Source: an uncultured Gemmatimonadales bacterium (GTDB taxonomy: Bacteria > Gemmatimonadota > Gemmatimonadetes > Gemmatimonadales > JACORV01). From it: a stretch of DNA of 64,000 nucleotides. Positions 1-64,000 of this stretch are shown here, in pieces (positions within the stretch are counted from its first letter, which is position 1; every line of letters starts with the position of its first letter). A program made the translations under genes and the position numbers. Location of the stretch: contig CAWDZR010000034.1 of NCBI GenBank assembly GCA_963806755.1, forward strand, positions 31,223 through 95,222, in the 5' to 3' direction. The notes under the pieces are model-generated. The model saw only the letters and a list, made by a program, of their open reading frames with translations. It was not told where the DNA came from and did no database searches.

Positions 1-2229
1 AATACCGTGGCGGTCGCGAACCAGGTGAAGGTGCTCCTCGCCCAGCTCGAGACGCAGCTCCCGCCCTCGGTCAAGGTGCACACGCTCTACGACCGCTCGA
101 TCTCGATCGACCAGTCGGTGAACGACGTGAAGGGCACGCTGCTGCTGACGCTGTGCCTCGTGGTCCTGGTGATCTTCCTCTTCCTGCGGAACGTGTCGGC
201 GACCATCATCCCCAGCCTCGCGCTGCCGATGTCCATCGTCGGCACGTTCGCGGTCATGTACCTGCTGGGCTACAGCCTCGACAACCTGTCGCTGATGGCG
301 CTCACCCTCTCGGTGGGCTTCGTCGTGGACGACGCGATCGTGATGCTGGAGAACATCGTCCGCCACGTGGAGATGGGGAAACCCGTGATGCAGGCCGCGT
401 TCGACGGGTCGGCGGAGATCGGCTTCACCATCCTCTCCATGACCATGTCGTTGGTGGCGGTGTTCATCCCGGTGCTGTTCATGGGCGGGATCATCGGCCG
501 GCTGTTCCACGAGTTCGCCGTCACGATCGGCGCCGCGATCCTGGTGTCGGGGTTCGTCTCGCTCACGCTGACGCCGATGATGTGCAGCCGGTTCCTCCGA
601 CCCGCGAAGGAGGAGCACCACGGGCGGCTGTTCCAGTGGTCGGAGCGGCTCTGGGAGCGGACGCTCCACGCCTACGACGTCAGCCTCGAGTGGGTGATGC
701 GGCGCCGGCGACAGACCATGCTGTTCTCGGGCGTCGTGCTCGCCGCCACGGTCGTGCTGTTCATGAAGGTCCCCAAGGGCTTCATTCCCTCCGAGGACCA
801 GGGCCAGATCTCGGGCACGACGGAAGCGGCGGTGGGAACGGGCTACACGGAGATGGTCCGCCACCAGATCGCCCTGATGGCGATCGTCGAACAGGACCCC
901 AACGTCCTCGATTTCATGTCGTTCGTGGGCGGGGGCAACCAGGGGCGGCTGTTCATCCATCTCAAGGACCGCTCCAAGCGCAAGCTCGACGCGGATGCGG
1001 TCATCCGCGAGCTCGGGCCCAAGCTGGCGCAGGTCCCGGGCATCCGCGTGTATCTCCAGAACCCGCCGCCGATCAGCGTGGGGGGCCGCGTGTCCAAGGC
1101 CCTCTACCAGTTCACGCTGCAGGGCTCGGACATCGACGCGCTGTACCAGTACGCGGGCATCCTGCAGACCAGGCTGTCCCAGTCTCCGCTGCTGCAGAAC
1201 GTCACCAGCGACCTGCAGATCAACAACCCGCAGGTCGAAGTGGACATCGACCGCGACCGGGCGGCGGCGCTGGGCGTGAACGCGGCGCAGATCGAGGGCG
1301 CGCTGTCCGACGCCTACGGCCAGGGGCAGGTATCGACCATCCTGACGCCCAACAACCAGTATTGGGTGATCATGGAGCTCATGCCCCAGTACCAGAAGGA
1401 CATGACGGCGCTCAACATGCTCTACATCCGGAACGACAAGGGCACGCTGGTGCCACTGGGCTCCGTGGCGACGATGCGACCCACGCTGGGGCCTCTGTCG
1501 GTGAACCACTCCGGCCAGCTGCCGTCGGTCACCATCTCCTTCGACGCGCGGACCGGGATCGCCCTGGGCCAGGCGGTGACGGAGGTGCAGCGGATCGCGG
1601 GCCAGACCCTGCCGTCCTCGATCTCGACCCAGTTCTCCGGCACGGCCCAGGCGTTCCAGTCGAGCCAGTCAGGTCTCGTCTTCCTCCTGGCGCTGGCGAT
1701 CGCCGTGATCTACCTGGTGCTGGGCGTGCTGTACGAGAGCTTCGTGCACCCCCTGACGATCCTCTCGGGGCTCCCCTTCGCCGGCTTCGGTGCCCTCGTG
1801 ACGCTGCTGATCTTTCACGTGGACCTTTCGGTGTACGCGTTCGTGGGCATCATCATGCTGGTGGGGCTGGTCAAGAAGAACGCCATCATGATGATCGACT
1901 TCGCGCTCGACGCCGAGCGCACCGAGGGCAAGAGCCCGCACGAGGCCATCGTGCAGGCGTGCCTGATCCGGTTCCGGCCGATCATGATGACGACGGCGGC
2001 GGCGCTCATGGCGACGCTGCCCATCGCGCTCGGCCTCGGGGCCGGCGCCGAGTCACGGCGGCCGCTGGGACTGGCCGTGGTGGGCGGGCTCGCCTTCTCG
2101 CAGGGCCTTACGCTCTACGTGACGCCGGTGGTCTACACCTACATGGACGCGTTCCAGGTGTGGCTGCGGCGGGTGTTCGGGAAGGTCGCGGGCGGTGCGG
2201 CGGCGGCGGAGCCGGTGGCGGCGGACTGA
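1..2229 (+). CDS. RND (HAE1/AcrB-MdtB-like) efflux permease, C-terminal ~740 aa; 5' end lies outside the window
   Basis: ORF 7..2229 remains open in frame to base 1. Translation shows RND hallmarks (GFVVDDAIVMLENI, VKKNAIMMIDFAL), large periplasmic loops and multiple TM helices. Confidence 0.9.
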   Translation, partial: NTVAVANQVKVLLAQLETQLPPSVKVHTLYDRSISIDQSVNDVKGTLLLTLCLVVLVIFLFLRNVSATIIPSLALPMSIVGTFAVMYLLGYSLDNLSLMALTLSVGFVVDDAIVMLENIVRHVEMGKPVMQAAFDGSAEIGFTILSMTMSLVAVFIPVLFMGGIIGRLFHEFAVTIGAAILVSGFVSLTLTPMMCSRFLRPAKEEHHGRLFQWSERLWERTLHAYDVSLEWVMRRRRQTMLFSGVVLAATVVLFMKVPKGFIPSEDQGQISGTTEAAVGTGYTEMVRHQIALMAIVEQDPNVLDFMSFVGGGNQGRLFIHLKDRSKRKLDADAVIRELGPKLAQVPGIRVYLQNPPPISVGGRVSKALYQFTLQGSDIDALYQYAGILQTRLSQSPLLQNVTSDLQINNPQVEVDIDRDRAAALGVNAAQIEGALSDAYGQGQVSTILTPNNQYWVIMELMPQYQKDMTALNMLYIRNDKGTLVPLGSVATMRPTLGPLSVNHSGQLPSVTISFDARTGIALGQAVTEVQRIAGQTLPSSISTQFSGTAQAFQSSQSGLVFLLALAIAVIYLVLGVLYESFVHPLTILSGLPFAGFGALVTLLIFHVDLSVYAFVGIIMLVGLVKKNAIMMIDFALDAERTEGKSPHEAIVQACLIRFRPIMMTTAAALMATLPIALGLGAGAESRRPLGLAVVGGLAFSQGLTLYVTPVVYTYMDAFQVWLRRVFGKVAGGAAAAEPVAAD

Positions 2230-2233
2230 CGAC

Positions 2234-2292
2234 GGTTGGTGGGTGGTGGGTGGTAGTCCCCACCACCACCCACTACCTACCACCTACCACCG
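2234..2292. repeat. G-rich (GGTGGGT-type) arm followed by a complementary C-rich arm; imperfect hairpin between convergent genes, possibly a bidirectional terminator
   Basis: Sequence is ggttggtgggtggtgggtggtag-tcc-ccaccaccacccactacctaccacctaccacc. It lies between the stop of the RND gene (2229) and the stop of the minus-strand gene (2297). Confidence 0.5.
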
Positions 2293-2296
2293 CCTT

Positions 2297-2776
2297 TCAG
2301 CTTCTGCTCAGCCTCGGCCCCTCCGCCTCCTTCGGCGGCATCAGGTGGATGACCTGGAGGCGGCAGTTGTTGAGGCGCTGGTAGATGACCTGCGCCAGGC
2401 GCTCCATGAAGATGAAGCCGAAGCGCGGGTGCGTCTCGAGGTAGCCGAGCAGCGCGTCCGCGTCGATCGCCACCACCTCGGTCTTCTCCGACGCCTTGGC
2501 CCGCATCGCCCGCGTGCGGGGCGGGATCAGCGAGCCGAAGCCGAACAGGTCCCCGGGCTCGCCGGTGAGGAACCACACCTCCGTGCCCGGCGACACCTCG
2601 AAGCCCTGCCGTATCCGCCCCTTGAGGATGATGTAGGCGTGGTGGCCCTCCTCGTCCCGGTCGAAGAGCATCTGGCCGGCCTCGATGGTCTCCCGGCGCG
2701 CGAACGTCGCGATGTCGGCGAGCGCCTGGTCGTCGATGCCGAGGAAGAGATCGCAGCGCTTCAGGTCGTCGATCAT
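2297..2776 (-). CDS. cyclic-nucleotide-binding (CAP effector-type) domain protein with no DNA-binding domain
   Basis: Internal ATG at 2776 (MIDDLKRCDLFLG...) is preceded by aAGGAat, 13 nt after the hydrogenase large-subunit stop. The cNMP-binding beta-roll pattern is present (GEPGDLFGFGSLI..RTRAMRA). Confidence 0.8.
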   Translation of the reverse strand: MIDDLKRCDLFLGIDDQALADIATFARRETIEAGQMLFDRDEEGHHAYIILKGRIRQGFEVSPGTEVWFLTGEPGDLFGFGSLIPPRTRAMRAKASEKTEVVAIDADALLGYLETHPRFGFIFMERLAQVIYQRLNNCRLQVIHLMPPKEAEGPRLSRS

Positions 2777-2789
2777 CGCGGCATTCCTT

Positions 2790-4064
2790 TCAGTGCACCG
2801 AGCACGACACGCACGGATCGTAGGCCCGCACCAGCATCTCGAGCCCGTGCGCGACTTCCGCGTCGGACTTGTGCACCAGGGCCGGAACGAAGGCGCGCAT
2901 GTCGGCCTCGATCGCGGCCAGGTTCTGGCTGGTGGGGATGACGCAGTTGGCCGTGACGATCCGCCCGTCGGCGCCGATGGTGTAGTCGTGCACCAGCGTG
3001 CCCCGGGGCACCTCGACCATGCCCACGCCCCGCCCACCACCGGGGCGGGTGGCGCCGGCCGGCGGCTCCGGGGCGGGATCCTCGAGCAGCAGTCCCACCA
3101 GGTGCACGGCCTCCTGGTGCGCCTGCACCGACTCCACCACCTGGGCCGGCACGAAGTGGAAGGGGTTGGCGGAGTCGGGCCGGAGGCCCAGCCGCGCCGC
3201 GGCCGCCTTCGCCCGCGGGTGCAGGCGCTCGTGGGCGAGCGCGTACCGCGCCAGCGCGCCCACCCGGATCGTCCCGTCGGCGCCCGCCACGTGCTTCGCC
3301 GCCGAGTGGTCCACCAGGTACTCGCGCAGCGCCGAGCGGTACGCCTCGGGCGCCGTCACCCGTCCCGAGGTCGAGTGCAGCGGCCCGCCCATCATCGGGT
3401 ACGCGCCGCTCTCCTCCAGCGCCGCGAGGTGCTCGGCCCGCCGCTCCACCGCGGGCCACGTGATGCCGGCGAACAGCTCCACCAGCGCGTCCAGGTCCGC
3501 GCGCGCCGCGTCGAGCCGCTCCGCCAGGGCCTCGAGCGCGGCGCGATCGGGCCAGTGCCCCATCCACCCGGCATGGTAGGAGATCGGCATCACGTGCCGG
3601 CCGCTCACCGCGATGCAGATGTCGTTGGCGAGGCGCTTGAGGCGCAGGGCGCGCTTCACCACGTCGGGATGGCTCGCCACCAGCGGCACGATCGAGGGCG
3701 CCCCGAAGGCGTCCGGCGCCACCAGGAAGCACACGTGGAGGACGTGCGACTGCAGCCACTCCCCCGCCATGTTGAGCCGCCGCAGCAGCTGGAGCTTGGG
3801 GCCGGGCGTGATGCCGAGCGCCGCTTCCACCGCGTGCACCGAGGCGGTCGCGTGGCCCACCGAGCAGATGCCGCAGATGCGGCAGGAGATCCGCGGCGCC
3901 TCGTCGTACGGGCGCCCCTGGAGGAGGGCCTCGAAGAACCGCGGCGACTCGACGATCTCGAGGTCGCAGCGCACGATCCGCTCCCCTTCGAGATCCACGA
4001 CGATGTTGCCGTGGCCCTCGATCCGGGTCAGGTGCCGGACGACGACGGCACGGCCTTCTCCCAT
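2790..4064 (-). CDS. hyhL: [NiFe] hydrogenase large (alpha) subunit, group 3b / sulfhydrogenase-like
   Basis: N-terminal RIEGHG and RICGICSVGH (RxCGxCxxxH) motifs, and C-terminal DPCVSCSVH followed directly by the stop codon. Gene order beta-gamma-delta-alpha. Confidence 0.9.
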   Translation of the reverse strand: MGEGRAVVVRHLTRIEGHGNIVVDLEGERIVRCDLEIVESPRFFEALLQGRPYDEAPRISCRICGICSVGHATASVHAVEAALGITPGPKLQLLRRLNMAGEWLQSHVLHVCFLVAPDAFGAPSIVPLVASHPDVVKRALRLKRLANDICIAVSGRHVMPISYHAGWMGHWPDRAALEALAERLDAARADLDALVELFAGITWPAVERRAEHLAALEESGAYPMMGGPLHSTSGRVTAPEAYRSALREYLVDHSAAKHVAGADGTIRVGALARYALAHERLHPRAKAAAARLGLRPDSANPFHFVPAQVVESVQAHQEAVHLVGLLLEDPAPEPPAGATRPGGGRGVGMVEVPRGTLVHDYTIGADGRIVTANCVIPTSQNLAAIEADMRAFVPALVHKSDAEVAHGLEMLVRAYDPCVSCSVH

Positions 4065-4864
4065 GCCTCACGCACCTCGCGATAATTGTTGAAGAGCTGG
4101 AGCTTCTCGGCGGCCAGGCTGCGCGTCATCCCGTGACGGAAGAACGCCTCGCCCAGCGCCTCGAAGTTGGGCGCGTCGTGGAAACCGCGGCACGCCTCGC
4201 ACGGTGCTCCGTAGGCGGGGCACGGCGCGTCGCACCCGGCGCGCGCGACCCCGCCCAGGCAGGGGACGCCGCGCTCGAGCAGGCACGGGGTACCGCGCAG
4301 CGTGCACTCGACGCACACCGCGTGCGGCGGCGTGAAGGGCACGGTCCCCGCCAGCAGCGAGCGCACGGCCGCGAGGAACTCCGCCCGGTCGATCGGGCAG
4401 CCGCGGATCTCGTAGTTCACCTTCACCACGGCCGAGAGCGGGCTGGCCTCGGGCAGCGCGGCGAACACCCCGTCCTGACGGCCGTCGTACACGGCGCCCG
4501 CCATGTCGGCCAGGGGACGCCGGTTGCGGATCGCATTGACGCCGCCGAGACAGGCGCAGGCGCCGATCGCCACCAGGATGCCGGCGTGGGCGCGGATCTT
4601 CTGTACCTCGGCGATGTCCTCCGGCTTGATGAGCGACCCCTCGACGAACGCGATCTCGTAGTCGTCGCGCCGGTCGTCCACCGCCTCCCGGAAGTTCACG
4701 ATCTCCACCGCGCCCAGCAGCTCCGGCAGCACGTCCTCGACCGACAGCACCTGGAGCTGGCAGCCCTCGCACGAGCCGAACGAGAAGAAGCCGACCCGGG
4801 GGACCACCGTGGTCCGCGGGGCCACCGTGGCCCGCGGGGCGACCGTCGCCCGCGGCGCCGTCAC
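4028..4864 (-). CDS. hyhS: [NiFe] hydrogenase small (delta) subunit, group 3b-like
   Basis: VGFFSFGSCEGCQLQVL motif plus further Cys clusters. GTG at 4864 overlaps the upstream stop (GTGA). An alternative GTG at 4807 would give a canonical short N-terminus (MVPRVGFF...). Confidence 0.85.
   Translation of the reverse strand: MTAPRATVAPRATVAPRTTVVPRVGFFSFGSCEGCQLQVLSVEDVLPELLGAVEIVNFREAVDDRRDDYEIAFVEGSLIKPEDIAEVQKIRAHAGILVAIGACACLGGVNAIRNRRPLADMAGAVYDGRQDGVFAALPEASPLSAVVKVNYEIRGCPIDRAEFLAAVRSLLAGTVPFTPPHAVCVECTLRGTPCLLERGVPCLGGVARAGCDAPCPAYGAPCEACRGFHDAPNFEALGEAFFRHGMTRSLAAEKLQLFNNYREVREAWEKAVPSSSGT
4804..4857. repeat. Three tandem 18-bp units at the hyhG/hyhS junction
   Basis: Units are ccaccgtggtccgcgggg, ccaccgtggcccgcgggg and cgaccgtcgcccgcggcg. 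If translated they encode (APRATV)n. Confidence 0.8.
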
Positions 4865-5688
4865 ACGACCTCCCTCAGGTGCCGCACCTCACGCCAGCTC
4901 ACCAGCGGCCCTTCGGCGCACAGGTAGTGGCCGTCCACCTGGCAGTTGCCGCACAGCCCCAGGCCGCACTTCATCCGCCGCTCCAGGGTGAGCCACAGGT
5001 TGTGCTCGTACAGTCCCATCGCCAATAGGCGGCGCAGGCAGTGGCGGTACATCACCGGCGGCCCGCACAGGAAGGCCACGGTCTTGGCGCTGTCCACCGG
5101 CAGGCCGTCCAGGAGCGAGGTGATCGCGCCGATGCGGCCGGTCCAGTCGGCGCGGGCCGCGTCCACGGTGAGGTGCACGTGCACGTCGTCCTGGCGTGCG
5201 CCCCACGTCCCGAGGTCGTCCTTGAAGAGCAGCTCGTCGGGGCTGCGCGCGCCGACCAGCAGGTCGATGCGGCCGAACCGCTCCCGCCGCAGCAGGGCCC
5301 GCCGCACGAACGAGCGCAGCGGCGCGAGGCCCAGGCCGCCGGCCATCAGCAGCAGGTTCGCCTGCTCGAACGGCTCCCACTCCACCCGCCGCCCGTAGGG
5401 GCCGCGCACGTAGAGCACGTCCCCCGCCTCCAGCTGGGTGATCAGGTTGGTGAGGCGGCCGACGCGGCGGATCAGCATCTCGAAGGTGCCGGGACCGGTC
5501 TCCTCCCCCGGCAGCGCGGCGAGCGAGAACGGCGCCTCGCCGATCCCCGGCAGCGAGACCATCACGAACTGCCCCGGCTCCGGCGCGAAGCCGCGCGGCA
5601 CCTCGACGACGAAGTGCACGTCCCGCGCGTTCTGCGGCGACGCCGCGACGATGCGGCACGGCTCGGGGATCATGGAGACCTGGGGCAT
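4861..5688 (-). CDS. hyhG: hydrogenase gamma subunit; FAD/NAD(P)-binding oxidoreductase with a C-terminal [2Fe-2S] motif
   Basis: Start MPQVSMIPEP at 5688 overlaps the upstream stop (ATGA) and follows GGGGAGGGG. Ferredoxin-reductase-like fold motifs are present, with C-terminal CGLGLCGNCQ. Confidence 0.85.
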   Translation of the reverse strand: MPQVSMIPEPCRIVAASPQNARDVHFVVEVPRGFAPEPGQFVMVSLPGIGEAPFSLAALPGEETGPGTFEMLIRRVGRLTNLITQLEAGDVLYVRGPYGRRVEWEPFEQANLLLMAGGLGLAPLRSFVRRALLRRERFGRIDLLVGARSPDELLFKDDLGTWGARQDDVHVHLTVDAARADWTGRIGAITSLLDGLPVDSAKTVAFLCGPPVMYRHCLRRLLAMGLYEHNLWLTLERRMKCGLGLCGNCQVDGHYLCAEGPLVSWREVRHLREVV

Positions 5689-6731
5689 CAGATCGCCCCT
5701 CCCCGCCCGACCTGGAGGAAGATGTCCCGGATCGAGATGTGCGTCGGGCAGTGCGTGGCGCAGCGTCCGCACCCGGTGCAGCCCACCACCCCGTACCGCT
5801 CGGGCATGTACTTGCCCTTACGGAAGATCCGGTAACGGAGCTGCTGCGCGCGCGTGGGCCGGAAGTCGTGCCCGCCGGCGATCCTCGAGAACCCCGGCAC
5901 CTGGCATCCGGTCCACGCGCGCGACCGCGCGCCGCACGACCCGTCCAGCGACGCGTCGTCGGCCACGTCGAAGCAGGTGCAGGTCGGGCACACCAGGTTG
6001 CAGCGCCCGCACGAGAGACAGCGGTCGGCGGTGGCCTCCCAGAGGATGTCCGCTTCGGCGGCCTTGAGCGAGGTGGCCAGCCGCTCCGGGGGGAACTGCA
6101 GCCGCGGCGGGAACGCGTCGGGCCGCGCGCGCATCCGCTTGCGCAGCGCGACCAGCTCGTCGGGCGTCGCCACCTCGACCGAGACGTCCTTCATCACCTC
6201 GCGCCCGCGGGCCGACTGCACCTTGAACAGCAGCACCGCCCCGAGGTCGTAGCAGTACAGCGACGCCGGGCTCTCGTTGTCGAGGCTGCCCATGTCGCGG
6301 CAGAACGACTCCGGCAGGCACGGCGCCCAACAGGCGAGCCCGACGACGAGCGAGCGGTCGAGCCGGCCCGGCACCAGGCGGTCGCGGCAACTCGACTCGT
6401 GAAAGGCGTGCAGCACCCGGAGCGAGGTGAGATCGCAGCCGTGCACGCCCACCAGCGCCACGGGCTTCTGGGCCGCCGGCTCCTCGAAGGCGAACCGCCC
6501 GTCGTCGCCGCGCCGAAAGCGGAACAGCGTTTCGTGCATCGGGGCGAAGAACTGCCGCGGCGGGAGCATCGTGGTCGGATAGTCGAGGGCGAGCGGCATG
6601 CCGGGTCGAACGTCCGTCCATATGCAGCTGGAACCGTTCCTGACCGGGCCCACCACCCGGTATTCGCGCGCGAGCCGCTCGAGCAGCAGATCCAGCCGTT
6701 CCCGCGGCAGCCGGTAGATCTCGTTGTCCAT
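5688..6731 (-). CDS. hyhB: hydrogenase beta subunit; 4Fe-4S dicluster protein
   Basis: CLSCGRCNLVCPTCTC and CTGCGRCATHCP motifs. N-terminus MDNEIYRLPRERLDLLLERL resembles sulfhydrogenase beta starts; an upstream ATG at 6776 is also possible. Confidence 0.85.
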   Translation of the reverse strand: MDNEIYRLPRERLDLLLERLAREYRVVGPVRNGSSCIWTDVRPGMPLALDYPTTMLPPRQFFAPMHETLFRFRRGDDGRFAFEEPAAQKPVALVGVHGCDLTSLRVLHAFHESSCRDRLVPGRLDRSLVVGLACWAPCLPESFCRDMGSLDNESPASLYCYDLGAVLLFKVQSARGREVMKDVSVEVATPDELVALRKRMRARPDAFPPRLQFPPERLATSLKAAEADILWEATADRCLSCGRCNLVCPTCTCFDVADDASLDGSCGARSRAWTGCQVPGFSRIAGGHDFRPTRAQQLRYRIFRKGKYMPERYGVVGCTGCGRCATHCPTHISIRDIFLQVGRGGAI

Positions 6732-6919
6732 CACCGTGAGGCACGCGCAATCGCCGTGCCCCCGCGGCGGGGACACGGTCAGTCAGCCTCCGCCCGTAGC
6801 ATTGCGGACCCTGGATTGGCGAGTGGGCGCTTCGCCATTGCGCGCGCGGCCCGATTCTAGGCGGACGCGGCGGATCGCGCGCCGGGGGGGGGTGACCAAC
6901 CTCTGAGGGAACCGCTGCT

Positions 6920-6973
6920 GGGTGTGGGGTGTAGGGTGCAGCCACGAAACCCTACGCCCTACACCCTACACCC
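6920..6973. repeat. Heptamer-repeat hairpin, (GGGTGTR)n arm plus (CCCTACR)n arm, just downstream of the DUF1761 gene
   Basis: Sequence is gggtgtggggtgtagggtg-cagccacgaaa-ccctacgccctacaccctacaccc. It can form a ~17-bp stem with two G-U wobbles. The C-rich arm has four C3 tracts with 4-nt loops. Confidence 0.6.
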
Positions 6974-6979
6974 TCGTCT

Positions 6980-7384
6980 TCACCGCCACACCGCCGCGAC
7001 GATCCCCATGACGGCCAGCGATACCAGCCACGAACCCGTGGTGACGTACAGGGCCGCGACCTTGCGGCCGGGACTCATCACGTGCTCGATCAGCGACGCG
7101 GGCACGGCGAAGCCGACCCACGCGGCCACACCGAGTTTGAGGCCCTGCAGCCAGGTGCCGAGGTGCAGGTACCCCGAGATGACCGCGATGACCCACGCCG
7201 CAAGCAACAGCGCGACGGCCACGACGGTCATCGCGCTGGCCGAAGGCTTCGCGCTTTCGGCCGGCACCGGGCCGCGCGCCGCCGCCCAGGTCTTGCCGAA
7301 CAGCGGGCCGTTCCAGACCGCTCCCAGCACGAACGCGGCCACGGCCGCGACGATCACCGCCAGGTAGTTGACGGAGACGCTCAC
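6980..7384 (-). CDS. DUF1761-family small membrane protein
   Basis: N-terminus VSVSVNYLAVIVAAVAAFVLGAVWNGPLFG. GTG at 7384 is preceded by AAGGAG with a 5-nt spacer; the track ORF extends to 7414. Confidence 0.75.
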   Translation of the reverse strand: MSVSVNYLAVIVAAVAAFVLGAVWNGPLFGKTWAAARGPVPAESAKPSASAMTVVAVALLLAAWVIAVISGYLHLGTWLQGLKLGVAAWVGFAVPASLIEHVMSPGRKVAALYVTTGSWLVSLAVMGIVAAVWR

Positions 7385-7462
7385 AGGGGCTCCTTGTGGA
7401 AGGTGACGCGACAAGCTGGCGGCGAATATGGGAGGCCGAGAGGGGGCGTCAAGAAGAAGGCC

Positions 7463-7526
7463 GGGGGTAGGGGGTAGGGTGTTGACACCGGGTAGCTCTA
7501 CACCCTACACCCCATACCCTACACCC
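7463..7526. repeat. Heptamer-repeat hairpin, (GGGGGTA)n arm plus (CCCTACA)n arm, between the DUF1761 start and the dienelactone hydrolase stop
   Basis: Sequence is gggggtagggggtagggtgt-tgacaccgggtagct-ctacaccctacaccccataccctacaccc. Confidence 0.6.
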
Positions 7527-7531
7527 TGCTT

Positions 7532-8353
7532 CTAGTGCAGCACCCCCCTCAGGAACGCCACCGTCTTCGGCCACGCGGCCTGCGCGGCCTTCAGGTTGGC
7601 GCCCTCCCGCCCCGCCTGGTCGCGCAGGAAGCCGTGTCCGGCACCGGCGTACACCTCCGCGGTGTAATGCTTGCCGAGCCTGGCCATGCTCTGCCGCGTC
7701 GGCTCGACGGTGCTGGTGACGCGCGCATCGTCGCCCCCGTAGAAGCCCGCGACGGGCGCCCGGATCCGCGCCATGGCGGCGTCGTCCGGAGGCGTGCCGT
7801 AGTACACCACGGCGCCGGCGAGCCCGGGCCAGGTGGTCGCGAAGGCGAAGCTCTGCGTGCCGCCCCAGCAGAAGCCCACGCTGGCCGCGGACGCGCGCGC
7901 GGCGGGCAGCGCCATCGCGTACGCCGCGGCAGCCCGCAGGCGGCGCTGCACCTCGTCGGGCTTCAGGCCCTGGATCAGGGCGATGGCGCCCTGGCGGTCC
8001 ACCGACGCGCTGCCGCCTCCGCCCCGCCCCTTGCCGCTGAGCAGGTCGGGCGCGATGGCGATGAAGCCGTCGGCCGCGAGCTGGTCGGTCACCGACCGGA
8101 TCCAGTCGGTGAGCCCGAAGATCTCGTGGATCACCACCACCACCGGGGCCTTGTCGCTCCGCTCCGGGTAGACGATCCACGCCTTGACGGAGTCGCCGCC
8201 GCCGGCGTCGAACGTCACCCACTCGCCGTGGCGCGGCGACGCGTCGAGGCGCGCCACCGCGCTGTCCTCGCCCGGCGGGAGCCCCTGCGCCGCGGCGGCG
8301 GGCGCGGCCCCGGCGAGCACCGTGAGCAGTTTCGCGATCCAGCGGTTGCCCAT
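7532..8353 (-). CDS. dienelactone hydrolase family protein, secreted
   Basis: Start MGNRWIAKLL at 8353 follows AGGAGG. VVVIHEIFGL and the nucleophile motif GFCWGG are present, plus a signal peptide. Confidence 0.85.
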   Translation of the reverse strand: MGNRWIAKLLTVLAGAAPAAAAQGLPPGEDSAVARLDASPRHGEWVTFDAGGGDSVKAWIVYPERSDKAPVVVVIHEIFGLTDWIRSVTDQLAADGFIAIAPDLLSGKGRGGGGSASVDRQGAIALIQGLKPDEVQRRLRAAAAYAMALPAARASAASVGFCWGGTQSFAFATTWPGLAGAVVYYGTPPDDAAMARIRAPVAGFYGGDDARVTSTVEPTRQSMARLGKHYTAEVYAGAGHGFLRDQAGREGANLKAAQAAWPKTVAFLRGVLH

Positions 8354-8487
8354 GTGCGGCCTCCTGGAATGTCGGGGAAGGACTGGAGTCTGGCGGCGAG
8401 CCCGGCGCCGCGCCACCCCGCCGCCGGATCGCGGGGCGCGCCCGCCCCTCTGGTGAGACCGCGGGTCCGAGGGTAGCGTATTCGCCC

Positions 8488-9360
8488 ATGCCAGGACGCA
8501 TCACCGCCGTCAGCCAGGCCCTGTGGGAGACCGCGGCGCCGCCGGAGCGGCATCGCGGGCGCGCCATCGCGCTGAGTGCCGCCCTGCTGGCCGGCTTCGC
8601 GGCGCTCGATTACGTCGCCGGCTACGAGATCAACCTCACGGCCCTCTACCTCGTGCCGGTCTTCGTCGCGGCCTGGAACGTCGGCCGTACCGCCGGCATC
8701 ATGATCGCCCTGGCGAGCGCGGTGGTCAGCATCGGGGGCGACCTCGTCGCCGGCGCGACGTATCGGAGCTGGGCCGTCCCCTGGATCATGCTGCTCCTGT
8801 GGAGCGGGTTGTTCGTCGTCTTCGTCCTGGTGCTCACCCAGCTGCGCCGGGCGCTCGATCGGGAGAAGGAGCTGGCGCGCGTGGACGCCCTCACCGAGGT
8901 CGCCAACCGGCGCTGCTTCGTGGAGGACGCGGGCGCCGAGCTCAGCCGGGCCAAGCGCAACGGGCGGCCGATGACCGTCGCGTACGTGGACCTCGACAAC
9001 TTCAAGCAGGTGAACGACCGCCTCGGTCACGAGATGGGGGACGAGCTGCTGCGCACAGTCGCTCGCGTGATGCGGAGCCGCTTGCGGGTCACCGATGCGA
9101 TCGGCCGGATGGGGGGCGACGAGTTCGCGATCTGCCTGCCCGACACCACCGTGGAGGCGGGCGAGGCCGTGCTCACCACGCTCCGGCGCCAGGTCGTGGA
9201 GGCGCTCCCGGAGAGCTGCCGGTTCGCCACCCTCACCATCGGCGCCGCGACCTTCACCGTCCCGCCGATGTCCGTCGAGGTGCTGCTGCGCCGCGCCGAC
9301 CAGGCACTCTACGCAGCCAAGCACGACGGGAAGAACCGGGTCAAGATCGAAGCCGTCTGA
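8488..9360 (+). CDS. membrane-anchored diguanylate cyclase (GGDEF) with an RxxD I-site
   Basis: N-terminal TM helices. RVTD-AIGRM-GGDEF puts the I-site 5 residues before GGDEF. The conserved end is LYAAKHDGKNRV. Confidence 0.9.
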   Translation: MPGRITAVSQALWETAAPPERHRGRAIALSAALLAGFAALDYVAGYEINLTALYLVPVFVAAWNVGRTAGIMIALASAVVSIGGDLVAGATYRSWAVPWIMLLLWSGLFVVFVLVLTQLRRALDREKELARVDALTEVANRRCFVEDAGAELSRAKRNGRPMTVAYVDLDNFKQVNDRLGHEMGDELLRTVARVMRSRLRVTDAIGRMGGDEFAICLPDTTVEAGEAVLTTLRRQVVEALPESCRFATLTIGAATFTVPPMSVEVLLRRADQALYAAKHDGKNRVKIEAV

Positions 9361-9364
9361 GCGG

Positions 9365-11233
9365 CTACTCCGGCACCACCATCACCTCCACGTGCGAGGG
9401 CGCCGCCGCGCTCCGCTCGACCGTCTCCGTCTCGGCGTGGTACGCGCTCGCCGGCGCCAGGAAGATGTTGGGCACCCAGGTCTGCGGGTTCCGGTCGTAG
9501 AGCGGGAACCAGGTGCTCTGCACCTGCACCATGATCCGGTGGCCCCGCCGGAACGTGTAGAGCTGGTGGTGCAGGTCCACGACGTACGTTTCGACGCGGC
9601 CCGGCGGGATCGGCTCCGGATGCTCCCAGCTCGACCGGTAGCGGCCGCGCATGACGTCCCCCGCCACCATCAGCTCGTACCCCGCCATCGCGGGGTGCGC
9701 CGTCACCTCCGGGTCGCCCGCCGCGCTGTCCGGATAGACGTCGATGAGCTTCACCACCCAGTCCGCGTCCGAGCCGGTCGTCGCGGCGAACAGGTGCGCC
9801 GTGACGTCGCCCGCGATGGTCACGTCGTGCGCGAGCGGCGCCGTCTTCCAGGTGCGCACGTCGGGACGCCCGTCCACGAACCGCTGGTCTTCCGTCATCC
9901 AGCGGCGCCACCGCGAGCCCGGGCTGTAGGTGATCTCGACGGGGCGCGGCCGGTAGGGCACCGGGTGCGCCGGGTCGGACACCCAGGCGTCGGAGCCGCT
10001 GCGGTCCCGCGGCGCGTCGAAGGACAGGACGCCCCCCGCCCGGAAGTACAGGTCCTCCGCCTTCGCCTCGCGCGGCGGCCACGCGTCGAAGCTCCGCCAC
10101 CGGTCGGTGCCGCCGTCGAACATCCGCGCCCTGGGGAAGTGCCCGTCGCCCTGGCCCTTCAGCCAGTACGCGAACCACGGCGCCTGGATCCGGATCAGGA
10201 ACGTATCCGAGGTCGCGCTGCCCCAGTCCATGTTGCCCAGCGTCTCGCCGCCCGGGAACCCCCACTCGCCGTGGTACCAGGGCCCGATGACGAGATGGTC
10301 CATGCCGGCCGTGTCCACCCGCGCGAGCGCCTCGTAGGTGGCCTGCGGGCCAAACAGGTCCTCCTGGTCCCAGAACCCGCCGACCAGGAGCGTGGGAATG
10401 GAGAGGCCGTGCACCACGCGCTCGAACGCCCGGCGTTGCCACACGCTGTCGTAAGCCGGGTTCTCGACGAAGCGCCGCCAGGTGGGGATGCGCATCGCGC
10501 CCGTGGAATCGGTCAGCGCCTTCAGGCTGGGGAAGGAGAGGTACCAGGTGTAGGCGTCGGCGCCGGTGATGGGCAGCGGGCCCGCGCCCACCGATGGCGC
10601 CTCCATCCCCCAGCCGTACTCGAACCCGTACGACATGCGGAACGCGCCCTGGTGGAAGAAGTCGTCACCCAGCCACGTGTCGGTCATCGGCGCCTGGGGC
10701 GAGATCGCCTTGACCGCGGGGTGCGGCCCGATCAGCGCCTCCTCGGCGAGCCAGCCGGGATACGAGATCCCGAACAGGCCGACGCGGCCGTTGTTGTTCG
10801 CCACGTTGTGGATCAGCCATTCCACGGTGTCCCAGGTGTCGGTGCTCTCGTCCACCGCGGTCGTGTCGCCAGGTGCCCGGTTGGGACGGTTCATCACGAA
10901 CGTCCCCTGCGAGCGGTTGCGGCCGCGGATGTCCTCTTCGACGAAGATGTAGCCGTCGGCCGCCAGCGCCGCGTACCGGCTCGGGGCGCGCCGGCCGGCG
11001 TTCCAGCCCTGGGCGCCGTAGGGTGTGCGCTCGAGCAGGATGGGCAGCGGCGCCGTCGCGCCGCGCGGCGACATGATGACGACGTACAGCTGTACCCCGT
11101 CGCGCATCGGGATCATCGCCTCGCGCCGGTCGAACGCGGGACCGGCGGAGCCCGCCTGCTGGGCGCACCCGGGCGCGGCGGCGGCGGCGAGGACGAGCGC
11201 GGCGAGCAGCGGGCGGCAGGCGGAGCGGAACAT
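9365..11233 (-). CDS. CocE/NonD-family (S15, X-Pro dipeptidyl-peptidase-like) serine hydrolase, secreted
   Basis: Start MFRSACRPLL at 11233 follows GAGGGGGAAG. Signal peptide, GISYPGW nucleophile motif and a C-terminal beta-sandwich region are present. Confidence 0.9.
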   Translation of the reverse strand: MFRSACRPLLAALVLAAAAAPGCAQQAGSAGPAFDRREAMIPMRDGVQLYVVIMSPRGATAPLPILLERTPYGAQGWNAGRRAPSRYAALAADGYIFVEEDIRGRNRSQGTFVMNRPNRAPGDTTAVDESTDTWDTVEWLIHNVANNNGRVGLFGISYPGWLAEEALIGPHPAVKAISPQAPMTDTWLGDDFFHQGAFRMSYGFEYGWGMEAPSVGAGPLPITGADAYTWYLSFPSLKALTDSTGAMRIPTWRRFVENPAYDSVWQRRAFERVVHGLSIPTLLVGGFWDQEDLFGPQATYEALARVDTAGMDHLVIGPWYHGEWGFPGGETLGNMDWGSATSDTFLIRIQAPWFAYWLKGQGDGHFPRARMFDGGTDRWRSFDAWPPREAKAEDLYFRAGGVLSFDAPRDRSGSDAWVSDPAHPVPYRPRPVEITYSPGSRWRRWMTEDQRFVDGRPDVRTWKTAPLAHDVTIAGDVTAHLFAATTGSDADWVVKLIDVYPDSAAGDPEVTAHPAMAGYELMVAGDVMRGRYRSSWEHPEPIPPGRVETYVVDLHHQLYTFRRGHRIMVQVQSTWFPLYDRNPQTWVPNIFLAPASAYHAETETVERSAAAPSHVEVMVVPE

Positions 11234-11388
11234 GCTTCCCCCTCGGGGCGGTCGTGGTTGGGTCGGGAGGCGTGCAAGCTGCCCGCGGCGCCCGCCGGCG
11301 CGCAAGCGGGGGGCGTGTTGCCCGGCCTGCCAACCCCCGGCTAGGATTCCGCATCCAACCACTGATCGCCGCCATCCCGGGAGAGCTC

Positions 11389-13821
11389 ATGCGCCACGCC
11401 CGCGCCTTCGCCGTCGGCCTTCTCGCCCTCGCCTGCGCCGGTCTCGCCGTCACGGCCGCCCCCGCCCGAGCGCAGCGCCCCGCCGGCGCGATCGGCGCGT
11501 ACGTGCCGCCGCGGACCTGGGCCGGCCCGCCCCACGGCTTCGACCTGCTGCACCAGACGGTCGCCATCGGCTTCGATTGGCTCCACCGCTCGATCGCGGG
11601 GACGGTGACGACCCGGGTCGTGATCGCGGGGGCGGCGACCGACACGCTGCGGCTCAACGCCGAGAACCTCACGATCGACGACGCCACCCAGGGCGGCCGG
11701 CGCCTCCGCTTCACCGCCGACACCGCGCACGTGACGGTGCGGCTGCCGCGACCGGCCGCGGTGGGCGACACGGTCGAGTTCACGCTGCGCTACCACGGCA
11801 CGCCGGAGCGCGGCATCTACTTCGTGCCGCGCGAGCACGTCATCTGGTCGCAGGGCGAGGCCACCGAGACGCGGGCCTGGGTGCCGACCTACGACGCGCC
11901 GGACGACAAGACCACGTGGGACATGCTCGTCACCGCCGACACCGGCATGAGCGTGCTGTCGAACGGGCGACTGGTGGACACGACGCCGGCCGCGGGCGGC
12001 GCGCAGCGCGTCTGGCACTGGACCCAGGACCTGCCGGCCTCGACCTATCTGTACTCCGTGGTCGTGGGACCCTTCACCGTGCTGCGGGACCAGTGGCGCG
12101 GCGTGCCGGTGGACTACTGGGTGTATCCCGACACGGTGGACGCCGCGTGGCGCACGTTCGGCGAGACGCCGGGCATGATCGAGCTGTTCTCCCGCCTTCT
12201 GGTGCCCTTCCCCTGGGCGAAGTACGACCAGTCCGCCATCCCCGACTTCACCTACGGCGGCATGGAGAACGTCTCCGCCACGACGCAGACCGATCTCGCC
12301 CTGCACGCCGCGGGCGACGAGCCGGAGCAGAACGGCCGCGGCCTGGTGGCGCACGAGCTCGCGCACCAGTGGTTCGGCGACCTGGTCACCACCGCCGATT
12401 GGGCCGACGCCTGGATCAACGAGGGCATGGCGACGTACATGGAGTCGGTCCAGACCGAGAAGACGCGCGGCCGCGACGCCGCCGCAGAGGAGTGGATCGG
12501 CCAGCAGGAGCAGGCGGAGGCGGCCGACCTGAGGCAGGAGCGGCCGCTGGTGTGGGGCGCCTACCAGGGCACCGATCCCATCCAGCTGTTCTTCAGCGGG
12601 CACGTCTATCCCAAGGGCGCGCAGCTGGCGCACCAGCTCCGGCGCCTGCTCGGCGACTCGCTGTTCTGGGCGGGGCTCAAGCGCTACCTGACCGACAACG
12701 CCTACAAGCCGGCCACCACGGCCGACTACGCCGACGCGTTCGAGAAGACCTGCAACTGCGACCTCGGCTGGTTCTTCGACCAGTGGGCGTACGGCATCGG
12801 GTACCCCAAGGTGCACTGGTCGCGGCAGTGGTCGCCTGCGCTCAAGACGCTCGTCCTGACGGTGGAGCAGACGCAGAAAGTGGATTCGCTCCACCCGCTG
12901 TTCCGGTTCCCCGTGACCGTGCGGGTGATCACCCGCGACTCGGTGGTGCGGCAGCCGATCATGGTCGCGAAGCAGCGGGAGTCCTTCCCCATCCCGCTGC
13001 CGGGCGACCCGCTGTCGGTGCGCTTCGACGAGGGCGGCTGGCTGCTGGGCCAGGTCACCAGCGACCTGACACCGTCCGAGCTGGCGGACATGGCCAAGCA
13101 CGATCTTGACTATTCCGCCCGCTCCTGGGCGCTGGACCAGCTGGCGCAGTCCACCGATCCCGCCGCCGTGGCGGCGCGGCGGTTCATCGTCCTGAACGAG
13201 CACGACGCGTCGCTGCGCGCGATGGCGCTGGGCCAGATGGGCTCCGACGCCGCTCCCGAGGGCGTCGCCGTCGTGCGCTCGGCGCTGCGCGATCCGGACA
13301 GCGACGTGCGCGCGCGGGCCGTGCAGGCGCTGGCGACGCTCGACGCCCCGGCCGCCCGCGCGGCTGCGGACACCGTGGCGCGGACCGACCCCAACAGCAC
13401 GGTGCGCGCGGCCGCGCTGCGCGTGCTGACCCGCCTCGCCGGCGCGGCCGCCCTGCCGGACCTGCTCGCGGCGGTCCAGCCGGGGCACCCCCTCAGCCTC
13501 CGCTTCTCCGCCGCGATCGGGCTGGCCCGCTTCCACACCTCCGAGGCCGTGGCCGCGCTCGCCGCGGCGACGGGGCCGACGGAGGACCGCAACATCCGCG
13601 AGGGAGCGCTCAACCTGATGGTGCAGCAGGGCGACACGGCCCAGGTGGTGGCGCTGGCGACGAAGTACCTCGACGACCCCGACGCGCTGTTCGCCGCGAA
13701 CGCGGTGGGCGTCCTGGCGCGGGAAGGCGGAGCCTCGGCCCGCGCCCAGCTGCTCGAGCGGTACGCCCACGAGACGCGCGTCCGGGTCCGGACCGCCATC
13801 GGCAGGGTCCTGCATCCATGA
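11389..13821 (+). CDS. M1-family aminopeptidase N-like zinc metallopeptidase with C-terminal HEAT repeats
   Basis: GGMEN exopeptidase motif and HELAHQWFGD...NEG (HEXXH-18-E). C-terminal DPDSDVRARAVQAL and DPNSTVRAAALRVL HEAT-like repeats. Signal peptide from the ATG at 11389. Confidence 0.9.
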   Translation: MRHARAFAVGLLALACAGLAVTAAPARAQRPAGAIGAYVPPRTWAGPPHGFDLLHQTVAIGFDWLHRSIAGTVTTRVVIAGAATDTLRLNAENLTIDDATQGGRRLRFTADTAHVTVRLPRPAAVGDTVEFTLRYHGTPERGIYFVPREHVIWSQGEATETRAWVPTYDAPDDKTTWDMLVTADTGMSVLSNGRLVDTTPAAGGAQRVWHWTQDLPASTYLYSVVVGPFTVLRDQWRGVPVDYWVYPDTVDAAWRTFGETPGMIELFSRLLVPFPWAKYDQSAIPDFTYGGMENVSATTQTDLALHAAGDEPEQNGRGLVAHELAHQWFGDLVTTADWADAWINEGMATYMESVQTEKTRGRDAAAEEWIGQQEQAEAADLRQERPLVWGAYQGTDPIQLFFSGHVYPKGAQLAHQLRRLLGDSLFWAGLKRYLTDNAYKPATTADYADAFEKTCNCDLGWFFDQWAYGIGYPKVHWSRQWSPALKTLVLTVEQTQKVDSLHPLFRFPVTVRVITRDSVVRQPIMVAKQRESFPIPLPGDPLSVRFDEGGWLLGQVTSDLTPSELADMAKHDLDYSARSWALDQLAQSTDPAAVAARRFIVLNEHDASLRAMALGQMGSDAAPEGVAVVRSALRDPDSDVRARAVQALATLDAPAARAAADTVARTDPNSTVRAAALRVLTRLAGAAALPDLLAAVQPGHPLSLRFSAAIGLARFHTSEAVAALAAATGPTEDRNIREGALNLMVQQGDTAQVVALATKYLDDPDALFAANAVGVLAREGGASARAQLLERYAHETRVRVRTAIGRVLHP

Positions 13822-14243
13822 AACCGTTCGACGCCCTCGGCCGGCTGGCCGGCCGCCTGTCGCCGCTCGCGCCCCTGTTCCTGCGACTCGCGGTCGGCTG
13901 GGTGTTTCTCCGTCACGGGATCATGAAGGTGAATATGGGGGCCGGCGCCGTGGCGGGATTCCTCGGCCACCTCGGCTTCCCCGTGCCCCACGCCTGGGCG
14001 GTGGTGCTCATCGTGGTCGAGACGGTCGGGGCCGGCTGCGTGGTGCTCGGGCTGTGGACCCGCTTCTGGGCGACGTGCCTCGCGGTGGACATGATCCTGG
14101 CGATCTGGCTGGCGGTGCTCCCGACGGGTCACGCGCCCGAGCTGGAGGGCCTGCTCCTGGCCGGCGCGCTCGCGCTGCTGGCGCTGGGCGACGGCCCCGT
14201 ATCCGTGGGCGCGCTGCTGCGGACGCGCGATGGGCAGAAGTGA
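13818..14243 (+). CDS. DoxX-family membrane protein
   Basis: ATGA overlap with the upstream gene. Has LFLRLAVGWVFLRHGIMK and four TM segments. Confidence 0.8.
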   Translation: MKPFDALGRLAGRLSPLAPLFLRLAVGWVFLRHGIMKVNMGAGAVAGFLGHLGFPVPHAWAVVLIVVETVGAGCVVLGLWTRFWATCLAVDMILAIWLAVLPTGHAPELEGLLLAGALALLALGDGPVSVGALLRTRDGQK

Positions 14244-14263
14244 CAGGACTGGAGAATGCAGTC

Positions 14264-14491
14264 GAGTTGCGAGACGCCGAGTTGCGCGTGGTTACGAGAC
14301 GGGAGTAATCGGAACGCAGGCCAGTTCTCAGTTGGCGGTCGAGGGCCCCCATGGGGGCGAGGAAGGCGGGGTCCCCGCGCAGCGGGGGATGGCCCCTCGC
14401 CCCCGTGGGGGACCGAGACCGACAACGCGTCCGCAGTGACGCACCGCGATCCTCGTCGCCGCTCACAACTTGGCGTCTCGCCACTGAACTC
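14264..14491. repeat. Nested long inverted repeat (~230 bp) in a convergent spacer; MITE-like, structured RNA or extended terminator
   Basis: The outer arms are 14264-14284 and 14466-14491, with a core of GCGAGACGCC / GGCGTCTCGC. The inner arms, 14346-14362 CCCCCATGGGGGCGAGG and 14395-14411 CCTCGCCCCCGTGGGGG, match 16/17. The central hairpin is 14372-14388, TCCCCGC-gca-GCGGGGA. Confidence 0.6.
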
Positions 14492-14509
14492 ACATCTGCG
14501 AGCTCACCT

Positions 14510-16798
14510 CTACCAGTCTAAGACCACGGGCTTCCCGGTGACCTCGAACCGCGTCGTGACGACGCCGCTGGTCGCCCCCTCGACGTCGCCCGGCTGGCCG
14601 CCGCCGACGCTGACCTCGAAGGTCCCCGGCTGCTCGACGCGCCGCATCGCGTCGTCGATCACCGCGAGCTGGCGCGGCTCGAGCGTGAACTCCACGCGCC
14701 GCCGCTCACCGGGACGCAGCGTCACACGCAGGACGCCCTCCAGCGACCGGATCGGGACGGGAACCCCGGCGCCGAGGATGGAGACGTACAGCTCGGCCAC
14801 CTCGTCGCCCGCCACCGCGCCCGCGTTCTCGACCACCGCCGACACCCGCACGGGCCGGCCCGCCCGCGGGTCGGGACTCACCGCCAGGCTGTCGTAGCGG
14901 AAGCGCGTGTAGCTCAGGCCGTAGCCGAACGGGTAGAGCGCGTCGCCGCGGAAGAAGCGGTAGGTCCGTCCTTCCATGTGGTAGTCGGTGAACGGCGGCA
15001 GCTGGCTCACGGAGCGGTACACGGTGACCGGCAGCCGCCCGGAAGGGCTGAAGTCTCCGAACAAGAGCGCCGCCAGCGCCGTCCCCGCCGCCTGGCCGGG
15101 GTACCACGCCTCGACGATCGCCGGCACGTGCTCCGCCGCCCAGTCCACCGCCACCGCGCTGCCGCTCAGCAGCACGAGCACCACGGGCGTCCCGGTGGCC
15201 GCCACGGCCCTGAGCAGCGAATCCTGCGGCGCGGGCAGCCCGAGGCGCGTGCGGTCGCCGCCCTCGAAGCCGGGCACGTGGACCGGCAGCTCCTCGCCTT
15301 CCAGGCGCGGCGAGAGGCCGAGGCACAGCACCGCGACGTCGGCGCCGCGCGCGGCCGCGACCGCCGCGTCCCGCCACACCGCCACGCTGTCCGAGTCGGC
15401 CATCCCCGCCGCCCACGGACTGCCCTTCGCATACACGACCACGGCCCCGGTCGCCCGCGAGCGGATCCCCGCCAGCGGCGTGACCGGCGCCGACGGCGTG
15501 CCATTGTAGTTGCCGAGCAGAACCTCCACGTCGTCGGCGTTCGGGCCGATCACCGCGATGCGGTGCAGGCCGGGCTTCAGGGGCAGGAACCCGCCCTCGT
15601 TCCGGAGCAGCACCAGCGACTCGCGGGCGGCCGTGTCCGCCAGCGCGGCATGGGCCGGCGTGTCGTTGGCGCCAAAGGGGATGGCGGCGTAGGGCACCTG
15701 GTCCGGCGGGTCGAACATCCCCAGGCGCAGCCGCGCCCGCACCAGGCGCGTCAGGGCGGTATCCACGTCCGCCTCGGTCGCGAGCCCCCGGTGCACCGCG
15801 TCCACGAGGCTGCGGTACGCGCCGCCGCAGTTGAGGTCCGTGCCCGCCTTGAGCGCCATCGCCGCCGCCGCGGCCTCGTCGTCGGTGACGCGGTGGCCCG
15901 CGCGGATATCGTCCACTGCGTCGCAGTCGGAGACCACGTACCCGCGGAAGTGCCAGCGGTCGCGCAGGAAGTGCCGCAGCAGCAGCGAATCCGCGCACGC
16001 CGGCACGCCGTCGAGGCGGTTGTATGCGCACATCACCGACCGTGCGCCCCCCTCGCGCACCGCCGCCTCGAACGCCGGCAGGTACGTCTCGCGCAGGTCG
16101 CGCCCGTCCACCACGGCGTCGAAGCCGTGCCGGCCGGGCTCCGGCCCGCTGTGCGCGGCGAAATGCTTGGGCGTGGCCACCACCCGCAGGTAGCGCGGGT
16201 CGTCCCCCTGCATCCCGCGGACGAACGCCACCGCGAGCCGGCCGGTGAGGTACGGGTCCTCGCCGTACGTCTCCTGGCCGCGGCCCCAGCGCGGGTCGCG
16301 GAAGATGTTGATGTTGGGCGACCAGAAGGTGAGGCCCTGGTACGTGCCGTGCTCGTCCCGGCGGAGCGCCTCGTGGTACTTCGCGCGCGCCTCGGTCGAG
16401 ATCACCGTCGCGACGCGGCCCAGCAGCGCGGGGTTCCAGGTCGCGGCGAGGCCGATCGCTTGCGGAAAGACGGTCGCCACGCCGGCGCGGGCCACCCCGT
16501 GGAGCCCCTCGCTCCACCAGTCGTAAGCGGGGATGTCCAGCCGCGAGATGGCCGGCGCGCGGTTCATCAGTTGGGCGATCTTCTCCTCGAGCGTGAGCCG
16601 GCTCACGAGATCGGCCGCGCGCGCCCGTTCCGGCAGCGCCGGGTTGCGGTACCCGAGGAGAATCGTCGCGCTGTCCACGACGACGAAGGGCGCGGGGGCG
16701 CGGGCCGGCCCGCCGGGCGCGCCGCCGGCGCGGCACGCCGCGGCGGCGGCCACGACGCCGACCGTGAGCCAGGCGCGACGGTTCGGGCAGGAGAGCAT
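14510..16798 (-). CDS. glycoside hydrolase family 3 (beta-glucosidase/beta-xylosidase-like), secreted
   Basis: Internal ATG at 16798 (MLSCPNRRAWLTVGVVAAAAAC) starts a signal peptide. LTLEEKIAQL, KHFAAHSGPE and GYVVSDCDAV are present, with a C-terminal Fn3-like domain. Confidence 0.9.
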   Translation of the reverse strand: MLSCPNRRAWLTVGVVAAAAACRAGGAPGGPARAPAPFVVVDSATILLGYRNPALPERARAADLVSRLTLEEKIAQLMNRAPAISRLDIPAYDWWSEGLHGVARAGVATVFPQAIGLAATWNPALLGRVATVISTEARAKYHEALRRDEHGTYQGLTFWSPNINIFRDPRWGRGQETYGEDPYLTGRLAVAFVRGMQGDDPRYLRVVATPKHFAAHSGPEPGRHGFDAVVDGRDLRETYLPAFEAAVREGGARSVMCAYNRLDGVPACADSLLLRHFLRDRWHFRGYVVSDCDAVDDIRAGHRVTDDEAAAAAMALKAGTDLNCGGAYRSLVDAVHRGLATEADVDTALTRLVRARLRLGMFDPPDQVPYAAIPFGANDTPAHAALADTAARESLVLLRNEGGFLPLKPGLHRIAVIGPNADDVEVLLGNYNGTPSAPVTPLAGIRSRATGAVVVYAKGSPWAAGMADSDSVAVWRDAAVAAARGADVAVLCLGLSPRLEGEELPVHVPGFEGGDRTRLGLPAPQDSLLRAVAATGTPVVLVLLSGSAVAVDWAAEHVPAIVEAWYPGQAAGTALAALLFGDFSPSGRLPVTVYRSVSQLPPFTDYHMEGRTYRFFRGDALYPFGYGLSYTRFRYDSLAVSPDPRAGRPVRVSAVVENAGAVAGDEVAELYVSILGAGVPVPIRSLEGVLRVTLRPGERRRVEFTLEPRQLAVIDDAMRRVEQPGTFEVSVGGGQPGDVEGATSGVVTTRFEVTGKPVVLDW

Positions 16799-16803
16799 GG
16801 CCA

Positions 16804-18006
16804 CTACGATATGCCTTCCGCTGCGCCGGGGAAGGGTCGTTCCGGCTCGGGGCGCCGCAGGCGCGCCAGCCGCCGCATCGCCGCGATTCCGGCGGCCGGG
16901 CCCGCAGCCAGCACGACGAACGCCCAGCGCCAGCCGACCTCGGTCACGAGGTGCGGCACGAGCTGAATCGAGGCCATCGTCAAGAGGAAGCCGAGCGACG
17001 TCTGCAGGGTGAGCGCGGTGCCCACCGCGTGGGCGGGCGCCAGCTCCGTGACGAGGGCGCTGAACTGCGCCGAATCCGCCACGACCGTGAAGCCCCACAC
17101 CAGCGCCACGGCGACGGCCAGCGCCGGCCACGCCGCGCCGGCGCCGACGAGGACCGCGCACGTTCCGCTCGCCGCCATCGCCCAGATCGTCAGGCGCTCG
17201 CGCCCGACGCGGTCGGCGAGCCAGCCCCCCGCCACGCAGCCGGCACCGCCCACCGCGATCGCGGCGAAGCCGGCCACGTCGGCCGCGCGCGGCCCGAGCC
17301 CCGCGCCCGCCGCGAGGAACACCGCGATCCACGTCCACATCGCGTACAGCTCCCACATGTGCCCGAGGTACCCGCCGATGGCGAGCCGCACGCCGCGGTG
17401 CCGCACGACCGCGCCGACCAGGTTCCAGGCGAACGGCCGGCGTTCGAAGGGAAACGGGCCGTCGTGCCACGCGGCCGCCACCAGCAGCCCGCCCGCCGCC
17501 GCCGCGGCCGACGACCCGAGCACCACGGGCGCGAGGCCCGCGTGCTCCAGCCCGTGGACCAGGTACGGCATCGCCTTGCCCACCGTGAGCGCGCCCACGA
17601 TCGTGCCGATGGCGAAGCCGCGTCCGTCGCGGAACCAGGTGGCGATCATCTTCATCGCGGGCGGGTACACCCCGGCCAGGCAGAAGCCGGTGGCGCAGCG
17701 CGACAGGAGCGCGGGGCCGTACCCCGGGGCGGCCAGCAGCGCGGCGTTGCTCGCCGCGGCCGCCAGGGCCGCCGCCGCGAACAAGGTGCGCCCGGAGACC
17801 AGGTCGGCGAGGTTCAGCACCGCCGCCACGGCCGTCCCCGCGACGAAGCCGAGCTGCACGGCGGCCGTGAGCCAGCCCACGCGGGCCGGACCCAGCGACC
17901 ACGCGCGCTCCAGCTGGGGCCCGAGCGCGCTCGCCGAGAACCACACGGACATCCCGAGCAGCTCGGCCAGCGCGAGCAGGGCGAGGGCGCGGTTACGCGG
18001 GGCCAC
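16804..18006 (-). CDS. MFS transporter
   Basis: About 12 predicted TM helices with typical MFS loop motifs; GTG start at 18006. It lies 5 nt upstream of the GH3 gene. Confidence 0.85.
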   Translation of the reverse strand: MAPRNRALALLALAELLGMSVWFSASALGPQLERAWSLGPARVGWLTAAVQLGFVAGTAVAAVLNLADLVSGRTLFAAAALAAAASNAALLAAPGYGPALLSRCATGFCLAGVYPPAMKMIATWFRDGRGFAIGTIVGALTVGKAMPYLVHGLEHAGLAPVVLGSSAAAAAGGLLVAAAWHDGPFPFERRPFAWNLVGAVVRHRGVRLAIGGYLGHMWELYAMWTWIAVFLAAGAGLGPRAADVAGFAAIAVGGAGCVAGGWLADRVGRERLTIWAMAASGTCAVLVGAGAAWPALAVAVALVWGFTVVADSAQFSALVTELAPAHAVGTALTLQTSLGFLLTMASIQLVPHLVTEVGWRWAFVVLAAGPAAGIAAMRRLARLRRPEPERPFPGAAEGIS

Positions 18007-18105
18007 GGTCGCGGGTCATGGGGTGGGTGAGGGTCGCCCCTCCGCCGCGTCTTGTCAATCGCCGGCCCGCGGTCGATCTTCGGCGAGGACCATCCGGACC
18101 GGGAC

Positions 18106-19122
18106 ATGCACCGAGTGATCGCAGGCACGCTGCTCGCCGCCGTCCTCGCCTTCTCCGCGCGGCCGCCCGCCGCGCCGCAGGAGCCGGCGCCGGCGCCCGT
18201 CCTGCGCACCGTCGCGGACGTCCCCCTGCCCGGCCCGGCCGTCCGGTTCGACTACCAGAGCCTCGACGCGGCCTCGGACCGCCTGTTCATCTCGCACATG
18301 GGCGCCGGCGAGATCGTCGTGTTCAACGTGCGGACCCGGAAGGTGGAGCGCACGATCGGCGGGCTCCCGGGCGTCACCGGCGTCCTCGCGGTCCACGCGC
18401 TCGGCAAGATCTACGCGTCCGTCACGGGCCTGCACCAGGTCGCGGTGATCGACGCCAACACCCTCCGCGTCATCAAGCTCGTCGGCACCATCGAGTTCCC
18501 CGACGGCATCGCCTACGCCCCCGACCAGCGGAAGATCTACGTCTCCGACGAGCTGGGCGGGAAGCTGCTCGTCATCCGCGCCGACAGCGATACGGTCGAG
18601 GGGACGGTGCCCCTCGACGGCGAGGCGGGCAACACCCTGTTCGATCCCGGCTCGCGCTGCATCCTCGTCGCCGTGCAGACGCGCAACCAGGTGTACGTCA
18701 TCGACCCGGGAGGCGAACGGATTCTCGGCCGCTTCGACCTGGCCGGGGCCGAGCGCCCGCACGGGATGGTGATCGACGCGGCGCGGCGCCTGGCCTTCGT
18801 GGCCAACGAGACCGATGCCTCGCTGCTGGTGGTGGACCTCAGGCTGATGAAGGTCACCGACACGATGCGGGTGGGCGCGGACCCGGACGTCCTCGCCTTC
18901 GACCCCCTGTGGCGCCGGCTCTACGTCGCCTCGGAGTCGGGGGTGCTGTCGGTGTTCACGGAGACGCGGACCGGCGTCGTCCACGACGGCGACGTGACCT
19001 TCCCCCACGCGCACACCGTCGCGGTGGATCCGCGCACGCATCTCCTCTACGTCCCGCTCCAGGACGTCGGCGGGCGACCGGTGCTGCGGATCATGGCCGG
19101 CGAGCCGCCGCGCGAGCGCTGA
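18106..19122 (+). CDS. YncE/YVTN-type beta-propeller repeat protein, secreted
   Basis: Signal peptide from MHRVIAGTLLAAVLAF. Carries repeated ~40-residue units of the type ...LYV(S/A)...V.V(I/F)D. Confidence 0.8.
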   Translation: MHRVIAGTLLAAVLAFSARPPAAPQEPAPAPVLRTVADVPLPGPAVRFDYQSLDAASDRLFISHMGAGEIVVFNVRTRKVERTIGGLPGVTGVLAVHALGKIYASVTGLHQVAVIDANTLRVIKLVGTIEFPDGIAYAPDQRKIYVSDELGGKLLVIRADSDTVEGTVPLDGEAGNTLFDPGSRCILVAVQTRNQVYVIDPGGERILGRFDLAGAERPHGMVIDAARRLAFVANETDASLLVVDLRLMKVTDTMRVGADPDVLAFDPLWRRLYVASESGVLSVFTETRTGVVHDGDVTFPHAHTVAVDPRTHLLYVPLQDVGGRPVLRIMAGEPPRER

Positions 19123-19130
19123 AGGCCGGA

Positions 19131-19619
19131 CTACCGCGCCGCGAAATCCGCGGCGGGCAGCACCACCAGCGTGCCGACCATGAACGGCAGGTGCGTCGGC
19201 ACCGAGCAGTCGTAGCGGAAAATGCCGGCGTGCGCCGCGACGTAGCGGGCGGTGACGGTGGATTGGGGCGGCATGCCGACGGCGAGCCCCGGCAGCAGGA
19301 ACGAGTGGGCGTCGTCCTCGGGGTTGACGAGCGTCAGCGCGAGGGTGTCGCCCTCCACCGCGGTGATGCTCCCGGGCTCGAACGCGTACACCTCCTTGCC
19401 CTCGAGCACCCCTCCCGGCGCGAAGTCGCGCACCAGGAACGGATAGACGCGGCGCAGTTCCTTGGTGAGCAGCGGGACCGCGGTGATCGTGACCTCCCGC
19501 GTCCGGGGCTGGTACCGCCCCGTGCCCGCGGCGGGGGACGGCGAGCCGGCACAGCCGGCCGCGACGGCGGACAGCAGCAGCGCCCGCGCGGCGGTGGTCG
19601 CGTTCGGAACGTAGGACAT
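19131..19619 (-). CDS. cupredoxin-like lipoprotein (putative type-1 copper site)
   Basis: Lipobox LSAVAAGC. Candidate ligands are H (DDAHSF) and C-x4-H-x3-M (CSVPTHLPFM). Confidence 0.65.
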   Translation of the reverse strand: MSYVPNATTAARALLLSAVAAGCAGSPSPAAGTGRYQPRTREVTITAVPLLTKELRRVYPFLVRDFAPGGVLEGKEVYAFEPGSITAVEGDTLALTLVNPEDDAHSFLLPGLAVGMPPQSTVTARYVAAHAGIFRYDCSVPTHLPFMVGTLVVLPAADFAAR

Positions 19620-19685
19620 GGTCGGCGCTCGGTTGCGGTGGTCCGGGGAGTCGCGCGGAAACCTACCGGGCGCGCCGGCCCGGGA

Positions 19686-20861
19686 CTAGAGGTGCACCCG
19701 GGCCCAGGCGGGAGGGGCGGGCACGAACCGGGGCTCCGGCGCGGTACGCACCGCGTTGATGCAGGCGTGCGCGATCGCGACCGTGGAGGCGGCCAGTCGC
19801 AGCGGGAACGGCGGCGGCCCCTCCCGGCCGGGCGCCAGCCAGGCCAGGGCCGCGACGAGCGAGGGCAGCAGGACGACCGCGACGACCACCGCCGCCCACG
19901 GCTCCGCCGGCGCGAGCATCGCGAGTCCCACGCCCAGCGCGAGCACCGCCCACGACGACAGCCACCGCCCCAGCTTGTGACCGAGCAGGATGGCGGCGAA
20001 CGCGCCGTAGCGCCGCGGGTTCAGCAGGTGCGGCTTGAGGAGCAGCGTCGCCATGTCCCGCGTGGCGGTCCGCACCGTGCGCCCGTAGTTGTACCGCAGC
20101 GACCGGCTCTCGGCCATCACGCATTCGGCGTCGTCCGCGTACACCGCCCGGTAGCCGCGCTCCCGCGCGGTGAGGATCGGGGCGAAGTCCGGGCTCAGCG
20201 TGGCCGCCACCGGCGCGCGGTACAGCTCGGCGCGCACCGCGTACAGCGTGCGTCGCGCGCTGACCGTGCCGAACACCCGCGTCTCGGCGTCGCGCATCCA
20301 TCGCTCGAAGCGCCGGAACGGCGACTCGCGCGCGGTCACCCGCCCCGTGGCGGGGTCGGCCGCCACCTCGCGCCCGAACGCGACGCCCACCGTGGGGTCG
20401 GCGAACGGGGCCACCAGCGCCGCGAGCGCGGAGGCCCGCAGCCGGGCCGCCGGATGGGCCACCACCACGAGCTCCGAATCCACGTAGCGGCGCGCCAGGT
20501 TCTCCGCCGCCGCCACGCTGCGCCGCGCGCGCAGGACCCGCAGCACCTCCATGCCGCTGGGCGGCAGGGAGGACACCAGTGCGTCGGTGAAGTCGCTCGA
20601 GGCGTTGGAGACCACCAGGATGCGCCGCAGCTCGGGCGGATAGGCCAGCGCGACGAGGTTCTGCAGCACGTCGCGCAGCCAACTCTCCGCGTTGCGCACG
20701 ACGACCACGATGGTGACGGTCGGCCACCGGGAGGCCGCGGCGGGCGGGCGCGCCCGGGGATGGGAACGCGCGCGCATCACCAGCCACGCCGGGTACACCA
20801 CCCAGGTGGCCAGGAGCACGACGGCCGAGCCGCCGATCAGGAGCGCGGGCAACGAGGGCAT
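19686..20861 (-). CDS. family-2 glycosyltransferase with flanking TM segments
   Basis: TIVVVVRNAE...LVALAYP...ILVVSNASSD pattern, with an N-terminal TM helix and several C-terminal ones. Confidence 0.8.
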   Translation of the reverse strand: MPSLPALLIGGSAVVLLATWVVYPAWLVMRARSHPRARPPAAASRWPTVTIVVVVRNAESWLRDVLQNLVALAYPPELRRILVVSNASSDFTDALVSSLPPSGMEVLRVLRARRSVAAAENLARRYVDSELVVVAHPAARLRASALAALVAPFADPTVGVAFGREVAADPATGRVTARESPFRRFERWMRDAETRVFGTVSARRTLYAVRAELYRAPVAATLSPDFAPILTARERGYRAVYADDAECVMAESRSLRYNYGRTVRTATRDMATLLLKPHLLNPRRYGAFAAILLGHKLGRWLSSWAVLALGVGLAMLAPAEPWAAVVVAVVLLPSLVAALAWLAPGREGPPPFPLRLAASTVAIAHACINAVRTAPEPRFVPAPPAWARVHL

Positions 20862-21015
20862 GACGCCTCCGACTCTGGCAGCGTGCGGTGGTCTCTGCGA
20901 GGGAACCCTGATCCAGACCCGCCCGGCGTCTCCGAGGTAACGCGGGAGGGCCGGGGCGCGCGGCGCCGGCGCCGTGGCCGCGCCACGGACCGGGTCGGGC
21001 GACGTCCGGAGCGGC

Positions 21016-22305
21016 TCAGTCCGGGGGGGCGGCCCCCAGGTCGAGCGGCGGCGGCTCGTCCTTCACCAGGTACTCGAACTGGTCGCGGAACTGCTGCAGC
21101 GACAGGTGGCAGGTGGCCGCGAACCGCGCCAGCTCGTGCGGGTCGTCGAAGTCGTCGCGGCGCAGCCGGATCATGTAGCGGCGTGCGATGGCGTAGCGCG
21201 TCGAGTGGATGTCCACCAGCCGCACGCGCGTGCGCCCCGTCTGCGGGTCCAGCATCTGCTTGAAGGGGATCGGCACGAAATGCCCGCCCTGCATCGAGAC
21301 CATCACGCTGCTCCCGCCCGAGAGCAGGTACTTGGCCGCGCAGTAGCCGAGGTCCCGCGTGTACTCCATGTCGTACGGGATCGGGTCGGCGCAGCGCAGC
21401 TCGTAGCCGATGTTCTTGGCCACGACCGTCATCTTGATGCCGAACTCCCTGAGCCGGTCCTGCACCGCCTTCTTGAGGATCTCGCCGATCTCGACCTCGG
21501 CGATGCGCAGGTTGCCGTGCGCGTCGTGCTCGACCCCCTCGATGGCCGACAGGTCCGCCGGGTCCAGTCCCTCGACCAGCCCCTCCGCGATCACCGCCAC
21601 GCCGTGTCGCTGCCCCTCCGCGATCCGCTTGATGATCGCGCCGACCAGCGTGTCCACGATCGCCTTGAACTTCACGTTGCGGAACCCGAACTCCTCGGGG
21701 AGCAGCGTGAGCGTCGCGCCGGCCGACTTCCCGATCCCGAGCGCCAGGTGGCCCGTCTTCCGCCCCATGGTGATGATGAAGTACCACCGCGAGGTGGCGT
21801 GCGCGTCCACCATCAGGTTCTTGACGATCTCGGCCCCGTAGTGCCGCGCGGTCGGGAAGCCGAAGGTGTCGATGTCGCCGGGCAGGTCGAGGTCGTTGTC
21901 GATCGTCTTGGGGACGTGCACCACCTGAATGCGCCCGGCGGACTTCTCCTCCAGCTTCATCGCCGAGTAGGCCGTGTCGTCCCCGCCGATCGTGATGAGC
22001 TGCGAGACGTTCATCCGGAGCAGCGACGTCACCGTGTTCTCGAGCAGCCGGTCGTCCTTCGTCGGGTTGGCGCGCGCGATGCCGATGATGGACCCGCCGC
22101 GGAAGTGGATGCGGCTCACCAGCTCGATCGTGAGCGGCACCACGTGCTCGATGTTGCCTTCCATGATCCACTGGAAGCCGTCCTGGACGCCGACGACATC
22201 CACGCCCTCCAGGACGCACCGGATGGTGGCCGCGCCGATGACGCTGTTGATGCCCGGCGCCGGGCCGCCTCCGACCAGGATCGCCAGCTTCTTGCGCTGA
22301 GTCAT
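21016..22305 (-). CDS. pfp: 6-phosphofructokinase, probably pyrophosphate-dependent
   Basis: Start MTQRKKLAILVGGGPAPGIN, in an ATGA overlap with the upstream gene. GGDDT and PKTIDND replace the GGDGS and GTIDND motifs of ATP-dependent enzymes. Confidence 0.9.
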   Translation of the reverse strand: MTQRKKLAILVGGGPAPGINSVIGAATIRCVLEGVDVVGVQDGFQWIMEGNIEHVVPLTIELVSRIHFRGGSIIGIARANPTKDDRLLENTVTSLLRMNVSQLITIGGDDTAYSAMKLEEKSAGRIQVVHVPKTIDNDLDLPGDIDTFGFPTARHYGAEIVKNLMVDAHATSRWYFIITMGRKTGHLALGIGKSAGATLTLLPEEFGFRNVKFKAIVDTLVGAIIKRIAEGQRHGVAVIAEGLVEGLDPADLSAIEGVEHDAHGNLRIAEVEIGEILKKAVQDRLREFGIKMTVVAKNIGYELRCADPIPYDMEYTRDLGYCAAKYLLSGGSSVMVSMQGGHFVPIPFKQMLDPQTGRTRVRLVDIHSTRYAIARRYMIRLRRDDFDDPHELARFAATCHLSLQQFRDQFEYLVKDEPPPLDLGAAPPD

Positions 22306-23228
22306 GACGTCGTCTCCAGTACCCGATCGATCGCGGCGAGATCGTCCGCCGCCAGCTGCCACTGCGCCGCCGCCACGTTGGCGCGGACCTGCTCGGGGGA
22401 GGACGCCCCCGCGATCACCGACGCCACCACGGGGCGGCTCAGGAGCCACGAGACCGCCAGCTCCAGCACGTCGCGGCCGCGGCCCTCGGCCCACGCGGAC
22501 AGCCGCTCGACCGCCGCCAGGTGCGGCTCCGTCAGGAAGCGCCGCGCCCACTCGGGGTTGGTCGTCAGCCGCGTCCTGGGCGGCGGCGGGGCCCCGCGGA
22601 GGTACTTCCCCGTCAGCAAGCCGCTGGCGAGGGGATAGTACGGCAGGAACGCCAGCCCCTGTCGCTCGCACTCCGCCAGCACTCCTTCCTCGGGCTCGCG
22701 GTGGAGGAGGCTGTACTCGTTCTGCACGCTCACGAACCGCGCCCCCTGGCCGGCGGCCGTCCGCGCCTCCTGCAACTCCCGGGCCGTGAAGTAGGAGCAG
22801 CCGATTTCCCGCACCTTGCCCGCGCGGACCAGCGCGTCGAGGGCGGCGAGCGTGTCGGCCAGCGGCGCGTCGGGGTCCGGGCGGTGCAGCTGGTAGAGGT
22901 CGATGCGGTCGGTCTTGAGGCGCCGCAGGCTCTCCTCGACGGCGCGCCGGATGTACGCGGGGCTCGCGCCCTTGCGGCCGTTGCCCATCTCCATGCCGAA
23001 CTTGGTGGCGATCACGACGCGGTCGCGGTCCGCCGCCAGCAGGCGCCCCAGGTACTCCTCGCTGCGGCCGCGACCGTAGATGTCGGCCGTGTCGAACAGG
23101 GTGACGCCAGACTCGAGCGCGGCGCGCACGACGGCGGCCGAGCCCTTCTCGTCGAGGCGGGTGCCGAAGTTGTTGCACCCGAGCCCCACGAGGGAGACGG
23201 CGAGGGAACCGATGCGGCGGGTTTCCAT
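22302..23228 (-). CDS. aldo/keto reductase
   Basis: Start METRRIGSL at 23228. GLGCNNFG, LFDTADIYG and the C-terminal AKR pattern are present. Confidence 0.9.
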   Translation of the reverse strand: METRRIGSLAVSLVGLGCNNFGTRLDEKGSAAVVRAALESGVTLFDTADIYGRGRSEEYLGRLLAADRDRVVIATKFGMEMGNGRKGASPAYIRRAVEESLRRLKTDRIDLYQLHRPDPDAPLADTLAALDALVRAGKVREIGCSYFTARELQEARTAAGQGARFVSVQNEYSLLHREPEEGVLAECERQGLAFLPYYPLASGLLTGKYLRGAPPPPRTRLTTNPEWARRFLTEPHLAAVERLSAWAEGRGRDVLELAVSWLLSRPVVASVIAGASSPEQVRANVAAAQWQLAADDLAAIDRVLETTS

Positions 23229-23236
23229 CAATCGCG

Positions 23237-24832
23237 CTACCTCGGCAACCGGGGTGCCTGCGCCGGCAGCGCCGGCGGTCCCGGGATCAGTTCCAGCGCC
23301 AGGGCCGCCATGCGATCCACCAGGGCCTCCAGCTGGCGCCGCCGGCTCGCGGCCGTCCGGCTGAAGATCCGGCGCGCGCCCAGGTACACCGTGGCGAGCC
23401 ACGCCGGCACGATGAGCACCATCCCGACGGGACCGGCGAGCGCCCCACCGAGGGGCAGGACGAGGCCCAACCCTCCGCCTCCCACGCCACCGCCCACGCC
23501 GCCAAAGATACCCCCGATCAGGTTCCCGAGACTCTCGTGCACGGTGATCCGCGTCCGGCCGCCGCGGACCGAGACGGCGATTTCAAGCCCGCGCGTCGAG
23601 CCGGCGGAGCGCACGCCCGTCCACGAGAACGATCGGCCGAGCTGGGTGACCTGCCCCGGGTGATTGAGGAGCGCCCGGATCTCCTCGAGCATGACGGGGA
23701 ACTCGGAATCGGGCAGCTCGCCCTCGACCACGCGCTCGTACGCCAGCCGGGTCGGGCCGCCGATCCACGGGTTGTCGGTCGCGGCGGCCGCCGCCGCGAG
23801 CCCGCCCGAGGTCGCGGGCAGCGCGAGCCCGCGGGCGGCCTCGCGCACCGTCTCGGGCGCGATGCCGACCTCGGCCGCGAGCGCCTCGACGCCTCCCACC
23901 GTCAGCGCCCCGTCGGCCGTGGGCCGCGAGGCCTCGATCTCGGACGCGCGCCGCACGATCTCCCGCACTTCCTCGTCGCGGTAACGCCGCCGCGGCTCCG
24001 CCGCCCCGGTCAGCTCGCCCATCAGCGCGTCGGGCGTGGCGGTGCGCCGCTCGTGGCGGATCGCCATCCCCCGCACCAGCGCCCCCTCCAGGCGGCTCCC
24101 GACCTGCGCCAGGCGCGCCCGGTGCGCCGGCGGCGCCTCGAGAAACCGCCCGCTCTCGACGGCCCCTTCCGTCGGCCACCGGCCCGGAATTTCGCCCACC
24201 AGCATCTCGTAGATCACGACCGCCAGGCTGTAGACGTCGGTGCGCTCGTCGAGATCCGTGAGCCCGGCCGCCTGCTCCGGGCTCATGTACCCCGGGGTGC
24301 CGAGCGGGAAGCCGGTGCGGGTGAGGTTCCCGCCGCCCGCAGTCACGATCGCCTTCGCGATGCCGAAATCCGCGACGATCGGGTGGCCCTGCGAAAACAG
24401 GATGTTCTCCGGCTTGATGTCGCGGTGGAAGACACCCATGCGGTGCGCGTACGCGAGCGCGTCGGCCACCGGGGCCGCGAGGGCGAGCGCCGCGCCGGGC
24501 TCGAGGCGTCGCTCCACCTCGAGGCGCGAGCGCAGCGAGCCGCCCTCGATGAACGGCATCACGTAGAACAGGAAGCCGCCCGCCTCGCCGGAGTCGTGCA
24601 GGGCGAGGATGTGCGGATGGGTCAGCCGCGCCGCGATCTCGATCTCGCGCAGGAAGCGGTCGGCGCCGAGCGAGGCCGCGAGGTCGGGGCGCAGTACCTT
24701 GAGCGCCACCGGGCGGTGGTGCTTGCGGTCGTCGGCGAGGTACACCGTCGCCATCCCGCCCCGCCCCAGGATGCGGCTGAGGGCGTACCGCTCGGCGAGG
24801 GCGGCCTGAAGATCGGCGGGAACGTCGGTCAC
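23237..24832 (-). CDS. Ser/Thr protein kinase with a C-terminal unknown domain and a Gly-rich TM segment
   Basis: GTG start at 24832 (VTDVPADL). Kinase motifs GRGGMATVY, VALKVL, HRDIKPENIL, DFG and GTPGYMSPE are all present. The C-terminus is GGIFGGVGGGVGGGGLGLVLPLGG. Confidence 0.85.
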   Translation of the reverse strand: MTDVPADLQAALAERYALSRILGRGGMATVYLADDRKHHRPVALKVLRPDLAASLGADRFLREIEIAARLTHPHILALHDSGEAGGFLFYVMPFIEGGSLRSRLEVERRLEPGAALALAAPVADALAYAHRMGVFHRDIKPENILFSQGHPIVADFGIAKAIVTAGGGNLTRTGFPLGTPGYMSPEQAAGLTDLDERTDVYSLAVVIYEMLVGEIPGRWPTEGAVESGRFLEAPPAHRARLAQVGSRLEGALVRGMAIRHERRTATPDALMGELTGAAEPRRRYRDEEVREIVRRASEIEASRPTADGALTVGGVEALAAEVGIAPETVREAARGLALPATSGGLAAAAAATDNPWIGGPTRLAYERVVEGELPDSEFPVMLEEIRALLNHPGQVTQLGRSFSWTGVRSAGSTRGLEIAVSVRGGRTRITVHESLGNLIGGIFGGVGGGVGGGGLGLVLPLGGALAGPVGMVLIVPAWLATVYLGARRIFSRTAASRRRQLEALVDRMAALALELIPGPPALPAQAPRLPR

Positions 24833-24944
24833 GGGCAGGAATACTACTGCCACCGGCCAGCGCCGTAAAACGCGGCCGGCGGACCGCCTGCGTCGCCCGC
24901 CCGGCACGCCGGACGCGCGATCCGCGCGCCCCGGACCTCGCCGC

Positions 24945-25571
24945 CTAGCTTCCCGCGGCGACCTCCAGCAGCGCGGGCGCATGCAGGAGACCCTGGTCGT
25001 CGCCGATGATCATGACGCCCGGGAAGGCGCCGTGATGCACGATCGCCCCCGCCGGCACCGCGGCCGCCGGCAGCCGGAACGGCTCGACCACGCGGAACGA
25101 CTCGCCGGGGCCCAGCTCGTCAGGCAGCTCGTGTGCCGTCAGCGCCGCCGCGCACGGCCGGTAGCGGCGCCCCGCGCCGTCCTCGAGCACGGCGACGGCA
25201 TCGCGCGCGCGCTGCCGCACCCGCTTGGCGTCGCTCGAGACTTCGAGCGTCACCGCCCACTGCCGCGTGCCGGCCTCCGCACCGCACACGGCGTGCGCCG
25301 AGTCCAACGCTCGAGCATCGAGCCCCGCGACGCACCAGTCGTCGAAGCACCGCCGCACCCCGGGGGCCAGGACGCGACGCGGCGTCGCGAGCCCCGTGGC
25401 GCCGAGCACGAGCACGTAGCAGCCCACGAACACGCCGAGCCCTCGCGCCGTGGCCCGCACCCGCCCCCACCGCCCGAGTCCCGCGCACACCAGCATCCAC
25501 ACCAGCGCACCAAGCGCCGCCAGCACCGACCCCAGCATCGCCAGGGTTCCCAGCACGTCCACCCACGTCAT
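24945..25571 (-). CDS. hypothetical membrane protein (2 N-terminal TM helices plus a soluble domain)
   Basis: High GC3 throughout. An AT-richer putative promoter island lies immediately upstream (25575-25620). Confidence 0.65.
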   Translation of the reverse strand: MTWVDVLGTLAMLGSVLAALGALVWMLVCAGLGRWGRVRATARGLGVFVGCYVLVLGATGLATPRRVLAPGVRRCFDDWCVAGLDARALDSAHAVCGAEAGTRQWAVTLEVSSDAKRVRQRARDAVAVLEDGAGRRYRPCAAALTAHELPDELGPGESFRVVEPFRLPAAAVPAGAIVHHGAFPGVMIIGDDQGLLHAPALLEVAAGS

Positions 25572-25720
25572 GGCCGCCGCCTTTAATTTACGATGACAAG
25601 TACTTTATAGCTCAAAGTCAATCCCCACAAGATGGCCCCGGTGCCCGCCGCCCCTCCCCGAACGCACGACGGGCGGCCCGTGCGGGGCCGCCCGTGAGCG
25701 CGTCGGAAGCGGCGCTGGTG

Positions 25721-26554
25721 CTAGAAGCTGCCCAGCACCGACGTCGAGTCCGAGTTGGACATCGCGACCAGCGTCTGGGTGTAGGCGTTGCCGCTGTAAC
25801 TGACGAGGTACTTCACCACCCCGCCGGGCACGTTGTCGGCCTGCCACCACTCGTAGTTGCCGCCACCCATCATCGTGTACTTGATGTGCTTGGCGGAGAA
25901 CGTCCCGGCCGGCGTCGTCACCGATTCCGTGCCGACGGTCGCGGCGCTCAGGCTCTCCTGCGTCAGATAGGTGGGTTCCCGCCACGAGAAGCCGCTGCTC
26001 GTGTTCTGTTCGACGGGGATCTCGCCCGCTTCCTGGCCGCTGGTCTTGCCGCGCATCCGCAGCACCTGCGAGCGGTCGGCGCTGAACATGGCCTCGAAGA
26101 TCACCGTGTCAGGCTTGTCCGTGAGGTTGTACCACTCGACGCGCCACCACTGCTTGCCGTCGGGCATGGTCTTGAGGAAGGCGCGCTCCATCCGCTGCGT
26201 GTTGCCGTTCGAGGCGAACTCGAAGGTCACGGACTGCCCGGGCTTGAGGTCGGAGTTGGGGAGCCAGTAGCCGCCGGAGTTGAAGGCGAGCGTGAACATC
26301 CAGTTGGCGTAGTACGTCATCATCTGGGCCGACTGCGGGCCCGACATCCCGGCCCCGCCCGCGCCCCCGCCCGCCGGCGCGCCCGGCACCGCGGGGCCGT
26401 GGAACTGGCCCGCGACGGCCGCGCCCGCGGCGTTGGAGACGCCGGTGTTCAGGCCGCCCATCGCGCCACCCATGGCGCTGCGGACGGTCGAGCAGCCGGC
26501 CAGCGACAGCGCTACCGCGCCGTAGAGGAGAGTTCTGCCTGCGCGCATGCTCAT
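25721..26554 (-). CDS. hypothetical lipoprotein
   Basis: ATG at 26554 follows AGGAG. Lipobox LSLAGC, then a Gly/Ala-rich linker and a beta-rich domain. Confidence 0.7.
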   Translation of the reverse strand: MSMRAGRTLLYGAVALSLAGCSTVRSAMGGAMGGLNTGVSNAAGAAVAGQFHGPAVPGAPAGGGAGGAGMSGPQSAQMMTYYANWMFTLAFNSGGYWLPNSDLKPGQSVTFEFASNGNTQRMERAFLKTMPDGKQWWRVEWYNLTDKPDTVIFEAMFSADRSQVLRMRGKTSGQEAGEIPVEQNTSSGFSWREPTYLTQESLSAATVGTESVTTPAGTFSAKHIKYTMMGGGNYEWWQADNVPGGVVKYLVSYSGNAYTQTLVAMSNSDSTSVLGSF

Positions 26555-26640
26555 CGGTAGGAACTCCTGGATAGTGGACTCGGGCACCATGCTACCGCCG
26601 GGCTACCAATTTATCGCGCTCCGGACCAACGCGCGAGCAG

Positions 26641-28446
26641 CTACGAGCGAGCCGAGACGAGGCGCGCGGGGGCCTGGCGCGACGCGCGCCACGCCGGCAG
26701 CAGGGCGCCCGCGCACGCGGCCGCGCCAAGCAGCGCGCCGTAGCGCAGCACGGCCCCCGGATCCCAGGGAGGCAGCCCGCTGACCGCCGCACGCAGGGCG
26801 TCCCACACCATCATCCCCACCCACAGCCCGACCGCGAGGCCGCCGGCCGCGACCAGCGCGGCGCCGACGAGGACGTGCGCGACGACGTCGCGGCGCCGCG
26901 CGCCGAGCGCCCGTCGCAGGCCCAGCTCGCCGGCGAGCGACGCGACCCACAGCCACATCACCACGAAGGTGCCGGCCACGGCGATCGCGAGCATCGCCCA
27001 CCCCTCGACGCCGAACATCGCCGCGAACCAGCCCAGCGGCGCGGCCTCGGCCGCGAGCACGGCCGCCTCGCCGCGCCGCTCGATCTTCGCCCCCGGCAAT
27101 CCCAGGCCGCCGCGGACCAGGCGTCCCGCCGCGCGGACCGAGTCGCCAGGCCCGCGCACGAGCAGCTCCACGGCCGGCGCGGGGTGTTGGAGGACGCTGA
27201 GGTACACGGCCTCCGCGGGCTCGAGCCCGCCGCCGAGGGCCCGGGACTGCCGGTCTTCCACCACGCCCACGACCGTGTACAGGGAGTCCGACCCGCGCCC
27301 CACGAGGATGCCCCGCCCCACGGCGCCGGCGGCCTCGAAATGGCGCTCGGCCAGGCTGCGGCTGATCACGGCGACGGGAGCCGCTCCCCAGGCATCCGCG
27401 TCGGTGAATCCTCGTCCGGTGACGATCGGGAGCCGGAGCGCGCGGAACGTGTCGGCGCTGGCGAGGTAGTGCGCGGCAAGGAACGAGTGCCACGGCAGCG
27501 GCAGCCCGCCCCACATGCAGGCGCCGCAGTCCGTCACCGTGATGTCCACCGGACCGAGTCCCACCAGGGTGCCCGGGCTGGCGAGACTCGCGACCCGCAC
27601 CCACGGTCGCGCCCGCAAGGCGCGGAGCAGCGCGCCGTACGCCGCGGCGCGCCGGGCCGGGTCCACCTCGCTGAGCGAGATCGCGAACACCTCGCCCCCC
27701 CGGGCGGTCGCAGTCCGAGCGTCAGGCGCGGCGCGGCGCGTCAGCAGCGACGCGGCCACCAGCACCGTCAGGCTGAGCCCGAGCTGGAGCGCGGGCACCG
27801 CCAGGACGAGCGGCGTCTCCTCCGCGACCCCGAGGTGGGCGCGCCGGCGCGTCGCGCGCAGCGGCAGCAGCGCGCCGCCGACGATGCCCGCCACGACCGC
27901 GCCCGCCGCCACCACCGCCGGAAGGGTGGCGGGGACCGCGGTGCCCGGCCAGGCGCCCAGCGCCAGGCGCGCGCCGGCCACACCGACGGCGCCTCCCACG
28001 ACGAGGGCCGCGGCGGCGATGAGGGCGCCTTCGAGCAGGGCCGCGACCAGCAGGTGCAGCCGCGACGCCCCCACCGCGCGCCGGATCACGATTTCCGGCG
28101 CCCGCGCGGAGGCGCGGGCGGTCGCGAGCGACAGCGCGGAGAGCCAGGTGACGGCGAGGACGCCGAGCGCGACGCCGAGGAGGAGCCGCGAGAGGCCGGT
28201 CACCGCCGCGCGGCGCAGCGCCTCCGGATCCTGATGCAGGGTGCTCCACACCAGGCCCAGGTCGCCGCCGGGCGCGGCCGGCAGGGTCAGGTGCGGCGGC
28301 TGGCCGGCGCCGGCGGGGGCGACCAACGCGAACGCGGGCACCAGGACGGCCAGCGCCGCGGCGCACGCGGCCGCAAGGAGCACCGTGGTGCCCCAGTACG
28401 CGCGGAGGGTGTGCAGCGCGGGGGCGCCGGCGCCGCGGAGGCTCAT
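26641..28446 (-). CDS. FtsX/MacB-like (ADOP-type) ABC transporter permease; no adjacent ATPase gene
   Basis: Start MSLRGAGAPALHTLRAYWG at 28446. Has an N-terminal TM, a large periplasmic domain and a C-terminal FtsX 3-TM module (GELGLRRALGARRRDV). Confidence 0.8.
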   Translation of the reverse strand: MSLRGAGAPALHTLRAYWGTTVLLAAACAAALAVLVPAFALVAPAGAGQPPHLTLPAAPGGDLGLVWSTLHQDPEALRRAAVTGLSRLLLGVALGVLAVTWLSALSLATARASARAPEIVIRRAVGASRLHLLVAALLEGALIAAAALVVGGAVGVAGARLALGAWPGTAVPATLPAVVAAGAVVAGIVGGALLPLRATRRRAHLGVAEETPLVLAVPALQLGLSLTVLVAASLLTRRAAPDARTATARGGEVFAISLSEVDPARRAAAYGALLRALRARPWVRVASLASPGTLVGLGPVDITVTDCGACMWGGLPLPWHSFLAAHYLASADTFRALRLPIVTGRGFTDADAWGAAPVAVISRSLAERHFEAAGAVGRGILVGRGSDSLYTVVGVVEDRQSRALGGGLEPAEAVYLSVLQHPAPAVELLVRGPGDSVRAAGRLVRGGLGLPGAKIERRGEAAVLAAEAAPLGWFAAMFGVEGWAMLAIAVAGTFVVMWLWVASLAGELGLRRALGARRRDVVAHVLVGAALVAAGGLAVGLWVGMMVWDALRAAVSGLPPWDPGAVLRYGALLGAAACAGALLPAWRASRQAPARLVSARS

Positions 28447-28477
28447 CGGGCGCGGCGACCGGCCCCGCGGCGGGCCA

Positions 28478-29995
28478 TCACTCGAGGGTGAACCACGCCT
28501 CCAGCTGGCGGCGCGACGCCTCGTCGTCGTCCCGGTGGTGGTACTCGTTGGTGTGGGAGGAGTACACGTAGTCGCGCGCCCAGGCCTCGCCGTGCGCCGC
28601 GATCTCGGCCACCGCGGCGATGCAGTGGTCCACGTCCGCCATCGGCATGGTCGGGTGGAAGGAGAGACGGACCCAGCCAGGCTTCTCCGACAGGTCGCCG
28701 CGATCGATCCGTTCGGTGATGTGCCGCGAGCGCGAGGGGTCCACGTTGAGCAGGTAGTGCCCGTAGGTGCCGGCGCACGAGCATCCGCCCCGGGACTGCA
28801 CCCCGAAGCGGTCGTTGAGGAGGCGCACTGCCAGGTTGTAGTGGACCCGTTCGAGGTAGAAGGACACGATCGCCAGGCGCTCGCGCACCCCGCGCGCCAG
28901 GACATGCACGCCCGGTATCCGCTCCAGCCCGTCCAGGACGCGCGGCACGACGGCCGCCTCCCGCTCCGCCATCGCCTCGATCCCCATCGCCTCCTTCAGC
29001 TCCACCGCGAGGGCCGCCCGGATGGCCTGCAGGAAGCCCGGGGTGCCGCCGTCCTCGCGCGCCTCGACGTCGCCCCGGAACGCGTACTGGCCCCACGGGT
29101 TGGTCCAGTCCACCGTGCCCCCGCCCGCCTCGTCCGGCACCGAGTTGTGGTACAGCGCGCCGTTGAAGACCAGCACGCCCGAGGAGCCGGGGCCTCCGAG
29201 GAACTTGTGCGGCGAGAACAGCAGCGCGTCGAGCCGCTGCTCGGCATCGGCGGGATGCATGTCGAGGGCCACGTACGGCGCCGACGCCGCCGCGTCCACG
29301 AAGGCGACGCCTCCGGCGCGGTGCATCAGCGCAGCCAGCGCGTGATACGGCGTCCGGATGCCCGTCACGTTCGAGCAGGCGGTGAACGCGCCGATCTTGA
29401 CCCGCCGCGCCCGGTAGCGCTGCAGCAGCTCCTCGAGGGCCGCGAGGTCCACGACGCCTCGCGCGTCGGGCGGGACGACGACCACGTCCGCGATCGTCTC
29501 GTACCAGGACGTGTGGTTGGAGTGGTGCTCCAGGTGCGTGACGAACACCACCGGCCGGTCCGCCTCGGCGAGGTGGATCTGGCTGCGCAGCGCCTGCGGC
29601 GCCTTCAGGCCCAGGATGCGCTGGAACTTGTTGATCATCCCGGTCATCCCGGTGCCGCCGGTGAGGATGAGGTCCCCCGGCCCCGCGTTGACGTGCGCCT
29701 TCAGGCGGCGGTGCGCCTCGTGATACGCGGAGGTCATCGCCGAGCCCGTGGCACTCGCCTCGGAGTGGGTGTTCCCGACGAACGGCCCGAGGTCGTCGAG
29801 GAGGCGCTGCTCGATGGGCCGGTACAGGCGCCCGCTGGCCGTCCAGTCGGCGTAGACCATCCGCTGCTCGCCGTAGGGCGTGCGGAAGGTCTGGTCGTGG
29901 CCGACCGTGTTCAGCCGGAACGGCTCGAAGTACCGCTCGAGCCGCTCCGGCTCCTCACCCGCGCCGACCGGCGCCCGCCGCAACGGTGCCGCCAC
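28478..29995 (-). CDS. class-V aminotransferase-fold PLP enzyme (cysteine desulfurase/selenocysteine lyase-like)
   Basis: SPHKFLGGPGSSG (PLP-lysine motif) and GNTHSEAS, ~505 aa. Confidence 0.85.
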   Translation of the reverse strand: MAAPLRRAPVGAGEEPERLERYFEPFRLNTVGHDQTFRTPYGEQRMVYADWTASGRLYRPIEQRLLDDLGPFVGNTHSEASATGSAMTSAYHEAHRRLKAHVNAGPGDLILTGGTGMTGMINKFQRILGLKAPQALRSQIHLAEADRPVVFVTHLEHHSNHTSWYETIADVVVVPPDARGVVDLAALEELLQRYRARRVKIGAFTACSNVTGIRTPYHALAALMHRAGGVAFVDAAASAPYVALDMHPADAEQRLDALLFSPHKFLGGPGSSGVLVFNGALYHNSVPDEAGGGTVDWTNPWGQYAFRGDVEAREDGGTPGFLQAIRAALAVELKEAMGIEAMAEREAAVVPRVLDGLERIPGVHVLARGVRERLAIVSFYLERVHYNLAVRLLNDRFGVQSRGGCSCAGTYGHYLLNVDPSRSRHITERIDRGDLSEKPGWVRLSFHPTMPMADVDHCIAAVAEIAAHGEAWARDYVYSSHTNEYHHRDDDEASRRQLEAWFTLE

Positions 29996-30031
29996 GAATG
30001 ACCTCCGCCTGATCCGTCCTACCCGCGCAAT

Positions 30032-31048
30032 CTAGCGGTCGAGCACCATCAGCGAGAAGGTGCCGGGCAGGATGGCCGGCCGCGGGCGCGGCCGCTCGGC
30101 CGTGGGCGCGGGCGCCGGGCCGAAGTCGGCCGTGACGGTATAGAGCTGGTGCGTGCGCTCGTTGAGCTCCATCGTGCGCGCGCCGCGCTTGGTCGCGACG
30201 TTGGCGACGACGGTGTACTTGTCCGGCGAGTCCTCGTGGATCACGGTGATCGTGCCGTCGCCGTTGGAAGCGAAGGCCAGCCGCGTCGCGGGATCGAAGC
30301 GGCAGGCATCCACGCCCCGGCCGATGGGCACGGTGGTGACGAGCTTGCCGGCGCGCGCGTCCGAGATGCCCATGACGCCGCTGCGGCAGCCGCTGAACAG
30401 GCGCATCGTGCGACGGTCGATCGCCAGCCCGCTCGGGCCCTCGCACGGCGCGATGGACCAGTGCCGCGTCGCCCGCATGGCACGGGCGTCCACCTCGACC
30501 ACCTCGTTCTTGTCCTCGAGGTTGATGTAGATCCTGCCGTTGCCGGCGCTGACGCCGAACTCCGGCTTCCCGCCGAGATCCACGCTGCCGAGCAGCCTGC
30601 CCGTCACGCCGTCGAGGACCGAGGCCGTGCCGGCGTCGCCGTTCATCGTGACGATGTGGCGGGTCGCGGGATCGTAGAGGATGCCGTCGTCGTCGATGGC
30701 CGCGACGGTCCGCCCGAGCACCTTGAGCGTGGCGAGGTCGAACATGGTGACGGTGCTGTCGGCCCCCGAGGTCGCGAAGCCGTGGCCCGCCGCGTAGTCG
30801 AAGGCGACGCCGTGGGCGCGGTTGAGGCTATCGATCTGGCCCAGCAGTGCGCCCGTCTCGGGGTTCACGACCATCACCCGGTCCTGCCGCGCGATGAACA
30901 ACCGGTGGCCGTGGGTGTCGAGGGCGAGGTAGTCCCACCCGCCGTCGCCTCCGAGGGTGAAGGTCTTGGCGACATGGTACGATTGGGCCTGGGCGGCTGC
31001 GGCGAAGCAGCACAGCAGCGCGGCCAGGGTCAGGCGATGGAACCGCAT
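30032..31048 (-). CDS. YncE-like beta-propeller protein, secreted
   Basis: ATG at 31048 follows GAGAGGAG. Has a signal peptide (AAAAQAQ) and GGDGGWDYLALD...RLFIAR repeats. Confidence 0.85.
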   Translation of the reverse strand: MRFHRLTLAALLCCFAAAAQAQSYHVAKTFTLGGDGGWDYLALDTHGHRLFIARQDRVMVVNPETGALLGQIDSLNRAHGVAFDYAAGHGFATSGADSTVTMFDLATLKVLGRTVAAIDDDGILYDPATRHIVTMNGDAGTASVLDGVTGRLLGSVDLGGKPEFGVSAGNGRIYINLEDKNEVVEVDARAMRATRHWSIAPCEGPSGLAIDRRTMRLFSGCRSGVMGISDARAGKLVTTVPIGRGVDACRFDPATRLAFASNGDGTITVIHEDSPDKYTVVANVATKRGARTMELNERTHQLYTVTADFGPAPAPTAERPRPRPAILPGTFSLMVLDR

Positions 31049-31159
31049 GGGGATCCGACTCCTCTCAGAGGTGAATGGAACGGGCGCACCGGCGTTCTCG
31101 GTCTCCGCCGAAGGGTGTACCCTCCGGGACCTCGCACGTTCGCGGGTGCGGCCAACCGG

Positions 31160-31813
31160 TCACGGCGCCTTGCGCTCCCGGGAGGCCACTTCGACCAGGA
31201 TGGCGTGGCGCACCAGCTCCCACTCGGAGGCGAGGCCGAGCAGGCGCCGGATGCGCTGGCGGTGGAAGGTGATCGTGCTCTCGGACAGGCCGAGCTTCGC
31301 GGCGATCTCGCCCGACGTCCTGCCTTTGCCGATGAGGCGCAGGATGGTCTGCTGGCGCGGCGTGAGGCGCGAGAGGCTGGCGTGCGTGGCGTCGAGGCCC
31401 ACGCGGTGGCTCGTCCGGGGCACCCGCTCGGAGAGGAAGGTCTTCCCGGCCAGCACCGCGTCGAGCGCGCGCTCCAGCTCCTCCATGCCGGCGTCCTTGG
31501 GCACGAAACCCATGGCCCCGGCCGCGAGCGCCGCCTCGGCGAGGATGCGGTCCACGTGCATCGTGAGGACCAGCACGCGCAGACCCGGCTGGAGCGCCAG
31601 GATCTCGGGCAGCAGCTCCAGCCCCCCGCGGCCGGGGAGCGAGAGGTCGAGCAGCACCACGTCGGTCGGGGTCCGCCGCAGCAGCTCGAGCAGCTCGTCC
31701 CCCGCGTACGCCACGCCCACGATGTCGTAACGTGCGCCCAGCATCTGCTGCAGCCCCTGCACCACGAGCCGGTGGTCGTCCACGATCAGCAGGCGAGACC
31801 GGGAACGCGTCAT
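31160..31813 (-). CDS. NarL/FixJ-family response regulator (REC + LuxR HTH)
   Basis: LLIVDDH...VVLLDLSLPG receiver domain and LTPRQQTILRLIGKGRTSGEIAAKLGLSESTI HTH. ATGA overlap with the kinase gene. Confidence 0.9.
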   Translation of the reverse strand: MTRSRSRLLIVDDHRLVVQGLQQMLGARYDIVGVAYAGDELLELLRRTPTDVVLLDLSLPGRGGLELLPEILALQPGLRVLVLTMHVDRILAEAALAAGAMGFVPKDAGMEELERALDAVLAGKTFLSERVPRTSHRVGLDATHASLSRLTPRQQTILRLIGKGRTSGEIAAKLGLSESTITFHRQRIRRLLGLASEWELVRHAILVEVASRERKAP

Positions 31814-32571
31814 GGAGGGGTGGCTCCGGGAAACGCCGCCGTCACGATCGTCCCTCCGCCGGGCCGAGTGTCCACGGCGAGGGTTCCGCCCAGGGCGTCC
31901 GCCCGTTGCCGCATCGCCACCAGGCCGAGCCCGGCCTCCCGTCGCTCGGGCCGGTGATCGAAGCCGTGGCCCGCATCGGCCACGCGCAGGGTGAGGGCGC
32001 CGTGGGCCGCCTCCAGGCTCAGGTCGGCACGCCCCACGCCCGCGTGGCGCACCACGTTGCGCAGCGCCTCCTGCGCGATGCGGTAGGCCGCGACCGCCAC
32101 GCCCGGCGCCAGCGTGAGGTCGGACGCGGGCAGGCTCAGCCGCACCTCCAGCCCGTGCGCCCGCTCGTAGTCGGCGGCGAGCGCTCCCAGCGACCGCACC
32201 AGCCCCGCCTTTTCGACGGTGGAGGGGTGCAGCTCGTGCGCGGCCGTGCGCAGCACCGTCCCCAGGTCCTCCAGCTCGGCCGAGACGCCCTCGAGCCGGT
32301 GCGCCGCCTCGGGGCCGACCATCGGCGCGACGTCCTCCAGCTCGCGCCGAAGCAGCACCACCCGCTGCAGGGCGTCGTCGTGCAGCTCCCGCGCCACGCG
32401 CGAGCGCTCCTCCTCCTGGGCGGCGAGCAGCCGCTGCGTGTGCGCCCGCTCGAGCGCCAGGCGGCGGCGCTGCGAGATCACCAGCGCCGCGAGAAACGCC
32501 CCGAGCACGATCGCGACGCTCAGCACGGCCGCGGCGAACAGCGACCAGACCGTCAGGTCGCGGCTGGTCAC
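31810..32571 (-). CDS. NarL-type sensor histidine kinase (1 TM, HisKA_3 + HATPase)
   Basis: EEERSRVARELHDDALQ H-box, GLGLVAMRQRA G-box, GTG start. Confidence 0.85.
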   Translation of the reverse strand: MTSRDLTVWSLFAAAVLSVAIVLGAFLAALVISQRRRLALERAHTQRLLAAQEEERSRVARELHDDALQRVVLLRRELEDVAPMVGPEAAHRLEGVSAELEDLGTVLRTAAHELHPSTVEKAGLVRSLGALAADYERAHGLEVRLSLPASDLTLAPGVAVAAYRIAQEALRNVVRHAGVGRADLSLEAAHGALTLRVADAGHGFDHRPERREAGLGLVAMRQRADALGGTLAVDTRPGGGTIVTAAFPGATPP

Positions 32572-32599
32572 GCGACCCCCCAGTCCACGGCCAGGGCAC

Positions 32600-33226
32600 T
32601 CATGGTTCGGGCAGCGCGATGCCGCGCGCGATGACCAGGAAGGCCACCAGCATGAGCCCCATCGCCAGCTCGTAGGCCCGGCGGAAGAGGAGGGGATCCC
32701 GCAGCAGCAGCCCGCTCACCGGGCCCACGGTGGCAAACGTGCCGAAGTACAGCGTCATCCCGCCGCAGATCCAGAACCAGCCCTTCCGCAGCAGGTCGCC
32801 CGAGCCGGCGGCGCTCCGCGCGACGAGCGTGTACGCCGCCGCGCCGAGCCCGACCAGCGCCAGCATCGGCTGCGCCGCGCGGCTGAAGGTCGAGGTGTTG
32901 TCGAACGCGAACGTGAGGACGCCGAACACCAGCAAGGCCGGGGGAATGACCAGCCGCACGGTGAGCCGCGCGAGCGGTCGCACCTGCCACAGGGCAAGCG
33001 CCCACAGCGCCAGGACCATGGCGACCGGCTCGAAGACGTAACCGACCCAGAGGTTGTGGACGTGGGCCGCCGCCAACGCGACCTGCAGCGCCTCCTCCAT
33101 CGCCAGCACGGTGGCCCACGCCACCACCCAGCCGCGCGCGCCCCGCCACGCGCCGCGCCGCACCGCCACGACCAGCGGCACCGCCAGCGAAAACCCGGCG
33201 ATACTGTTGATCAGCGGGGCGCCCAT
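32600..33226 (-). CDS. hypothetical polytopic membrane protein (6-7 TM), possibly the sensory partner of the downstream kinase
   Basis: High GC3, hydrophobic segments throughout, and 28 nt upstream of the kinase gene. Confidence 0.7.
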   Translation of the reverse strand: MGAPLINSIAGFSLAVPLVVAVRRGAWRGARGWVVAWATVLAMEEALQVALAAAHVHNLWVGYVFEPVAMVLALWALALWQVRPLARLTVRLVIPPALLVFGVLTFAFDNTSTFSRAAQPMLALVGLGAAAYTLVARSAAGSGDLLRKGWFWICGGMTLYFGTFATVGPVSGLLLRDPLLFRRAYELAMGLMLVAFLVIARGIALPEP

Positions 33227-33233
33227 CCGACCG

Positions 33234-33542
33234 TCAGCCCGTCAAGGCGTTGGACGCGCTGCACCACGGCGGGCACGGGTGCGTCTGCTCGAGGAGCGTG
33301 CCGCTCACCATGTCGGATCCGGACGCGTCCACGCCGACCAGGACCAGCGTCGGGTTCAGGTCCGCGTCGCGGCCGTGATAGATGCGCAGCGCGACGCATC
33401 CCGGCTGCGCGAGCAGCGCGCGCAGCTGGTCGGCGTGGCAGGCGTGCGCCGAGACCGGCGAGAGCTTGGCGTCGCGGTAGCGCCTGGTGTGCTCCGCGGC
33501 GTCGGCCAGGGAAATGCGGTGGTCACGGGCAGGAAGCGTCAC
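33234..33542 (-). CDS. small conserved-looking hypothetical protein (102 aa) ending HPCPPWCSASNAL
   Basis: High GC3, and 7 nt upstream of the next gene on the same strand. Confidence 0.6.
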   Translation of the reverse strand: MTLPARDHRISLADAAEHTRRYRDAKLSPVSAHACHADQLRALLAQPGCVALRIYHGRDADLNPTLVLVGVDASGSDMVSGTLLEQTHPCPPWCSASNALTG

Positions 33543-33600
33543 AGGTTCCTCACTGGTTGGGGGGAGCGGTAGTCTCGGCCCGGGCTCCCCCCGGCGAAAG

Positions 33601-33656
33601 ACTATAAGATCCTATAGTCCGGGCGCACGGAAGGGGCACTATGGGATCCTATAGAC
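33601..33656. promoter_or_regulatory. Two copies of a 19-bp imperfectly palindromic box in a divergent promoter region
   Basis: ACTATAAGATCCTATAGTC (33601-33619) and ACTATGGGATCCTATAGAC (33638-33656) match 16/19, with starts 37 bp apart. Each box is 7/8 self-complementary around GATC, and both sit in an AT-richer island. Confidence 0.5.
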
Positions 33657-33694
33657 TTTTCCCCCGCCCCCGCCACGCGCATACTGGCCTTGCC

Positions 33695-34120
33695 ATGATG
33701 GTCGAATACCGCAGCACCGGGCGCCAGCGCGTCATCGTCATCGGCGGCACCAGGCTCGCGTCGCTGCGCGACTGGCTCGCCGCGATCGACGTCGGCACGC
33801 TGCCGGCGCGCGAGGACGACGCGACGGCGCTGCTCCTGGACTTCCGCGCCGAAGGGTTCACGCCCGGGGCGCGCGAGGCCAGCGCGCTCATCGCGACGCT
33901 GGTCGCGCTGTGCGGCGCCCGCGTGCCGCCGGTGGCGATCCTCACCAACCCGGGGCCGCAGTTCGGCGGCGCCTGGATGCTGTGCACCCTCGGCGAGCTG
34001 CGCGATTGCCGCGCGGCCGCGTTTCGCGACGAGGGCGAGGCGTGGCGCTGGCTCGCCGAACAGGTGCAGAGCCGCCCCCGCCGCAGCCCGGCCGGCATGC
34101 CGGCGCTGCTCCAGGCCTAG
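33695..34120 (+). CDS. hypothetical protein
   Basis: The track ORF starts at 33641, but codons before the ATG-ATG at 33695 have low GC3 and overlap the repeat box. GC3 is high from 33695 onward. Confidence 0.6.
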   Translation: MMVEYRSTGRQRVIVIGGTRLASLRDWLAAIDVGTLPAREDDATALLLDFRAEGFTPGAREASALIATLVALCGARVPPVAILTNPGPQFGGAWMLCTLGELRDCRAAAFRDEGEAWRWLAEQVQSRPRRSPAGMPALLQA

Positions 34121-34190
34121 CCGCTTCCCGCCTTTCACGCCCCCGACCTCCGCGGTGTTATAGTCCCGACTCCCAAACCGAGGGGCGGGC

Positions 34191-35111
34191 GTGGCGGCGC
34201 TGCGGGGCAAGGCTCTGGTCGCGTATCTCCTGGTGTGTGTCGTCTGGGGTTCCACCTATCTGGCCATCCGGATCGGCGTCGAGGCGCTGCCGCCGTTCCT
34301 GTTCGCCGGGGCGAGGTTCCTCGTGGCCGGGCTCCTGCTCCTTGGCGCCGCCCTCGCTTCGGGAGCGCGCCTGCCGCGGCGCGCCCGGGACTGGGGCACC
34401 CTCGCGGTGGTGGGGATCTTCCTCCTCGCCGGCGGAAACTCCATGGTGGTCTGGGCGGAGCAGTTCACGCCCTCCGGCGTCGCCAGCCTGTTCGTCGTGA
34501 CCGTGGCCTTGTGGATGGCGGTGTTCGACGCGGCCCTGCCGGGCGGCGGCCGCCTGTCGTGGCGGGTGATCACCGGCCTCGTGCTCGGCCTGGCCGGCAC
34601 CGCCCTGCTGGTCGCAGCCGACCCGCACCAACTGCTGCACGCCGACCTGCGCGGCCCCGTGGCGCTGACGGGGGCGAGCGCGTCGTGGGCCTTCGGGTCG
34701 GTGTACTACCAGCGCCACCACGCCGACGGCAGCCCCTACGTCGGGGCCGCGATCGAGATGCTGGCCGGCGGCGCGCTGGTGATCGTGCTGGGCCTGCTGC
34801 TGGGCGAGGCGCACCACGTGCAGCTCACGACGCGCGGCCTCGCGGCCCTCGGCTACCTGGTCGTGTTCGGCTCCGTGGTGGGGTACACCGCCTACAACTA
34901 CGCCTTGCACCATGCCGACGCGACCGTCGTCGGCACCTACGCCTACGTGAACCCGCTGATCGCCGTCCTGCTCGGCGCGCTGATCCTCGGCGAGCAGGTC
35001 GGCCTCCGCACGCTGGTCGCGATGGCCCTCATCCTGGGCGCGGTGCTGTGGATCCACGCGGCGCGCCGCGCAACCGCGGCTCCCCGCGCGGACGCCGCGG
35101 CGGCCGACTAG
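34191..35111 (+). CDS. EamA/DMT-family transporter
   Basis: Ten TM helices in two EamA repeats (VWGSTYLAIRIGV...). Confidence 0.85.
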   Translation: MAALRGKALVAYLLVCVVWGSTYLAIRIGVEALPPFLFAGARFLVAGLLLLGAALASGARLPRRARDWGTLAVVGIFLLAGGNSMVVWAEQFTPSGVASLFVVTVALWMAVFDAALPGGGRLSWRVITGLVLGLAGTALLVAADPHQLLHADLRGPVALTGASASWAFGSVYYQRHHADGSPYVGAAIEMLAGGALVIVLGLLLGEAHHVQLTTRGLAALGYLVVFGSVVGYTAYNYALHHADATVVGTYAYVNPLIAVLLGALILGEQVGLRTLVAMALILGAVLWIHAARRATAAPRADAAAAD

Positions 35112-35179
35112 CCCCTTCCCCGCGCGCCGGCGCTCGCTCCATGATTGGAGAGCGACGGGTTCGTCGGCGGGAGGCGGCT

Positions 35180-36298
35180 ATGGCAGGTGACGCGCTGCGC
35201 GCCCGGGCGGCGGAGCTGCTGGCGCTCGCGGACGTGACGATCGACGGCGACCGGCCCTGGGACATGGTGGTGCGGGACGAGCGGCTGTTCGCCCGCGTCC
35301 TGGCCGAAGGCTCCCTCGGCCTGGGCGAGTCGTACATGGACGGCTGGTGGGTGAGCGAGCGGCTGGACGAGTTCTTCGCTCGGATCCTGGCGGCCGACCT
35401 CGACACCAAGGTCCGGCCGTGGAAGGACGCCCTGCGCGTGCTGCGGGCGCGGATCGTGAACCTCCAGCGGCCCGCACGCGCGTTCCAGATCGGCGAGCGC
35501 CACTACGACATCGGCAACGAGCTGTTCGCGCGGATGCTCGACCGGCGGATGATCTACAGCTGCGGTTACTGGCAGGTCGCGACGACCCTCGACGCGGCCC
35601 AGGAGGCCAAGCTCGACCTGGTGTGTCGCAAGCTCGGGCTGCGGCCGGGCATGCGGGTGCTGGACATCGGCTGCGGGTGGGGAGGCACGGCGCAGTTCGC
35701 GGCCGAGCGCTACGGCGTCTCCGTGGTTGGAGCGACGGTCTCGGCCGAGCAGGCGCGCCATGCGCGCGAGTTGTGCGCGGGCCTCGACGTGGAGATCCGG
35801 CTCGAGGACTACCGCGCCCTGCGGGGGACCTTCGACCGCGTGCTGTCCATCGGCATGTTCGAGCACGTGGGCTGCAAGAACTACTCGACCTTCATGCGGG
35901 TGGTACGCGAGCGCCTGGCTCCGGACGGGTTGTTCCTGCTGCACACCATCGGCGCCAATCGCTCGCAGCGGAAGAACGACCCCTGGACCGAGCGGTACAT
36001 CTTCCCCAACTCGATGCTCCCGTCGGCGCGCCAGATCGCGGCGGCGATCGAGGGCGCGTTCGTGCTCGAGGACTGGCACAGCTTCGGTCCCGACTACGAC
36101 CGGACGCTGATGGCGTGGCATGCGAACGTCGAGCGCGCGTGGCCCGAGCTGGCCGACCGGTACGACGAGCGCTTCCGGCGGATGTGGCGGTATTTCCTGC
36201 TGTCGAGCGCGGGGGCGTTCCGCGCCCGCAAGAACCAGCTCTGGCAGCTGGTGCTGTCGCCCGCCGGCGTGGCCGGCGGCTACCGCGCGCCGCGTTGA
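35180..36298 (+). CDS. cfa: cyclopropane-fatty-acyl-phospholipid synthase family SAM methyltransferase
   Basis: ATG at 35180 follows GGGAGG. HYDIGNELF, VLDIGCGWGG, SIGMFEHVG and YFLLSSAGAFRAR are present. Confidence 0.9.
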   Translation: MAGDALRARAAELLALADVTIDGDRPWDMVVRDERLFARVLAEGSLGLGESYMDGWWVSERLDEFFARILAADLDTKVRPWKDALRVLRARIVNLQRPARAFQIGERHYDIGNELFARMLDRRMIYSCGYWQVATTLDAAQEAKLDLVCRKLGLRPGMRVLDIGCGWGGTAQFAAERYGVSVVGATVSAEQARHARELCAGLDVEIRLEDYRALRGTFDRVLSIGMFEHVGCKNYSTFMRVVRERLAPDGLFLLHTIGANRSQRKNDPWTERYIFPNSMLPSARQIAAAIEGAFVLEDWHSFGPDYDRTLMAWHANVERAWPELADRYDERFRRMWRYFLLSSAGAFRARKNQLWQLVLSPAGVAGGYRAPR

Positions 36299-36418
36299 CT
36301 GCGGACCACGAGGACCGCGAACGACGCACGGTCGTTCCGCAGCGTTCGCGCATCGTGCCGGCGCTCGCGCATCATGGGCACGCCGCGAGGGGCGTCGTCG
36401 TTCTCGAGTCGCGTCGTT

Positions 36419-39178
36419 TCAGTCGGGCACGAGGAAGTGATACGTGCCGGCCTCGATCGCGTACACCGCGCGCCCGTCCCGCGCCTCCACGAGCGTCGCG
36501 CCGTCCGCGGTCACGGCCGCGGGCCGGTCCGTCGGCAGGACGACCCGGCCCGTGGTGTTCGCCGGGATGGTCACGGTGACCGCCACCGAACCGTCGGCGC
36601 GGCGGCGCCACGCGCTGGTGATGGGCCCGCGAATCGAGCGATAGACCGCGCGGACCGAGTCGAGCGGCGCGGTCCATCGGGGCCGGATCTCGATCCGGTC
36701 GAACGCGACGGCACCCGAGTCCTCCGCGATGCCCGCCAGGTACCCGTACAGCCACTCCCCCACGGTGCCGAACGCGTAGTGGCTGTAGGAGTTCATGCCC
36801 GGATCGCCGTGGTCGCCGTTCCAACGCTCCCACGTCGTGGTCGCGCCGTGCCGCACCTCGTAGAGCCAGGACGGAAACGATTCCTGGAGCAGGAGGCGGA
36901 ACGCCACGGAGTCCTCGCCGGCCTCGGACAGCACCGGCAGGACGTAGGCGCTGCCGAGGAACCCGGTCGTCAGGTGCCAGCCGTGGGCCGCGATGTCGTC
37001 CACGAGGCGGCGGGCCGCCGCCGGGCGCAGCGAGTCCGGCACGAGACCGAACCGCAGCGCGAGCACGTAGCCCGTCTGCGTGAAGGTGGTGCGGATGCTG
37101 TCGGGGTTCAGGTACGGCGCGCCCACCCGGCCGTCGGGGAGGACATAGGCGCTGTCGAACGCGGCGCGGACCCGTGCCGACAGCCGCGCGTATGCCGCGG
37201 CCGCCGAGTCCCGGCCGAGCGCCCGGGCCATCTGCGCCATCAGGGACGCGTCGTACGCCCACAGCGCGGTGCTGATCAGGTCGGCGTTGGTCTGGCCCCA
37301 CGACGTCGTGCTCCCGGCGGGGAGCCAGTCGCCGAATTGCACCTGCTTGCCGTGCAGCCACCGGTAGCCGGGATTCGAGTCGGCGATGAAGGCCAGGTAG
37401 CGCACCATCGCGCTCCAGTTCTCGTCCAGGATCCGGGTGTCGCCGTACTGCCGCCACGCCGTCCAGGGGATGATCACGCCGGCGTCGGCCCAGCCCGGCG
37501 CGCCGCAGGTCAGCACGCCGAGGAAGTTCGGCGCGAAGTTCGGGAAGCAGCCGTCGGCGTCCTGGCCGTCGCGGATGTCGGCGAGCCACTTCTCGCCGAA
37601 CGCCGCCATGTCCATGTTGTAGCTCGCGGTGCGCCAGAACACCTGCGCGTCTCCCATCCATCCCATCCGCTCGTCGCGCTGCGGGCAGTCGGTCGGCACG
37701 CCGTACAGGTTGGCGCGCTGCGTCCAGAGGATGTTCTCCCACAGGCGGTTCACGCCGGCATCCGAGGTCGCGAACGTGCCCGTCTCCGGCAGCGCGCTGT
37801 GCACGACGATCCCGGTGACGGCGTCCAGGGCCGGCACGCCGGGATATCCCGTCACCTCGATGTAGCGGAAGCCGTGGTAGGTGAAGTGCGGCTCGAAGGT
37901 CTCCGGGCCGCCGCCGCTCAGCACGTACGTGTCGGTGGCCTTCGCGCTCCGCAGGTTGATCTGCGTGACGTTCTTTCCGTCCGGCGCGAGGATTTCGGCG
38001 AAGCGCATCCGCACGACCGTGCCGAGCTTGCCGCGCACCACCAGCCGGGCCCAGCCGGCGATGTTCTGCCCGAGGTCGAAGACCCAGACGCCCGGTGCCG
38101 GTGACCAGCGCCGCACGGGACGGATCTGCGCCGTCCGCTCGATGGACGGGATGTTCTGCGACTGGAGCGCCGCGGCGGGCGGCGGCTCCACCACCACGCC
38201 GTGCCAGGCGCGGGCGTCGAAGCCGGGCCGGTCCCATCCCGGCTGCTCGAGCCGCGCGTCGTAGGTCTCGCCGTCGTAGATCTCGGAGACCAGCACCGGG
38301 CTCGACGCCGCGCGCCACGTGGTATCGGAGCCGATCACTTCCTCCCGCCCGTCCGCGTAGGTCACCACCAGCTCGAGCAGCAGCCGGACCGGCGGCGGCC
38401 CGAACGCGTAGCGCTTCGTGGAGAAGCCCATCGGGCTCGCGTACCAGCCCGCGCCGAGCAGCACGCCGACCGCGTTCGCGCCGGGGCGCAGCAGCCGGGT
38501 GACATCGTAAGCCTGGTAGGTCAGGCGATAGCGGTAGTCAGTCCAGTCGGGCGCCAGCGCTTCGGGGCCGGCCGCGCGGCCGTTGACGGTGACGCGGTAG
38601 CCGCCCAGGGCGGTCGCGTAGATCCGGGCGCGCACGGGCGTGGCGCGCAGCGCGAAGGCGCGGCGCAGCATCGGCGCCGTGCCCGCAGCGGTCTCGGGAG
38701 CGCCCGCGCCGATGCGGGCGGCCGTGTCGAGCGGCGCCGCGGAGGCGGCGATCCAATCCGCGCGCCAGGGCTCGCCCATCAGCCCCGTCTCCCACCAGGC
38801 GGCGGGGGCGCATGGCGCCGCGCGGCCGCCCCGGTCCCGGAGGCATACGGTCCACCAGTAGCGGCTCCGCGGTCGGAGCGGCGCGCCGGCGTACGTCACG
38901 TCCACGGTCGCGTCGGCCGCCACGACCCCGCTGTCCCACACGTCGGCACGACCGGGCGCCAGCCGCGACGGCGCCGTCGCGACCAGGATGCGGTAGGCGC
39001 TCTCCCGGGCGCCGCGCCGCGCGTCGGCCATCTGCCAGGAGAACCGCGGGCGCGCGGCGTCGATGCCGATGGGCGTCACGAGATGCTCCACCTCGAGGGC
39101 CACGGCGCGGGCCGGGGAGGCCGGGCGGCCGCCGCCGGGGCCGGCGATCACGGAGAGCAGGGCGAGCAGCGCGAGCAT
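36419..39178 (-). CDS. alpha-L-rhamnosidase (GH78), secreted
   Basis: ATG at 39178 (MLALLALLSV). N-terminal GIDAARPRFSWQ...YRILVA motif and an (alpha/alpha)6 catalytic region (WMGDAQVF, GATTTWERW). Confidence 0.9.
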   Translation of the reverse strand: MLALLALLSVIAGPGGGRPASPARAVALEVEHLVTPIGIDAARPRFSWQMADARRGARESAYRILVATAPSRLAPGRADVWDSGVVAADATVDVTYAGAPLRPRSRYWWTVCLRDRGGRAAPCAPAAWWETGLMGEPWRADWIAASAAPLDTAARIGAGAPETAAGTAPMLRRAFALRATPVRARIYATALGGYRVTVNGRAAGPEALAPDWTDYRYRLTYQAYDVTRLLRPGANAVGVLLGAGWYASPMGFSTKRYAFGPPPVRLLLELVVTYADGREEVIGSDTTWRAASSPVLVSEIYDGETYDARLEQPGWDRPGFDARAWHGVVVEPPPAAALQSQNIPSIERTAQIRPVRRWSPAPGVWVFDLGQNIAGWARLVVRGKLGTVVRMRFAEILAPDGKNVTQINLRSAKATDTYVLSGGGPETFEPHFTYHGFRYIEVTGYPGVPALDAVTGIVVHSALPETGTFATSDAGVNRLWENILWTQRANLYGVPTDCPQRDERMGWMGDAQVFWRTASYNMDMAAFGEKWLADIRDGQDADGCFPNFAPNFLGVLTCGAPGWADAGVIIPWTAWRQYGDTRILDENWSAMVRYLAFIADSNPGYRWLHGKQVQFGDWLPAGSTTSWGQTNADLISTALWAYDASLMAQMARALGRDSAAAAYARLSARVRAAFDSAYVLPDGRVGAPYLNPDSIRTTFTQTGYVLALRFGLVPDSLRPAAARRLVDDIAAHGWHLTTGFLGSAYVLPVLSEAGEDSVAFRLLLQESFPSWLYEVRHGATTTWERWNGDHGDPGMNSYSHYAFGTVGEWLYGYLAGIAEDSGAVAFDRIEIRPRWTAPLDSVRAVYRSIRGPITSAWRRRADGSVAVTVTIPANTTGRVVLPTDRPAAVTADGATLVEARDGRAVYAIEAGTYHFLVPD

Positions 39179-39328
39179 GCGACGGACCTCGAAGGAGTCG
39201 CCGCTCAAGCTACCCCCGCGCGCCGGCCACGTCACGGATCGGCACGCGATTTTCGCGCGGGCTCCGCCCGCCGGCCGGGGCGGCTGCGCTGTCCACCCGC
39301 GGTTGCCGCCGTCGGCCGCGGCACGTAT

Positions 39329-39342
39329 TGTGCATATGCACA
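39329..39342. promoter_or_regulatory. Perfect 14-bp palindrome TGTGCATATGCACA, 18 nt upstream of the DUF134 gene
   Basis: The palindrome is self-complementary as read. It sits in the only AT-rich patch of the 39179-39359 divergent spacer. Confidence 0.5.
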
Positions 39343-39359
39343 TAACTGACGGAGCGTCC

Positions 39360-39665
39360 ATGCCGCGACCGAGGAAGCGACGCCGGTGCCGCCGGTTCGA
39401 GGGAGACCGGGTCTTCAAGCCCCGCAGCATCCCCATGCCGGAATTGTCGGTGGTGCGGCTGGCGCTGGACGAGCTGGAGGCGATGCGGCTGTGCGACGTG
39501 GACGGTCACGACCAGGAGGCGGCCGGAGCGCGGATGGGCGTATCCCGCGGCACGGTGCAGCGGCTGGTGGCGTCGGGACGCGCCAAGGTGATCACGGCGC
39601 TCGTCGAGTCCGCCGCACTCATCATCGAAGGAGGAGAGCGTGAAGCTGTGTATCCCCACGGTTGA
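39360..39665 (+). CDS. DUF134-family putative DNA-binding protein
   Basis: MPRPRKRRRC..F.P...P...V.L..DELEA.RL.D..G..QEEAA..MGVSR.T..R pattern (sigma-70 region-4-like HTH). Confidence 0.8.
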   Translation: MPRPRKRRRCRRFEGDRVFKPRSIPMPELSVVRLALDELEAMRLCDVDGHDQEAAGARMGVSRGTVQRLVASGRAKVITALVESAALIIEGGEREAVYPHG

Positions 39666-40056
39666 AAGCGCAGGTCTCCACGGGCGGATGTCGGGCCATT
39701 TCGGCAGCGCCCCGTTCTTCACGATCGTGGACACCGAGTCGGGAGCGTGCGAGGTGATGGCGAACGGCGGCGCCGTGCACCAGCACGGCGCGTGCGAGGC
39801 GGCCGGCGGCATGGAGGGTCACGCCGTGGACGCCGTCGTGTGCCGGGGACTGGGCCGGCGCGCGCTGGCCGGGCTGGCCGCGGCCGGGATCGCCGTGTAC
39901 GTGGCGGACGCGGAGGACGCGGCTGCCGCGCTCGCGCAGTATCGCGCGGGGAGCCTGTCGCCCATGGCCGAGGCGGCGGCGTGCCACGGCGGTGCGGGGC
40001 ACGCGCACGGGCCCCACGGTGCGGACGGGTGCGGACACGGGCCGGGCGGCCACTGA
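39640..40056 (+). CDS. NifX/NifB-C-terminal-like (dinitrogenase FeMo-cofactor-binding fold) protein with a Cys/His/Gly-rich tail
   Basis: GTG at 39640 follows GAAGGAGGAG and overlaps DUF134 by 26 nt. Core motif HFGSAPFFTIVD. The tail is CHGGAGHAHGPHGADGCGHGPGGH. Confidence 0.8.
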   Translation: MKLCIPTVESAGLHGRMSGHFGSAPFFTIVDTESGACEVMANGGAVHQHGACEAAGGMEGHAVDAVVCRGLGRRALAGLAAAGIAVYVADAEDAAAALAQYRAGSLSPMAEAAACHGGAGHAHGPHGADGCGHGPGGH

Positions 40057-40175
40057 CGACAGCCGGTCCGCTTTTTGCTTCTCGGGGTGGCGGCCGGCGC
40101 CGCACGCCCAGGGCGCCGGGCGCGGCCGCCCGCACGAGGGCGCCGCGAACGGAGCCACCACCGGGAGAGAGTCAC

Positions 40176-40649
40176 ATGGCCGAAAGCGCCAGCCGGATCG
40201 CGATCATCGCGGGTCACGGCACCCTCGACGCGGCGTACCCGCCGCTCATCCTCGCCACCGCGGCCGCCGCCATGGACATGGAAGCGGCCATCTTCTTCAC
40301 CTTCTACGGTCTCGAGATCCTCAAGAAGGGCAACGCCGACCGCCTCATGGTCGCGCCGATCGCCAACCCGGCCATGCCGGTGCCCGTGCCCAACATCCTC
40401 GGGATGCTGCCCGGCATGACCGCGGCCGCGACCATGATGATGAACGGCTGGATGAAGAAGGCCCACGTCCTCAAGCCGAGCCAGCTGCTGGCGCAGGCGC
40501 AGGAGCTGAACGTCAAGCTCATCGCCTGCGAGATGACCATGAACGTGCTGGGCATCAAGCGCGATCAGCTGATCGACGGCATCACCGTGGCCGGCGCCGC
40601 GTCGTTCCTGTCGTTCGCCAGCGAGAACGCGATCACGCTCGCCTTCTAG
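40176..40649 (+). CDS. DsrE/DsrF/DsrH-like (DsrE3-type) sulfur-carrier family protein
   Basis: IAIIAGHGTLD...AAIFFTFYGL...KLIACEMTMNVLGIKRDQL pattern with the conserved Cys. Confidence 0.8.
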   Translation: MAESASRIAIIAGHGTLDAAYPPLILATAAAAMDMEAAIFFTFYGLEILKKGNADRLMVAPIANPAMPVPVPNILGMLPGMTAAATMMMNGWMKKAHVLKPSQLLAQAQELNVKLIACEMTMNVLGIKRDQLIDGITVAGAASFLSFASENAITLAF

Positions 40650-40842
40650 TCGCGGCCGCCGGCGCGGCGGCGCGACCGCCGCTCCGCGCGCCGCCCCGCG
40701 CCAAAGCGTCCCGTCCCGCCGCCGCCGCCGCGCCGCCGCCGCCGCACGCTGCGGCGGCGCTTCGGCTTTCCAACCGCTTCCCCGCCAATACGTCATGCCC
40801 GCCGGTCGAACGCCCGTTCGGAGATTGTCCGCAGGCGGCATA

Positions 40843-40866
40843 GCATTTGCGAACATTCGCAAATGC
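40843..40866. promoter_or_regulatory. Perfect 11-2-11 inverted repeat (ArsR/SmtB-type operator) overlapping the ArsR start codon
   Basis: GCATTTGCGAA-ca-TTCGCAAATGC; the ATG at 40863 lies inside the right arm. Confidence 0.65.
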
Positions 40867-41243
40867 GGAAGTTCAACACTCTCCGGGAGGCCGCGGTGCC
40901 CAAGGTCGACATCTTCGAGCTGCATGCCGAGGCCTGCAAGACCATCGCGCACCCCACGCGCCTGAAGATCCTCGCCCTCCTCGGCCGCCGCGAGATGAAC
41001 GTCGGCGAGCTGGCCGAGATCATCGGCGTGCCGATGCCGAACATCAGCCAGCACCTCACGGTGCTGAAGTCCGGCGGGCTGGTCCGCGCGCGCAGGGAGG
41101 GAGCCTCCATGCACTACCGGCTCGCCGACCGCCGCATGATCCAGGCGTGCACGCTGATCCGGTCGGTGCTGCTCGACCGCATGAAGGAGCGCGGACTGGC
41201 CGCGCAGAAGGTGGATCCCCGGTACGTCGTGTTCGCCGCGTAG
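40863..41243 (+). CDS. ArsR/SmtB-family transcriptional repressor with two cysteines (C25, C96)
   Basis: HPTRLKILALL...NVGELAEIIGVPMPNISQHLTVLKSGGLV winged-HTH signature. Confidence 0.9.
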   Translation: MRKFNTLREAAVPKVDIFELHAEACKTIAHPTRLKILALLGRREMNVGELAEIIGVPMPNISQHLTVLKSGGLVRARREGASMHYRLADRRMIQACTLIRSVLLDRMKERGLAAQKVDPRYVVFAA

Positions 41244-41284
41244 CCGCGGCGCACTCACCCGCAGCACCAGGAGGCAACGGCCCC

Positions 41285-41536
41285 ATGGCACTGGATCTGG
41301 CGACGGTCAAGGCGGTGAAGACGGTGGACGCGCGGGGCACGGCGTGCCCCGGCCCCCTGCTCGAGGCCAAGCGCGCCATCGCGGCGGTCCCGGTCGGCGG
41401 CATCATGGAGGTGCTCTCCTCCGACGCCGGCACCAACGAGGACATCCCGCTGTGGGCGAAGAAGGTCGGCCACGAGTACCTCGGCAGCACCGAGGAGGCC
41501 GGCTACTGGCGGCTGTTCGTGAAGCGGGGCAAGTAG
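41285..41536 (+). CDS. tusA: TusA/SirA-family sulfurtransferase
   Basis: DARGTACPGPLL (CPxP active-site motif), 83 aa, AGGAGG upstream. Confidence 0.85.
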   Translation: MALDLATVKAVKTVDARGTACPGPLLEAKRAIAAVPVGGIMEVLSSDAGTNEDIPLWAKKVGHEYLGSTEEAGYWRLFVKRGK

Positions 41537-41985
41537 TGACCGCAGCGCCGGTGGCCCCCGCCACCACCCGGGACCCCGCCGCCCGCGGCGCGCCGCGGCC
41601 GAAGATCCTGGTCTTCTCGACCACCAACATCTCGGACCCGGGCATCGACCTGGCGGGCAGCCAGCATCTCGAGTACGCCCCCACGATCAAGGTCGTCAGC
41701 GTGCCGTGTTCCGGCGGGATCAACCCCAGCTGGATCGCCCACGCCATCGCGTCCGGGTTCGACGGCGTGTTCGTCGCCGCCGACGGCGGCGACTGCGCCT
41801 ACCTCCCCGATTGCACCGCGCGCACCGCCAGGACCGTGGAGCGCGCGCAGGCGCTGCTCAAGGAGCGCGGCCAGGACCCGCGGCGGGTGAAGATGGCCGC
41901 GATCTGCTCGGTGTGTTCAGAGCCGTTCGTCTCGCACATGAAGCAGTTCGGAGAGGCGCTGGGGAAGCTGCAGGGTGAGAGGTGA
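41536..41985 (+). CDS. MvhD/FlpD-like (methyl-viologen-reducing hydrogenase delta subunit family) protein
   Basis: GTG start overlaps the tusA stop (TAGTG). Pattern is KILVFSTTNISDPGIDLAG...VSVPCSGGI...GFDGVFVAADGGDCAY. Confidence 0.8.
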   Translation: MTAAPVAPATTRDPAARGAPRPKILVFSTTNISDPGIDLAGSQHLEYAPTIKVVSVPCSGGINPSWIAHAIASGFDGVFVAADGGDCAYLPDCTARTARTVERAQALLKERGQDPRRVKMAAICSVCSEPFVSHMKQFGEALGKLQGER

Positions 41986-42069
41986 GGAGTGAGAGGTGAG
42001 ACGGGTAGGTGAGAAGTGAGAGGGGGAGCGGCGTGAGAGGGGGAACGGCGTGAGAGGGAGAGCGGCGTG
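41974..42069 (+). repeat. Purine-rich tandem repeats: ~7 heptamers (GGTGAGA-type), then 3 x 17-bp units ending in the hdrA GTG start
   Basis: The 17-bp units are GTGAGAGGGGGAGCGGC (42016-42032), GTGAGAGGGGGAACGGC (42033-42049) and GTGAGAGGGAGAGCGGC (42050-42066). GTGAcc follows at 42067, which is the CDS start. Confidence 0.85.
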
Positions 42070-44847
42070 ACCGACGCGAAATCCGACTGCGACGTCCTGA
42101 TCGTGGGCGGCGGCATCGCCGGCATGGAGAGCGGCCTGACCCTGGGCGACATGGGCTACAAGGTCGCCCTCGTCGAAAAGGAGCCCTCGGTCGGCGGGAA
42201 GATGATCCTGCTGAGCAAGGTCTTCCCGACCCTCGATTGCGCCTCCTGCATCTCCACGCCGAAGATGGCCGCCGTCTCGCACCACCCCAACGTCACGGTC
42301 CACATCTCGAGCGGGGTGGAGCGGATCACCCCGCGCGGCGACGGCACGTTCACCGCCGAGCTGGTACACAAGCCGACCTTCGTGGATCCGGCGGCGTGCA
42401 CGGGCTGCCAGGACTGCGAGCGCGCGTGCACCGTCGCCATCCCCGACCGGTTCAACGCCGACCTCGTGGCGACCCGCGCCGCCCACATCGCCTTCCCCCA
42501 GGCTGTGCCGAAGAAGGCCGTCATCGAGCGGGCGGGCACCTCGCCCTGCTCGTTCGCGTGCCCCGCGGGCGTCAAGGCGCATGGCTACGTCTCGCTGGTG
42601 CGCGCCGGGAAGTACGAGGAGGCGTTCCGGCTGCACATGGAAGACGCGCCGATTCCCGGCAGCCTCAGCCGCGCCTGCTACGCCCCGTGCGAGGGGGAGT
42701 GCACGCGCGGCGAGGTCGAGGGCACCGTCTCGATCCGCGGCATCAAGCGCTTCATGGTGGATTGGTATTACGACCGCCACCCCGAGCCGGAATACGGCCC
42801 GGCGGCGGACCGGCGCGGCAAGCGCGTCGCCGTCGTCGGCTCCGGGCCGGCCGGACTCTCGGCGGCCTACTTCCTCGCCCGCGGCGGCTACGACGTCACG
42901 GTCTTCGAGTCCGCCGCCGAGGCCGGCGGCATGCTGCGCCACGGCATCCCGCCCTTCCGGCTCCCCCGCGCGATCGTGGACCGCGACATCAAGAACGTCA
43001 CGGCACTCGGCGTGGAGATCCGCACCGGCGCGCCCGTCGCGTCCGTCGCCTCGCTCGCCGCCCAGGGCTTCGACGCGACCTTCCTCGCCCTCGGCACGAT
43101 GGAGGGCCAGACGATGGACGTGCCGGGCCGCGAGCTGGCGGGCGTCCTGGACTCCATGGAGCTCCTCGAGGCGGCGAACCTGGGCCGCGAACTGGACCTC
43201 GCCGGCAAGCGCGTCGCCGTCATCGGCGGCGGCAACGTCGCGATCGACTCGGCGCGGATGGCCCTGCGCCTCGGCGCCGCCGATGTCGCGATCTGGTACC
43301 GCCGCACCCGGAAGGAGATGCCGGCGCACGACTTCGAAGTGCAGGCGGCGCTGGACGAGGGGATCGCGCTGCACGAGCTGCGGACGCCAGCGCGGTTCGT
43401 CGGCGAGAGCGGGAAGCTGACGGGCGTCGAGTGGCAGGCGATGAAGCTCGGCGAGCCCGACGCCAGCGGCCGACGGCGTCCGGTGCCGGTGTCCGGCTCC
43501 GAGACGGTCCGTCCCGCGGACGTCGCGGTGCTCGCCATCGGGCTCTCGCCCAGCACCGGTCCGTTCGCGGCGGAGCTGGCGCTCCGGAACAACGGCACCA
43601 TCACGGCCGACCGCGAGACGCTGGCGACCTCCCGGCCCGGCGTGTTCGCCGGCGGCGACGCCGTGAGCGGGCCATCGATGATCATCGAGGCCGTGGCGCA
43701 GGGAAAGCGCGCCGCGTTCTACATCGACCGCTACCTGCAGGGCCGGCCGCTCGACGGCCTCACGTTCGACGCCCGGCTGCCGGTGGTGGCGCGGCAGGCG
43801 GTGCTCGGCCGCACCTCGACCGGGCCGGAGTCCCGGCCGCCCGCGGCCGCGCACGACACCGAGGCCGCCGCCCGCGCCCGCTCGCTCGCGGAGATCGAGC
43901 ACACGATGAGCGAGGACGAGGCCCGCTACTGCGCGAGCCGCTGCCTCGACTGCGGCGTGTGCTCCGAATGCCACGAGTGCGTGGCGGCCTGCCCGGCGGG
44001 CGCGATCCGGCTCGACCAGCGCGAGACGCGGGAAACGCTGCACGCCGCCTCGGTGCTCGTGGCCACCGGCTTCCAGCTGTTCGACGCGAAGCGGAAGCCC
44101 ACCTACGGCTTCGGGACGCTGCCCAACGTCATCACCGCGATGCAGATGGACCGGATCCTCGCGCCCACCCGGCCCTACAACGCCGTGGTCCGCCCCTCCG
44201 ACGGCAAGGCGCCGGCGAACGTGGCGTACGTGCTGTGCACCGGCTCGCGCGACTGCACGGTGGACAACCGGCTCTGCTCGCGGGTCTGCTGCATGTACTC
44301 GATCAAGCAGGCGCAGCTGTTGATGGGCGCGCTGCCGCTGGCCGACATCACGATCTACTACATCGACATCCGCGCCTTCGGGAAGGGCTACGAGGAGTTC
44401 TTCCAGCAGGCGAAGGGGATGGGCGTGCGGTTCGTGAAGGGCCGCGTCGCGAAGATCGAGGGCGCGGCGGACGGCGACCTCACCGTCCTCTACGACGACA
44501 TCGAGGGCACGGGCCGCACGGCGCGGGCCGGGCACGACCTGGTGGTCCTCTCCGTGGGGCTCTCGGCGAACCCGGAGGCGTTCGGGCTGTTCGCTCCGGG
44601 GCAGCTCCAGGCGGACGAGTTCCGCTACGTGAAGGAGCCGGACGAGGACCTCGAGCCGGGGAAGACGAGCCTGGAGGGCGTGTTCGTCGCCGGCACGGCC
44701 TCCGCCATCAAGGACATTCCGGACACGATCCTGCACTCGGGAGCCGCGGCGGCGCAGGTGGCCGCGTACCTGCGGCGGCGCTCCGCCGGGGTCGGCGCCG
44801 GCGCGCCGGCCGCCCTCGCGGCGGCGGGCGGCGGGGGGGCCCGATGA
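42067..44847 (+). CDS. HdrA-like flavoprotein with an embedded GltD/NfnB-type NAD(P)H:FAD module (926 aa)
   Basis: The HdrA N-terminal half has DVLIVGGGIAGM, CASCIS and CTGCQDCERAC. The insert spans aa ~158-560 (nt ~42538-43746) and carries CSFACPAG...ACYAPCEGEC, VAVVGSGPAG, VAVIGGGNVAID and GVFAGGD. The HdrA C-terminal half has CLDCGVCSECHECVAACP and CTGSRD...CSRVCC. Confidence 0.9.
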   Translation: MTDAKSDCDVLIVGGGIAGMESGLTLGDMGYKVALVEKEPSVGGKMILLSKVFPTLDCASCISTPKMAAVSHHPNVTVHISSGVERITPRGDGTFTAELVHKPTFVDPAACTGCQDCERACTVAIPDRFNADLVATRAAHIAFPQAVPKKAVIERAGTSPCSFACPAGVKAHGYVSLVRAGKYEEAFRLHMEDAPIPGSLSRACYAPCEGECTRGEVEGTVSIRGIKRFMVDWYYDRHPEPEYGPAADRRGKRVAVVGSGPAGLSAAYFLARGGYDVTVFESAAEAGGMLRHGIPPFRLPRAIVDRDIKNVTALGVEIRTGAPVASVASLAAQGFDATFLALGTMEGQTMDVPGRELAGVLDSMELLEAANLGRELDLAGKRVAVIGGGNVAIDSARMALRLGAADVAIWYRRTRKEMPAHDFEVQAALDEGIALHELRTPARFVGESGKLTGVEWQAMKLGEPDASGRRRPVPVSGSETVRPADVAVLAIGLSPSTGPFAAELALRNNGTITADRETLATSRPGVFAGGDAVSGPSMIIEAVAQGKRAAFYIDRYLQGRPLDGLTFDARLPVVARQAVLGRTSTGPESRPPAAAHDTEAAARARSLAEIEHTMSEDEARYCASRCLDCGVCSECHECVAACPAGAIRLDQRETRETLHAASVLVATGFQLFDAKRKPTYGFGTLPNVITAMQMDRILAPTRPYNAVVRPSDGKAPANVAYVLCTGSRDCTVDNRLCSRVCCMYSIKQAQLLMGALPLADITIYYIDIRAFGKGYEEFFQQAKGMGVRFVKGRVAKIEGAADGDLTVLYDDIEGTGRTARAGHDLVVLSVGLSANPEAFGLFAPGQLQADEFRYVKEPDEDLEPGKTSLEGVFVAGTASAIKDIPDTILHSGAAAAQVAAYLRRRSAGVGAGAPAALAAAGGGGAR

Positions 44848-46580
44848 GCGCGAAGAAGATCGGCGCCTTCATCTGCCACTGCGGCGGCAACATCTCCGAC
44901 TTCGTGGACGTGGAGCAGGTGCGGGCCGCGGCGGAGAAGGAAGCCGGAGTGGCGGTGGCCAAGACCTTCCTGTTCGCGTGCTCCGACGCGGCGCAGCAGG
45001 AGATGGAAGCCACCATCAAGGCCGAGGGGCTCGACGGGATCGTCGTCGCGTCGTGCTCGCCGAAGCTGCACCTCTCGACCTTCCGGGCGATGGCGCAGCG
45101 GGCCGGCTTGAACCCGTACATGTACACGCAGTGCAACGTGCGCGAGCAGTGCTCGTGGGCGCATCGCCACGCGACGGGGCCGGCGACGGCCAAGGCCACG
45201 GACCTCGTCCGGGCCGGCGTCGCCCGCACGCGGCTCGGCAGCCCGCTGACCGAGCTGCGGATCGAGACGACGCAGGCGGCGATCGTGATCGGCGCCGGCG
45301 TGGCGGGGATGCGGGCCGCGCTCGCCCTCGCCGACATGGGCGTCGCGGTGTACGTCGTCGAGCGCGCCGCCGAGGTGGGCGGGCGTATCCCGGCGTGGGG
45401 AAAGCTCTTCCCCAACGACCGCGACGGCGCCGACCTGGTGGCGACGCTGCGGCGCGAGCTGGCCACGCGAGAGAACGTCACCCTGCTGCTCGAGGCCGAG
45501 GTCGTCGAGAAGCGCGGGACCGTCGGGGACTTCACGGTGACCGTACGCGCCGGGAACGACACCCTGTCCTTGCACGTCGGCGCCATCGTCGTCGCCACCG
45601 GCTTCGACCCGTACGCACCGGCCGAGGGCGAGTTCGGCTACGGCCTTCCGGGCGTCGTGACCCTGCCCGAGTTCCGCGAGCTGCTGGCCCGGAACGGCCG
45701 CCCGCGCCGCTCCGACGGCCGGCCCGCGCGGACCATCGCCTACATCTACTGCGTGGGGAGCCGCCAGGCCGAGTCCGAGGCGTGCCCGAAGCCGAACCGC
45801 TACTGCTCGCGGTACTGCTGCAATGCGGCCGTGCACACCGCGCTCCTGGCCCGCGCCACGGCGGGTGGCGAGGCGATCGACCAGTACCACCTCTACCGCG
45901 ACATGCGGACGTACGGGAAGAACGAGTTGCTCTTCGAGGAGGCGGGGCGGAAGGGCTCCGTCTTCCTCCGCTTCGCCGACGACGCGCCGCCGGCGGTCGA
46001 GCGCGACGGCGAGGGCCTCCGCGTCCGGGTAAAGGACACCCTGATGACGGGCGAGGAGGTGGAGATCCCCGCCGACCTCGTGGTGCTGGTCACGGGGATG
46101 GTCCCGCGCGAAAACGCGACGCTGCTGCAGGCGCTGAAGCTCCCGCTCGATGCCGGCGGATTCTTCAACGAGATCCACCCCAAGCTGCGGCCCGTCGAGA
46201 CGGTGATCGACGGCGTGTTCATCGCCGGCACGGCGCAGGGCCCGAAGTCGCTGGCGGAGAGCGTGGCCAGCGGGCTCGCGGCCGTGTCGAAGGGCGCCGC
46301 GCTGCTGCTCAAGGGCTACGTGGACCTGCCCCCGCTGGTGGCGAGCGTGGACGCGGCGCAGTGCACCTGGTGCGGCGAATGCGCCGCCGCCTGCCCCTAC
46401 GAGGGCGCGGTCGAGAAGGTGCGGGTCGGCTCGAAGGAAGTCGCCACCATCCACGCCGAGCTGTGCAAGGGGTGTGGCGGCTGCGTGCCGGTGTGCGCCA
46501 GCGAGGCGATCGACCTCGCGGGCTACAGCAACGCGCAGATGCGCGCGATGATCGAGGCCCTGGCCGTGGAGGCCGCGTGA
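44844..46580 (+). CDS. HdrA-type flavoprotein with canonical architecture (N-terminal Cys domain, TrxR-like FAD domain, C-terminal 2x[4Fe-4S])
   Basis: ATGA overlap with the upstream gene. Motifs are FICHCGGNIS, AIVIGAGVAGM, CVGSRQ...CSRYCC, CTWCGECAAACP and CKGCGGCVPVC. Confidence 0.9.
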   Translation: MSAKKIGAFICHCGGNISDFVDVEQVRAAAEKEAGVAVAKTFLFACSDAAQQEMEATIKAEGLDGIVVASCSPKLHLSTFRAMAQRAGLNPYMYTQCNVREQCSWAHRHATGPATAKATDLVRAGVARTRLGSPLTELRIETTQAAIVIGAGVAGMRAALALADMGVAVYVVERAAEVGGRIPAWGKLFPNDRDGADLVATLRRELATRENVTLLLEAEVVEKRGTVGDFTVTVRAGNDTLSLHVGAIVVATGFDPYAPAEGEFGYGLPGVVTLPEFRELLARNGRPRRSDGRPARTIAYIYCVGSRQAESEACPKPNRYCSRYCCNAAVHTALLARATAGGEAIDQYHLYRDMRTYGKNELLFEEAGRKGSVFLRFADDAPPAVERDGEGLRVRVKDTLMTGEEVEIPADLVVLVTGMVPRENATLLQALKLPLDAGGFFNEIHPKLRPVETVIDGVFIAGTAQGPKSLAESVASGLAAVSKGAALLLKGYVDLPPLVASVDAAQCTWCGECAAACPYEGAVEKVRVGSKEVATIHAELCKGCGGCVPVCASEAIDLAGYSNAQMRAMIEALAVEAA

Positions 46581-46849
46581 GCGCGCCCGCGACGCCCCGC
46601 GCTCCCGCCGAGATCATGCGGGACGAGATGGTGATGCGCCCGAAGATCCTCGCGGCGCTCGCCGACGGGCCGAAGACCATCCCCGAAATCGCGGACGCGC
46701 TCGGCGCGCCGGCCCCGGAGGTCACGCTCTGGGTCATGGCGCTGCGCCGCTACGGGGCGCTGGAGGAGATGCCCAAGCCGAAGGCGGAGGACTACTACAG
46801 GTACCTGGCGGCGGGCACGGGGGCACAGGGGCACGGGGGCACGGAGTAG
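46577..46849 (+). CDS. small hypothetical protein (77-90 aa), possibly winged-helix-like
   Basis: High GC3. A GTGA overlap start is at 46577, with an alternative ATG at 46616. Has KILAALADGPKTIPEIADALG, and the 3' end is built from GGGGCACR repeats. Confidence 0.65.
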   Translation: MSAPATPRAPAEIMRDEMVMRPKILAALADGPKTIPEIADALGAPAPEVTLWVMALRRYGALEEMPKPKAEDYYRYLAAGTGAQGHGGTE

Positions 46850-46897
46850 GCGGGCACTGAGGACTGGGGTCTAGGGGCTAGGGGTTAGGGCTTAGGG
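46813..46897 (+). repeat. G-tract array (GGGGCACR x4, then GGGG-TCTA-GGGG-CTA-GGGG-TTA-GGG-CTTA-GGG) on the coding strand between the small gene and the qmoC-like gene
   Basis: Read directly from the sequence; it satisfies the G3+N1-7 x4 G-quadruplex motif. Confidence 0.8.
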
Positions 46898-46912
46898 ACA
46901 CACGAGGCGAAC

Positions 46913-48046
46913 ATGGCGGTGAGGCTGGATCCGGGGTTGCATCGCGAGATCGCGAAGTACGGCGGCGGGGACGTCACCGCGTGCATGAACTGCGGCAACT
47001 GCACGGCGACCTGCCCGCTCTCGACCGACACGCAGGGCTTCCCGCGGCAGATCATCCACCTGCTCCAGGTGGGCAACCGTGAGAGGCTGCGGACGTCGCT
47101 CGAGCCGTGGCTGTGCTACTACTGCGGCGAGTGCTCGGAGACGTGCCCGCGCGACGCGAACCCCGCCGAGACGATGATGGCCGCGCGCCGCTGGCTCACC
47201 GGCCAGTACGACTGGACCGGGATCGGCGGGCGGATCTACGCCTCGAAGTGGGTCCAGCTGGCCGCGGTGCTCCTCGTGGGGCTGGCGATCGCCGGCCTGT
47301 TCGTGCTGCTGCACGGCCCCGTGGTGACCACCACCGTAGCGCTCAACACCTTCGCGCCGGTGGAATGGGTCGAGCGCGCCGACTGGATCATGGCCGGCAC
47401 GCTCTCGATCCTGCTGCTCTCCAACGTGTGGCGCATGTACCGCTTCGTCATGCGCCCGGTGACCGGCGCGGCGATCCCGGTCGGCGTCCTGGTGCGCGAA
47501 GCGAAGACATTCGTCCTCCACTTCGTCACGCAGATGCGCTGGCGCGCCTGCACGACCAGCCGGTTCCGGTGGCTCAAGCACCTGCTCCTGGTGAGCGGCT
47601 ACGTCACGATGATGGTGCTGGTCGAGGTCTTCCTCCGCGCGTTCCAGACCGACCAGGTCGTCCCGTTCTGGCACCCGACGCGGCTGTTCGGCTATTACGC
47701 GACCGCCGTGATCCTCTACGGCACGGGAGACTTCATCGTCGGGCGCATCCGCAAGGGCGACTGGATCCACAAGCACTCGCACTTCAGCGACTGGGTGTTC
47801 GTGGGGCTGCTGTTCCTGGTCGCGCTGACCGGGATCCTGGTCCACATCGCGCGCGTCTCCGGGCACCCGATCGCCACCTACGACCTCTACGTGATCCACC
47901 TCGCCGTGGTGGCCCCGTTCCTGATTCTGCAGGTCCCGTTCGGCAAGTGGAGTCACATGTTCTACCGCCCCTTCGCGATGTACCTCGATGCGGTGCGGAA
48001 CCGGTTGCAGGCCGCCGCGGCCCCGGCGCTGGAGCGCGCGGCGTGA
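46913..48046 (+). CDS. QmoC-like fusion: HdrC-type 2x[4Fe-4S] domain plus HdrE/DsrM/NarI-type membrane di-heme b domain
   Basis: CMNCGNCTATCP and CYYCGECSETCP, then 6 TM helices with conserved His residues and FGKWSHMFYRP. Confidence 0.85.
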   Translation: MAVRLDPGLHREIAKYGGGDVTACMNCGNCTATCPLSTDTQGFPRQIIHLLQVGNRERLRTSLEPWLCYYCGECSETCPRDANPAETMMAARRWLTGQYDWTGIGGRIYASKWVQLAAVLLVGLAIAGLFVLLHGPVVTTTVALNTFAPVEWVERADWIMAGTLSILLLSNVWRMYRFVMRPVTGAAIPVGVLVREAKTFVLHFVTQMRWRACTTSRFRWLKHLLLVSGYVTMMVLVEVFLRAFQTDQVVPFWHPTRLFGYYATAVILYGTGDFIVGRIRKGDWIHKHSHFSDWVFVGLLFLVALTGILVHIARVSGHPIATYDLYVIHLAVVAPFLILQVPFGKWSHMFYRPFAMYLDAVRNRLQAAAAPALERAA

Positions 48047-48063
48047 ACCTCAAGGAGACAGCC

Positions 48064-48438
48064 ATGCCGGAGACCAACGAAGAGAAGATCGTCGTCATCG
48101 CCACCCACGGCGCCGAGGACCCCGAGCGGGCCACGCTGCCGTTCGTCGTGGCGAATGCGGCGCAAGCGATGGACACCAAGGCCGTGGTGATCCTCCAGGG
48201 GTACGCGGTCACGCTCGCGACGCCGGGTGTGTACGAGCACGTGTTCGCATCCGGCATGCCCGCCCTCAAGGAGCTCGTGGACGGCTTCCTGAAGCAGGGC
48301 GGCGAGTTGCTGGTCTGCACGCCGTGCATCAAGTCCAGGCAGATCGCGCCGGAAACGCTCATTCCCGGCGGCAAGCCCATCGCAGCCGCACGGGTCGTGC
48401 AGGAATGTCTCGAAGCGAAGGCCACGCTGAACTACTGA
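48064..48438 (+). CDS. DsrE-family sulfur-relay protein
   Basis: AAGGAGA upstream. Pattern is KIVVIATHGAEDPERATLPF...LLVCTPCIKSRQI. Confidence 0.8.
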   Translation: MPETNEEKIVVIATHGAEDPERATLPFVVANAAQAMDTKAVVILQGYAVTLATPGVYEHVFASGMPALKELVDGFLKQGGELLVCTPCIKSRQIAPETLIPGGKPIAAARVVQECLEAKATLNY

Positions 48439-48469
48439 CGGGGCGCCGGGCGACACCCGGGCACTCCCC

Positions 48470-49933
48470 ATGAAAGGCGCGAAATCCATGCAACACAGAC
48501 TCGTTTCGGGATTCGTCGTGGCGCTCGGCCTCGCGGGCGCCGGCGCCGCCACGGCCCAGACCGCCGGCTATCTCCTCCCCTGCTCGTCCGCGTCGCAGCT
48601 GGGGCGCGGGTGCACGCTGCTCGCCGCGCAGGGCGACTTCTCCACCATCCTGGGCGACCCGGCCGCGCTGGCCGGACTCGGCGCGCGCGGCCTCACCGTC
48701 AGCGGCGCCGCGTTCATGCCCTCGCTGCACTACGCCAACGCGCTGAACCCCGGCCAGGACGGCAAGAACAACGTGTTCCCGATGCCGGCCGTGTTCTTCG
48801 CCGACCGGCAGCGCGGCCCGGTGACGCTGGGCCTCGGCGCGCAGACCATCGGCGGCATGGGCGCGGACTACTCGCTCGCCAACGCCGTGCTCGGCGCCGC
48901 GCAGCGCTACCACTCCAAGGTGGCCCTGATGAAGGGCGGCCTCGCCGCGGCGGTGCTGGTCGGTTCGAAGCTCTCGGTGGGCGCGATGGTGGGCGCCCTC
49001 TACGGCCAGCTCGAATTCGCGACGCCGTACAGCCTCAATCCCATGAGCCTCGCCGGCATGGCGGGCCTGGCCGCGGACCCGAGCTACGCCACGATGATGC
49101 AGAGCTTCACCGAGGCCACGGCCTACACCAACCTCACCGGCCTGACGGGCTTCGGCCTCACCGGCGGCCTGAGCGTGCACTACCAGCCCACGAGCGCGAT
49201 GACCGTCGCCCTCGCGTGGACCCCGGCGACCACGCTGACGCTGAGCGGCGGCACCGCGACGATGGACATGAACGCCCAGTTCGGGCTGCTCTACCAGGGC
49301 ATGGTCGCCGCGAAGGGCAGCGCCGCCGCCGTGAACGCCCAGCTGGCGGGTTTCGGCATCAACATGGCCAACGGCATGGCCACGAGCTTCCAGGCGGAGA
49401 CCGACTTCGGCATTCCGCAGACGCTGACGCTCGCCGTCGGCTTGCGCCCGTCCGACCGGCTGAGCGTCGGCGTGGACCTCGGGTGGATCGGCTACGCCAG
49501 CGCCTTCAAGACGATGCCGATGCGGATGACCGGCGGCACCAACGCCAACATCAACATCCTCATGAACGCGTCACCGACGAACGGCACCTTCGCCACGGCG
49601 TGGCCGCTCGACTGGAAGGACAGCTGGGTCGCCCGGGCCGGGGCCGAGTACGAGTTGACGCCGGCGCTGGCGCTCAGGGCGGGCGGGATCTACGGCTCCA
49701 ACCCGGTGCCGAGCAACACGCTGTTCACCATCTTCCCGGCCGTGGCCGAAGCCGCCGCGACGGTGGGTGTCGGATACCGGATGGGCAACGCCACGCTCGA
49801 CCTGGGCTACGCCCACACGTTCACCAACACGCAGACCGGCGCCACGCCGAGCCTGGTCGCGCAGGAGTACGCCGGCGCCACGAGCAGCCTCGGCGAAGAC
49901 CAGCTTTCGGCCGGCGTCACCTGGCGGTTCTAG
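48470..49933 (+). CDS. outer-membrane beta-barrel, FadL/OmpP1/TodX-like
   Basis: Signal peptide (AGAATAQ), alternating amphipathic beta-strands and a terminal ...GVTWRF aromatic residue. Confidence 0.7.
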   Translation: MKGAKSMQHRLVSGFVVALGLAGAGAATAQTAGYLLPCSSASQLGRGCTLLAAQGDFSTILGDPAALAGLGARGLTVSGAAFMPSLHYANALNPGQDGKNNVFPMPAVFFADRQRGPVTLGLGAQTIGGMGADYSLANAVLGAAQRYHSKVALMKGGLAAAVLVGSKLSVGAMVGALYGQLEFATPYSLNPMSLAGMAGLAADPSYATMMQSFTEATAYTNLTGLTGFGLTGGLSVHYQPTSAMTVALAWTPATTLTLSGGTATMDMNAQFGLLYQGMVAAKGSAAAVNAQLAGFGINMANGMATSFQAETDFGIPQTLTLAVGLRPSDRLSVGVDLGWIGYASAFKTMPMRMTGGTNANINILMNASPTNGTFATAWPLDWKDSWVARAGAEYELTPALALRAGGIYGSNPVPSNTLFTIFPAVAEAAATVGVGYRMGNATLDLGYAHTFTNTQTGATPSLVAQEYAGATSSLGEDQLSAGVTWRF

Positions 49934-49978
49934 CGTCTCGCTCGTGGGCGGGCGCAGCCCTCGGGCCGCGCATGCCAC

Positions 49979-50015
49979 GAAGCCCCGATCCGGCGCTCTG
50001 CCGGGTCGGGGCTTC
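49979..50015 (+). terminator. Rho-independent-type terminator after the outer-membrane barrel gene
   Basis: GAAGCCCCGAtCCGGC-gctct-GCCGGgTCGGGGCTTC followed by ggtgttt. Confidence 0.55.
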
Positions 50016-50069
50016 GGTGTTTCCGGCTCTGACGTCGGATCGCGCCCGGCGCAGGCCGGGCGCTGAGCG

Positions 50070-50549
50070 TCAGCTCGCCGCGCCCTCCGTCTGGTTGGCC
50101 AGGTAGTTGGGCAGGCCCATCTGCTCGATCTGGTCCCGCTGCGCCTCGGCCCAGTCCACGTGGCCCTCTTCCATCTTCAGGATCTTGGTGAGCAGCTCGA
50201 CCGTGCCGTTGTCGGACGACTCGCGGGCCAGCTTGATGCCCGCGTTGTAGGCCTTCACGGCGCCCAGCTCGTCCCCTTCATCGTTGCTGATCATTTCGGG
50301 AACGCTCTTGCCGATCTTCATCGGGTTGAGCTTGCTGACGACGGGTGAACCGTCCAGGAAGATGATGCGCTGAATGAGCCACTCGGCGTGGTGCATCTCG
50401 TCCATCGCCTGCTTCTCGATGGCGGCGTGCAGCTTGGGGTAGCCCCAGTTCTCGCACATCTCGGAGTGCACCATGTACTGGCTGATGGCCGTCAGCTCGT
50501 CGGCCAGGAGCTGGTTCAGGACCGTCAGCATCTGATCGTTACCCTTCAT
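50070..50549 (-). CDS. bfr: bacterioferritin
   Basis: Start MKGNDQMLTVLNQLLADELTAISQYM follows GGGAGG. Ferroxidase E/H ligands are present (DEMHHAEW, MEEGHVDW). A hairpin follows the stop at 50042-50063. Confidence 0.9.
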   Translation of the reverse strand: MKGNDQMLTVLNQLLADELTAISQYMVHSEMCENWGYPKLHAAIEKQAMDEMHHAEWLIQRIIFLDGSPVVSKLNPMKIGKSVPEMISNDEGDELGAVKAYNAGIKLARESSDNGTVELLTKILKMEEGHVDWAEAQRDQIEQMGLPNYLANQTEGAAS

Positions 50550-50808
50550 CTCGGCCTCCCATGTCATCCTTCAGGTATCCCGCCCGTGCGGGCGCCCCGA
50601 GTATAGTGCCGATCTCGGCATCCCGGATGGCCTGAACGTACGCAAACGACGGGCCGCAGGAAACGTGACCTGACACGTCGGAATTCGAGCGACGCCAGGA
50701 AGCCTGCGGCCAGGAGCCTCACGGGCCGCGACGGCTCAGCCGCCGGCACGTCGCGCTTGCGTCTGGGGCCGTCGCTGGTCAGACTTTGCTCCTCCCCCAG
50801 CCACGGAG

Positions 50809-51330
50809 ATGCAGATGCGGGTGACCGCCACCGGGTTCGTCGTCCTCGCCTTCGCCACGCTCGCGGGGTGCCAGTCGGGGCCGAAGCCGCTCACCGACGC
50901 CGACCGCGCCATGGGGCAGCACATGGACTCGATGTTCGCGGCGGCCGTCGGCGCGGGCGACGCCGAAGCCATGACGGCGCAGTACGCCCCCGATGCCATG
51001 GTCCTCCCGCCCAGCATGGCGATGGCGCACGGCACGGACCAGATCCGCCAGCTCTGGAAGGGCATGACGAGCGTGAAGGTGGCGCTGCAGCTGACGCAGG
51101 AAACCGCGGACGGCGCCGGCGACTTCATGTACACCACCGGCAAGTACCATTACCAGGAACTGCCGGCGGAGACGGGCGCCCACGAAGACGGCAAGTATCT
51201 CGAGGTCTTCCGCCGCGGCGCCGACGGCAAGTGGATGATCGTGGCCGACAGTTGGAGTCCGAACACGCCGCCGGCCCCGATGGCCCCGCCGGCTGCGCCC
51301 GCGAAGAAGGCGGCCGGCCGCTCCCGCTAG
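50809..51330 (+). CDS. SnoaL/DUF4440-like (NTF2-fold) lipoprotein
   Basis: Lipobox LAGC. Pattern is AEAMTAQYAPDAMVLPP...GKYLEVFRRGADGKWMIVADSW. Confidence 0.7.
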   Translation: MQMRVTATGFVVLAFATLAGCQSGPKPLTDADRAMGQHMDSMFAAAVGAGDAEAMTAQYAPDAMVLPPSMAMAHGTDQIRQLWKGMTSVKVALQLTQETADGAGDFMYTTGKYHYQELPAETGAHEDGKYLEVFRRGADGKWMIVADSWSPNTPPAPMAPPAAPAKKAAGRSR

Positions 51331-51348
51331 CGCTTCGGCACGAAGACG

Positions 51349-51379
51349 AAGGGCGCCCGACCGGTGGCCGGGCGCCCTT
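51349..51379. terminator. Bidirectional hairpin terminator between convergent genes
   Basis: AAGGGCGCCCG-accggtggc-CGGGCGCCCTT is a perfect 11-bp stem, followed by ggctttcgtggtt. Confidence 0.6.
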
Positions 51380-51420
51380 GGCTTTCGTGGTTGCGTTCCG
51401 TCAGGACGCTGTGCCGGGCC

Positions 51421-51987
51421 TCAGTGGCCGCCCGCCGACATCAGCGGCTCCAGCTCCTGCGCCGACCACGGCGTGCTGCGCGACGCCGTCGCGGTGCGCT
51501 GCGCGGCCACCGCCGCCGGCGTGACCGCCGACGCCGTATTCCCCCACGAGCTGCGGACGTACGTCAGCACCGCGGCCATCGCCGAATCGTCCATCGGCTG
51601 GTTCGTGCCGAAGGGCGGCATGGCGCTGTTGAAGCGCTGGTGCGCCACGGTGATCGGGCCGCTGAGCCCGTGCAGCACGACCCGGATCGGGACCGCGGGA
51701 TCCTTGGCGTTCGCCCACTCCGAGCCGGCCAGCGGCGGGAAGGCGCCGGCCATGCCCTTCCCGTTCAGCTGGTGGCAGGTGGCGCAACGCTGGTAGAGCT
51801 TCGCGCCGTCCGGTGCGGCCGCCGCCGCGCTCTCCGGCGCGGCGCCCATCGCGACGTCCGCGGAGTCGGCCGCTTGCGCGCCGTTCGCGTTCTTCGCCTG
51901 GCTGCCGCTGCAGCCCGCCAGGCCGAGCAGCGCGCCGAACGCGAGGACGGGTGTCCAGCGCGAGTGAGTGAGTTCCCGAAGCGCCAT
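51421..51987 (-). CDS. class-I c-type cytochrome lipoprotein
   Basis: Start MALRELTH at 51987, lipobox LAGC, heme motif CATCH, and a distal Met region (SAMPPFG). Confidence 0.85.
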   Translation of the reverse strand: MALRELTHSRWTPVLAFGALLGLAGCSGSQAKNANGAQAADSADVAMGAAPESAAAAAPDGAKLYQRCATCHQLNGKGMAGAFPPLAGSEWANAKDPAVPIRVVLHGLSGPITVAHQRFNSAMPPFGTNQPMDDSAMAAVLTYVRSSWGNTASAVTPAAVAAQRTATASRSTPWSAQELEPLMSAGGH

Positions 51988-52132
51988 GTGCTCCCTCCCG
52001 GACGAGTGCGGTGACCCGAGCTGCGGTGACAGCAAAGCCTAGCCCGACCGGGGACCGGCCCGCAAGCGGAGCGGGAAGTCGTGTTTCGGGTCGTGGAACG
52101 GAGGGACGGCTCCGGCGGGGAGCCGGCGCATC

Positions 52133-52513
52133 TCAGCTGCCGACGGAGAAGACCTGCACCACCACCGTGGCGCGGCTGGCGGGATCCCCGGCAAGCCGGG
52201 CGATGCGGATCGCCTGCCCCGGGCCGGACTCGACGTCCAGCACGCCGACGCCGGCGATCCGGAGCCGCTGGACGACCGGGCGCACCGGCGCGCGGGTCGC
52301 GGCGATCGAGTCGGGCAGCAGGCCGGCGTCCAGCACGGACGAGGAGACCATCGCCGACGCGCGCACCGCCGCTTCGCGCTGCGCTTGCGCCTGCCGGGCC
52401 AGGGCGGGGGCGCCGAGGAGCGCGGCCACGAGCACGGCCGCGCGAAGCGCGCCCGTGGCGCGGCGCGCCTGTGCCGGGATGCCGGCCACCCGTGGGAGCG
52501 ATGCGGCTGCCAT
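52133..52513 (-). CDS. hypothetical secreted protein
   Basis: Nearly uniform G/C at third positions and a signal-peptide-like N-terminus. The competing frames are Arg/Pro junk. Confidence 0.55.
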   Translation of the reverse strand: MAAASLPRVAGIPAQARRATGALRAAVLVAALLGAPALARQAQAQREAAVRASAMVSSSVLDAGLLPDSIAATRAPVRPVVQRLRIAGVGVLDVESGPGQAIRIARLAGDPASRATVVVQVFSVGS

Positions 52514-52624
52514 GGGTGACGAAGGTCGCGAATGCCGAGGCGCGCAGACATCGGATCATCGGGAAGGGACACGTGCGAGTACACCGACCCCGTGTGAGGG
52601 AAGCCTCACACGGCTCCGGCGGCG

Positions 52625-53254
52625 TCAGATCAGGCGGTGCTCGAGGGCGTAGCGGATGAGGTCGGCGTTGGTCCTGGCGCCCATCTTCTCCAGCACTCGC
52701 GAGCGGAAGGAGCTGACCGTCTTGGGGCTGACGCCGAGCCGCGAGGCGATCTCCTTGAGGCTCAGCCCCGAGGCGAGCATCCGCAGCACCTCGGCCTCCC
52801 GGGCGGACAGCAGCTCGTGGGGCTGCCTGGGCGTCCCTTCCGCCGCGCCGTCGGCGAGCCGTTCCGCGAGCGCGGCGCTGACGTAGCGGCGCCCCTGGGC
52901 CACGCGGCGCACCGCCTCGACGAGGTCGCCCGGAGCGTAGCCCTTGGTGAGGTAGCCGGCGGCGCCGGCGCGCAGGGCGTGCACGGCGTACTCCTCTTCC
53001 GGCTGCGCGCTCAGGACCAGCACCCGCGTGCCCGGGCCCGCGGCGGCCAACGCCCCCAGGACCTCGAGGTAGCTGGGACCCGGCATGCCGATGTCGAGCA
53101 CCACCACGTCGGCCCGCAGCCGCCGCGCCGCCTCCACCACCTCGTCCCCACGCCCGACCTCACCCACCACCTCGACTTCGGCGGCCCCCTCCAGGATGCG
53201 GCGCACCCCTTCGCGCACGACCGGGTGATCGTCGGCGATGAGCAACCGCGTCAT
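52625..53254 (-). CDS. NarL/FixJ-family response regulator
   Basis: LLIADDHPVVREG...VVVLDIGMPG receiver domain and LSAREAEVLRMLASGLSLKEIASRLGVSPKTV HTH. ATGA overlap with the kinase gene. Confidence 0.9.
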   Translation of the reverse strand: MTRLLIADDHPVVREGVRRILEGAAEVEVVGEVGRGDEVVEAARRLRADVVVLDIGMPGPSYLEVLGALAAAGPGTRVLVLSAQPEEEYAVHALRAGAAGYLTKGYAPGDLVEAVRRVAQGRRYVSAALAERLADGAAEGTPRQPHELLSAREAEVLRMLASGLSLKEIASRLGVSPKTVSSFRSRVLEKMGARTNADLIRYALEHRLI

Positions 53255-54012
53255 GCCGCCGCTCCGCGGGAGCCGCGACCGGACGCGGGTTGCGGCAGGG
53301 CGAGGCGGACGGTCGCCTCGCCGTCGCGGACGGTCGCGGTCGCGGTGCCGCCGCTGGCCGCGACGACGGCGTACACCGTCGGCAGCCGCAGGCCACCGTC
53401 GTACGAGCGATCCCACGCGAAGGGCTCGAACATCCGGGTCGCCGTCTCGGCCCCGATCCCGCGCCCGGTGGAGCGCACGACCAGTAGCGCGCCGCTACCC
53501 CCGGTCGCGGCGTCGGTGGCGACCTCCACTTCCCCGGCCGCCGGCAGAGAGGACGCGAGCGCTCCCACGGTGTCGGCGGCGATCAGGCGCAGCCGCGCGG
53601 CGTCCCCACGGACCTCGAGCGGCCCGGCCGCGAGGCGGAGCGTGAGCGTCGCCCCGCCCTTCAGGAGGCCGCGCAGGCTCGGCTCCGCCTCGCGCAGCAC
53701 CGCGTTCAGGTCGCTCGTGCCGTCGCCCAGGGGCTGCGGATGCGTGAACGAACGAAGGGAAGCGAGGAAGCGCGCGGCGCCTGCCGCGCTTTCGGCGAGG
53801 ATCTCGAGGTCCCGCGCGGCATCGGGATCCGCGTCCGGCCGGCCGGCGAGCAGCTCGACCATCGCGCGCATCGTGCCGAGGTAGTTGGCGAACTGGTGGG
53901 CCAGCGCGGACGCCGCCCGGGAGGCCGCGTCCACCCGCGCGGCCACCGCCGGATCCGCGGGCGGGCTTACCGCCGGCGCAGCCGGGCCCTCACGCCCTCC
54001 CGCGTGCCCCAT
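53251..54012 (-). CDS. soluble histidine kinase core with no recognisable sensor or TM domain
   Basis: H-box LAHQFANYL and an ATPase region (GRGIGAETATRMFEPF); 253 aa. Confidence 0.75.
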   Translation of the reverse strand: MGHAGGREGPAAPAVSPPADPAVAARVDAASRAASALAHQFANYLGTMRAMVELLAGRPDADPDAARDLEILAESAAGAARFLASLRSFTHPQPLGDGTSDLNAVLREAEPSLRGLLKGGATLTLRLAAGPLEVRGDAARLRLIAADTVGALASSLPAAGEVEVATDAATGGSGALLVVRSTGRGIGAETATRMFEPFAWDRSYDGGLRLPTVYAVVAASGGTATATVRDGEATVRLALPQPASGRGSRGAAA

Positions 54013-54181
54013 CGCCTGACCTCCTGAACCGCGGCCGCGCCGCGGTCACGGTGCCGCTTAAGGTCGTGGTCGTTGCGGGACGTGGCAAGAGCGGCGCGCG
54101 GGCGCGCCCCGGGGTCGCATGACGCGGCGCCCGCGGCCCGCGCCTCGCGCGGCCGGCGCCGGCGCGCTAACGTAGCCGGGC

Positions 54182-54814
54182 ATGGACCGCCCCGCCTCGC
54201 CCCTGACGCCCATCCGCCCCGACCCCGGCGCTCGGTCCGGCCGTCCGCAGCGGCCCGCGCGCACCCATCTGCTGCGCGTCCTGATCCCGATGGTCGGGTT
54301 CACGGCGATCGCCGTGGCCCTGGGCTCGCTGCCGCTGATCGTGGGCAGCCTGATCGTGTGGCTGTTCTGGATCGCCCGCTTCGTGCTGCTCACCCAGGTC
54401 CTCGACCCGCGCGGCGACTCGACGCCTTCCGTGAACCAGCACTCCAACATCGCGGCGATGGTGGCCCGCGGGGAGTACGCCAAGGCGGTCGAGGCCTATC
54501 GGGCGGCCATGGACGCCGATCCCGGGGACGTCGTCGCCTGCGAGCACCTGGCGCTGCTGGCCCGCCGCGAGCTGAAAGACTACGCCCTGGCGGTGGCGGC
54601 GTACCGCGAGGCGGAGCGGCGCGCCCCGGAGCCGCGCCGGCGCCTCGGCTACGCGCTGCACGTCGTGGGGATCCTGCGGGACGACCTGAAGGACGGCGGC
54701 CGGACGATCGTGGAGCTGCGCCGCGTCCTCGATACCTACCCCGACGCTTCCAACGCGTCGGCCCTGCGCGCCGACCTCGAGCAGATCAAGGCGACCCGAT
54801 TCGGCGCGACGTGA
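54182..54814 (+). CDS. hypothetical membrane protein with a TPR-like C-terminal domain
   Basis: High GC3, two TM helices and helical repeat-like sequence (GEYAKAVEAYRAAMDADPGD). It converges on and overlaps the next gene by 29 nt. Confidence 0.65.
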   Translation: MDRPASPLTPIRPDPGARSGRPQRPARTHLLRVLIPMVGFTAIAVALGSLPLIVGSLIVWLFWIARFVLLTQVLDPRGDSTPSVNQHSNIAAMVARGEYAKAVEAYRAAMDADPGDVVACEHLALLARRELKDYALAVAAYREAERRAPEPRRRLGYALHVVGILRDDLKDGGRTIVELRRVLDTYPDASNASALRADLEQIKATRFGAT

Positions 54815-56429
54815 CGTAGAAGTTCTCGTCCACCTCCAGGTCCCCGGCCCGTGAGCCGGGCACCGCCAGCGACTGCCACGCCCCGGTGGGACGCAGGGTC
54901 CGCGCTCCCGACCCCGGCACCTGCACGCGCACCGGCATGTCGAACCCCGGTACCACGTTCGTCCAGCGATACGAAAGCGTGTCGCCCTCCACCTTGTACT
55001 CGAGCTCCGGCACCATCGTCGTCGTGAAGTACTGCTCGAACACCCTGCCCAGGTCCTGTCCCGTCGCCCGGCTCATGTAGTCCTCGACCTGCGCGCCGGT
55101 GACGGTCTGGTGCCGGAACGTGCGGTTGAGCTCGCGCAGCACGTCGCGCCAGCGCGCGTCGTCGTCCACGATCTGGCGGATCGTGTGCAGCACGTTCGCG
55201 CCCTTGAAGTACATGTCGTTGCCGCTCCACGCGGCGACGCCGCGCGGGCCCACGATCGGCACGCGGTTCTGGATCCCCCTGCGCAGGCCGATGAGGTAGG
55301 CGGCGCCCGCCGTGCGGCCGTGCCGGCACTCGGTGTACAGCCCCTCGGCGTACGTGGCGAACGCCTCGTGCACCCACATGTCGGCGTCGTCGCTCGCGGT
55401 GATGTTGTTGCCGAACCACTCGTGGGCGCTCTCGTGAATCACGATGTAGTCCCACCCCAGGCCGAGCCCCGTGCCCGACAGGTCGCGGCCCAGGTACCCC
55501 CGGAGAAACCGGTTCCCGTACGCGATGCCGCTCTGGTGCTCCATCCCGAGGTACGGGGTCTCGATCAGCTTGTACCCGTCGCGGTACCACGGGTACGGGC
55601 CGAACCAGTGCTCGAAGCACTCCAGCATGGACGTGGCCTGGCGCCACTGCACCCGCGCCGTGTCGAGGTGATAGGTGAGCGGCCAGAAGTCGAGCGACAG
55701 CCTCCCGTCCTCTCCGTCGAGCGTGTCGGCGAAGTGCGTGTAGCGGCCGGCGTTGATCGCCACGCCGTACGTGTTGATGGGATTCGCGACGAACCACTCG
55801 GAGGTCGTGGTGCCGTCGGCGTTGTGCGTGGTGCCCCGCAGCCGCCCGTTCGACACCTCGATCATCGGATCCGGCACGGTGACCGTGATGCGCTGGCTGT
55901 CGGGCTCGTCACCGAGGTAGTCCTTGAGCGGCCACCAGATGCTGGCGCCCGGCCCCTCGTCCGAGGTGGCGACCCACGGCGCGCCGAGGCTGTCGCGCGC
56001 CCACACGAAGCCGCTGGCCCAGGGCGACGGCCGGCCGCGGCCCGGCTGGCCGTGGTAGTACGCGCTCACGCTGCGGACGTCGCCCGCCCGCTGGGGAGCC
56101 ACGAGCGTTACGAAGTACGCGTTGCTGTCGCGGCGCGCGGCGAGCCGGCGCCCGGCCTGCGTCACGGAATCCAGCACCAGCGGCGCCTGCAGGTCCAGCT
56201 GCATCTCCTGCGCCGGCCGCAGCACGCGGTAGGTGATCCCGTTCCAGCCGGCGACGCTGCTGTCGGCGGGGTTCACCCGCACGTGCAGGTCGTAGAACGC
56301 GACGTCCCACCAGGCGCGCCCGGGGCCGTTGGAGCCCCGCAGCGAATCGGCGTGCGTGGCGGCGGGCTGCTGCGCGGCGCCGAGCTGCGGCGCGGACGCC
56401 AAAGCGAGCAGGAGGGCGACGGCGCGCAT
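54786..56429 (-). CDS. secreted M1-family zinc metallopeptidase (paralog A)
   Basis: Signal peptide, GMEHQSG and HESAHEWFGNN...HEAFATY (HEXXH-18-E). Confidence 0.9.
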   Translation of the reverse strand: MRAVALLLALASAPQLGAAQQPAATHADSLRGSNGPGRAWWDVAFYDLHVRVNPADSSVAGWNGITYRVLRPAQEMQLDLQAPLVLDSVTQAGRRLAARRDSNAYFVTLVAPQRAGDVRSVSAYYHGQPGRGRPSPWASGFVWARDSLGAPWVATSDEGPGASIWWPLKDYLGDEPDSQRITVTVPDPMIEVSNGRLRGTTHNADGTTTSEWFVANPINTYGVAINAGRYTHFADTLDGEDGRLSLDFWPLTYHLDTARVQWRQATSMLECFEHWFGPYPWYRDGYKLIETPYLGMEHQSGIAYGNRFLRGYLGRDLSGTGLGLGWDYIVIHESAHEWFGNNITASDDADMWVHEAFATYAEGLYTECRHGRTAGAAYLIGLRRGIQNRVPIVGPRGVAAWSGNDMYFKGANVLHTIRQIVDDDARWRDVLRELNRTFRHQTVTGAQVEDYMSRATGQDLGRVFEQYFTTTMVPELEYKVEGDTLSYRWTNVVPGFDMPVRVQVPGSGARTLRPTGAWQSLAVPGSRAGDLEVDENFYVTSRRIGSP

Positions 56430-56436
56430 GGCCTCT

Positions 56437-56460
56437 GGGGCTAGGGGCTAGGGGTCAGGG
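56437..56460. repeat. GGGGCTA heptamer array / canonical G-quadruplex motif on the plus strand
   Basis: GGGG-cta-GGGG-cta-GGGG-tca-GGG. It lies 7 nt from the start of paralog A and 15 nt from the stop of paralog B. Confidence 0.8.
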
Positions 56461-56474
56461 AGAAGTCGGGCGGC

Positions 56475-58133
56475 CTACCGAGCCCGGCCCGAATCCGCGA
56501 GCACGTCCCGCGCCGTGACGTAGAAGTTCTCGTCCACCTCCAGCTGTGCAGCCTCCGGGTCCGGAGCCGGCAGCGTCTGCCACGCCTCGGTGGGATGCAG
56601 CAGCCGCGTGCCGAGGCCGGGGATCTGCACCCGCACCGGCATGGCGAAACCCGGCACCACGTTCGCCCAGTGGTAGCTCAACGTGCCGTTCTCCACCTTG
56701 TACTCGAACTCCGGCACCATCGTCGTGGTCAGGTACTGCTGGAAGACCTTGCTCAGGTCCATGCCCGCCTCGCGGCTCATATAGTCCTCGACCTGGGCCG
56801 CGGTGACCGTCTGGTGCCAGAACTCGTGGTTGAGCCCGCGCAGCACGTCGCGCCACTTCGCGTCGTCGTCCACGATCTGACGGATCGTGTGCAGCATGTT
56901 GCCGCCCTTGTAGTACATGTCGCCCGAGCCGTCCCCGTTGACGCCGTAGGCGGGGATGATCGGGCGGTCGTTCCGGATCGCCAGCCGCGTCCCGATCGTG
57001 TAGGCCGCGCCCGCCGTCCGGCCCAGCTGGCACTCGGTGTACAGCCCCTCGGCGTAGTTCGCGAAGCTCTCGTGGATCCACATGTCGGCGTGGTCCTTGG
57101 CCGAGATGTTGTTGCCGAACCACTCGTGGGCGCTCTCGTGGACGATGATGAAATCCCACATCAGCCCGATGCCGGTGCGCGAGAGATCGTGGCCGAGGTA
57201 GCCGTTCTCGAAGTGGTTGCCGTAGGCCACCGCGCTCTGGTGCTCCATGCCCAGGTGCGGCGCCTCCACCAGCTTGTAGCCGTCCGCGTACCAGGGATAC
57301 GGGCCGAACCAGTGCTCGAAGCACTGCAGCATCGTCGCGACCTGGCGCCACTGCCGCTTCGCCGCGTCCACGTGGTAGGCCAGGGGCCAGAAGTCGCGCG
57401 TCAGCGGGCCCGCTTCGCCGGCCACGGTGTCCGCGTAGTGCGCGTACGTCCCGGCGTTGACCGCGACGTCGTAGCTGTTGATGGGGTCCGCGACGAACCA
57501 CTCGAAGGTCGTCGTGCCGTCCGGGTTGTGGGTCGTGCTCCGCAGCCGGCCGTTCGACACGTCCGTCATCGGGTCGGGGACCGTGATGGCGATCCGCTGG
57601 CTGTCGGGCTCGTCGCCCAGGTAGTCCTTGAGCGGCCACCACACGCTCGCGCCGAGCCCCTCGTCCGTGGTCGCGATCCAGCGGTTGCCCAGGCTGTCCG
57701 TGGTCCACGTGAAGCCGCCGTCCCAGGGCGGGCGCCGGGCCACCTTCGGCCGGCCGTGATAGTACACGGTGACCGACCGCACCTCACCCGCGCGCTGCCG
57801 CGCCTTGAGCGCGACGAAGAACGCGTTCCCGTCGCGGCGCCAGGTCAGCTTCCGGCCGTCCTGGATCATGCTGTCGGCGACCATCGGCTCCTGCAGGTCG
57901 ATCTGCATCTCCTGCGCGGGCCCGAGCACCCGGTACGTGATGCCGTTCCAGCCCGCGATCGTGCTGTCCGCCGGGTTGATGCGGACGTGCAGGTCGTAGA
58001 AGGCCGCGTGCCACCACGACCGTGCCGGGCCGTCGCTGCCGCGCAGCGTGTCGGCGTGGGTATAGGTGGGCGTCTGGGCAACCGCCGTGAGCGGCAGGGC
58101 GGCGAAGGCGACGATCAGGCTGAAGGTGCGCAT
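56475..58133 (-). CDS. secreted M1-family zinc metallopeptidase (paralog B)
   Basis: ATG at 58133 (MRTFSLIVAFAALPLTAVAQ), GMEHQSA and HESAHEWFGNN...HESFANY. Colinear with paralog A over its whole length. Confidence 0.9.
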   Translation of the reverse strand: MRTFSLIVAFAALPLTAVAQTPTYTHADTLRGSDGPARSWWHAAFYDLHVRINPADSTIAGWNGITYRVLGPAQEMQIDLQEPMVADSMIQDGRKLTWRRDGNAFFVALKARQRAGEVRSVTVYYHGRPKVARRPPWDGGFTWTTDSLGNRWIATTDEGLGASVWWPLKDYLGDEPDSQRIAITVPDPMTDVSNGRLRSTTHNPDGTTTFEWFVADPINSYDVAVNAGTYAHYADTVAGEAGPLTRDFWPLAYHVDAAKRQWRQVATMLQCFEHWFGPYPWYADGYKLVEAPHLGMEHQSAVAYGNHFENGYLGHDLSRTGIGLMWDFIIVHESAHEWFGNNISAKDHADMWIHESFANYAEGLYTECQLGRTAGAAYTIGTRLAIRNDRPIIPAYGVNGDGSGDMYYKGGNMLHTIRQIVDDDAKWRDVLRGLNHEFWHQTVTAAQVEDYMSREAGMDLSKVFQQYLTTTMVPEFEYKVENGTLSYHWANVVPGFAMPVRVQIPGLGTRLLHPTEAWQTLPAPDPEAAQLEVDENFYVTARDVLADSGRAR

Positions 58134-58140
58134 GGCCGAT

Positions 58141-58179
58141 GGGTGTAGGGTGTGGGGTGTAGGGTGTGGAGGCACAGGG
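58141..58179. repeat. GGGTGTR heptamer array / G-quadruplex motif on the plus strand, 7 nt upstream of the paralog B start
   Basis: GGG-tgta-GGG-tgt-GGGG-tgta-GGG-tgtggaggcaca-GGG. Confidence 0.8.
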
Positions 58180-58259
58180 TCAGGTGAGAATGGGGCGGCG
58201 CCGGACACGGGGCAAGGGGCGGCCCGAAACCCGAGACGCACCGTCGGTCTTTCGCTCCG

Positions 58260-60230
58260 ATGATCCTTGACGCGGCAGCCCTGATCGCCCACCTCACCCC
58301 GATGAGCGATCGCTCGTCGAGCCCCCAGACCCTCCCGGCCCTGTTCGAACAGTCGGCGGCGCGGTTCGCGACCAACGACCTGGTGCTCGAGAAGCACGAC
58401 GGGACCTGGCAGGGCACGACCTACGCCGAGATGCGCGGGCTCGTGCATCGCTGCGCGGCCGGCTTCCTCGCGCTCGGCCTGAAGAAGGGCGACCGGGTGG
58501 CCTTGATCTCGGAGGGCCGCCGCGAGTGGCCGGTGTCCGAGCTGGGCATCCTGTACGCCGGCGCCATCGACGTCCCGATCTCGGTGAAGATCGAGGAGCT
58601 GCCGGAGCTGCGCTTCCGCCTCGCCCACTCGGGATGCCGCATGGCCGTCGTGTCGGGCGGCCAGGCCCGCAAGGTCCTCGCCCTGCGCGCCGAGCTTCCC
58701 GCGCTCGAGACGATCGTGCGGTTCGACGATCCCGGCGACGGCGCCGCGGGCACGCTCGCCTTCGGTGACCTGCTGGCGAGGGGCGACGCGTTGCTCGCCG
58801 CGGACCCGGAGGCCGTCGGGCGGTCGTGGCGGTCCCTTACCGGGAGCGATCCCGCCAACATCTGCTACACCTCGGGCACGACCGCGGACCCCAAGGGCAT
58901 CGTCCTCACTCACCGCAACTACACCGCAAACATCGCGCAAGGTGTCGCGCTCTATCCCCTGCCCCCAAGCGCGGTGTTGCTGCTGATCCTCCCGTGGGAC
59001 CACGCGTTCGCGCACACCTGCGGCATCTACGCCCTCAGCGCCACCGGCGGCGCCTTCGCGTGCGTCCAGACGGGGAAGACCGCGATGGAGACGGTGCGCA
59101 ACATCCCGGCGAATATCCGGGAGACGCGGCCCACCTTGCTGCTCAGCGTGCCGGCCCTGGCCAAGACCTTCCGCAAGGGGATCGAGAAGGGCGTGCGCGA
59201 CAAGGGCCCGCTCGCGTGGGGGCTGTTCCGTGCCGGCGTCGCGGCGGCCACCGCCTGCAACGGGCTCGGCTTCGACCGCGGGCGCGGGCTGCGCGTGCTC
59301 CTCAAGCCGCTGGTCGCGCTGTTCGACGCGGTGCTGTTCCGGAAGGTGCGCGCGAACTTCGGAGGGCGGCTCGAGTACTTCGTCGGCGGTGGGGCGCTGC
59401 TGGACCTGGACCTGCAGCGCTTCTTCTACGCGATCGGCATCCCGATGTACCAGGGCTACGGCCTCACCGAGGCCGCCCCGGTGATCTCCTCCAACAACCC
59501 GCGGCGGCACAAGCTCGGCTCGTCCGGGCCGCTGGCGCCCGACCTCGGGCTGCGAATCCTCGACGACGCCGGCCGCGATCTCCCCGCGGGGGCGAAGGGC
59601 GAGATCGTGGTGAAGGGCGAGAACGTAATGCTCGGGTACTGGAAGAACGAGAAGGCCACGGCCGAGGCGCTGCGCGACGGATGGCTGCACACCGGCGACC
59701 TGGGCTACCTCGACGGCGACGGCTTCCTGTACGTCCTCGGCAGGGAGAAGAGCCTCCTGATCGGGCACGACGGCGAGAAATACAGCCCCGAGGGGATCGA
59801 GGAGTCGCTGGTGGAGCATTCCCGCTACGTCGAGCAGGTGATGCTGCACAACAACCAGTCACCCGCCACGGTGGCGCTCATCGTGCCGAGCCGCGAGGCG
59901 CTCCTGGCGTGGACGCGGCACCACGACCTGCGCCCCGGGACGGAAGGCGTCGAAGACGCCGTGCTGCGCCTCCTCGAGTCGGAGGTCAACGCCTACCGCG
60001 CGGGAGGGAAGCACGCGGGGACGTTTCCGGAGCGCTGGCTGCCGTCCACGTTCGCCGTGCTCGAGGAGCCGTTCACCGAGCAGAACCGCATGCTCAACAG
60101 CTCCCTCAAGATGGTGCGCGGCCGGATCGAGGAGCGCTACCGCGACCGGATCGCCGCCCTGCACTCGGCGGCCGGGGTCGCCGTCTGCAGCGCCAGGAAT
60201 CGGGAGGCCGTCCGGCGGCTGCTGCAGTAG
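58260..60230 (+). CDS. long-chain acyl-CoA synthetase (AMP-forming)
   Basis: YTSGTTADPKG, GYGLTE and TGDLGYLD motifs. The start may instead be the ATG at 58302 (MSDRSS). Confidence 0.9.
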   Translation: MILDAAALIAHLTPMSDRSSSPQTLPALFEQSAARFATNDLVLEKHDGTWQGTTYAEMRGLVHRCAAGFLALGLKKGDRVALISEGRREWPVSELGILYAGAIDVPISVKIEELPELRFRLAHSGCRMAVVSGGQARKVLALRAELPALETIVRFDDPGDGAAGTLAFGDLLARGDALLAADPEAVGRSWRSLTGSDPANICYTSGTTADPKGIVLTHRNYTANIAQGVALYPLPPSAVLLLILPWDHAFAHTCGIYALSATGGAFACVQTGKTAMETVRNIPANIRETRPTLLLSVPALAKTFRKGIEKGVRDKGPLAWGLFRAGVAAATACNGLGFDRGRGLRVLLKPLVALFDAVLFRKVRANFGGRLEYFVGGGALLDLDLQRFFYAIGIPMYQGYGLTEAAPVISSNNPRRHKLGSSGPLAPDLGLRILDDAGRDLPAGAKGEIVVKGENVMLGYWKNEKATAEALRDGWLHTGDLGYLDGDGFLYVLGREKSLLIGHDGEKYSPEGIEESLVEHSRYVEQVMLHNNQSPATVALIVPSREALLAWTRHHDLRPGTEGVEDAVLRLLESEVNAYRAGGKHAGTFPERWLPSTFAVLEEPFTEQNRMLNSSLKMVRGRIEERYRDRIAALHSAAGVAVCSARNREAVRRLLQ

Positions 60231-60354
60231 CGGGGCGGCCGCCATTCACGCCCCGTTCACGCTCGATTAACGCCGGCTTGGTAGCGTGACGAGTCACGAG
60301 CCGTAGCCCGATCCATCGCCGTCCGATCGTCTCGCGCCCGTCGCGGGGGAACCC

Positions 60355-61791
60355 ATGGGCACCCGGATGCACGTTCTGGCCGTCGCCGCGCTGTGCGCCT
60401 GCGCGAGCGCGCCGCGCTATCAGCCACCGCCGCAGTCGGTCCCAGCGACGTGGCGCGACACCGCCGCGGTGCAGGCGGCGAGCGTCGCCGACGCACCCTG
60501 GTGGCGCATCTACCGCGACACGACGCTGGAGCGGCTGGTGAAGACCGCGCTGGCGCAGAACACCGACCTGGGCATCGCGCTGGAGCGGGTGACGGAGGCG
60601 CGCGCCCTGCTGGCCCAGGCGCGAGGCGCACAGCTGCCGACGGTGACGGCCAGCGGCTCGGCGTCCCGGGCCCGGACCCGCGCGACGCAGAACGGACAGA
60701 GCACCACCTACCCCAGCGACGGCTACTCGGCGCAGCTGTCGGCGGGATGGGAGCTGGACGTCTTCGGCGTCGAGCGGAACTTCGCGCGCGGCGCCGCCGC
60801 GACGCTGCAGGCCACCGAGGAGCAGCGCCGCGGCGTGGCGCTACTCGTCGTCGCCGGTGTGGCCTCGGCTTACGTGGATCTGCAGGCCGCGGACCAGGAG
60901 ATGGAGGTCGCGAACCGGGCCCTGGAGGCGAGGCGCGGCTACCTCGACGCCACGAAGCGCCGGTTCGACAGCAGTTCTTCCGCCGAGTTGGATTTCCGTC
61001 AGGCACAGGCCCTCTACGAGGCGGCCCGCGAGACGGCCATTGACCTGAGGGAGGCGTCGGTGGACGCCGAAGACGCTCTCAGCACGCTCCTGGGCCACGC
61101 CCCGGGCCCGATTCCCCGCACCGGCGCGCCCGGCGACCAGCTGCTCGCCGCGGTCCCGGCGGGCCTACCTGCGGCGCTCGTCACCCGGCGGCCCGACGTC
61201 AGGGCGGCGGAGCGCGAGCTCGCCGCGGCCGGCGCCGACGTCGGAGCGACCAGGGCGCAGCTCTTCCCGCGTCTGCAGCTCTTAGCGGGTCTCCGGTGGA
61301 ACCGGCAGCCGGGATACACCATCACGGTCGGGGGCATGCCCGTGAGCAGCCCGACGTCCACGACGGTCGGCTGGAATGCGGTGGCGTCGCTCTATCAGCC
61401 CCTGTTCATGGGGGGGCAGCTCGTCGCGCAGCTCCATGCCTCCGAGTCGCGACGGCGGCAGGCGCTGATCGCGTACGAGGGCATCGTGCTTTCCGCGCTG
61501 CAGGACGTGGAGAACCAGCTCGCCGCGCTCCGCTTCGCCGGCGACCGGCGGGCCTCGGCCGACTCGCAGGTCGTGTACGCCGCGGCGGCGCTCAAGGCGG
61601 CGGACGACCGCTACGCGTCCGGCGCGTCGCCGTTCCTCGAGGTCGTGGACGCGCAGCGGACGCGCCTCGGCGCGCAGCTCGGCGCCGTCTCCGCCCGCGT
61701 GCGCCAGGCCGACGCCGTGATCGGGCTCTATCGCGCCCTGGGCGGCGGGTGGCAGGAGGACACGACGACGGCGGCAGGGCCCAACCGCTGA
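60355..61791 (+). CDS. NodT-family efflux outer-membrane factor lipoprotein
   Basis: Lipobox-like ALCAC, PATWRD motif and two OEP repeats, ending LYRALGGGW. Confidence 0.9.
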   Translation: MGTRMHVLAVAALCACASAPRYQPPPQSVPATWRDTAAVQAASVADAPWWRIYRDTTLERLVKTALAQNTDLGIALERVTEARALLAQARGAQLPTVTASGSASRARTRATQNGQSTTYPSDGYSAQLSAGWELDVFGVERNFARGAAATLQATEEQRRGVALLVVAGVASAYVDLQAADQEMEVANRALEARRGYLDATKRRFDSSSSAELDFRQAQALYEAARETAIDLREASVDAEDALSTLLGHAPGPIPRTGAPGDQLLAAVPAGLPAALVTRRPDVRAAERELAAAGADVGATRAQLFPRLQLLAGLRWNRQPGYTITVGGMPVSSPTSTTVGWNAVASLYQPLFMGGQLVAQLHASESRRRQALIAYEGIVLSALQDVENQLAALRFAGDRRASADSQVVYAAAALKAADDRYASGASPFLEVVDAQRTRLGAQLGAVSARVRQADAVIGLYRALGGGWQEDTTTAAGPNR

Positions 61792-61843
61792 GCGGGCGCC
61801 GGAACGGGAGGCGACCGGGCCGCCGGCGCAGTAGTATTGTGCC

Positions 61844-62884
61844 ATGAAAATCGGCCTGGTTGGCTTCGCGGGTTCGGGCAAGACGACGGTGTTCAACACG
61901 CTGACCGGGCTCGACGTGCCCGTCGGGTTCGGCGGCGAGCTGCACCTGGGCACCGTGAAGGTGCCCGACCAGCGGATCGACGCCCTCTCGAAGATCTTCA
62001 AACCGAAGAAGACCGTGTACGCCGAGATCGTCTTCAGCGACATCCCGGGCGAGCACGGCGCCGAGAAGAAGGGGCTGTCGCAGAAGGCGCTGCAGCAGAT
62101 CCGCGACCAGGACGTGCTGTGCCTCGTGCTGCGGGCGTTCGCCAACCCCGCGCTGGAGTCCGCGCCCGATCCGCAGGGCGAGCTGGACGCCTTCGTGACG
62201 GAGTGCCTGCTCGCCGACCTCAAGCTGGTCGAGCGGCGATTGGACCGCGCGAAGAAGGACAAGCCGGACCCGATGGAGCTGGCCGCCTTCGAGCTGATGC
62301 AGAGGACGCTGGAGCAGGAGTTGCCGCTGCGCTCGCTGTCGGCGCAGGTCCTGGACCGCAGCAAGCTCACCGGCTACGGGTTCCTCACCGACCGGCCGCT
62401 GATGGTGGTCCTCAATCGCAGCGAGGACGAGGCGGCGCAGCCGCTGCCCGACGCCATGGCGAAGCGCCTGCCGCAGATCCACGCGGCGGGGCTGGTGCTG
62501 TCGGCGAGCGTGGAGGCGGAGATCGCGAAGATGGACCCGGCCGACCAGGCTGCCTTTCTCCAGGACCTCGGCCTCGCGGAATCGGCGCTCACGCGCTTCA
62601 TCCACACGGCGTACGGCCTCCTCGACCTCATCGCGTTCTTCACCGTCGGGCCCGACGAGGTGCGCGCGTGGCCCGTGCGGCGCGGGAGCAACGCGAAGCA
62701 GGCGTCGGGGAGGATCCACACCGACCTCGAGCGCGGATTCATCCGCGCCGAGGTGATGCCCTACGAGGTCTTCATGGCGCACGGCTCCGAGCACGCGCTG
62801 AAGGAAGCGGGCAAGCTGCAGATCGAAGGGAAGGACTACGTCGTCGCCGACGGTGATATTCTCAACATCCGGTTCAACGTGTAG
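61844..62884 (+). CDS. ychF: YchF/OLA1-type Obg-family ATPase/GTPase
   Basis: MKIGLVGFAGSGKTTVFN P-loop and a C-terminal FFTVGPDEVRAWPVRRG...IHTDLERGFIRAEV region. Confidence 0.9.
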   Translation: MKIGLVGFAGSGKTTVFNTLTGLDVPVGFGGELHLGTVKVPDQRIDALSKIFKPKKTVYAEIVFSDIPGEHGAEKKGLSQKALQQIRDQDVLCLVLRAFANPALESAPDPQGELDAFVTECLLADLKLVERRLDRAKKDKPDPMELAAFELMQRTLEQELPLRSLSAQVLDRSKLTGYGFLTDRPLMVVLNRSEDEAAQPLPDAMAKRLPQIHAAGLVLSASVEAEIAKMDPADQAAFLQDLGLAESALTRFIHTAYGLLDLIAFFTVGPDEVRAWPVRRGSNAKQASGRIHTDLERGFIRAEVMPYEVFMAHGSEHALKEAGKLQIEGKDYVVADGDILNIRFNV

Positions 62885-62912
62885 GTTGCATGATGCGCGA
62901 GAGCGGGACGAC

Positions 62913-63719
62913 GTGAGCGGTCCGGGGCCGGACCGGGCATCGGGCCAGCGGCGCCAGGGAGAGCGGCGCCGGCTGTGGGACCGGCGCTCGCCGCTGCAGC
63001 GGCGCGGCAGGCCGGAGCGGCGCGTCCGCGAGCGGCGCCTGGCGGGCGGCGTATCCGACGCCGAGCGCCGCGCGGGCGCGGAGCGGCGCCGGACCGAGCG
63101 GCGCCTGGCCGCCGATCGGCGCATCGCCCTGGGGCGCCGGCACGGCCGGCGGCGGCGCTCCACGCCCACGCCCTACACCGTCGAGGAGCTGGCGCGGCTC
63201 AAGGGCCAGGTCGCCGGGCCGGGGCGGCTCACCTGCCCCGCCTGCGGCAGCGGTTTCACGCTCGGGCCGCCGCGGCGGCGCGGCTCGGACCAGGCCCGGC
63301 GTGTCGCGTGCCTGGGGTGCGGGCGGGCGGCGGTCGTCTCCGACACCCATGCCGCACGCGTGCTGCTCATCGCCCCCAACGAAGCCGTGCGGACCGCCCT
63401 GGCGGCGATCCTGGCGGGCGACGGCCACGAGGTCATCGAGGCGGCGGACGCCGGCGTCGGGTTGGCCGCGTACCGGACCGTGCCGGCCGACGCGGTGTTC
63501 CTGGACGTGCTGGCGCCCGGCCGGATGAACGCCACCGACTTCCTCAGGACCTTGCGCCGCGAGTATCCCGACGCGCGCGTCGTCGCCATCGCCGGACGGC
63601 CGTCCTTCGCGGGCGTGGACCCGCTCTCGGTCGCGAAGGGGCTCGGCGCCACCCGGACGATGCGGATCCCGCTCACCCGCGAGCAGGTGCTGCAGGCCGT
63701 CGAGGACGTCCGACCCTAG
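62913..63719 (+). CDS. atypical single-domain response regulator with an N-terminal (D/E)RR-repeat region and a 4-Cys zinc-ribbon
   Basis: The receiver domain is VLLIAPNE...AVFLDVLAPG...VVAIAG. Upstream lie CPACG...CLGCG and about 8 (E/D)RR motifs. The start is uncertain: GTG 62913, TTG 62886, or ATG 62853, which overlaps ychF. Confidence 0.7.
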   Translation: MSGPGPDRASGQRRQGERRRLWDRRSPLQRRGRPERRVRERRLAGGVSDAERRAGAERRRTERRLAADRRIALGRRHGRRRRSTPTPYTVEELARLKGQVAGPGRLTCPACGSGFTLGPPRRRGSDQARRVACLGCGRAAVVSDTHAARVLLIAPNEAVRTALAAILAGDGHEVIEAADAGVGLAAYRTVPADAVFLDVLAPGRMNATDFLRTLRREYPDARVVAIAGRPSFAGVDPLSVAKGLGATRTMRIPLTREQVLQAVEDVRP

Positions 63720-63803
63720 CCCGGCCCGCCGGCCCCCCGAACGCACGAGCGCGGCCCGGGTACGCCGGGCCGCGCTCGCGTCCGTCTCGGCGGGATGCCC
63801 CGG

Positions 63804-64000
63804 CTAGATCCCCAGGTCCGCCCGACCCATGGACTCCCAGTTGTCCGGCGGGGTCCACAGGCTCTTCTCGGTGCCGATCAGCGTCGCGTAGGAATGCAGC
63901 ATGCCGTAGTTGACGCACTTGATCGAGAACCACGAGATGTCCTTCCGCTCCCGCAGCTCCTGCTCGATGTCGTCCGTGACCTGCACGCTGGTGCGCCGCT
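63804..64000 (-). CDS. C-terminal end of an unidentified protein; gene continues beyond the window
   Basis: The frame is open from 63804 to the window edge, with a plausible non-repetitive sequence (...DISWFSIKCVNYGMLHSYATLIGTEKSLW...). Confidence 0.5.
   Translation of the reverse strand, partial: RRTSVQVTDDIEQELRERKDISWFSIKCVNYGMLHSYATLIGTEKSLWTPPDNWESMGRADLGI

Follow-up and report, generated by a model that had tools for sequence, protein, structure and literature searches.

A widespread Qmo/Hdr-type operon combining an HdrA with an embedded NADPH module, a QmoC-like membrane subunit, and TusA/DsrE sulfur carriers

Twelve consecutive plus-strand genes were confirmed at positions 39360–49933 of the window, the 64-kb stretch of DNA that was analyzed, by GC3 frame analysis and by Pfam profile matches, which defined the domain families of the products and agreed with all domain calls. 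The cluster begins with genes for a predicted DNA-binding protein of the DUF134 family (39360–39665; Pfam PF02001, E = 2.3e-20) and a NifX/NifB-C-like Nitro_FeMo-Co protein (39640–40056; PF02579, E = 4.6e-19), followed by those for a DsrE2-type sulfur carrier of the DrsE_2 family (40176–40649; PF13686, E = 2.3e-43), an ArsR/SmtB-family repressor (40863–41243; HTH_20/HTH_5), the sulfur carrier TusA (41285–41536; PF01206, E = 5e-22), and an MvhD-like subunit (41536–41985; FlpD/MvhD, PF02662, E = 4e-29). Two HdrA-type flavoproteins come next, the first of 926 aa (42067–44847; HdrA with Fer4_20/Pyr_redox_2) and the second, HdrA', of 578 aa (44844–46580; HdrA), and then a winged-helix protein of 90 aa (46577–46849), a QmoC-like subunit of 377 aa (46913–48046), a DsrE-family sulfur carrier (48064–48438; PF02635, E = 2e-13), and an outer-membrane channel of the FadL/Toluene_X family that carries a signal peptide (48470–49933; PF03349, E = 4.5e-24). 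The stop/start overlaps described in the earlier note were all present, namely TAGTG at 41534–41538 (tusA–mvhD), ATGA at 44844–44847 (hdrA–hdrA'), and GTGA at 46577–46580 (hdrA'–winged-helix gene), while gaps of 119 and 213 bp precede dsrE2 and arsR, respectively. The cluster is flanked on the left by a divergent alpha-L-rhamnosidase gene (36419–39436, minus strand) and on the right by a convergent ferritin-like gene (50070–50567, minus strand); therefore, the transcription unit cannot extend outside the window, and a hidden hdrB, aprAB, or lbpA gene of the same unit, which the note had envisaged, is excluded. The reported lack of these genes in the window itself was borne out: a --max search with an HMM derived from 23 HdrB sequences detected no CCG/HdrB domain in any of the frames across the 64 kb (best E = 0.13), a CCG regular expression matched 0 of 579 window ORFs, and AprAB, Sat, a lipoate-binding protein (LbpA), and DsrC were absent among all window genes searched.

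The redox core was found to be Qmo-like, as proposed, with two HdrA paralogs and an HdrC–membrane domain fusion recovered by Pfam, PDB, and NCBIfam qmoC comparisons. HdrA/HdrA2 were the top sequence matches of both flavoproteins (E = 1e-88 to 1e-137), and the cysteine sets of the clusters were invariant in the family alignments of both paralogs. The 926-aa HdrA has neither the N-terminal domain nor the C-terminal ferredoxin domain, and an NfnB/GltD-type module with 2x[4Fe-4S] and FAD is nested within its inserted ferredoxin domain. The best PDB matches of this module were 9bov_A (“molybdopterin oxidoreductase”), 9n5u_A (NfnA), and 8oh5_C; the last was deposited as a subunit of formate dehydrogenase, and we take it to be StnA. 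The predicted nested NAD(P)H module was thereby recovered, and its type is that of NADP(H), for which the YRR motif at residues 411–413, invariant among homologs, is an indicator (PMC7596348). HdrA', previously called canonical, consists of an N-terminal cluster domain, an FAD domain, and a C-terminal 2x[4Fe-4S] domain; it aligned to residues 3–234 and 317–649 of 5odc_A (E = 9e-116), but lacks the inserted ferredoxin domain of HdrA and the DCxxC motif. The domain sets of the two paralogs complement each other, and the pair is therefore likely to assemble into a heterodimeric flavin core resembling QmoA/QmoB. No redox-active CxxC was identified in the flavoproteins besides the cluster ligands.

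The QmoC-like subunit joins an HdrC-type 2x[4Fe-4S] domain to a multi-helix membrane domain. It matched the NCBIfam qmoC model NF038018 end to end (E = 3.9e-53), although its 181 bits lie below the cut-off of 300; its best PDB matches were HdrC chains, and some of its homologs are named QmoC by JGI. Of the original description as an HdrC/HdrE fusion, the HdrC part and the homology with QmoC were retained, whereas the kinship with HdrE/NarI was not: Foldseek returned no significant match of the membrane domain to an NarI/HdrE-type or other solved membrane protein, and among the profiles suggested for checking, HdrA, Fer4_20, FlpD, TusA, DsrE, and DrsE_2 all matched, whereas Nitrate_red_gam had no match in this domain. 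At the sequence level, homology of the membrane domain is demonstrable to QmoC only. Four conserved histidines (His203, His223, His329, and His348) are candidate heme ligands; at one such position, where 76% of homologs carry a His, the window protein carries Glu, and in the alignment a His on another helix appears to make up for this loss. The QmoC-type complex contains no recognizable catalytic site for S–S chemistry and no CCG domain.

The proposed tie to sulfane-sulfur carriers was supported by conserved active-site cysteines in all three of TusA, DsrE2, and DsrE. Cys21 of TusA was present in 100% of 79 sequences, Cys118 of the DsrE2-type protein in 100% of 51 homologs, and the CxxC (Cys85, Cys88) of the downstream DsrE in 95% of 20 homologs; the last had DsrE3A (3MC3) as its nearest PDB match, and Cys85 aligns with the active-site Cys of that structure. 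The upstream DrsE_2 protein, first taken as DsrE3-like, is instead DsrE2-like, with 152 bits against NCBIfam DsrE2 (below the cut-off of 210) and 2QS7 as its best PDB match, and its gene also lies upstream of arsR in loci L003, L005, L085, and L086. For the MvhD-like protein, which is encoded by a separate gene, alignment to the MvhD chains 8rvu_F and 5odc_D agreed with the suspected replacement of the N-terminal Cys pair by S-T-T-N: the window protein reads S-T-T-N-I-S there, and CCxxC is lost in 81/81 homologous proteins. Five cysteines (58, 87, 93, 124, and 127) are invariant in the 81 sequences, and the protein may or may not bind a cluster.

Mining of gene neighborhoods for the mvhD/hdrA-gltD/hdrA/qmoC order demonstrated that the arrangement [dsrE2]-arsR-tusA-mvhD*-hdrA(NfnB/GltD insert)-hdrA'-small winged-helix protein-qmoC-like-dsrE is almost unvarying across 85 related loci from at least ten phyla. 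The hosts belong to Gemmatimonadota, Acidobacteriota, Alpha-, Beta-, and “Delta”-proteobacteria, Chloroflexota, Actinomycetota, Bacillota, Bacteroidota, Verrucomicrobiota/Kiritimatiellales, and the archaeal Thermoplasmata, and the HdrA–NfnB/GltD fusion protein is carried by at least 551 GTDB species genomes. The operon is thus a widespread, uncharacterized system of the Qmo/Hdr type, of which the window holds one copy; no published account of it was found in the literature searched. The conserved unit comprises about nine of the twelve genes, and the view of all twelve as one unit was not upheld: DUF134 and/or NifX accompany the cluster at close range in about 7 of the 85 loci only (in L085, a NifX-like gene lies downstream of FadL) and are not a conserved part but particular to the window, while FadL, which adjoins the cluster in six lineages (the window, L001/L002, L009, L075, L077, and L085) beside both QmoC-type and HdrCB-type loci, is a recurring, optional neighbor. 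The inconstancy of these genes and the gaps before dsrE2 and arsR would suit a chance assembly of unrelated modules with no functional system, yet the order of the nine genes is kept across domains of life and overlapping codons tie tusA to mvhD and hdrA to hdrA' and the winged-helix gene. Such an origin is very improbable; for the nine-gene core it is largely refuted by synteny, and it holds only for DUF134/NifX.

The ArsR protein scored 88.9 bits against NCBIfam NF033788 (cut-off 55) and 63 bits against the BigR equivalog, below its cut-off of 155. Its gene was found in 47 loci, with Cys96 conserved in 83% and the N-terminal Cys25 in 45%. Because the window ArsR lacks the cysteine positions of BigR/SqrR and the N-terminal Cys is so poorly conserved, persulfide sensing by this repressor is unproven. 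A perfect 9-2-9 palindrome, ATTTGCGAACATTCGCAAAT (40844–40863), is a candidate ArsR operator that overlaps the arsR start codon; in L003, the same half-sites (TTGCGAAGTTTCGCAA) occur at the matching relative position, and L001 and L009 have TTCGAA-type palindromes. As a single site, the palindrome was not statistically exceptional in a scan of the window. Together, the 213-bp gap and the operator-like palindrome before arsR suggest that the main transcript begins at this gene. The 90-aa winged-helix protein is Cys-free and matched no Pfam or NCBIfam family; its AF2 model (pLDDT 82.7) gave ArsR/SmtB/MarR folds as the best Foldseek matches (TM about 0.6). It is a conserved subunit-like component, encoded in 70 loci and fused to HdrA' in some Bacteroidales, and clustering at 50% identity leaves 317 representatives of its family.

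The 85 loci comprised 47 of the QmoC type, 24 of the HdrCB type, and 14 truncated ones. In the 24 HdrCB-type loci (of 71 complete loci), HdrC and an HdrB that bears only one CCG motif stand in place of the QmoC-like subunit; both types are intermixed in the HdrA tree and occur together in one Verrucomicrobia MAG. The lack of HdrB pointed out in the earlier note does not characterize the system: the closest relative (91% identity) has DsrC and a DsrK/HdrD-like CCG protein directly upstream of the operon, and the absence is therefore local to the lineage of the window. The same alternative is already known for Qmo, as QmoABC versus QmoAB-HdrCB (PMC6397845; PMC10504309), and Qmo proteins of “type II”, which resemble HdrA more closely, occur in organisms without Apr/Dsr (Neukirchen et al., 2023; PMC10504309). 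Therefore, the architecture, which the earlier note had held to match none described, is a variation on a known type, even though the operon itself was absent from the descriptions searched; type II Qmo, the function of which is unclear, may overlap with it.

The operon shares with Qmo a pair of neighboring HdrA-like flavoproteins, an MvhD module, and QmoC with its HdrC domain and heme-type membrane domain, exchangeable in both for soluble HdrC and HdrB; with type II Qmo it also has in common the closer kinship to HdrA and the occurrence without Apr/Dsr. It differs in the complete NfnB/GltD NADPH module inserted in one flavoprotein, the separate mvhD gene with loss of CCxxC, the extra winged-helix protein, the qmoC score below the equivalog cut-off, and its partners, which are TusA/DsrE, at times also DsrC or rhodanese, under the control of ArsR, unlike AprBA/Sat in Qmo. 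An ordinary type II Qmo that supports dissimilatory sulfate reduction or sulfite oxidation by serving APS reductase, the aprAB/sat genes lying elsewhere in the genome, would account for the QmoC homology and the JGI names, and HdrA-resembling type II Qmo is known in some sulfate reducers (PMC10504309). However, aprAB/sat were absent from the window and from the vicinity of the operon in five relatives with Pfam-annotated neighbors, no Apr-like family recurred in the flanks of the 85 loci, the partner in nearly all loci is TusA/DsrE, and Bacteroidales, Propionibacteriaceae, Chloroflexia, and Thermoplasmata are among the hosts, which makes this role quite improbable.

Besides the HdrC domain and the MvhD-like subunit, the operon has the HA4-type CxxxCC cluster motif in common with the HdrABC-MvhAGD/HdrA2B2C2 heterodisulfide reductases of methanogens. 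However, here two polypeptides divide the HdrA domains between them, a hydrogenase is missing, an NADPH-type module is the electron donor, and HdrB is absent from the window and has one CCG motif in the soluble variant. With sHdr (types I and II), the operon shares linkage to TusA and DsrE2/DsrE3-type sulfur transferases, ArsR-type regulators nearby, and a small protein gene between hdrA and hdrC, in a position analogous to sHdrH; it differs in having an NfnB insert, MvhD, and QmoC, and its match to sHdrA (6TJR) is far weaker than that to methanogen HdrA. In an oxidative, sHdr-like system, sulfane sulfur delivered by TusA/DsrE would be oxidized with electrons passing to NADP+ and menaquinone, or sulfide/thiol oxidation would be bifurcated to quinone and NADP+. 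The accessory set of TusA, DsrE2, and DsrE3-like proteins matches that of sHdr, type II sHdr has been proposed to hand electrons to menaquinone (PMC11094781), and DsrC lies beside the operon in L085 and L043. Nevertheless, LbpA and the shdrC1B1/C2B2 pairs are missing, QmoC-type loci have no CCG site and the soluble type only one motif, the YRR/NADPH signature is associated with reductive DsrL-2 enzymes (PMC7596348), and among the matches listed the hosts are mostly heterotrophs and anaerobes that are not known to oxidize sulfur. We consider an oxidative role unlikely.

The Fer4_20 and FAD/NADPH domains with YRR resemble the NfnB/GltD/DsrL/StnA-type modules, and HdrL of Desulfobacterota, a large HdrA-NAD(P)H fusion, is similar by description, as an HdrA with two NAD/FAD-binding domains. 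Unlike in these proteins, the module here is nested in the inserted ferredoxin domain of HdrA, within a TusA/DsrE/QmoC operon. Judging from sequence, we favor, with a probability of about 0.5, a three-port flavin/Fe-S complex operating between NADPH, menaquinone, and TusA/DsrE-borne sulfur under an ArsR-type repressor. NADPH would enter at the NfnB/GltD module. The second port would lead to the menaquinone pool or, where HdrC and HdrB replace QmoC, to a CCG-bound thiol/disulfide, and the third, close to TusA, would be built from the altered MvhD together with the ferredoxin domain of HdrA'. Because TusA/DsrE are constant while the quinone and CCG modules swap, it is most likely at the conserved core that the sulfur carriers work, rather than at the high-potential end, which is exchangeable. 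The sequence fixes neither the direction of electron flow nor any bifurcation or confurcation, although the domain composition suggests the latter. As a best guess, NADPH would reduce the sulfane sulfur borne by the carriers (as persulfide, polysulfide, or thiosulfonate) to sulfide, with coupling via the HdrA flavin to the quinone pool, possibly by bifurcation. The complex could serve sulfane-sulfur homeostasis or low-level sulfur respiration, its expression being turned on via the ArsR-type repressor bound at the palindrome on its own start codon.

The same flavin core, NfnB module, and quinone-linked QmoC homolog might also constitute a sulfur-independent bifurcating NADPH:ferredoxin/menaquinone oxidoreductase, functionally akin to EtfABCX/Fix, that splits NADPH electrons between quinone and ferredoxin, with TusA/DsrE needed only for cluster/cofactor maintenance or regulation. 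The C-terminal ferredoxin domain of HdrA' is a possible ferredoxin site, and the reaction would be thermodynamically feasible, as for EtfABCX (PMC10734219). We regard this function as doubtful, since almost all loci have tusA directly before the mvhD-like gene, the two sharing a stop/start overlap in the window, nearly every complete locus also encodes a DsrE-family protein, and rhodanese, CoADR-RHD, and DsrC are recurring neighbors. The proposed three-port complex acting on carrier-bound sulfur also recalls the CoADR-RHD/Npsr-type reductases with rhodanese, TusA, and DsrE domains (e.g., Pcar_0429), in which a pyridine-nucleotide flavoenzyme is combined with a TusA/DsrE persulfide relay; those enzymes, however, are unrelated single-polypeptide disulfide reductases without Fe-S clusters, a quinone link, or the HdrA flavin. 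CoADR-rhodanese proteins or single rhodaneses adjoin the operon in about 12 loci, DsrC (Cx10C) and a DsrMK-like pair lie directly upstream in L085 and L043, and a cysteine-desulfurase-like Aminotran_5 gene is located upstream in L003, L043, L044, and L052.

The G+C content of the window reached 72%, a level at which open reading frames carry little meaning on their own; therefore, the coding frame was set by third-position GC. This analysis recovered the twelve plus-strand genes proposed by the earlier note at 39360–49933, and Pfam bore out its domain assignments gene by gene (DUF134, Nitro_FeMo-Co, DrsE_2, HTH_20/HTH_5, TusA, FlpD, HdrA with Fer4_20/Pyr_redox_2, HdrA, DsrE, and Toluene_X). 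According to the same annotation, the fusion HdrA (926 aa) holds Fer4_20 and Pyr_redox_2 inside its sequence, the second HdrA comprises 578 aa, and the QmoC-like protein (377 aa) has a ferredoxin domain with two clusters and, after it, a hydrophobic domain. The stop/start overlaps TAGTG, ATGA, and GTGA were all found in the sequence. By Pfam, the cluster is flanked by a divergent alpha-L-rhamnosidase gene on one side and a convergent ferritin-like gene on the other, and thus the transcription unit lies wholly inside the window. These orientations exclude the possibility, raised previously, that an hdrB/CCG, aprAB, or lbpA gene belongs to the same unit beyond the window. Within the window, no HdrB/CCG protein was detected in any frame, as had been claimed: a search of six-frame ORFs with an HMM built from 23 HdrB sequences, with filters off, gave a best E-value of 0.13, and the CCG regular expression matched none of 579 ORFs. 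Likewise, no aprAB/sat, lipoate-binding protein, or DsrC was revealed when essentially all remaining genes of the window were scanned with Pfam. Promoter and terminator consensus scans of 38800–50800 yielded nothing useful, and no Rfam families were found in 38500–51000.

The HdrA-NfnB fusion was represented by more than 120 clusters at ≥65% identity in public data, and at least 551 confirmed matches were obtained in GTDB when each species was represented by a single genome. The best 80 loci and five others, searched with the proteins of the window, were used for the comparison of gene neighbourhoods. Across these 85 loci the order was nearly invariant and can be written as [arsR]-[dsrE/dsrE2]-tusA-mvhD*-hdrA(NfnB)-hdrA'-wHTH-X-[dsrE], where mvhD* is an MvhD-like gene without CCxxC, hdrA(NfnB) and hdrA' are the fusion and the second HdrA, wHTH is a small winged-helix protein, and X is the terminal module. 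It was kept in Gemmatimonadota (the closest relatives, with 81–91% identity), Acidobacteriota, Alpha-, Beta-, and “Delta”-proteobacteria, Chloroflexota, Actinomycetota, including the isolate Propionicimonas sp. T2.31MG-18, and also in Bacillota, Bacteroidota, Verrucomicrobiota/Kiritimatiellales, and Thermoplasmata. The cluster had been thought to match no described architecture. Full-text literature searches indeed gave no published description of the operon and yielded only sHdr, Qmo, HdrL-Fdh, and CoADR-TusA-DsrE cases, although it may be depicted in a review of HdrA modules; Appel et al. 2021 is reportedly such a review. However, the cluster is not singular, being one member of a large and conserved variant of the Qmo/Hdr kind that is apparently uncharacterised.

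Of the 85 loci, 47 had the QmoC-like fusion as their terminal module and 24 had HdrC plus HdrB; the other 14 lay on contigs that ended too early to show it. The HdrB of the HdrCB-type loci has one CCG motif only (CX34CCX33CXXC). On the neighbour-joining tree of the fusion protein the QmoC-type and HdrCB-type loci interleaved, and both variants were present in one Verrucomicrobia MAG, co234_bin56, each followed by a FadL/Toluene_X gene. Repeated exchange of the terminal module follows from this. The FadL gene recurred beside both variants in Gemmatimonadota, Alphaproteobacteria, and Verrucomicrobia, and DUF134/NifX accompanied the cluster in only about seven loci.

The two flavoproteins divide the domains of HdrA between them. 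The alignment of the fusion protein (42067–44847) to methanogen HdrA covered the FAD domain alone, with both terminal domains of HdrA absent. Its residues 115–640 matched NfnB/GltD-type proteins (E = 1e-55 to 1e-111), with 9bov_A, 9n5u_A (NfnA), and 8oh5_C as the best chains, and this NADPH module is placed between the two CxxCxxCxxxC motifs of the inserted ferredoxin domain of HdrA. Each of the cluster cysteines was kept in at least 99% of 85 homologues, and Y411, R412, and R413 were invariant among the homologues. In NfnB and DsrL-2, this YRR motif binds the 2'-phosphate of NADP(H) (PMC7596348); the protein thus combines PF14691, PF07992, and YRR, as a module of the NfnB/GltD type does. The second HdrA (44844–46580) aligned with residues 3–234 and 317–649 of HdrA 5odc_A (E = 9e-116). 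Its domains are thus an N-terminal cluster domain, the FAD domain, and a ferredoxin domain at the C-terminus; the inserted ferredoxin domain (the equivalents of 5odc_A 241–316) and the DCxxC of FPTxDCxxC are missing. The domain sets of both proteins are therefore complementary, as expected for a heterodimer.

The MvhD-like protein (149 aa) is encoded by a separate gene upstream of both flavoproteins, and its FlpD domain scored 101.5 bits against a Pfam gathering score of 22.3. The suspected loss of the N-terminal cysteine pair was confirmed by alignment with solved chains, in which their CCxxC reads S-T-T-N-I-S in this protein. The replacement, as S-T-(T/N)-N-I-S, was found in 81 of 81 family members and is thus a family-wide trait, and five other cysteines were invariant in the same set. 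The small cysteine-free winged-helix protein (90 aa) encoded after the second HdrA belongs to no Pfam or NCBIfam family. A Foldseek search with its AF2 model (pLDDT 83) gave ArsR/SmtB/MarR proteins as the best folds (TM ~0.6), and its homologues comprised 317 representatives at the 50% identity level. The protein is more likely a structural subunit than a second regulator: its gene lies between those for HdrA' and the QmoC-like protein, with overlapping codons, and some Bacteroidales encode it as a fusion with HdrA'.

The QmoC-like protein (46913–48046) aligned with the NCBIfam qmoC model end to end (positions 6–358 of 360, E = 3.9e-53), with a score of 181 bits, under the equivalog cut-off of 300. 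It possesses the QmoC features of an N-terminal HdrC-like 2x[4Fe-4S] domain, which matched HdrC chains, and a membrane domain with conserved histidines. In the family, eight cysteines were kept in 97–99% of sequences, and His223, His329, and His348 of the membrane domain were invariant. A fourth histidine is located at 203 in the subclade of the window; the other subclade has it on a different helix. Alignment with homologues revealed a reciprocal His/Glu exchange between two helices in the same two columns, with Glu154/His203 in the subclade of the window and His/Glu in the other. This pattern suggests that both positions are neighbours and that either could supply a haem ligand. Nitrate_red_gam was not matched in Pfam at E ≤ 0.01, and the significant Foldseek matches of the AF2 model (pLDDT 79) were HdrC chains only, with no membrane protein and no NarI/HdrE-like fold among them.

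The sulfur carriers retained their cysteines. Cys21 of TusA was invariant, as was Cys118 of the upstream DrsE_2 protein, which is DsrE2-like (NCBIfam DsrE2; PDB 2QS7), and the downstream DsrE, with DsrE3A (3MC3) as its nearest match, contains a conserved CxxC. The regulator belongs to the general ArsR/SmtB family (88.9 bits, cut-off 55) and scored 63 bits with the BigR equivalog, below its cut-off of 155. The cysteine of the BigR “LVCTL” motif aligned with alanine, and the protein has Cys25 (45% conserved) and Cys96 (83%) instead. A persulfide sensor of the BigR/SqrR/sHdrR type, with a cysteine pair in helices alpha2 and alpha5, was thus rejected because the cysteine positions differ. The perfect 9-2-9 palindrome ATTTGCGAACATTCGCAAAT overlaps the arsR start codon, and its half-sites occupy the same place in the related locus L003; it is a plausible candidate operator, as a single site without statistical weight. 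The 213-bp gap between dsrE2 and arsR opens (40650–40790) with a very GC-rich (GCC/GCG)n-like tract and closes with an AT-rich island bearing the palindrome. Neither an RNA family nor a promoter consensus was detected in this gap.

Comparison with known systems placed the family nearest to Qmo, with which it shares two adjacent HdrA-like flavoproteins, an MvhD module, and QmoC. The alternative of QmoC and HdrCB, documented for Qmo (PMC6397845, PMC10504309), is also the same in the operon family. An ordinary Apr-linked Qmo is a rival reading. The MvhD module is fused to the C-terminus of QmoB in QmoABC and separate here, the qmoC score is below the cut-off, the NfnB insert is present, and no linkage to aprBA/sat was found in the 64-kb window or the Pfam-annotated relatives. 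In addition, the families nearest to both flavoproteins were HdrA/HdrA2 and not a Qmo model. Thus, the system works and is built like Qmo, yet lacks several features of Qmo membership. Neukirchen et al. (2023) described “type II” Qmo proteins that are nearer to HdrA, occur in hosts with or without Dsr/Apr, and have a role called unclear (PMC10504309); the operon family may be part of this group.

Methanogen HdrABC has all HdrA domains in one polypeptide and an HdrB with two CCG motifs (two non-cubane clusters), whereas here the domains are split over two proteins, no CCG protein is present in the window, and the sister variant has one motif; for these reasons the system is not HdrABC. It is not Flx-Hdr either: the cluster contains no FlxA-type NAD(H) flavoprotein or FlxBC domains of FlxABCD-HdrABC and has an NAD(P)H site of the GltD/NfnB type instead. 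The name “HdrL” is used for a Desulfobacterota HdrA with extra NAD(P)H domains, which sits with Fdh or Wood-Ljungdahl genes, unlike the TusA/DsrE neighbours observed here. An oxidative role like that of sHdr is suggested by the TusA and DsrE2/DsrE3 sulfur transferases, which are shared with sHdr of types I and II. However, sHdr gene sets are shdrC1B1AHC2B2 or shdrC1B1AHB3-etfAB-emo, plus LbpA (PMC11094781), whereas no HdrB, Etf, or lipoate-binding protein was found in the window; lacking LbpA and C1B1, the system is not sHdr.

The genes adjoining the operon also include sulfur-related ones. In the closest relative, L085 (91% identity), the place of the window's DUF134-NifX, immediately before the operon, is taken by a trio of genes (3879–6125) for a DsrC whose C-terminus bears the Cx10C signature, a membrane protein of 201 aa, and a DsrK/HdrD-like protein with Fer4_8 and CCG domains. 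These three genes also precede the operon in L043, a locus of a Bacteroidetes MAG (5065–7339); both are QmoC-type loci without HdrB. DsrC alone was observed in the related loci L030 and L054. CoADR-rhodanese proteins or single rhodaneses occurred beside the operon in about 12 loci, and TPMT/TehB-like and UbiE-like methyltransferases and a cysteine-desulfurase-like Aminotran_5 protein were other recurrent neighbours. The window encodes a 505-aa Aminotran_5 protein at 28478–29995 on the minus strand, 10 kb from the cluster, and its homologue lies immediately upstream of dsrE2-tusA in L003, L043, and two further loci, L044 and L052. This protein may supply sulfur to the carriers in the manner of a cysteine desulfurase. 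Three Chloroflexota loci (L034, L041, and L053) have single-domain rhodaneses directly 3' of qmoC and a second, divergent arsR-dsrE-tusA-dsrE set on the minus strand, 3–8 kb downstream of the operon. The most widespread of the apparently recurrent flank families were rejected, being spurious antisense or off-frame readings of dsrE genes in DNA of high GC content, and other large flank clusters consisted of generic histidine kinases, ABC proteins, and sigma-54 activators.

The earlier note had interpreted the cluster as an NAD(P)H/quinone/third-partner bifurcating or confurcating complex tied to sulfane-sulfur trafficking. The underlying observation was confirmed and the interpretation was supported in part, its specific mechanism being hypothetical. 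The sequence shows an operon structure, conserved cysteines in the sulfur carriers, and the cofactor-binding motifs of a complex with several flavins and clusters, an NADP(H) site, and a membrane subunit of the QmoC type. The two HdrA paralogues would form the core of such a complex. Electrons would pass in or out at NADPH, at the quinone pool (or, in the soluble variant, at a thiol/disulfide bound to CCG), and at a third port, presumably formed by the rewired MvhD together with the HdrA' ferredoxin domain. As TusA/DsrE are constant while the quinone and CCG modules interchange, the conserved core is the probable site of the carriers. In the proposed reaction, NADPH would drive the reduction of sulfane sulfur held on these carriers, coupled to the quinone pool, possibly by bifurcation, with the operon under ArsR control. 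A sulfur-independent NADPH:ferredoxin/quinone bifurcase is a rival reading. A reductive or homeostatic role fits the NADPH-type motif, the persulfide-reductase/rhodanese and DsrC/DsrK neighbours, and the heterotrophic or anaerobic hosts, none of which proves it.

The most novel form of this reading, to which we assign a probability of roughly 15%, casts the family as a flavin-based electron-bifurcating sulfur reductase of a new kind. NADPH would be oxidised at the HdrA flavin, the high-potential path would lead to an exchangeable acceptor, either menaquinone via QmoC or a disulfide via HdrCB, and the low-potential path would lead via the cysteine-rewired MvhD to sulfur on TusA/DsrE (e.g., a thiosulfonate or persulfide) that is poorly reducible by NADPH alone. 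If true, this would be a previously unrecognised route of energy-coupled sulfur reduction in soil and sediment heterotrophs from more than 10 phyla. HdrA-based complexes are model systems for flavin-based electron bifurcation, and the mechanism of Qmo, a key sulfur-cycle complex, is still not understood. Here, an NADPH-fed machine of the HdrA/Qmo type is tied to TusA/DsrE carriers in hundreds of species outside the classical sulfur specialists, among them Gemmatimonadota, Acidobacteriota, Chloroflexota, Actinomycetota, Bacteroidales, and Thermoplasmata. If this machine reduces or otherwise processes sulfane sulfur, it would have an overlooked part in the cryptic sulfur cycle and the reactive-sulfur homeostasis of soils and sediments. 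A built-in comparison for the role of the high-potential branch is offered by the natural exchange of QmoC and HdrCB, and cultured carriers such as the Propionicimonas isolate make the question directly testable. Its breadth, its naturally exchanged module, and its constant link to sulfur carriers make the family a worthwhile experimental target.

Two further observations concern the surroundings of the cluster in the window. In the stretch 50070–52035 downstream of it, a DUF4440/SnoaL-like and a cytochrome c gene are syntenic with 16199–17505 of the related locus L086, and the ferritin-like gene and FadL are not; this partial synteny shows local rearrangement around a stable core. In addition, a four-gene cytoplasmic [NiFe]-hydrogenase set is located on the minus strand at 2790–6776, with 2297–3040, and encodes Fer4_22, NAD_binding_1/DHODB_Fe-S, Oxidored_q6 (small), and NiFeSe_Hases (large) subunits. 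Its composition is that of the group 3b “sulfhydrogenase” type, and a cNMP-binding regulator adjoins it; with this set, the genome may possess a further redox system related to NADPH or sulfur.

Follow-up and report, generated by a model that had tools for sequence, protein, structure and literature searches.

Does the 926-residue reading frame at 42067–44847 encode one genuine redox protein or two genes artificially joined, and which electrons might such a protein carry? We analyzed the frame within its window, i.e., a 64,000-nucleotide stretch of DNA from an uncultured Gemmatimonadales bacterium. Its third-position GC is 0.97, at a window GC content of 72%. Domain searches divided the product into an HdrA N-part (aa 1–157), a GltD/NfnB-type unit (aa 158–631) and an HdrA C-part (aa 632–904). 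Pfam placed Fer4_20 at aa 158–235 and Pyr_redox_2 at aa 253–546. NCBIfam GltD/NfnB-type models matched aa 156–560 (E 1e-71 to 1e-126) and HdrA models aa 625–904, the product scoring 292–431 bits with the latter, far below their cut-offs of 1100–1400. Against the PDB, NfnB (4YLF_B) matched aa 155–560 with E 4e-83, the StnC/NfnABC chains 8OH5_C and 9BOV_A matched the inserted unit with E ~1e-100, and methanogen HdrA (5ODC and relatives) gave E 1e-88 to 1e-93. The AF2 monomer was moderately confident (pLDDT 74.7, pTM 0.56), with pLDDT 84–96 in the main body of the unit and below 50 in the Fe–S loops; Foldseek matched it to NfnB 4ylf_B with a target-normalised TM-score of 0.81 and an rmsd of 2.9 Å.

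The original prediction had read the product as an HdrA whose sequence is broken by a complete NAD(P)H unit of the GltD/NfnB type. Pfam, NCBIfam and PDB matches agree with it, the GltD-type fold at aa ~158–560 is supported by the domain searches, all motifs it quoted are present in the translation, and its assignment to the HdrL kind is borne out by likeness at the level of architecture. By homology, the gene product is hence shown to be an HdrL-type iron–sulfur flavoprotein. This architecture is already published, as HdrL in 2009 and as ANME-1 HdrA9–11 in 2022. The prediction's remark that HdrA–GltD fusions occur in some anaerobes was correct as far as it went, since HdrL is known from Desulfobacterium autotrophicum HRM2 and from an 'HdrABC/HdrL' cluster of Syntrophobacter fumaroxidans (PMC2702500; PMC5947623), but it omitted the HdrA–NfnB proteins HdrA9/10/11 of ANME-1, for which NADPH is the proposed carrier (Chadwick et al. 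2022, PMC9012536).

Table 1. Features of the hdrL gene cluster and parts of the HdrL-type protein, in window positions.
Feature	Position	Strand	Remarks
DsrE2-like sulfur carrier	40176..40649	+	157 aa; Pfam DrsE_2 E 2e-43
Palindrome GCATTTGCGAAcaTTCGCAAATGC	40843..40866	.	perfect 11-2-11; overlaps arsR start codon
ArsR/SmtB-family regulator	40863..41243	+	126 aa; Pfam HTH_20/HTH_5
TusA sulfur carrier	41285..41536	+	83 aa; Pfam TusA E 5e-22; active-site CPGP at Cys21
MvhD/FlpD-type [2Fe-2S] electron-transfer subunit	41536..41985	+	149 aa; Pfam FlpD E 4e-29
HdrL-type protein	42067..44847	+	926 aa; GTG start
HdrA part 1, aa 1–157	42067..42537	+	aligns to 5ODC_A residues 146–290
GltD/NfnB-type unit, main body, aa 158–560	42538..43746	+	Pfam Fer4_20, Pyr_redox_2; PDB matches
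Variable linker, aa 561–611	43747..43899	+	low identity, low pLDDT
Permuted piece of GltD Fe–S domain, aa 612–631, SEDEARYCASRCLDCG	43900..43959	+	profile re-match; StnC/NfnABC order
Second motif of inserted ferredoxin domain, aa 632–655, C632-C635-C638-C642-P	43960..44031	+	aligns to 5ODC_A 293–303 onward
HdrA part 2, aa 656–904	44032..44778	+	aligns to 5ODC_A up to 566
Second HdrA paralogue, HdrA'	44844..46580	+	578 aa; ATG overlaps hdrL stop codon
Small conserved winged-helix protein	46577..46849	+	90 aa from GTG 46577; start set by alignment with 80–90 aa homologues
QmoC-like membrane anchor	46913..48046	+	377 aa; HdrC-like 2x[4Fe-4S] domain, then hydrophobic helices

Conservation was assessed on 82 orthologues from bacteria and archaea with 51–82% identity. 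HdrA part 1 holds the FAD GxGxxG fold, Cys58/Cys61, which correspond to Cys194/197 of the M. wolfeii enzyme, and the first ferredoxin motif C111-C114-C117-C121; these cysteines are invariant (82/82). Only 8–15 residues precede GxGxxG in all 82 proteins, i.e., HdrL lacks the N-terminal domain of HdrA. HdrA part 2 completes the thioredoxin-reductase-type FAD domain and contributes the cluster motif C724-x12-C737-x3-C741-C742 as well as Lys747, the equivalent of methanogen Lys409, at flavin N5. C724, C737, C742 and K747 are invariant, and C741 (79/82) is the single exception among the 21 assigned cofactor-ligand cysteines, 20 of which are invariant. A C-terminal ferredoxin domain is missing as well, with 0–37 residues beyond aa 904 in all 82; here, an Ala/Gly-rich tail (aa 905–926) ends the protein.

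The flanks of the insertion align to consecutive residues of 5ODC_A (aa 10–155 to 146–290, aa 628–903 to 289–566), and this alignment therefore shows the unit to be nested between the two cluster motifs of the HdrA ferredoxin domain. The unit had been predicted to sit where this domain normally is; the domain is instead retained and split, with both CxxCxxCxxxC motifs present and invariant (82/82 also for C632-C635-C638-C642). HdrA does return downstream as predicted, at aa 632 rather than in the loosely placed range aa 560–620. Likewise, the unit does not end at about aa 560, as the linker and a permuted piece, aa 612–630, also belong to it.

The main body of the unit carries the Fe–S ligands C161, C165, C204, C208 and C212 together with Lys227, an FAD Rossmann fold (VAVVGSGPAG), an NAD(P)H Rossmann fold (VAVIGGGNVA) and YRRT at aa 411–414. 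K227 and R298 are invariant, and YRR is found in 68 of the 82 orthologues. Mean identity drops to 34% in the linker, compared with 58–73% elsewhere in the protein, and its pLDDT is below 50 at aa 569–588. The permuted piece reads 'EARYxxxRCLDCG'; Cys626 and Cys629, both invariant, complete the two GltD-type clusters, and C622 is not conserved. The usual N-terminal "RCLxCG" piece of the Fe–S domain thus follows the Rossmann folds: when aa 596–630 were moved ahead of aa 158, the Fer4_20 match grew from profile positions 30–109 (48.9 bits) to 2–109 (76.7 bits). By these profile and motif comparisons, the insert is shown to be a circularly permuted StnC/NfnB-type unit with a predicted two [4Fe-4S] clusters, FAD and an NADPH site.

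Its best sequence and fold matches are StnC of the Stn transhydrogenase and the large subunits of NfnABC (8OH5_C, 9BOV_A, 9N5U_A), together with NfnB (4YLF_B). StnC/NfnABC share the permuted order, starting with 'PCxxxCP' and ending with 'EAxxxxxRCLxCG', and moreover the proximal-cluster Lys, the NADPH-type YRR motif and the insertion into another Fe–S protein. Their host is, however, NuoG/formate-dehydrogenase-like rather than HdrA, and Stn relies on the HydBC-like StnAB as its bifurcating partner. Classical NfnB differs in its unpermuted order, its Glu ligand and its NfnA partner. Lys227 stands at the proximal cluster as in StnC, where NfnB has Glu; by sequence, the unit is of the StnC type. 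In StnC, this module has been demonstrated to admit electrons from NADPH without bifurcation (PMC10482914).

The adjoining HdrA' consists of an N-terminal cluster domain, an FAD domain with the C303/C321/C325/C326 cluster and a C-terminal 2x[4Fe-4S] ferredoxin domain. Its residues 3–234 align to 5ODC_A 3–234 and residues 241–573 to 317–649, so that chain residues 237–315 are precisely missing. HdrA' lacks the inserted ferredoxin domain and the equivalents of Cys194/197; no cysteine occurs in this region in 62 of 62 HdrA' homologues, and 48 of the 62 have His instead of Lys at the flavin-N5 position. From this exact domain complementarity we conclude that HdrL and HdrA' probably form a heterodimer, i.e., one asymmetric 'HdrA dimer'. 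The same rule was proposed for tandem HdrA pairs of ANME (PMC9012536): the paralogue that keeps the N-terminal domain lacks Cys197, and its counterpart has Cys197 but not this domain. Here, the insertion-bearing paralogue is itself part of such a complementary pair; HdrA9–11 belong to methane-oxidising archaea with a CoM/CoB context. PMC9012536 reports neither a TusA/DsrE2/QmoC context nor a circular permutation of the Fe–S domain.

We compared gene order at 81 distinct related loci, and essentially every one has this cluster, typically in the order TusA–MvhD–HdrL–second HdrA–small winged-helix protein–(QmoC or HdrC+HdrB), usually with ArsR and DsrE2. The original prediction had rightly named a second HdrA, a QmoC-like anchor, TusA and DsrE2 as neighbors; the combination it called unusual is the rule. 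We found no description in the literature of a conserved sulfur-relay gene cluster around HdrL. TusA, immediately 5' of mvhD, is present in 77/81 loci and is kept in both QmoC and HdrBC variants; its Cys21 is invariant (80/80). MvhD (78/81 loci) has five invariant cysteines (77/77). The DsrE2-like protein scored 152 bits with NCBIfam SulfCarrDsrE2, under the cut-off of 210; Cys118 is invariant in 38/38 cluster-linked homologues, and 41/81 loci have such a gene no farther than 7 kb away.

ArsR (42/81 loci) scored 88.9 bits with HTH_metalloreg (cut-off 55) and 63 bits with BigR, below the BigR cut-off. Its homologues have Cys25 in 45% and Cys96 in 84% of cases; as this pair is not conserved, persulfide sensing cannot be asserted. 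The palindrome GCATTTGCGAAcaTTCGCAAATGC is unique in the window, with 0 expected from shuffles, and its core also lies directly 5' of arsR in the closest related locus; we regard it as a candidate ArsR operator.

The winged-helix protein has no cysteine and is encoded between hdrA' and qmoC/hdrC in 64/81 loci. We found 186 homologues, with 66–94% identity among the 120 matches listed; its AF2 model (pLDDT 81.7) resembles SmtB, SqrR and MarR cores most closely (TM-scores 0.6–0.74). The QmoC-like anchor matched the NCBIfam qmoC model over its full length with 181 bits, below the cut-off of 300. It has hydrophobic segments at aa 108–144, 221–244 and 290–345; four of its eight cysteines are invariant and the other four occur in 47/48 homologues, and His223 and His329 are invariant, with His348 in 47/48. 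In 23/81 loci HdrC+HdrB replace QmoC. The QmoC variant has no CCG domain and no evident catalytic site for sulfur chemistry.

Among known systems, HdrL of HRM2 and S. fumaroxidans is alike in architecture, being a large HdrA homologue with a glutamate-synthase-type NAD(P)H unit and adjoining mvhD. In S. fumaroxidans, hdrABC accompanies it, and sulfate-reducing cells contain these proteins in abundance. These clusters adjoin dsrABC, fdh or hdrABC, and HdrL there includes selenoproteins or versions with additional domains; by contrast, the fixed partners here are TusA, HdrA', the winged-helix protein, QmoC or HdrBC, and DsrE2/ArsR, and most carriers of the present HdrL are not sulfate reducers. 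Methanogen HdrA (HdrABC-MvhAGD, 5ODC) shares the FAD domain, the C-x12-C-x3-CC motif, Lys409, Cys197, both ferredoxin-domain motifs and the MvhD partner. Unlike it, HdrL has neither the N-terminal domain nor the C-terminal ferredoxin domain and carries a 474-aa NADPH unit, and the cluster encodes no hydrogenase.

QmoABC/QmoAB-HdrBC of sulfate reducers and sulfur oxidisers likewise combine two HdrA paralogues, an MvhD module and a QmoC-type Fe–S/membrane subunit, and QmoC and HdrBC also interchange in Qmo systems (PMC10504309). The present cluster differs from QmoABC in its NADPH unit, separate MvhD, winged-helix subunit and TusA/DsrE2 instead of aprBA/sat. In the sHdr system of sulfur oxidisers (shdrC1B1AHC2B2 with TusA/DsrE), genes for TusA and DsrE-family carriers likewise accompany those of an Hdr-like complex, and a small hypothetical gene separates hdrA from hdrC-hdrB, positionally like our winged-helix gene. 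Lipoate-binding protein genes and a double HdrBC set are absent here, and sHdrA has neither the ferredoxin domain nor the NADPH unit of HdrL. With DsrL, an NfnB-like NAD(P)H:acceptor oxidoreductase of DsrAB, there is a precedent for coupling between NAD(P)H and dissimilatory sulfur enzymes through an NfnB-type unit.

Taken as a whole, the best explanation, to which we assign a probability of about 0.7, is that HdrL and its probable partner HdrA' belong to an NADP(H)-linked Qmo/Hdr-like complex. With the M. wolfeii enzyme as the template, electrons would pass from NADPH to the FAD and the two clusters of the GltD unit, on to the two ferredoxin-domain clusters of HdrL, and via the N-domain cluster of HdrA', completed by Cys61 of HdrL, to an HdrA flavin. 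The path from the NADP(H) site would thus probably cross to the partner subunit. The pyridine-nucleotide site was predicted to be wired "directly" to the putative bifurcating FAD; by homology, at least 4–5 [4Fe-4S] clusters would lie between them. The branch point would be one of the two HdrA-type flavins, from which one arm may lead to QmoC and the quinone pool or, in genomes with HdrBC instead of QmoC, via HdrBC to a disulfide or persulfide. On this mapped path, the NADP(H) site would cap the branch whose terminus in methanogen HdrA is free ferredoxin.

The same proteins might instead form a plain, non-bifurcating wire, i.e., an NADPH:quinone oxidoreductase or, in HdrBC variants, an NADPH:disulfide/persulfide reductase, whose HdrA flavins act as relay or catalytic centers without energy coupling, for example in sulfane-sulfur detoxification or assimilation. 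We consider this possible but rather unlikely. In its favor, reduction of quinone or persulfide by NADPH is exergonic and requires no coupling, a module of the StnC type simply lets NADPH electrons in, the cluster, putatively under ArsR control, encodes sulfur carriers typical of reactive-sulfur handling, many aerobic soil lineages are among the organisms that have it, and the related HdrA-like sHdrA (6TJR match) is not known to bifurcate (PMC11094781). However, a three-armed cofactor tree (NADP(H), QmoC/HdrBC, MvhD) with two HdrA flavins would be elaborate for this task, the N5 residue Lys747 is invariant, and MvhD, conserved as it is, would have no role.

It is improbable that the NfnB-like FAD bifurcates too, giving two coupled bifurcating flavins in one protein, as suggested for ANME-1 HdrA–NfnB fusions (PMC9012536). 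The invariant Arg298 does correspond to NfnB Arg201 at flavin N5, but StnC has the same Arg, there not contacting N5, and Lys227 is that of non-bifurcating StnC rather than NfnB's Glu. Moreover, the GltD unit has a single visible exit, its two clusters, and the cluster lacks a gene for an NfnA-like high-potential partner both in the window and at two annotated loci.

Still less credible is a canonical QmoABC serving adenylylsulfate (APS) reductase in dissimilatory sulfate reduction or sulfite oxidation. Two HdrA paralogues with a QmoC-like haem/Fe–S anchor would fit, sulfate reducers have QmoAB-HdrBC alternatives, and 'type II' Qmo, close to HdrA, occurs with or without Apr/Dsr (PMC10504309). 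Against it stand the sub-threshold qmoC score and the fact that MvhD has a gene of its own instead of being part of the B subunit. No aprAB, sat or dsr was found among the scanned window ORFs, which leave out stretches such as 14243–16804, or in the annotated flanks of two related loci (L001, L003). Canonical QmoA is not known to have an NADPH unit.

An assembly chimera joining hdrA and gltD/nfnB at ~nt 42538 and 43746, a concern of the original prediction for which nothing more than the abrupt homology change at both junctions speaks, is practically excluded by the same ~900-aa architecture in more than 120 full-length protein clusters and at least 589 species genomes from more than 12 phyla, including the cultured strain Desulfofundulus thermobenzoicus DSM 14055, by 15 members at least 90% identical from independent ENA and JGI assemblies, by ligand cysteines kept on either side of both junctions, and by an inserted Fe–S domain completed only by residues 3' of the second junction. 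HdrA- and GltD-derived parts diverge at similar rates among the 82 orthologues. The HdrL-type protein is a real and widely conserved redox protein.

For the NADP(H)-linked Qmo/Hdr-like complex, physiology is the weakest step of our argument. Most likely, this complex, putatively under ArsR control, would connect NADP(H) and the quinone pool with sulfane sulfur carried by TusA/DsrE2, and an HdrA flavin may provide the coupling through flavin-based bifurcation or confurcation.

The hdrL reading frame lies in a window of 72% GC, starts with GTG and has a third-position GC content of 0.97. Its 926-aa product contains every motif quoted in the original prediction, which had read it as HdrA carrying an inserted GltD/NfnB-type unit. 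In Pfam, aa 158–235 match the GltD-type Fe-S domain Fer4_20 and aa 253–546 the two-Rossmann unit Pyr_redox_2. GltD/NfnB-type NCBIfam models cover aa 156–560 (E 1e-71 to 1e-126) and HdrA models aa 625–904. Among PDB entries, T. maritima NfnB (4YLF_B) matched aa 155–560 with E 4e-83, and methanogen HdrA chains matched both flanks with E 1e-88 to 1e-93. We also compared an AF2 model of moderate confidence (pLDDT 74.7, pTM 0.56, Fe-S loops below 50) with NfnB in Foldseek and obtained a target-normalised TM-score of 0.81 at an rmsd of 2.9 Å. As Pfam, NCBIfam and PDB matches all cover aa 158–560, and the Foldseek match agrees, the lack of a GltD-type fold in this region can be dismissed. One polypeptide thus combines a FAD domain of HdrA type with an NAD(P)H unit of GltD/NfnB type; the fusion is real and was read correctly at the domain level.

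An assembly chimera was ruled out by full-length relatives, independent near-identical assemblies and the even divergence of the parts. Among 5.8 billion proteins searched, more than 120 clusters of about 900 aa matched with 95–100% query coverage and 65–91% identity. These clusters span many phyla and carry the annotation 'heterodisulfide reductase subunit A' or 'FAD-dependent oxidoreductase'. The 90% cluster of HdrL itself has 15 members, which stem from independent assemblies of ENA and JGI; 11 are 925–941 aa long and the others, from shorter contigs, 163–908 aa. In an alignment of 82 orthologues (51–82% identity), HdrA- and GltD-derived parts diverged similarly, with mean identities of 58–73%, and the linker (aa 561–611) had 34%. 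In a scan of one genome per species, at least 589 species genomes encoded an HdrL relative. The best match among those listed was a Gemmatimonadales MAG (82% identity to HdrL), and Desulfofundulus thermobenzoicus DSM 14055 is one cultured strain among the carriers.

We deleted aa 158–560 from HdrL and aligned the remainder to HdrA of M. wolfeii (5ODC_A). Residues 10–155 corresponded to 5ODC_A 146–290 and residues 628–903 to 5ODC_A 289–566. The flanks hence meet at 290/289, so that the interruption separates neighbouring residues of the inserted ferredoxin domain, which we take to be residues 237–315 of the M. wolfeii protein. The break follows the first ferredoxin motif (C111-C114-C117-C121) and precedes the second (C632-C635-C638-C642-P). 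The ferredoxin domain is therefore not replaced by the insert but split and kept, with the unit placed between its two CxxCxxCxxxC motifs. The scaffold retains Cys58/Cys61 (Cys194/197 in 5ODC_A), Lys747 (Lys409 at the flavin N5) and the cluster motif C724-x12-C737-x3-C741-C742 of the HdrA FAD domain. C61, C724, C737, C742 and K747 are invariant among the orthologues, and C741 is present in 79 of 82. The N-terminal cluster domain and the C-terminal 2×[4Fe-4S] ferredoxin domain are absent from HdrL, whose alignment spans 5ODC_A 146–566; the 82 orthologues have 8–15 residues ahead of GxGxxG and 0–37 after aa 904. Scores of HdrL against the NCBIfam HdrA equivalogs (292–431 bits) were below the cut-offs of 1100–1400.

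The insert contains all NfnB/GltD elements, i.e., Fer4_20 and the FAD and NADPH Rossmann folds, and its Fe-S domain is circularly permuted. In unaltered HdrL, Fer4_20 is matched only from profile position 29–30 onwards, and the segment SEDEARYCASRCLDCG (aa 614–630), located beyond both Rossmann folds and linker, looks like the N-terminus that GltD/NfnB usually have. When we moved aa 596–630 ahead of aa 158–560, the Fer4_20 match rose from 48.9 to 76.7 bits and covered profile positions 2–109; positions 2–29 are supplied by aa 604–630, past the Rossmann folds. StnC (8OH5_C) and the large subunits of NfnABC (9BOV_A, 9N5U_A), which matched best in the PDB, share this permuted order, and their alignments with HdrL extend through 'EAxxEAsRCLeCG'. 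Cys 161, 165, 204, 208, 212, 626 and 629 and Lys227 are all invariant, and Cys8, Cys622 and Cys730 are not conserved. Since the permuted piece completes Fer4_20, the seven cysteines together with Lys227 can, as judged from the sequence, ligate both GltD-type clusters. A single cluster is the meeting point of the unit's two ends, and this could be why nesting within a small (75-residue) ferredoxin domain is possible. The Glu ligand of the proximal [4Fe-4S] cluster of NfnB is missing from HdrL, where the invariant Lys227 takes this site and corresponds to StnC Lys170. HdrL Arg298 is equivalent to NfnB Arg201 and StnC Arg239.

A YRR[ST] motif after the second Rossmann strand is linked to NADPH specificity. 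HdrL has YRRT at aa 411–414, aligned with 'vyrrt', the NADPH-type motif of NfnB (4YLF_B). A YRR-type motif occurs in 68 of the 82 orthologues, YLR in one (locus L044) and CLE or SLE in 13 (loci L029, L032, L034–L036, L038, L039 (Thermoplasmata), L046/L050/L061, L060, L064 and L076), the CLE group belonging mainly to Thermoplasmata and Kiritimatiellales/Pontiella. Glu at the usual NADH-selecting position suggests that these proteins are NADH-like and that the cofactor has switched within the HdrL family.

Table. Window positions of the genes and sequence elements described in the text
Feature	Position	Strand	Remark
NiFeSe_Hases large subunit	2790-4064	-	
Oxidored_q6 small subunit	4028-4864	-	
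NAD_binding_1 + DHODB_Fe-S_bind subunit	4861-5772	-	
Fer4_22 subunit	5688-6776	-	
Nitro_FeMo-Co protein	39640-40056	+	directly 5' of dsrE2
DsrE2-like	40176-40649	+	
GC-rich spacer	40651-40766		past dsrE2
Palindrome	40843-40866		overlaps arsR ATG
ArsR-type regulator	40863-41243	+	
TusA	41285-41536	+	
MvhD	41536-41985	+	directly upstream of hdrL
Purine-rich tandem repeats	41974-42070		mvhD-hdrL spacer
HdrL	42067-44847	+	
HdrA'	44844-46580	+	ATG overlaps hdrL stop codon
Small 90-aa protein	46577-46849	+	GTG start set by alignment
Heptamer repeats	46866-46897		spacer between small winged-helix gene and qmoC
QmoC-like	46913-48046	+	with hydrophobic helices
FadL/Toluene_X-type channel	48470-49933	+	directly 3' of cluster

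The neighbourhood of hdrL had been called unusual. We fetched 83 related loci, of which two were duplicates. The 81 distinct loci represent more than 12 phyla, archaeal Thermoplasmata among them. In these loci, the order TusA–MvhD–HdrL–HdrA'–small protein was near-universal and defines this orthogroup. Within 7 kb, TusA was found at 77 of 81 loci, MvhD at 78, the second HdrA paralogue HdrA' at 75 and the small protein at 64, with misses mostly at contig ends. The last gene encodes a QmoC-like protein at 44 loci, an HdrC+HdrB pair at 23 and both at one; DsrE2 and ArsR genes lie nearby at 41 and 42 of the 81 loci, respectively. TusA Cys21 is invariant in 80 of 80 sequences, and DsrE2 Cys118 is likewise invariant. 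The window holds no HdrB/CCG gene, and the QmoC variant lacks a CCG-type catalytic site. Scanning the cluster for sigma-70 promoters and terminators gave nothing useful in this 72% GC DNA.

HdrA' matched 5ODC_A at 3–234 and 317–649; what is missing is precisely the inserted ferredoxin domain (237–315). No Cys stands at the Cys194/197 position in any of 62 HdrA' homologues, and the equivalent of Lys409 is His in 48 of them. For tandem HdrA genes of ANME, Chadwick et al. inferred heterodimers from domain complementarity: because Cys197 ligates the N-domain cluster of the partner, an N-terminal domain without Cys197 pairs with a Cys197 without N-terminal domain (PMC9012536). Complementarity between HdrL and HdrA' covers all four accessory elements. 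The last ferredoxin motif of HdrA' has Cys544 as its second Cys; this residue is present in 39 of 62 homologues and replaced by Gly or Glu in the rest. In a third of the family, one C-terminal cluster may therefore be [3Fe-4S] or absent.

The QmoC-like protein aligned over its full length with the QmoC equivalog NF038018, a family with an Fe-S and a haem-b membrane domain, at 181 bits, below the cut-off of 300. Among 48 homologues, four of its eight cysteines are invariant and four occur in 47; of the histidines, His223 and His329 never vary and His348 is found in 47. Against the four conserved His ligands expected for two haems, these homologues show only three. Cys213 (46 of 48) lies in the membrane part, ten residues ahead of His223 and outside the Fe-S motifs.

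The small protein has 186 homologues, mostly annotated as hypothetical, and the best 120 of the 186 are 66–94% identical. Its AF2 model (pLDDT 81.7) is a winged helix, with SmtB, SqrR and MarR cores as best structural matches (TM-scores 0.6–0.74). We considered a second transcription factor. The protein is a bare winged helix without dimerisation helices, its gene has overlapping start and stop codons, and it keeps a fixed place between hdrA' and qmoC/hdrC. For these reasons, and because of its high conservation, we favour a structural subunit.

The perfect palindrome GCATTTGCGAAcaTTCGCAAATGC at the arsR start codon is AT-rich in this 72% GC genome. The closest Gemmatimonadales relative (locus L004, 5888–5903) has the palindrome core at this position too, where the other 82 fetched loci lack it; we regard the palindrome as a candidate operator. 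We do not assert a persulfide-sensing ArsR of the SqrR/BigR type: the BigR match was below cut-off, and among homologues linked to the cluster, 45% have one of the two cysteines and 84% the other. The spacer past dsrE2 consists of very GC-rich CCG/CGG repeats with imperfect hairpins (arms of 19–22 nt, 73–84% complementary, no T-tract), which may form an attenuator or terminator ahead of arsR. Purine-rich tandem repeats fill the mvhD–hdrL spacer and reach into the hdrL start codon. They comprise a 7-nt unit, GGTGAGA (7.3 copies), and a 17-nt unit, GTGAGAGGGGGAGCGGC (3.2 copies, 92% matches, score 96), each 17-mer carrying a Shine-Dalgarno-like GGGGGAG followed by GTG. The spacer ahead of qmoC contains the heptamer repeats GGGGCTA/GGGCTTA, with G-tracts spaced as in a G-quadruplex motif.

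Further genes surround the cluster. The small Nitro_FeMo-Co protein (E 5e-19) has a Gly/His-rich tail (…GHAHGPHGADGCGHGPGGH); its gene is not conserved at the related loci, where only L006 has one, on the other strand. FadL-type genes, as found 3' of the cluster here, also flank it in two distant relatives (L001, 1930–3258 and 4442–5725; L028, 13356); their presence may be due to chance or reflect a route taken by a hydrophobic substrate. Four adjacent minus-strand genes at 2790–6776 resemble a group-3b-type (sulfhydrogenase-like, NAD(P)-linked) [NiFe] hydrogenase and would provide this genome region with a second NAD(P)-linked redox module.

Nothing in the HdrL architecture is categorically new. 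The definition of HdrL comes from D. autotrophicum, where an HdrA/glutamate-synthase fusion adjoins mvhD (PMC2702500), and an HdrABC/HdrL/MvhD set was abundant in S. fumaroxidans with sulfate (PMC5947623). An NfnB inside the inserted ferredoxin domain of HdrA was already drawn for ANME-1 in 2022 (PMC9012536). HdrL has been named since 2009, and it shares the fused domains, the interrupted ferredoxin domain and the adjacent mvhD with the fusions described before (Strittmatter 2009; Chadwick 2022). QmoAB–HdrBC alternatives and an HdrA-like 'type II' Qmo, with or without Dsr/Apr, are also known (PMC10504309); neither aprBA nor sat was found in those ORFs of the window that were scanned or in the L001 and L003 flanks. 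The sHdr system comprises an shdrC1B1AHC2B2 set with lipoate-binding protein genes (PMC11094781). The present cluster differs from it, as the window has no HdrB/CCG gene and related loci have at most one hdrC–hdrB pair. What we add is the nested position, the permuted StnC-type Fe-S domain and the putative complementary heterodimer in a strictly conserved sulfur-carrier cluster. This heterodimer within its conserved cluster may be an undescribed, widespread enzyme system. Full-text searches gave no description of the TusA/DsrE2-linked cluster; an earlier one may exist.

For a mechanism, we traced electron paths on the M. wolfeii enzyme as summarised in PMC9012536. Electrons could leave through a ferredoxin exit arm, from the flavin via the N-domain cluster with Cys197 of the partner and the inserted ferredoxin domain to the NADP(H) unit. 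The FAD-domain cluster arm would lead to QmoC and quinone or to HdrBC, and the ferredoxin domain at the C-terminus to MvhD and a further partner. A GltD module of this kind serves StnC as an NADPH entry that does not bifurcate (PMC10482914). Because of this, and because no NfnA-like gene was found in the cluster or at the annotated loci L001 and L003, the inserted unit would be an NADP(H) port, with any bifurcation placed at an HdrA flavin. From the universal TusA (Cys21) and the frequent DsrE2 (Cys118), we argue that carrier-bound sulfur is substrate or product of the complex.

Taken together, the TusA–MvhD–HdrL–HdrA'–winged-helix–(QmoC/HdrBC) cluster, with or without DsrE2 and ArsR, might be an undescribed, widespread respiratory or redox module. 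Its asymmetric HdrA heterodimer would bifurcate or confurcate, coupling carrier-bound sulfane sulfur to the reduction of NADP+ and quinone, or the reverse; the sulfur, at about −200 to −270 mV, would lie between NADP and quinone. We give this joint reading a probability of roughly one in four.

The orthogroup shows with unusual clarity how HdrA modules get rewired. HdrL holds the ferredoxin-exit arm capped by the putative NADP(H) port and HdrA' holds the MvhD and HdrC/QmoC arms; together they would make one asymmetric dimer, and the circularly permuted port ties the HdrL insert to the StnC/NfnABC lineage. The strict cross-domain conservation of TusA, often with DsrE2/ArsR, and the interchangeable quinone/disulfide module point to a widespread sulfur-linked NADP(H) enzyme carried by many uncultured soil and sediment lineages. 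At least 589 species carry the cluster; they belong to more than 12 phyla, among them soil Gemmatimonadota, Acidobacteriota, Chloroflexota and Thermoplasmata. If the joint reading is true, non-classical sulfur metabolisers could gain NADPH from reduced sulfur without reverse electron transport.
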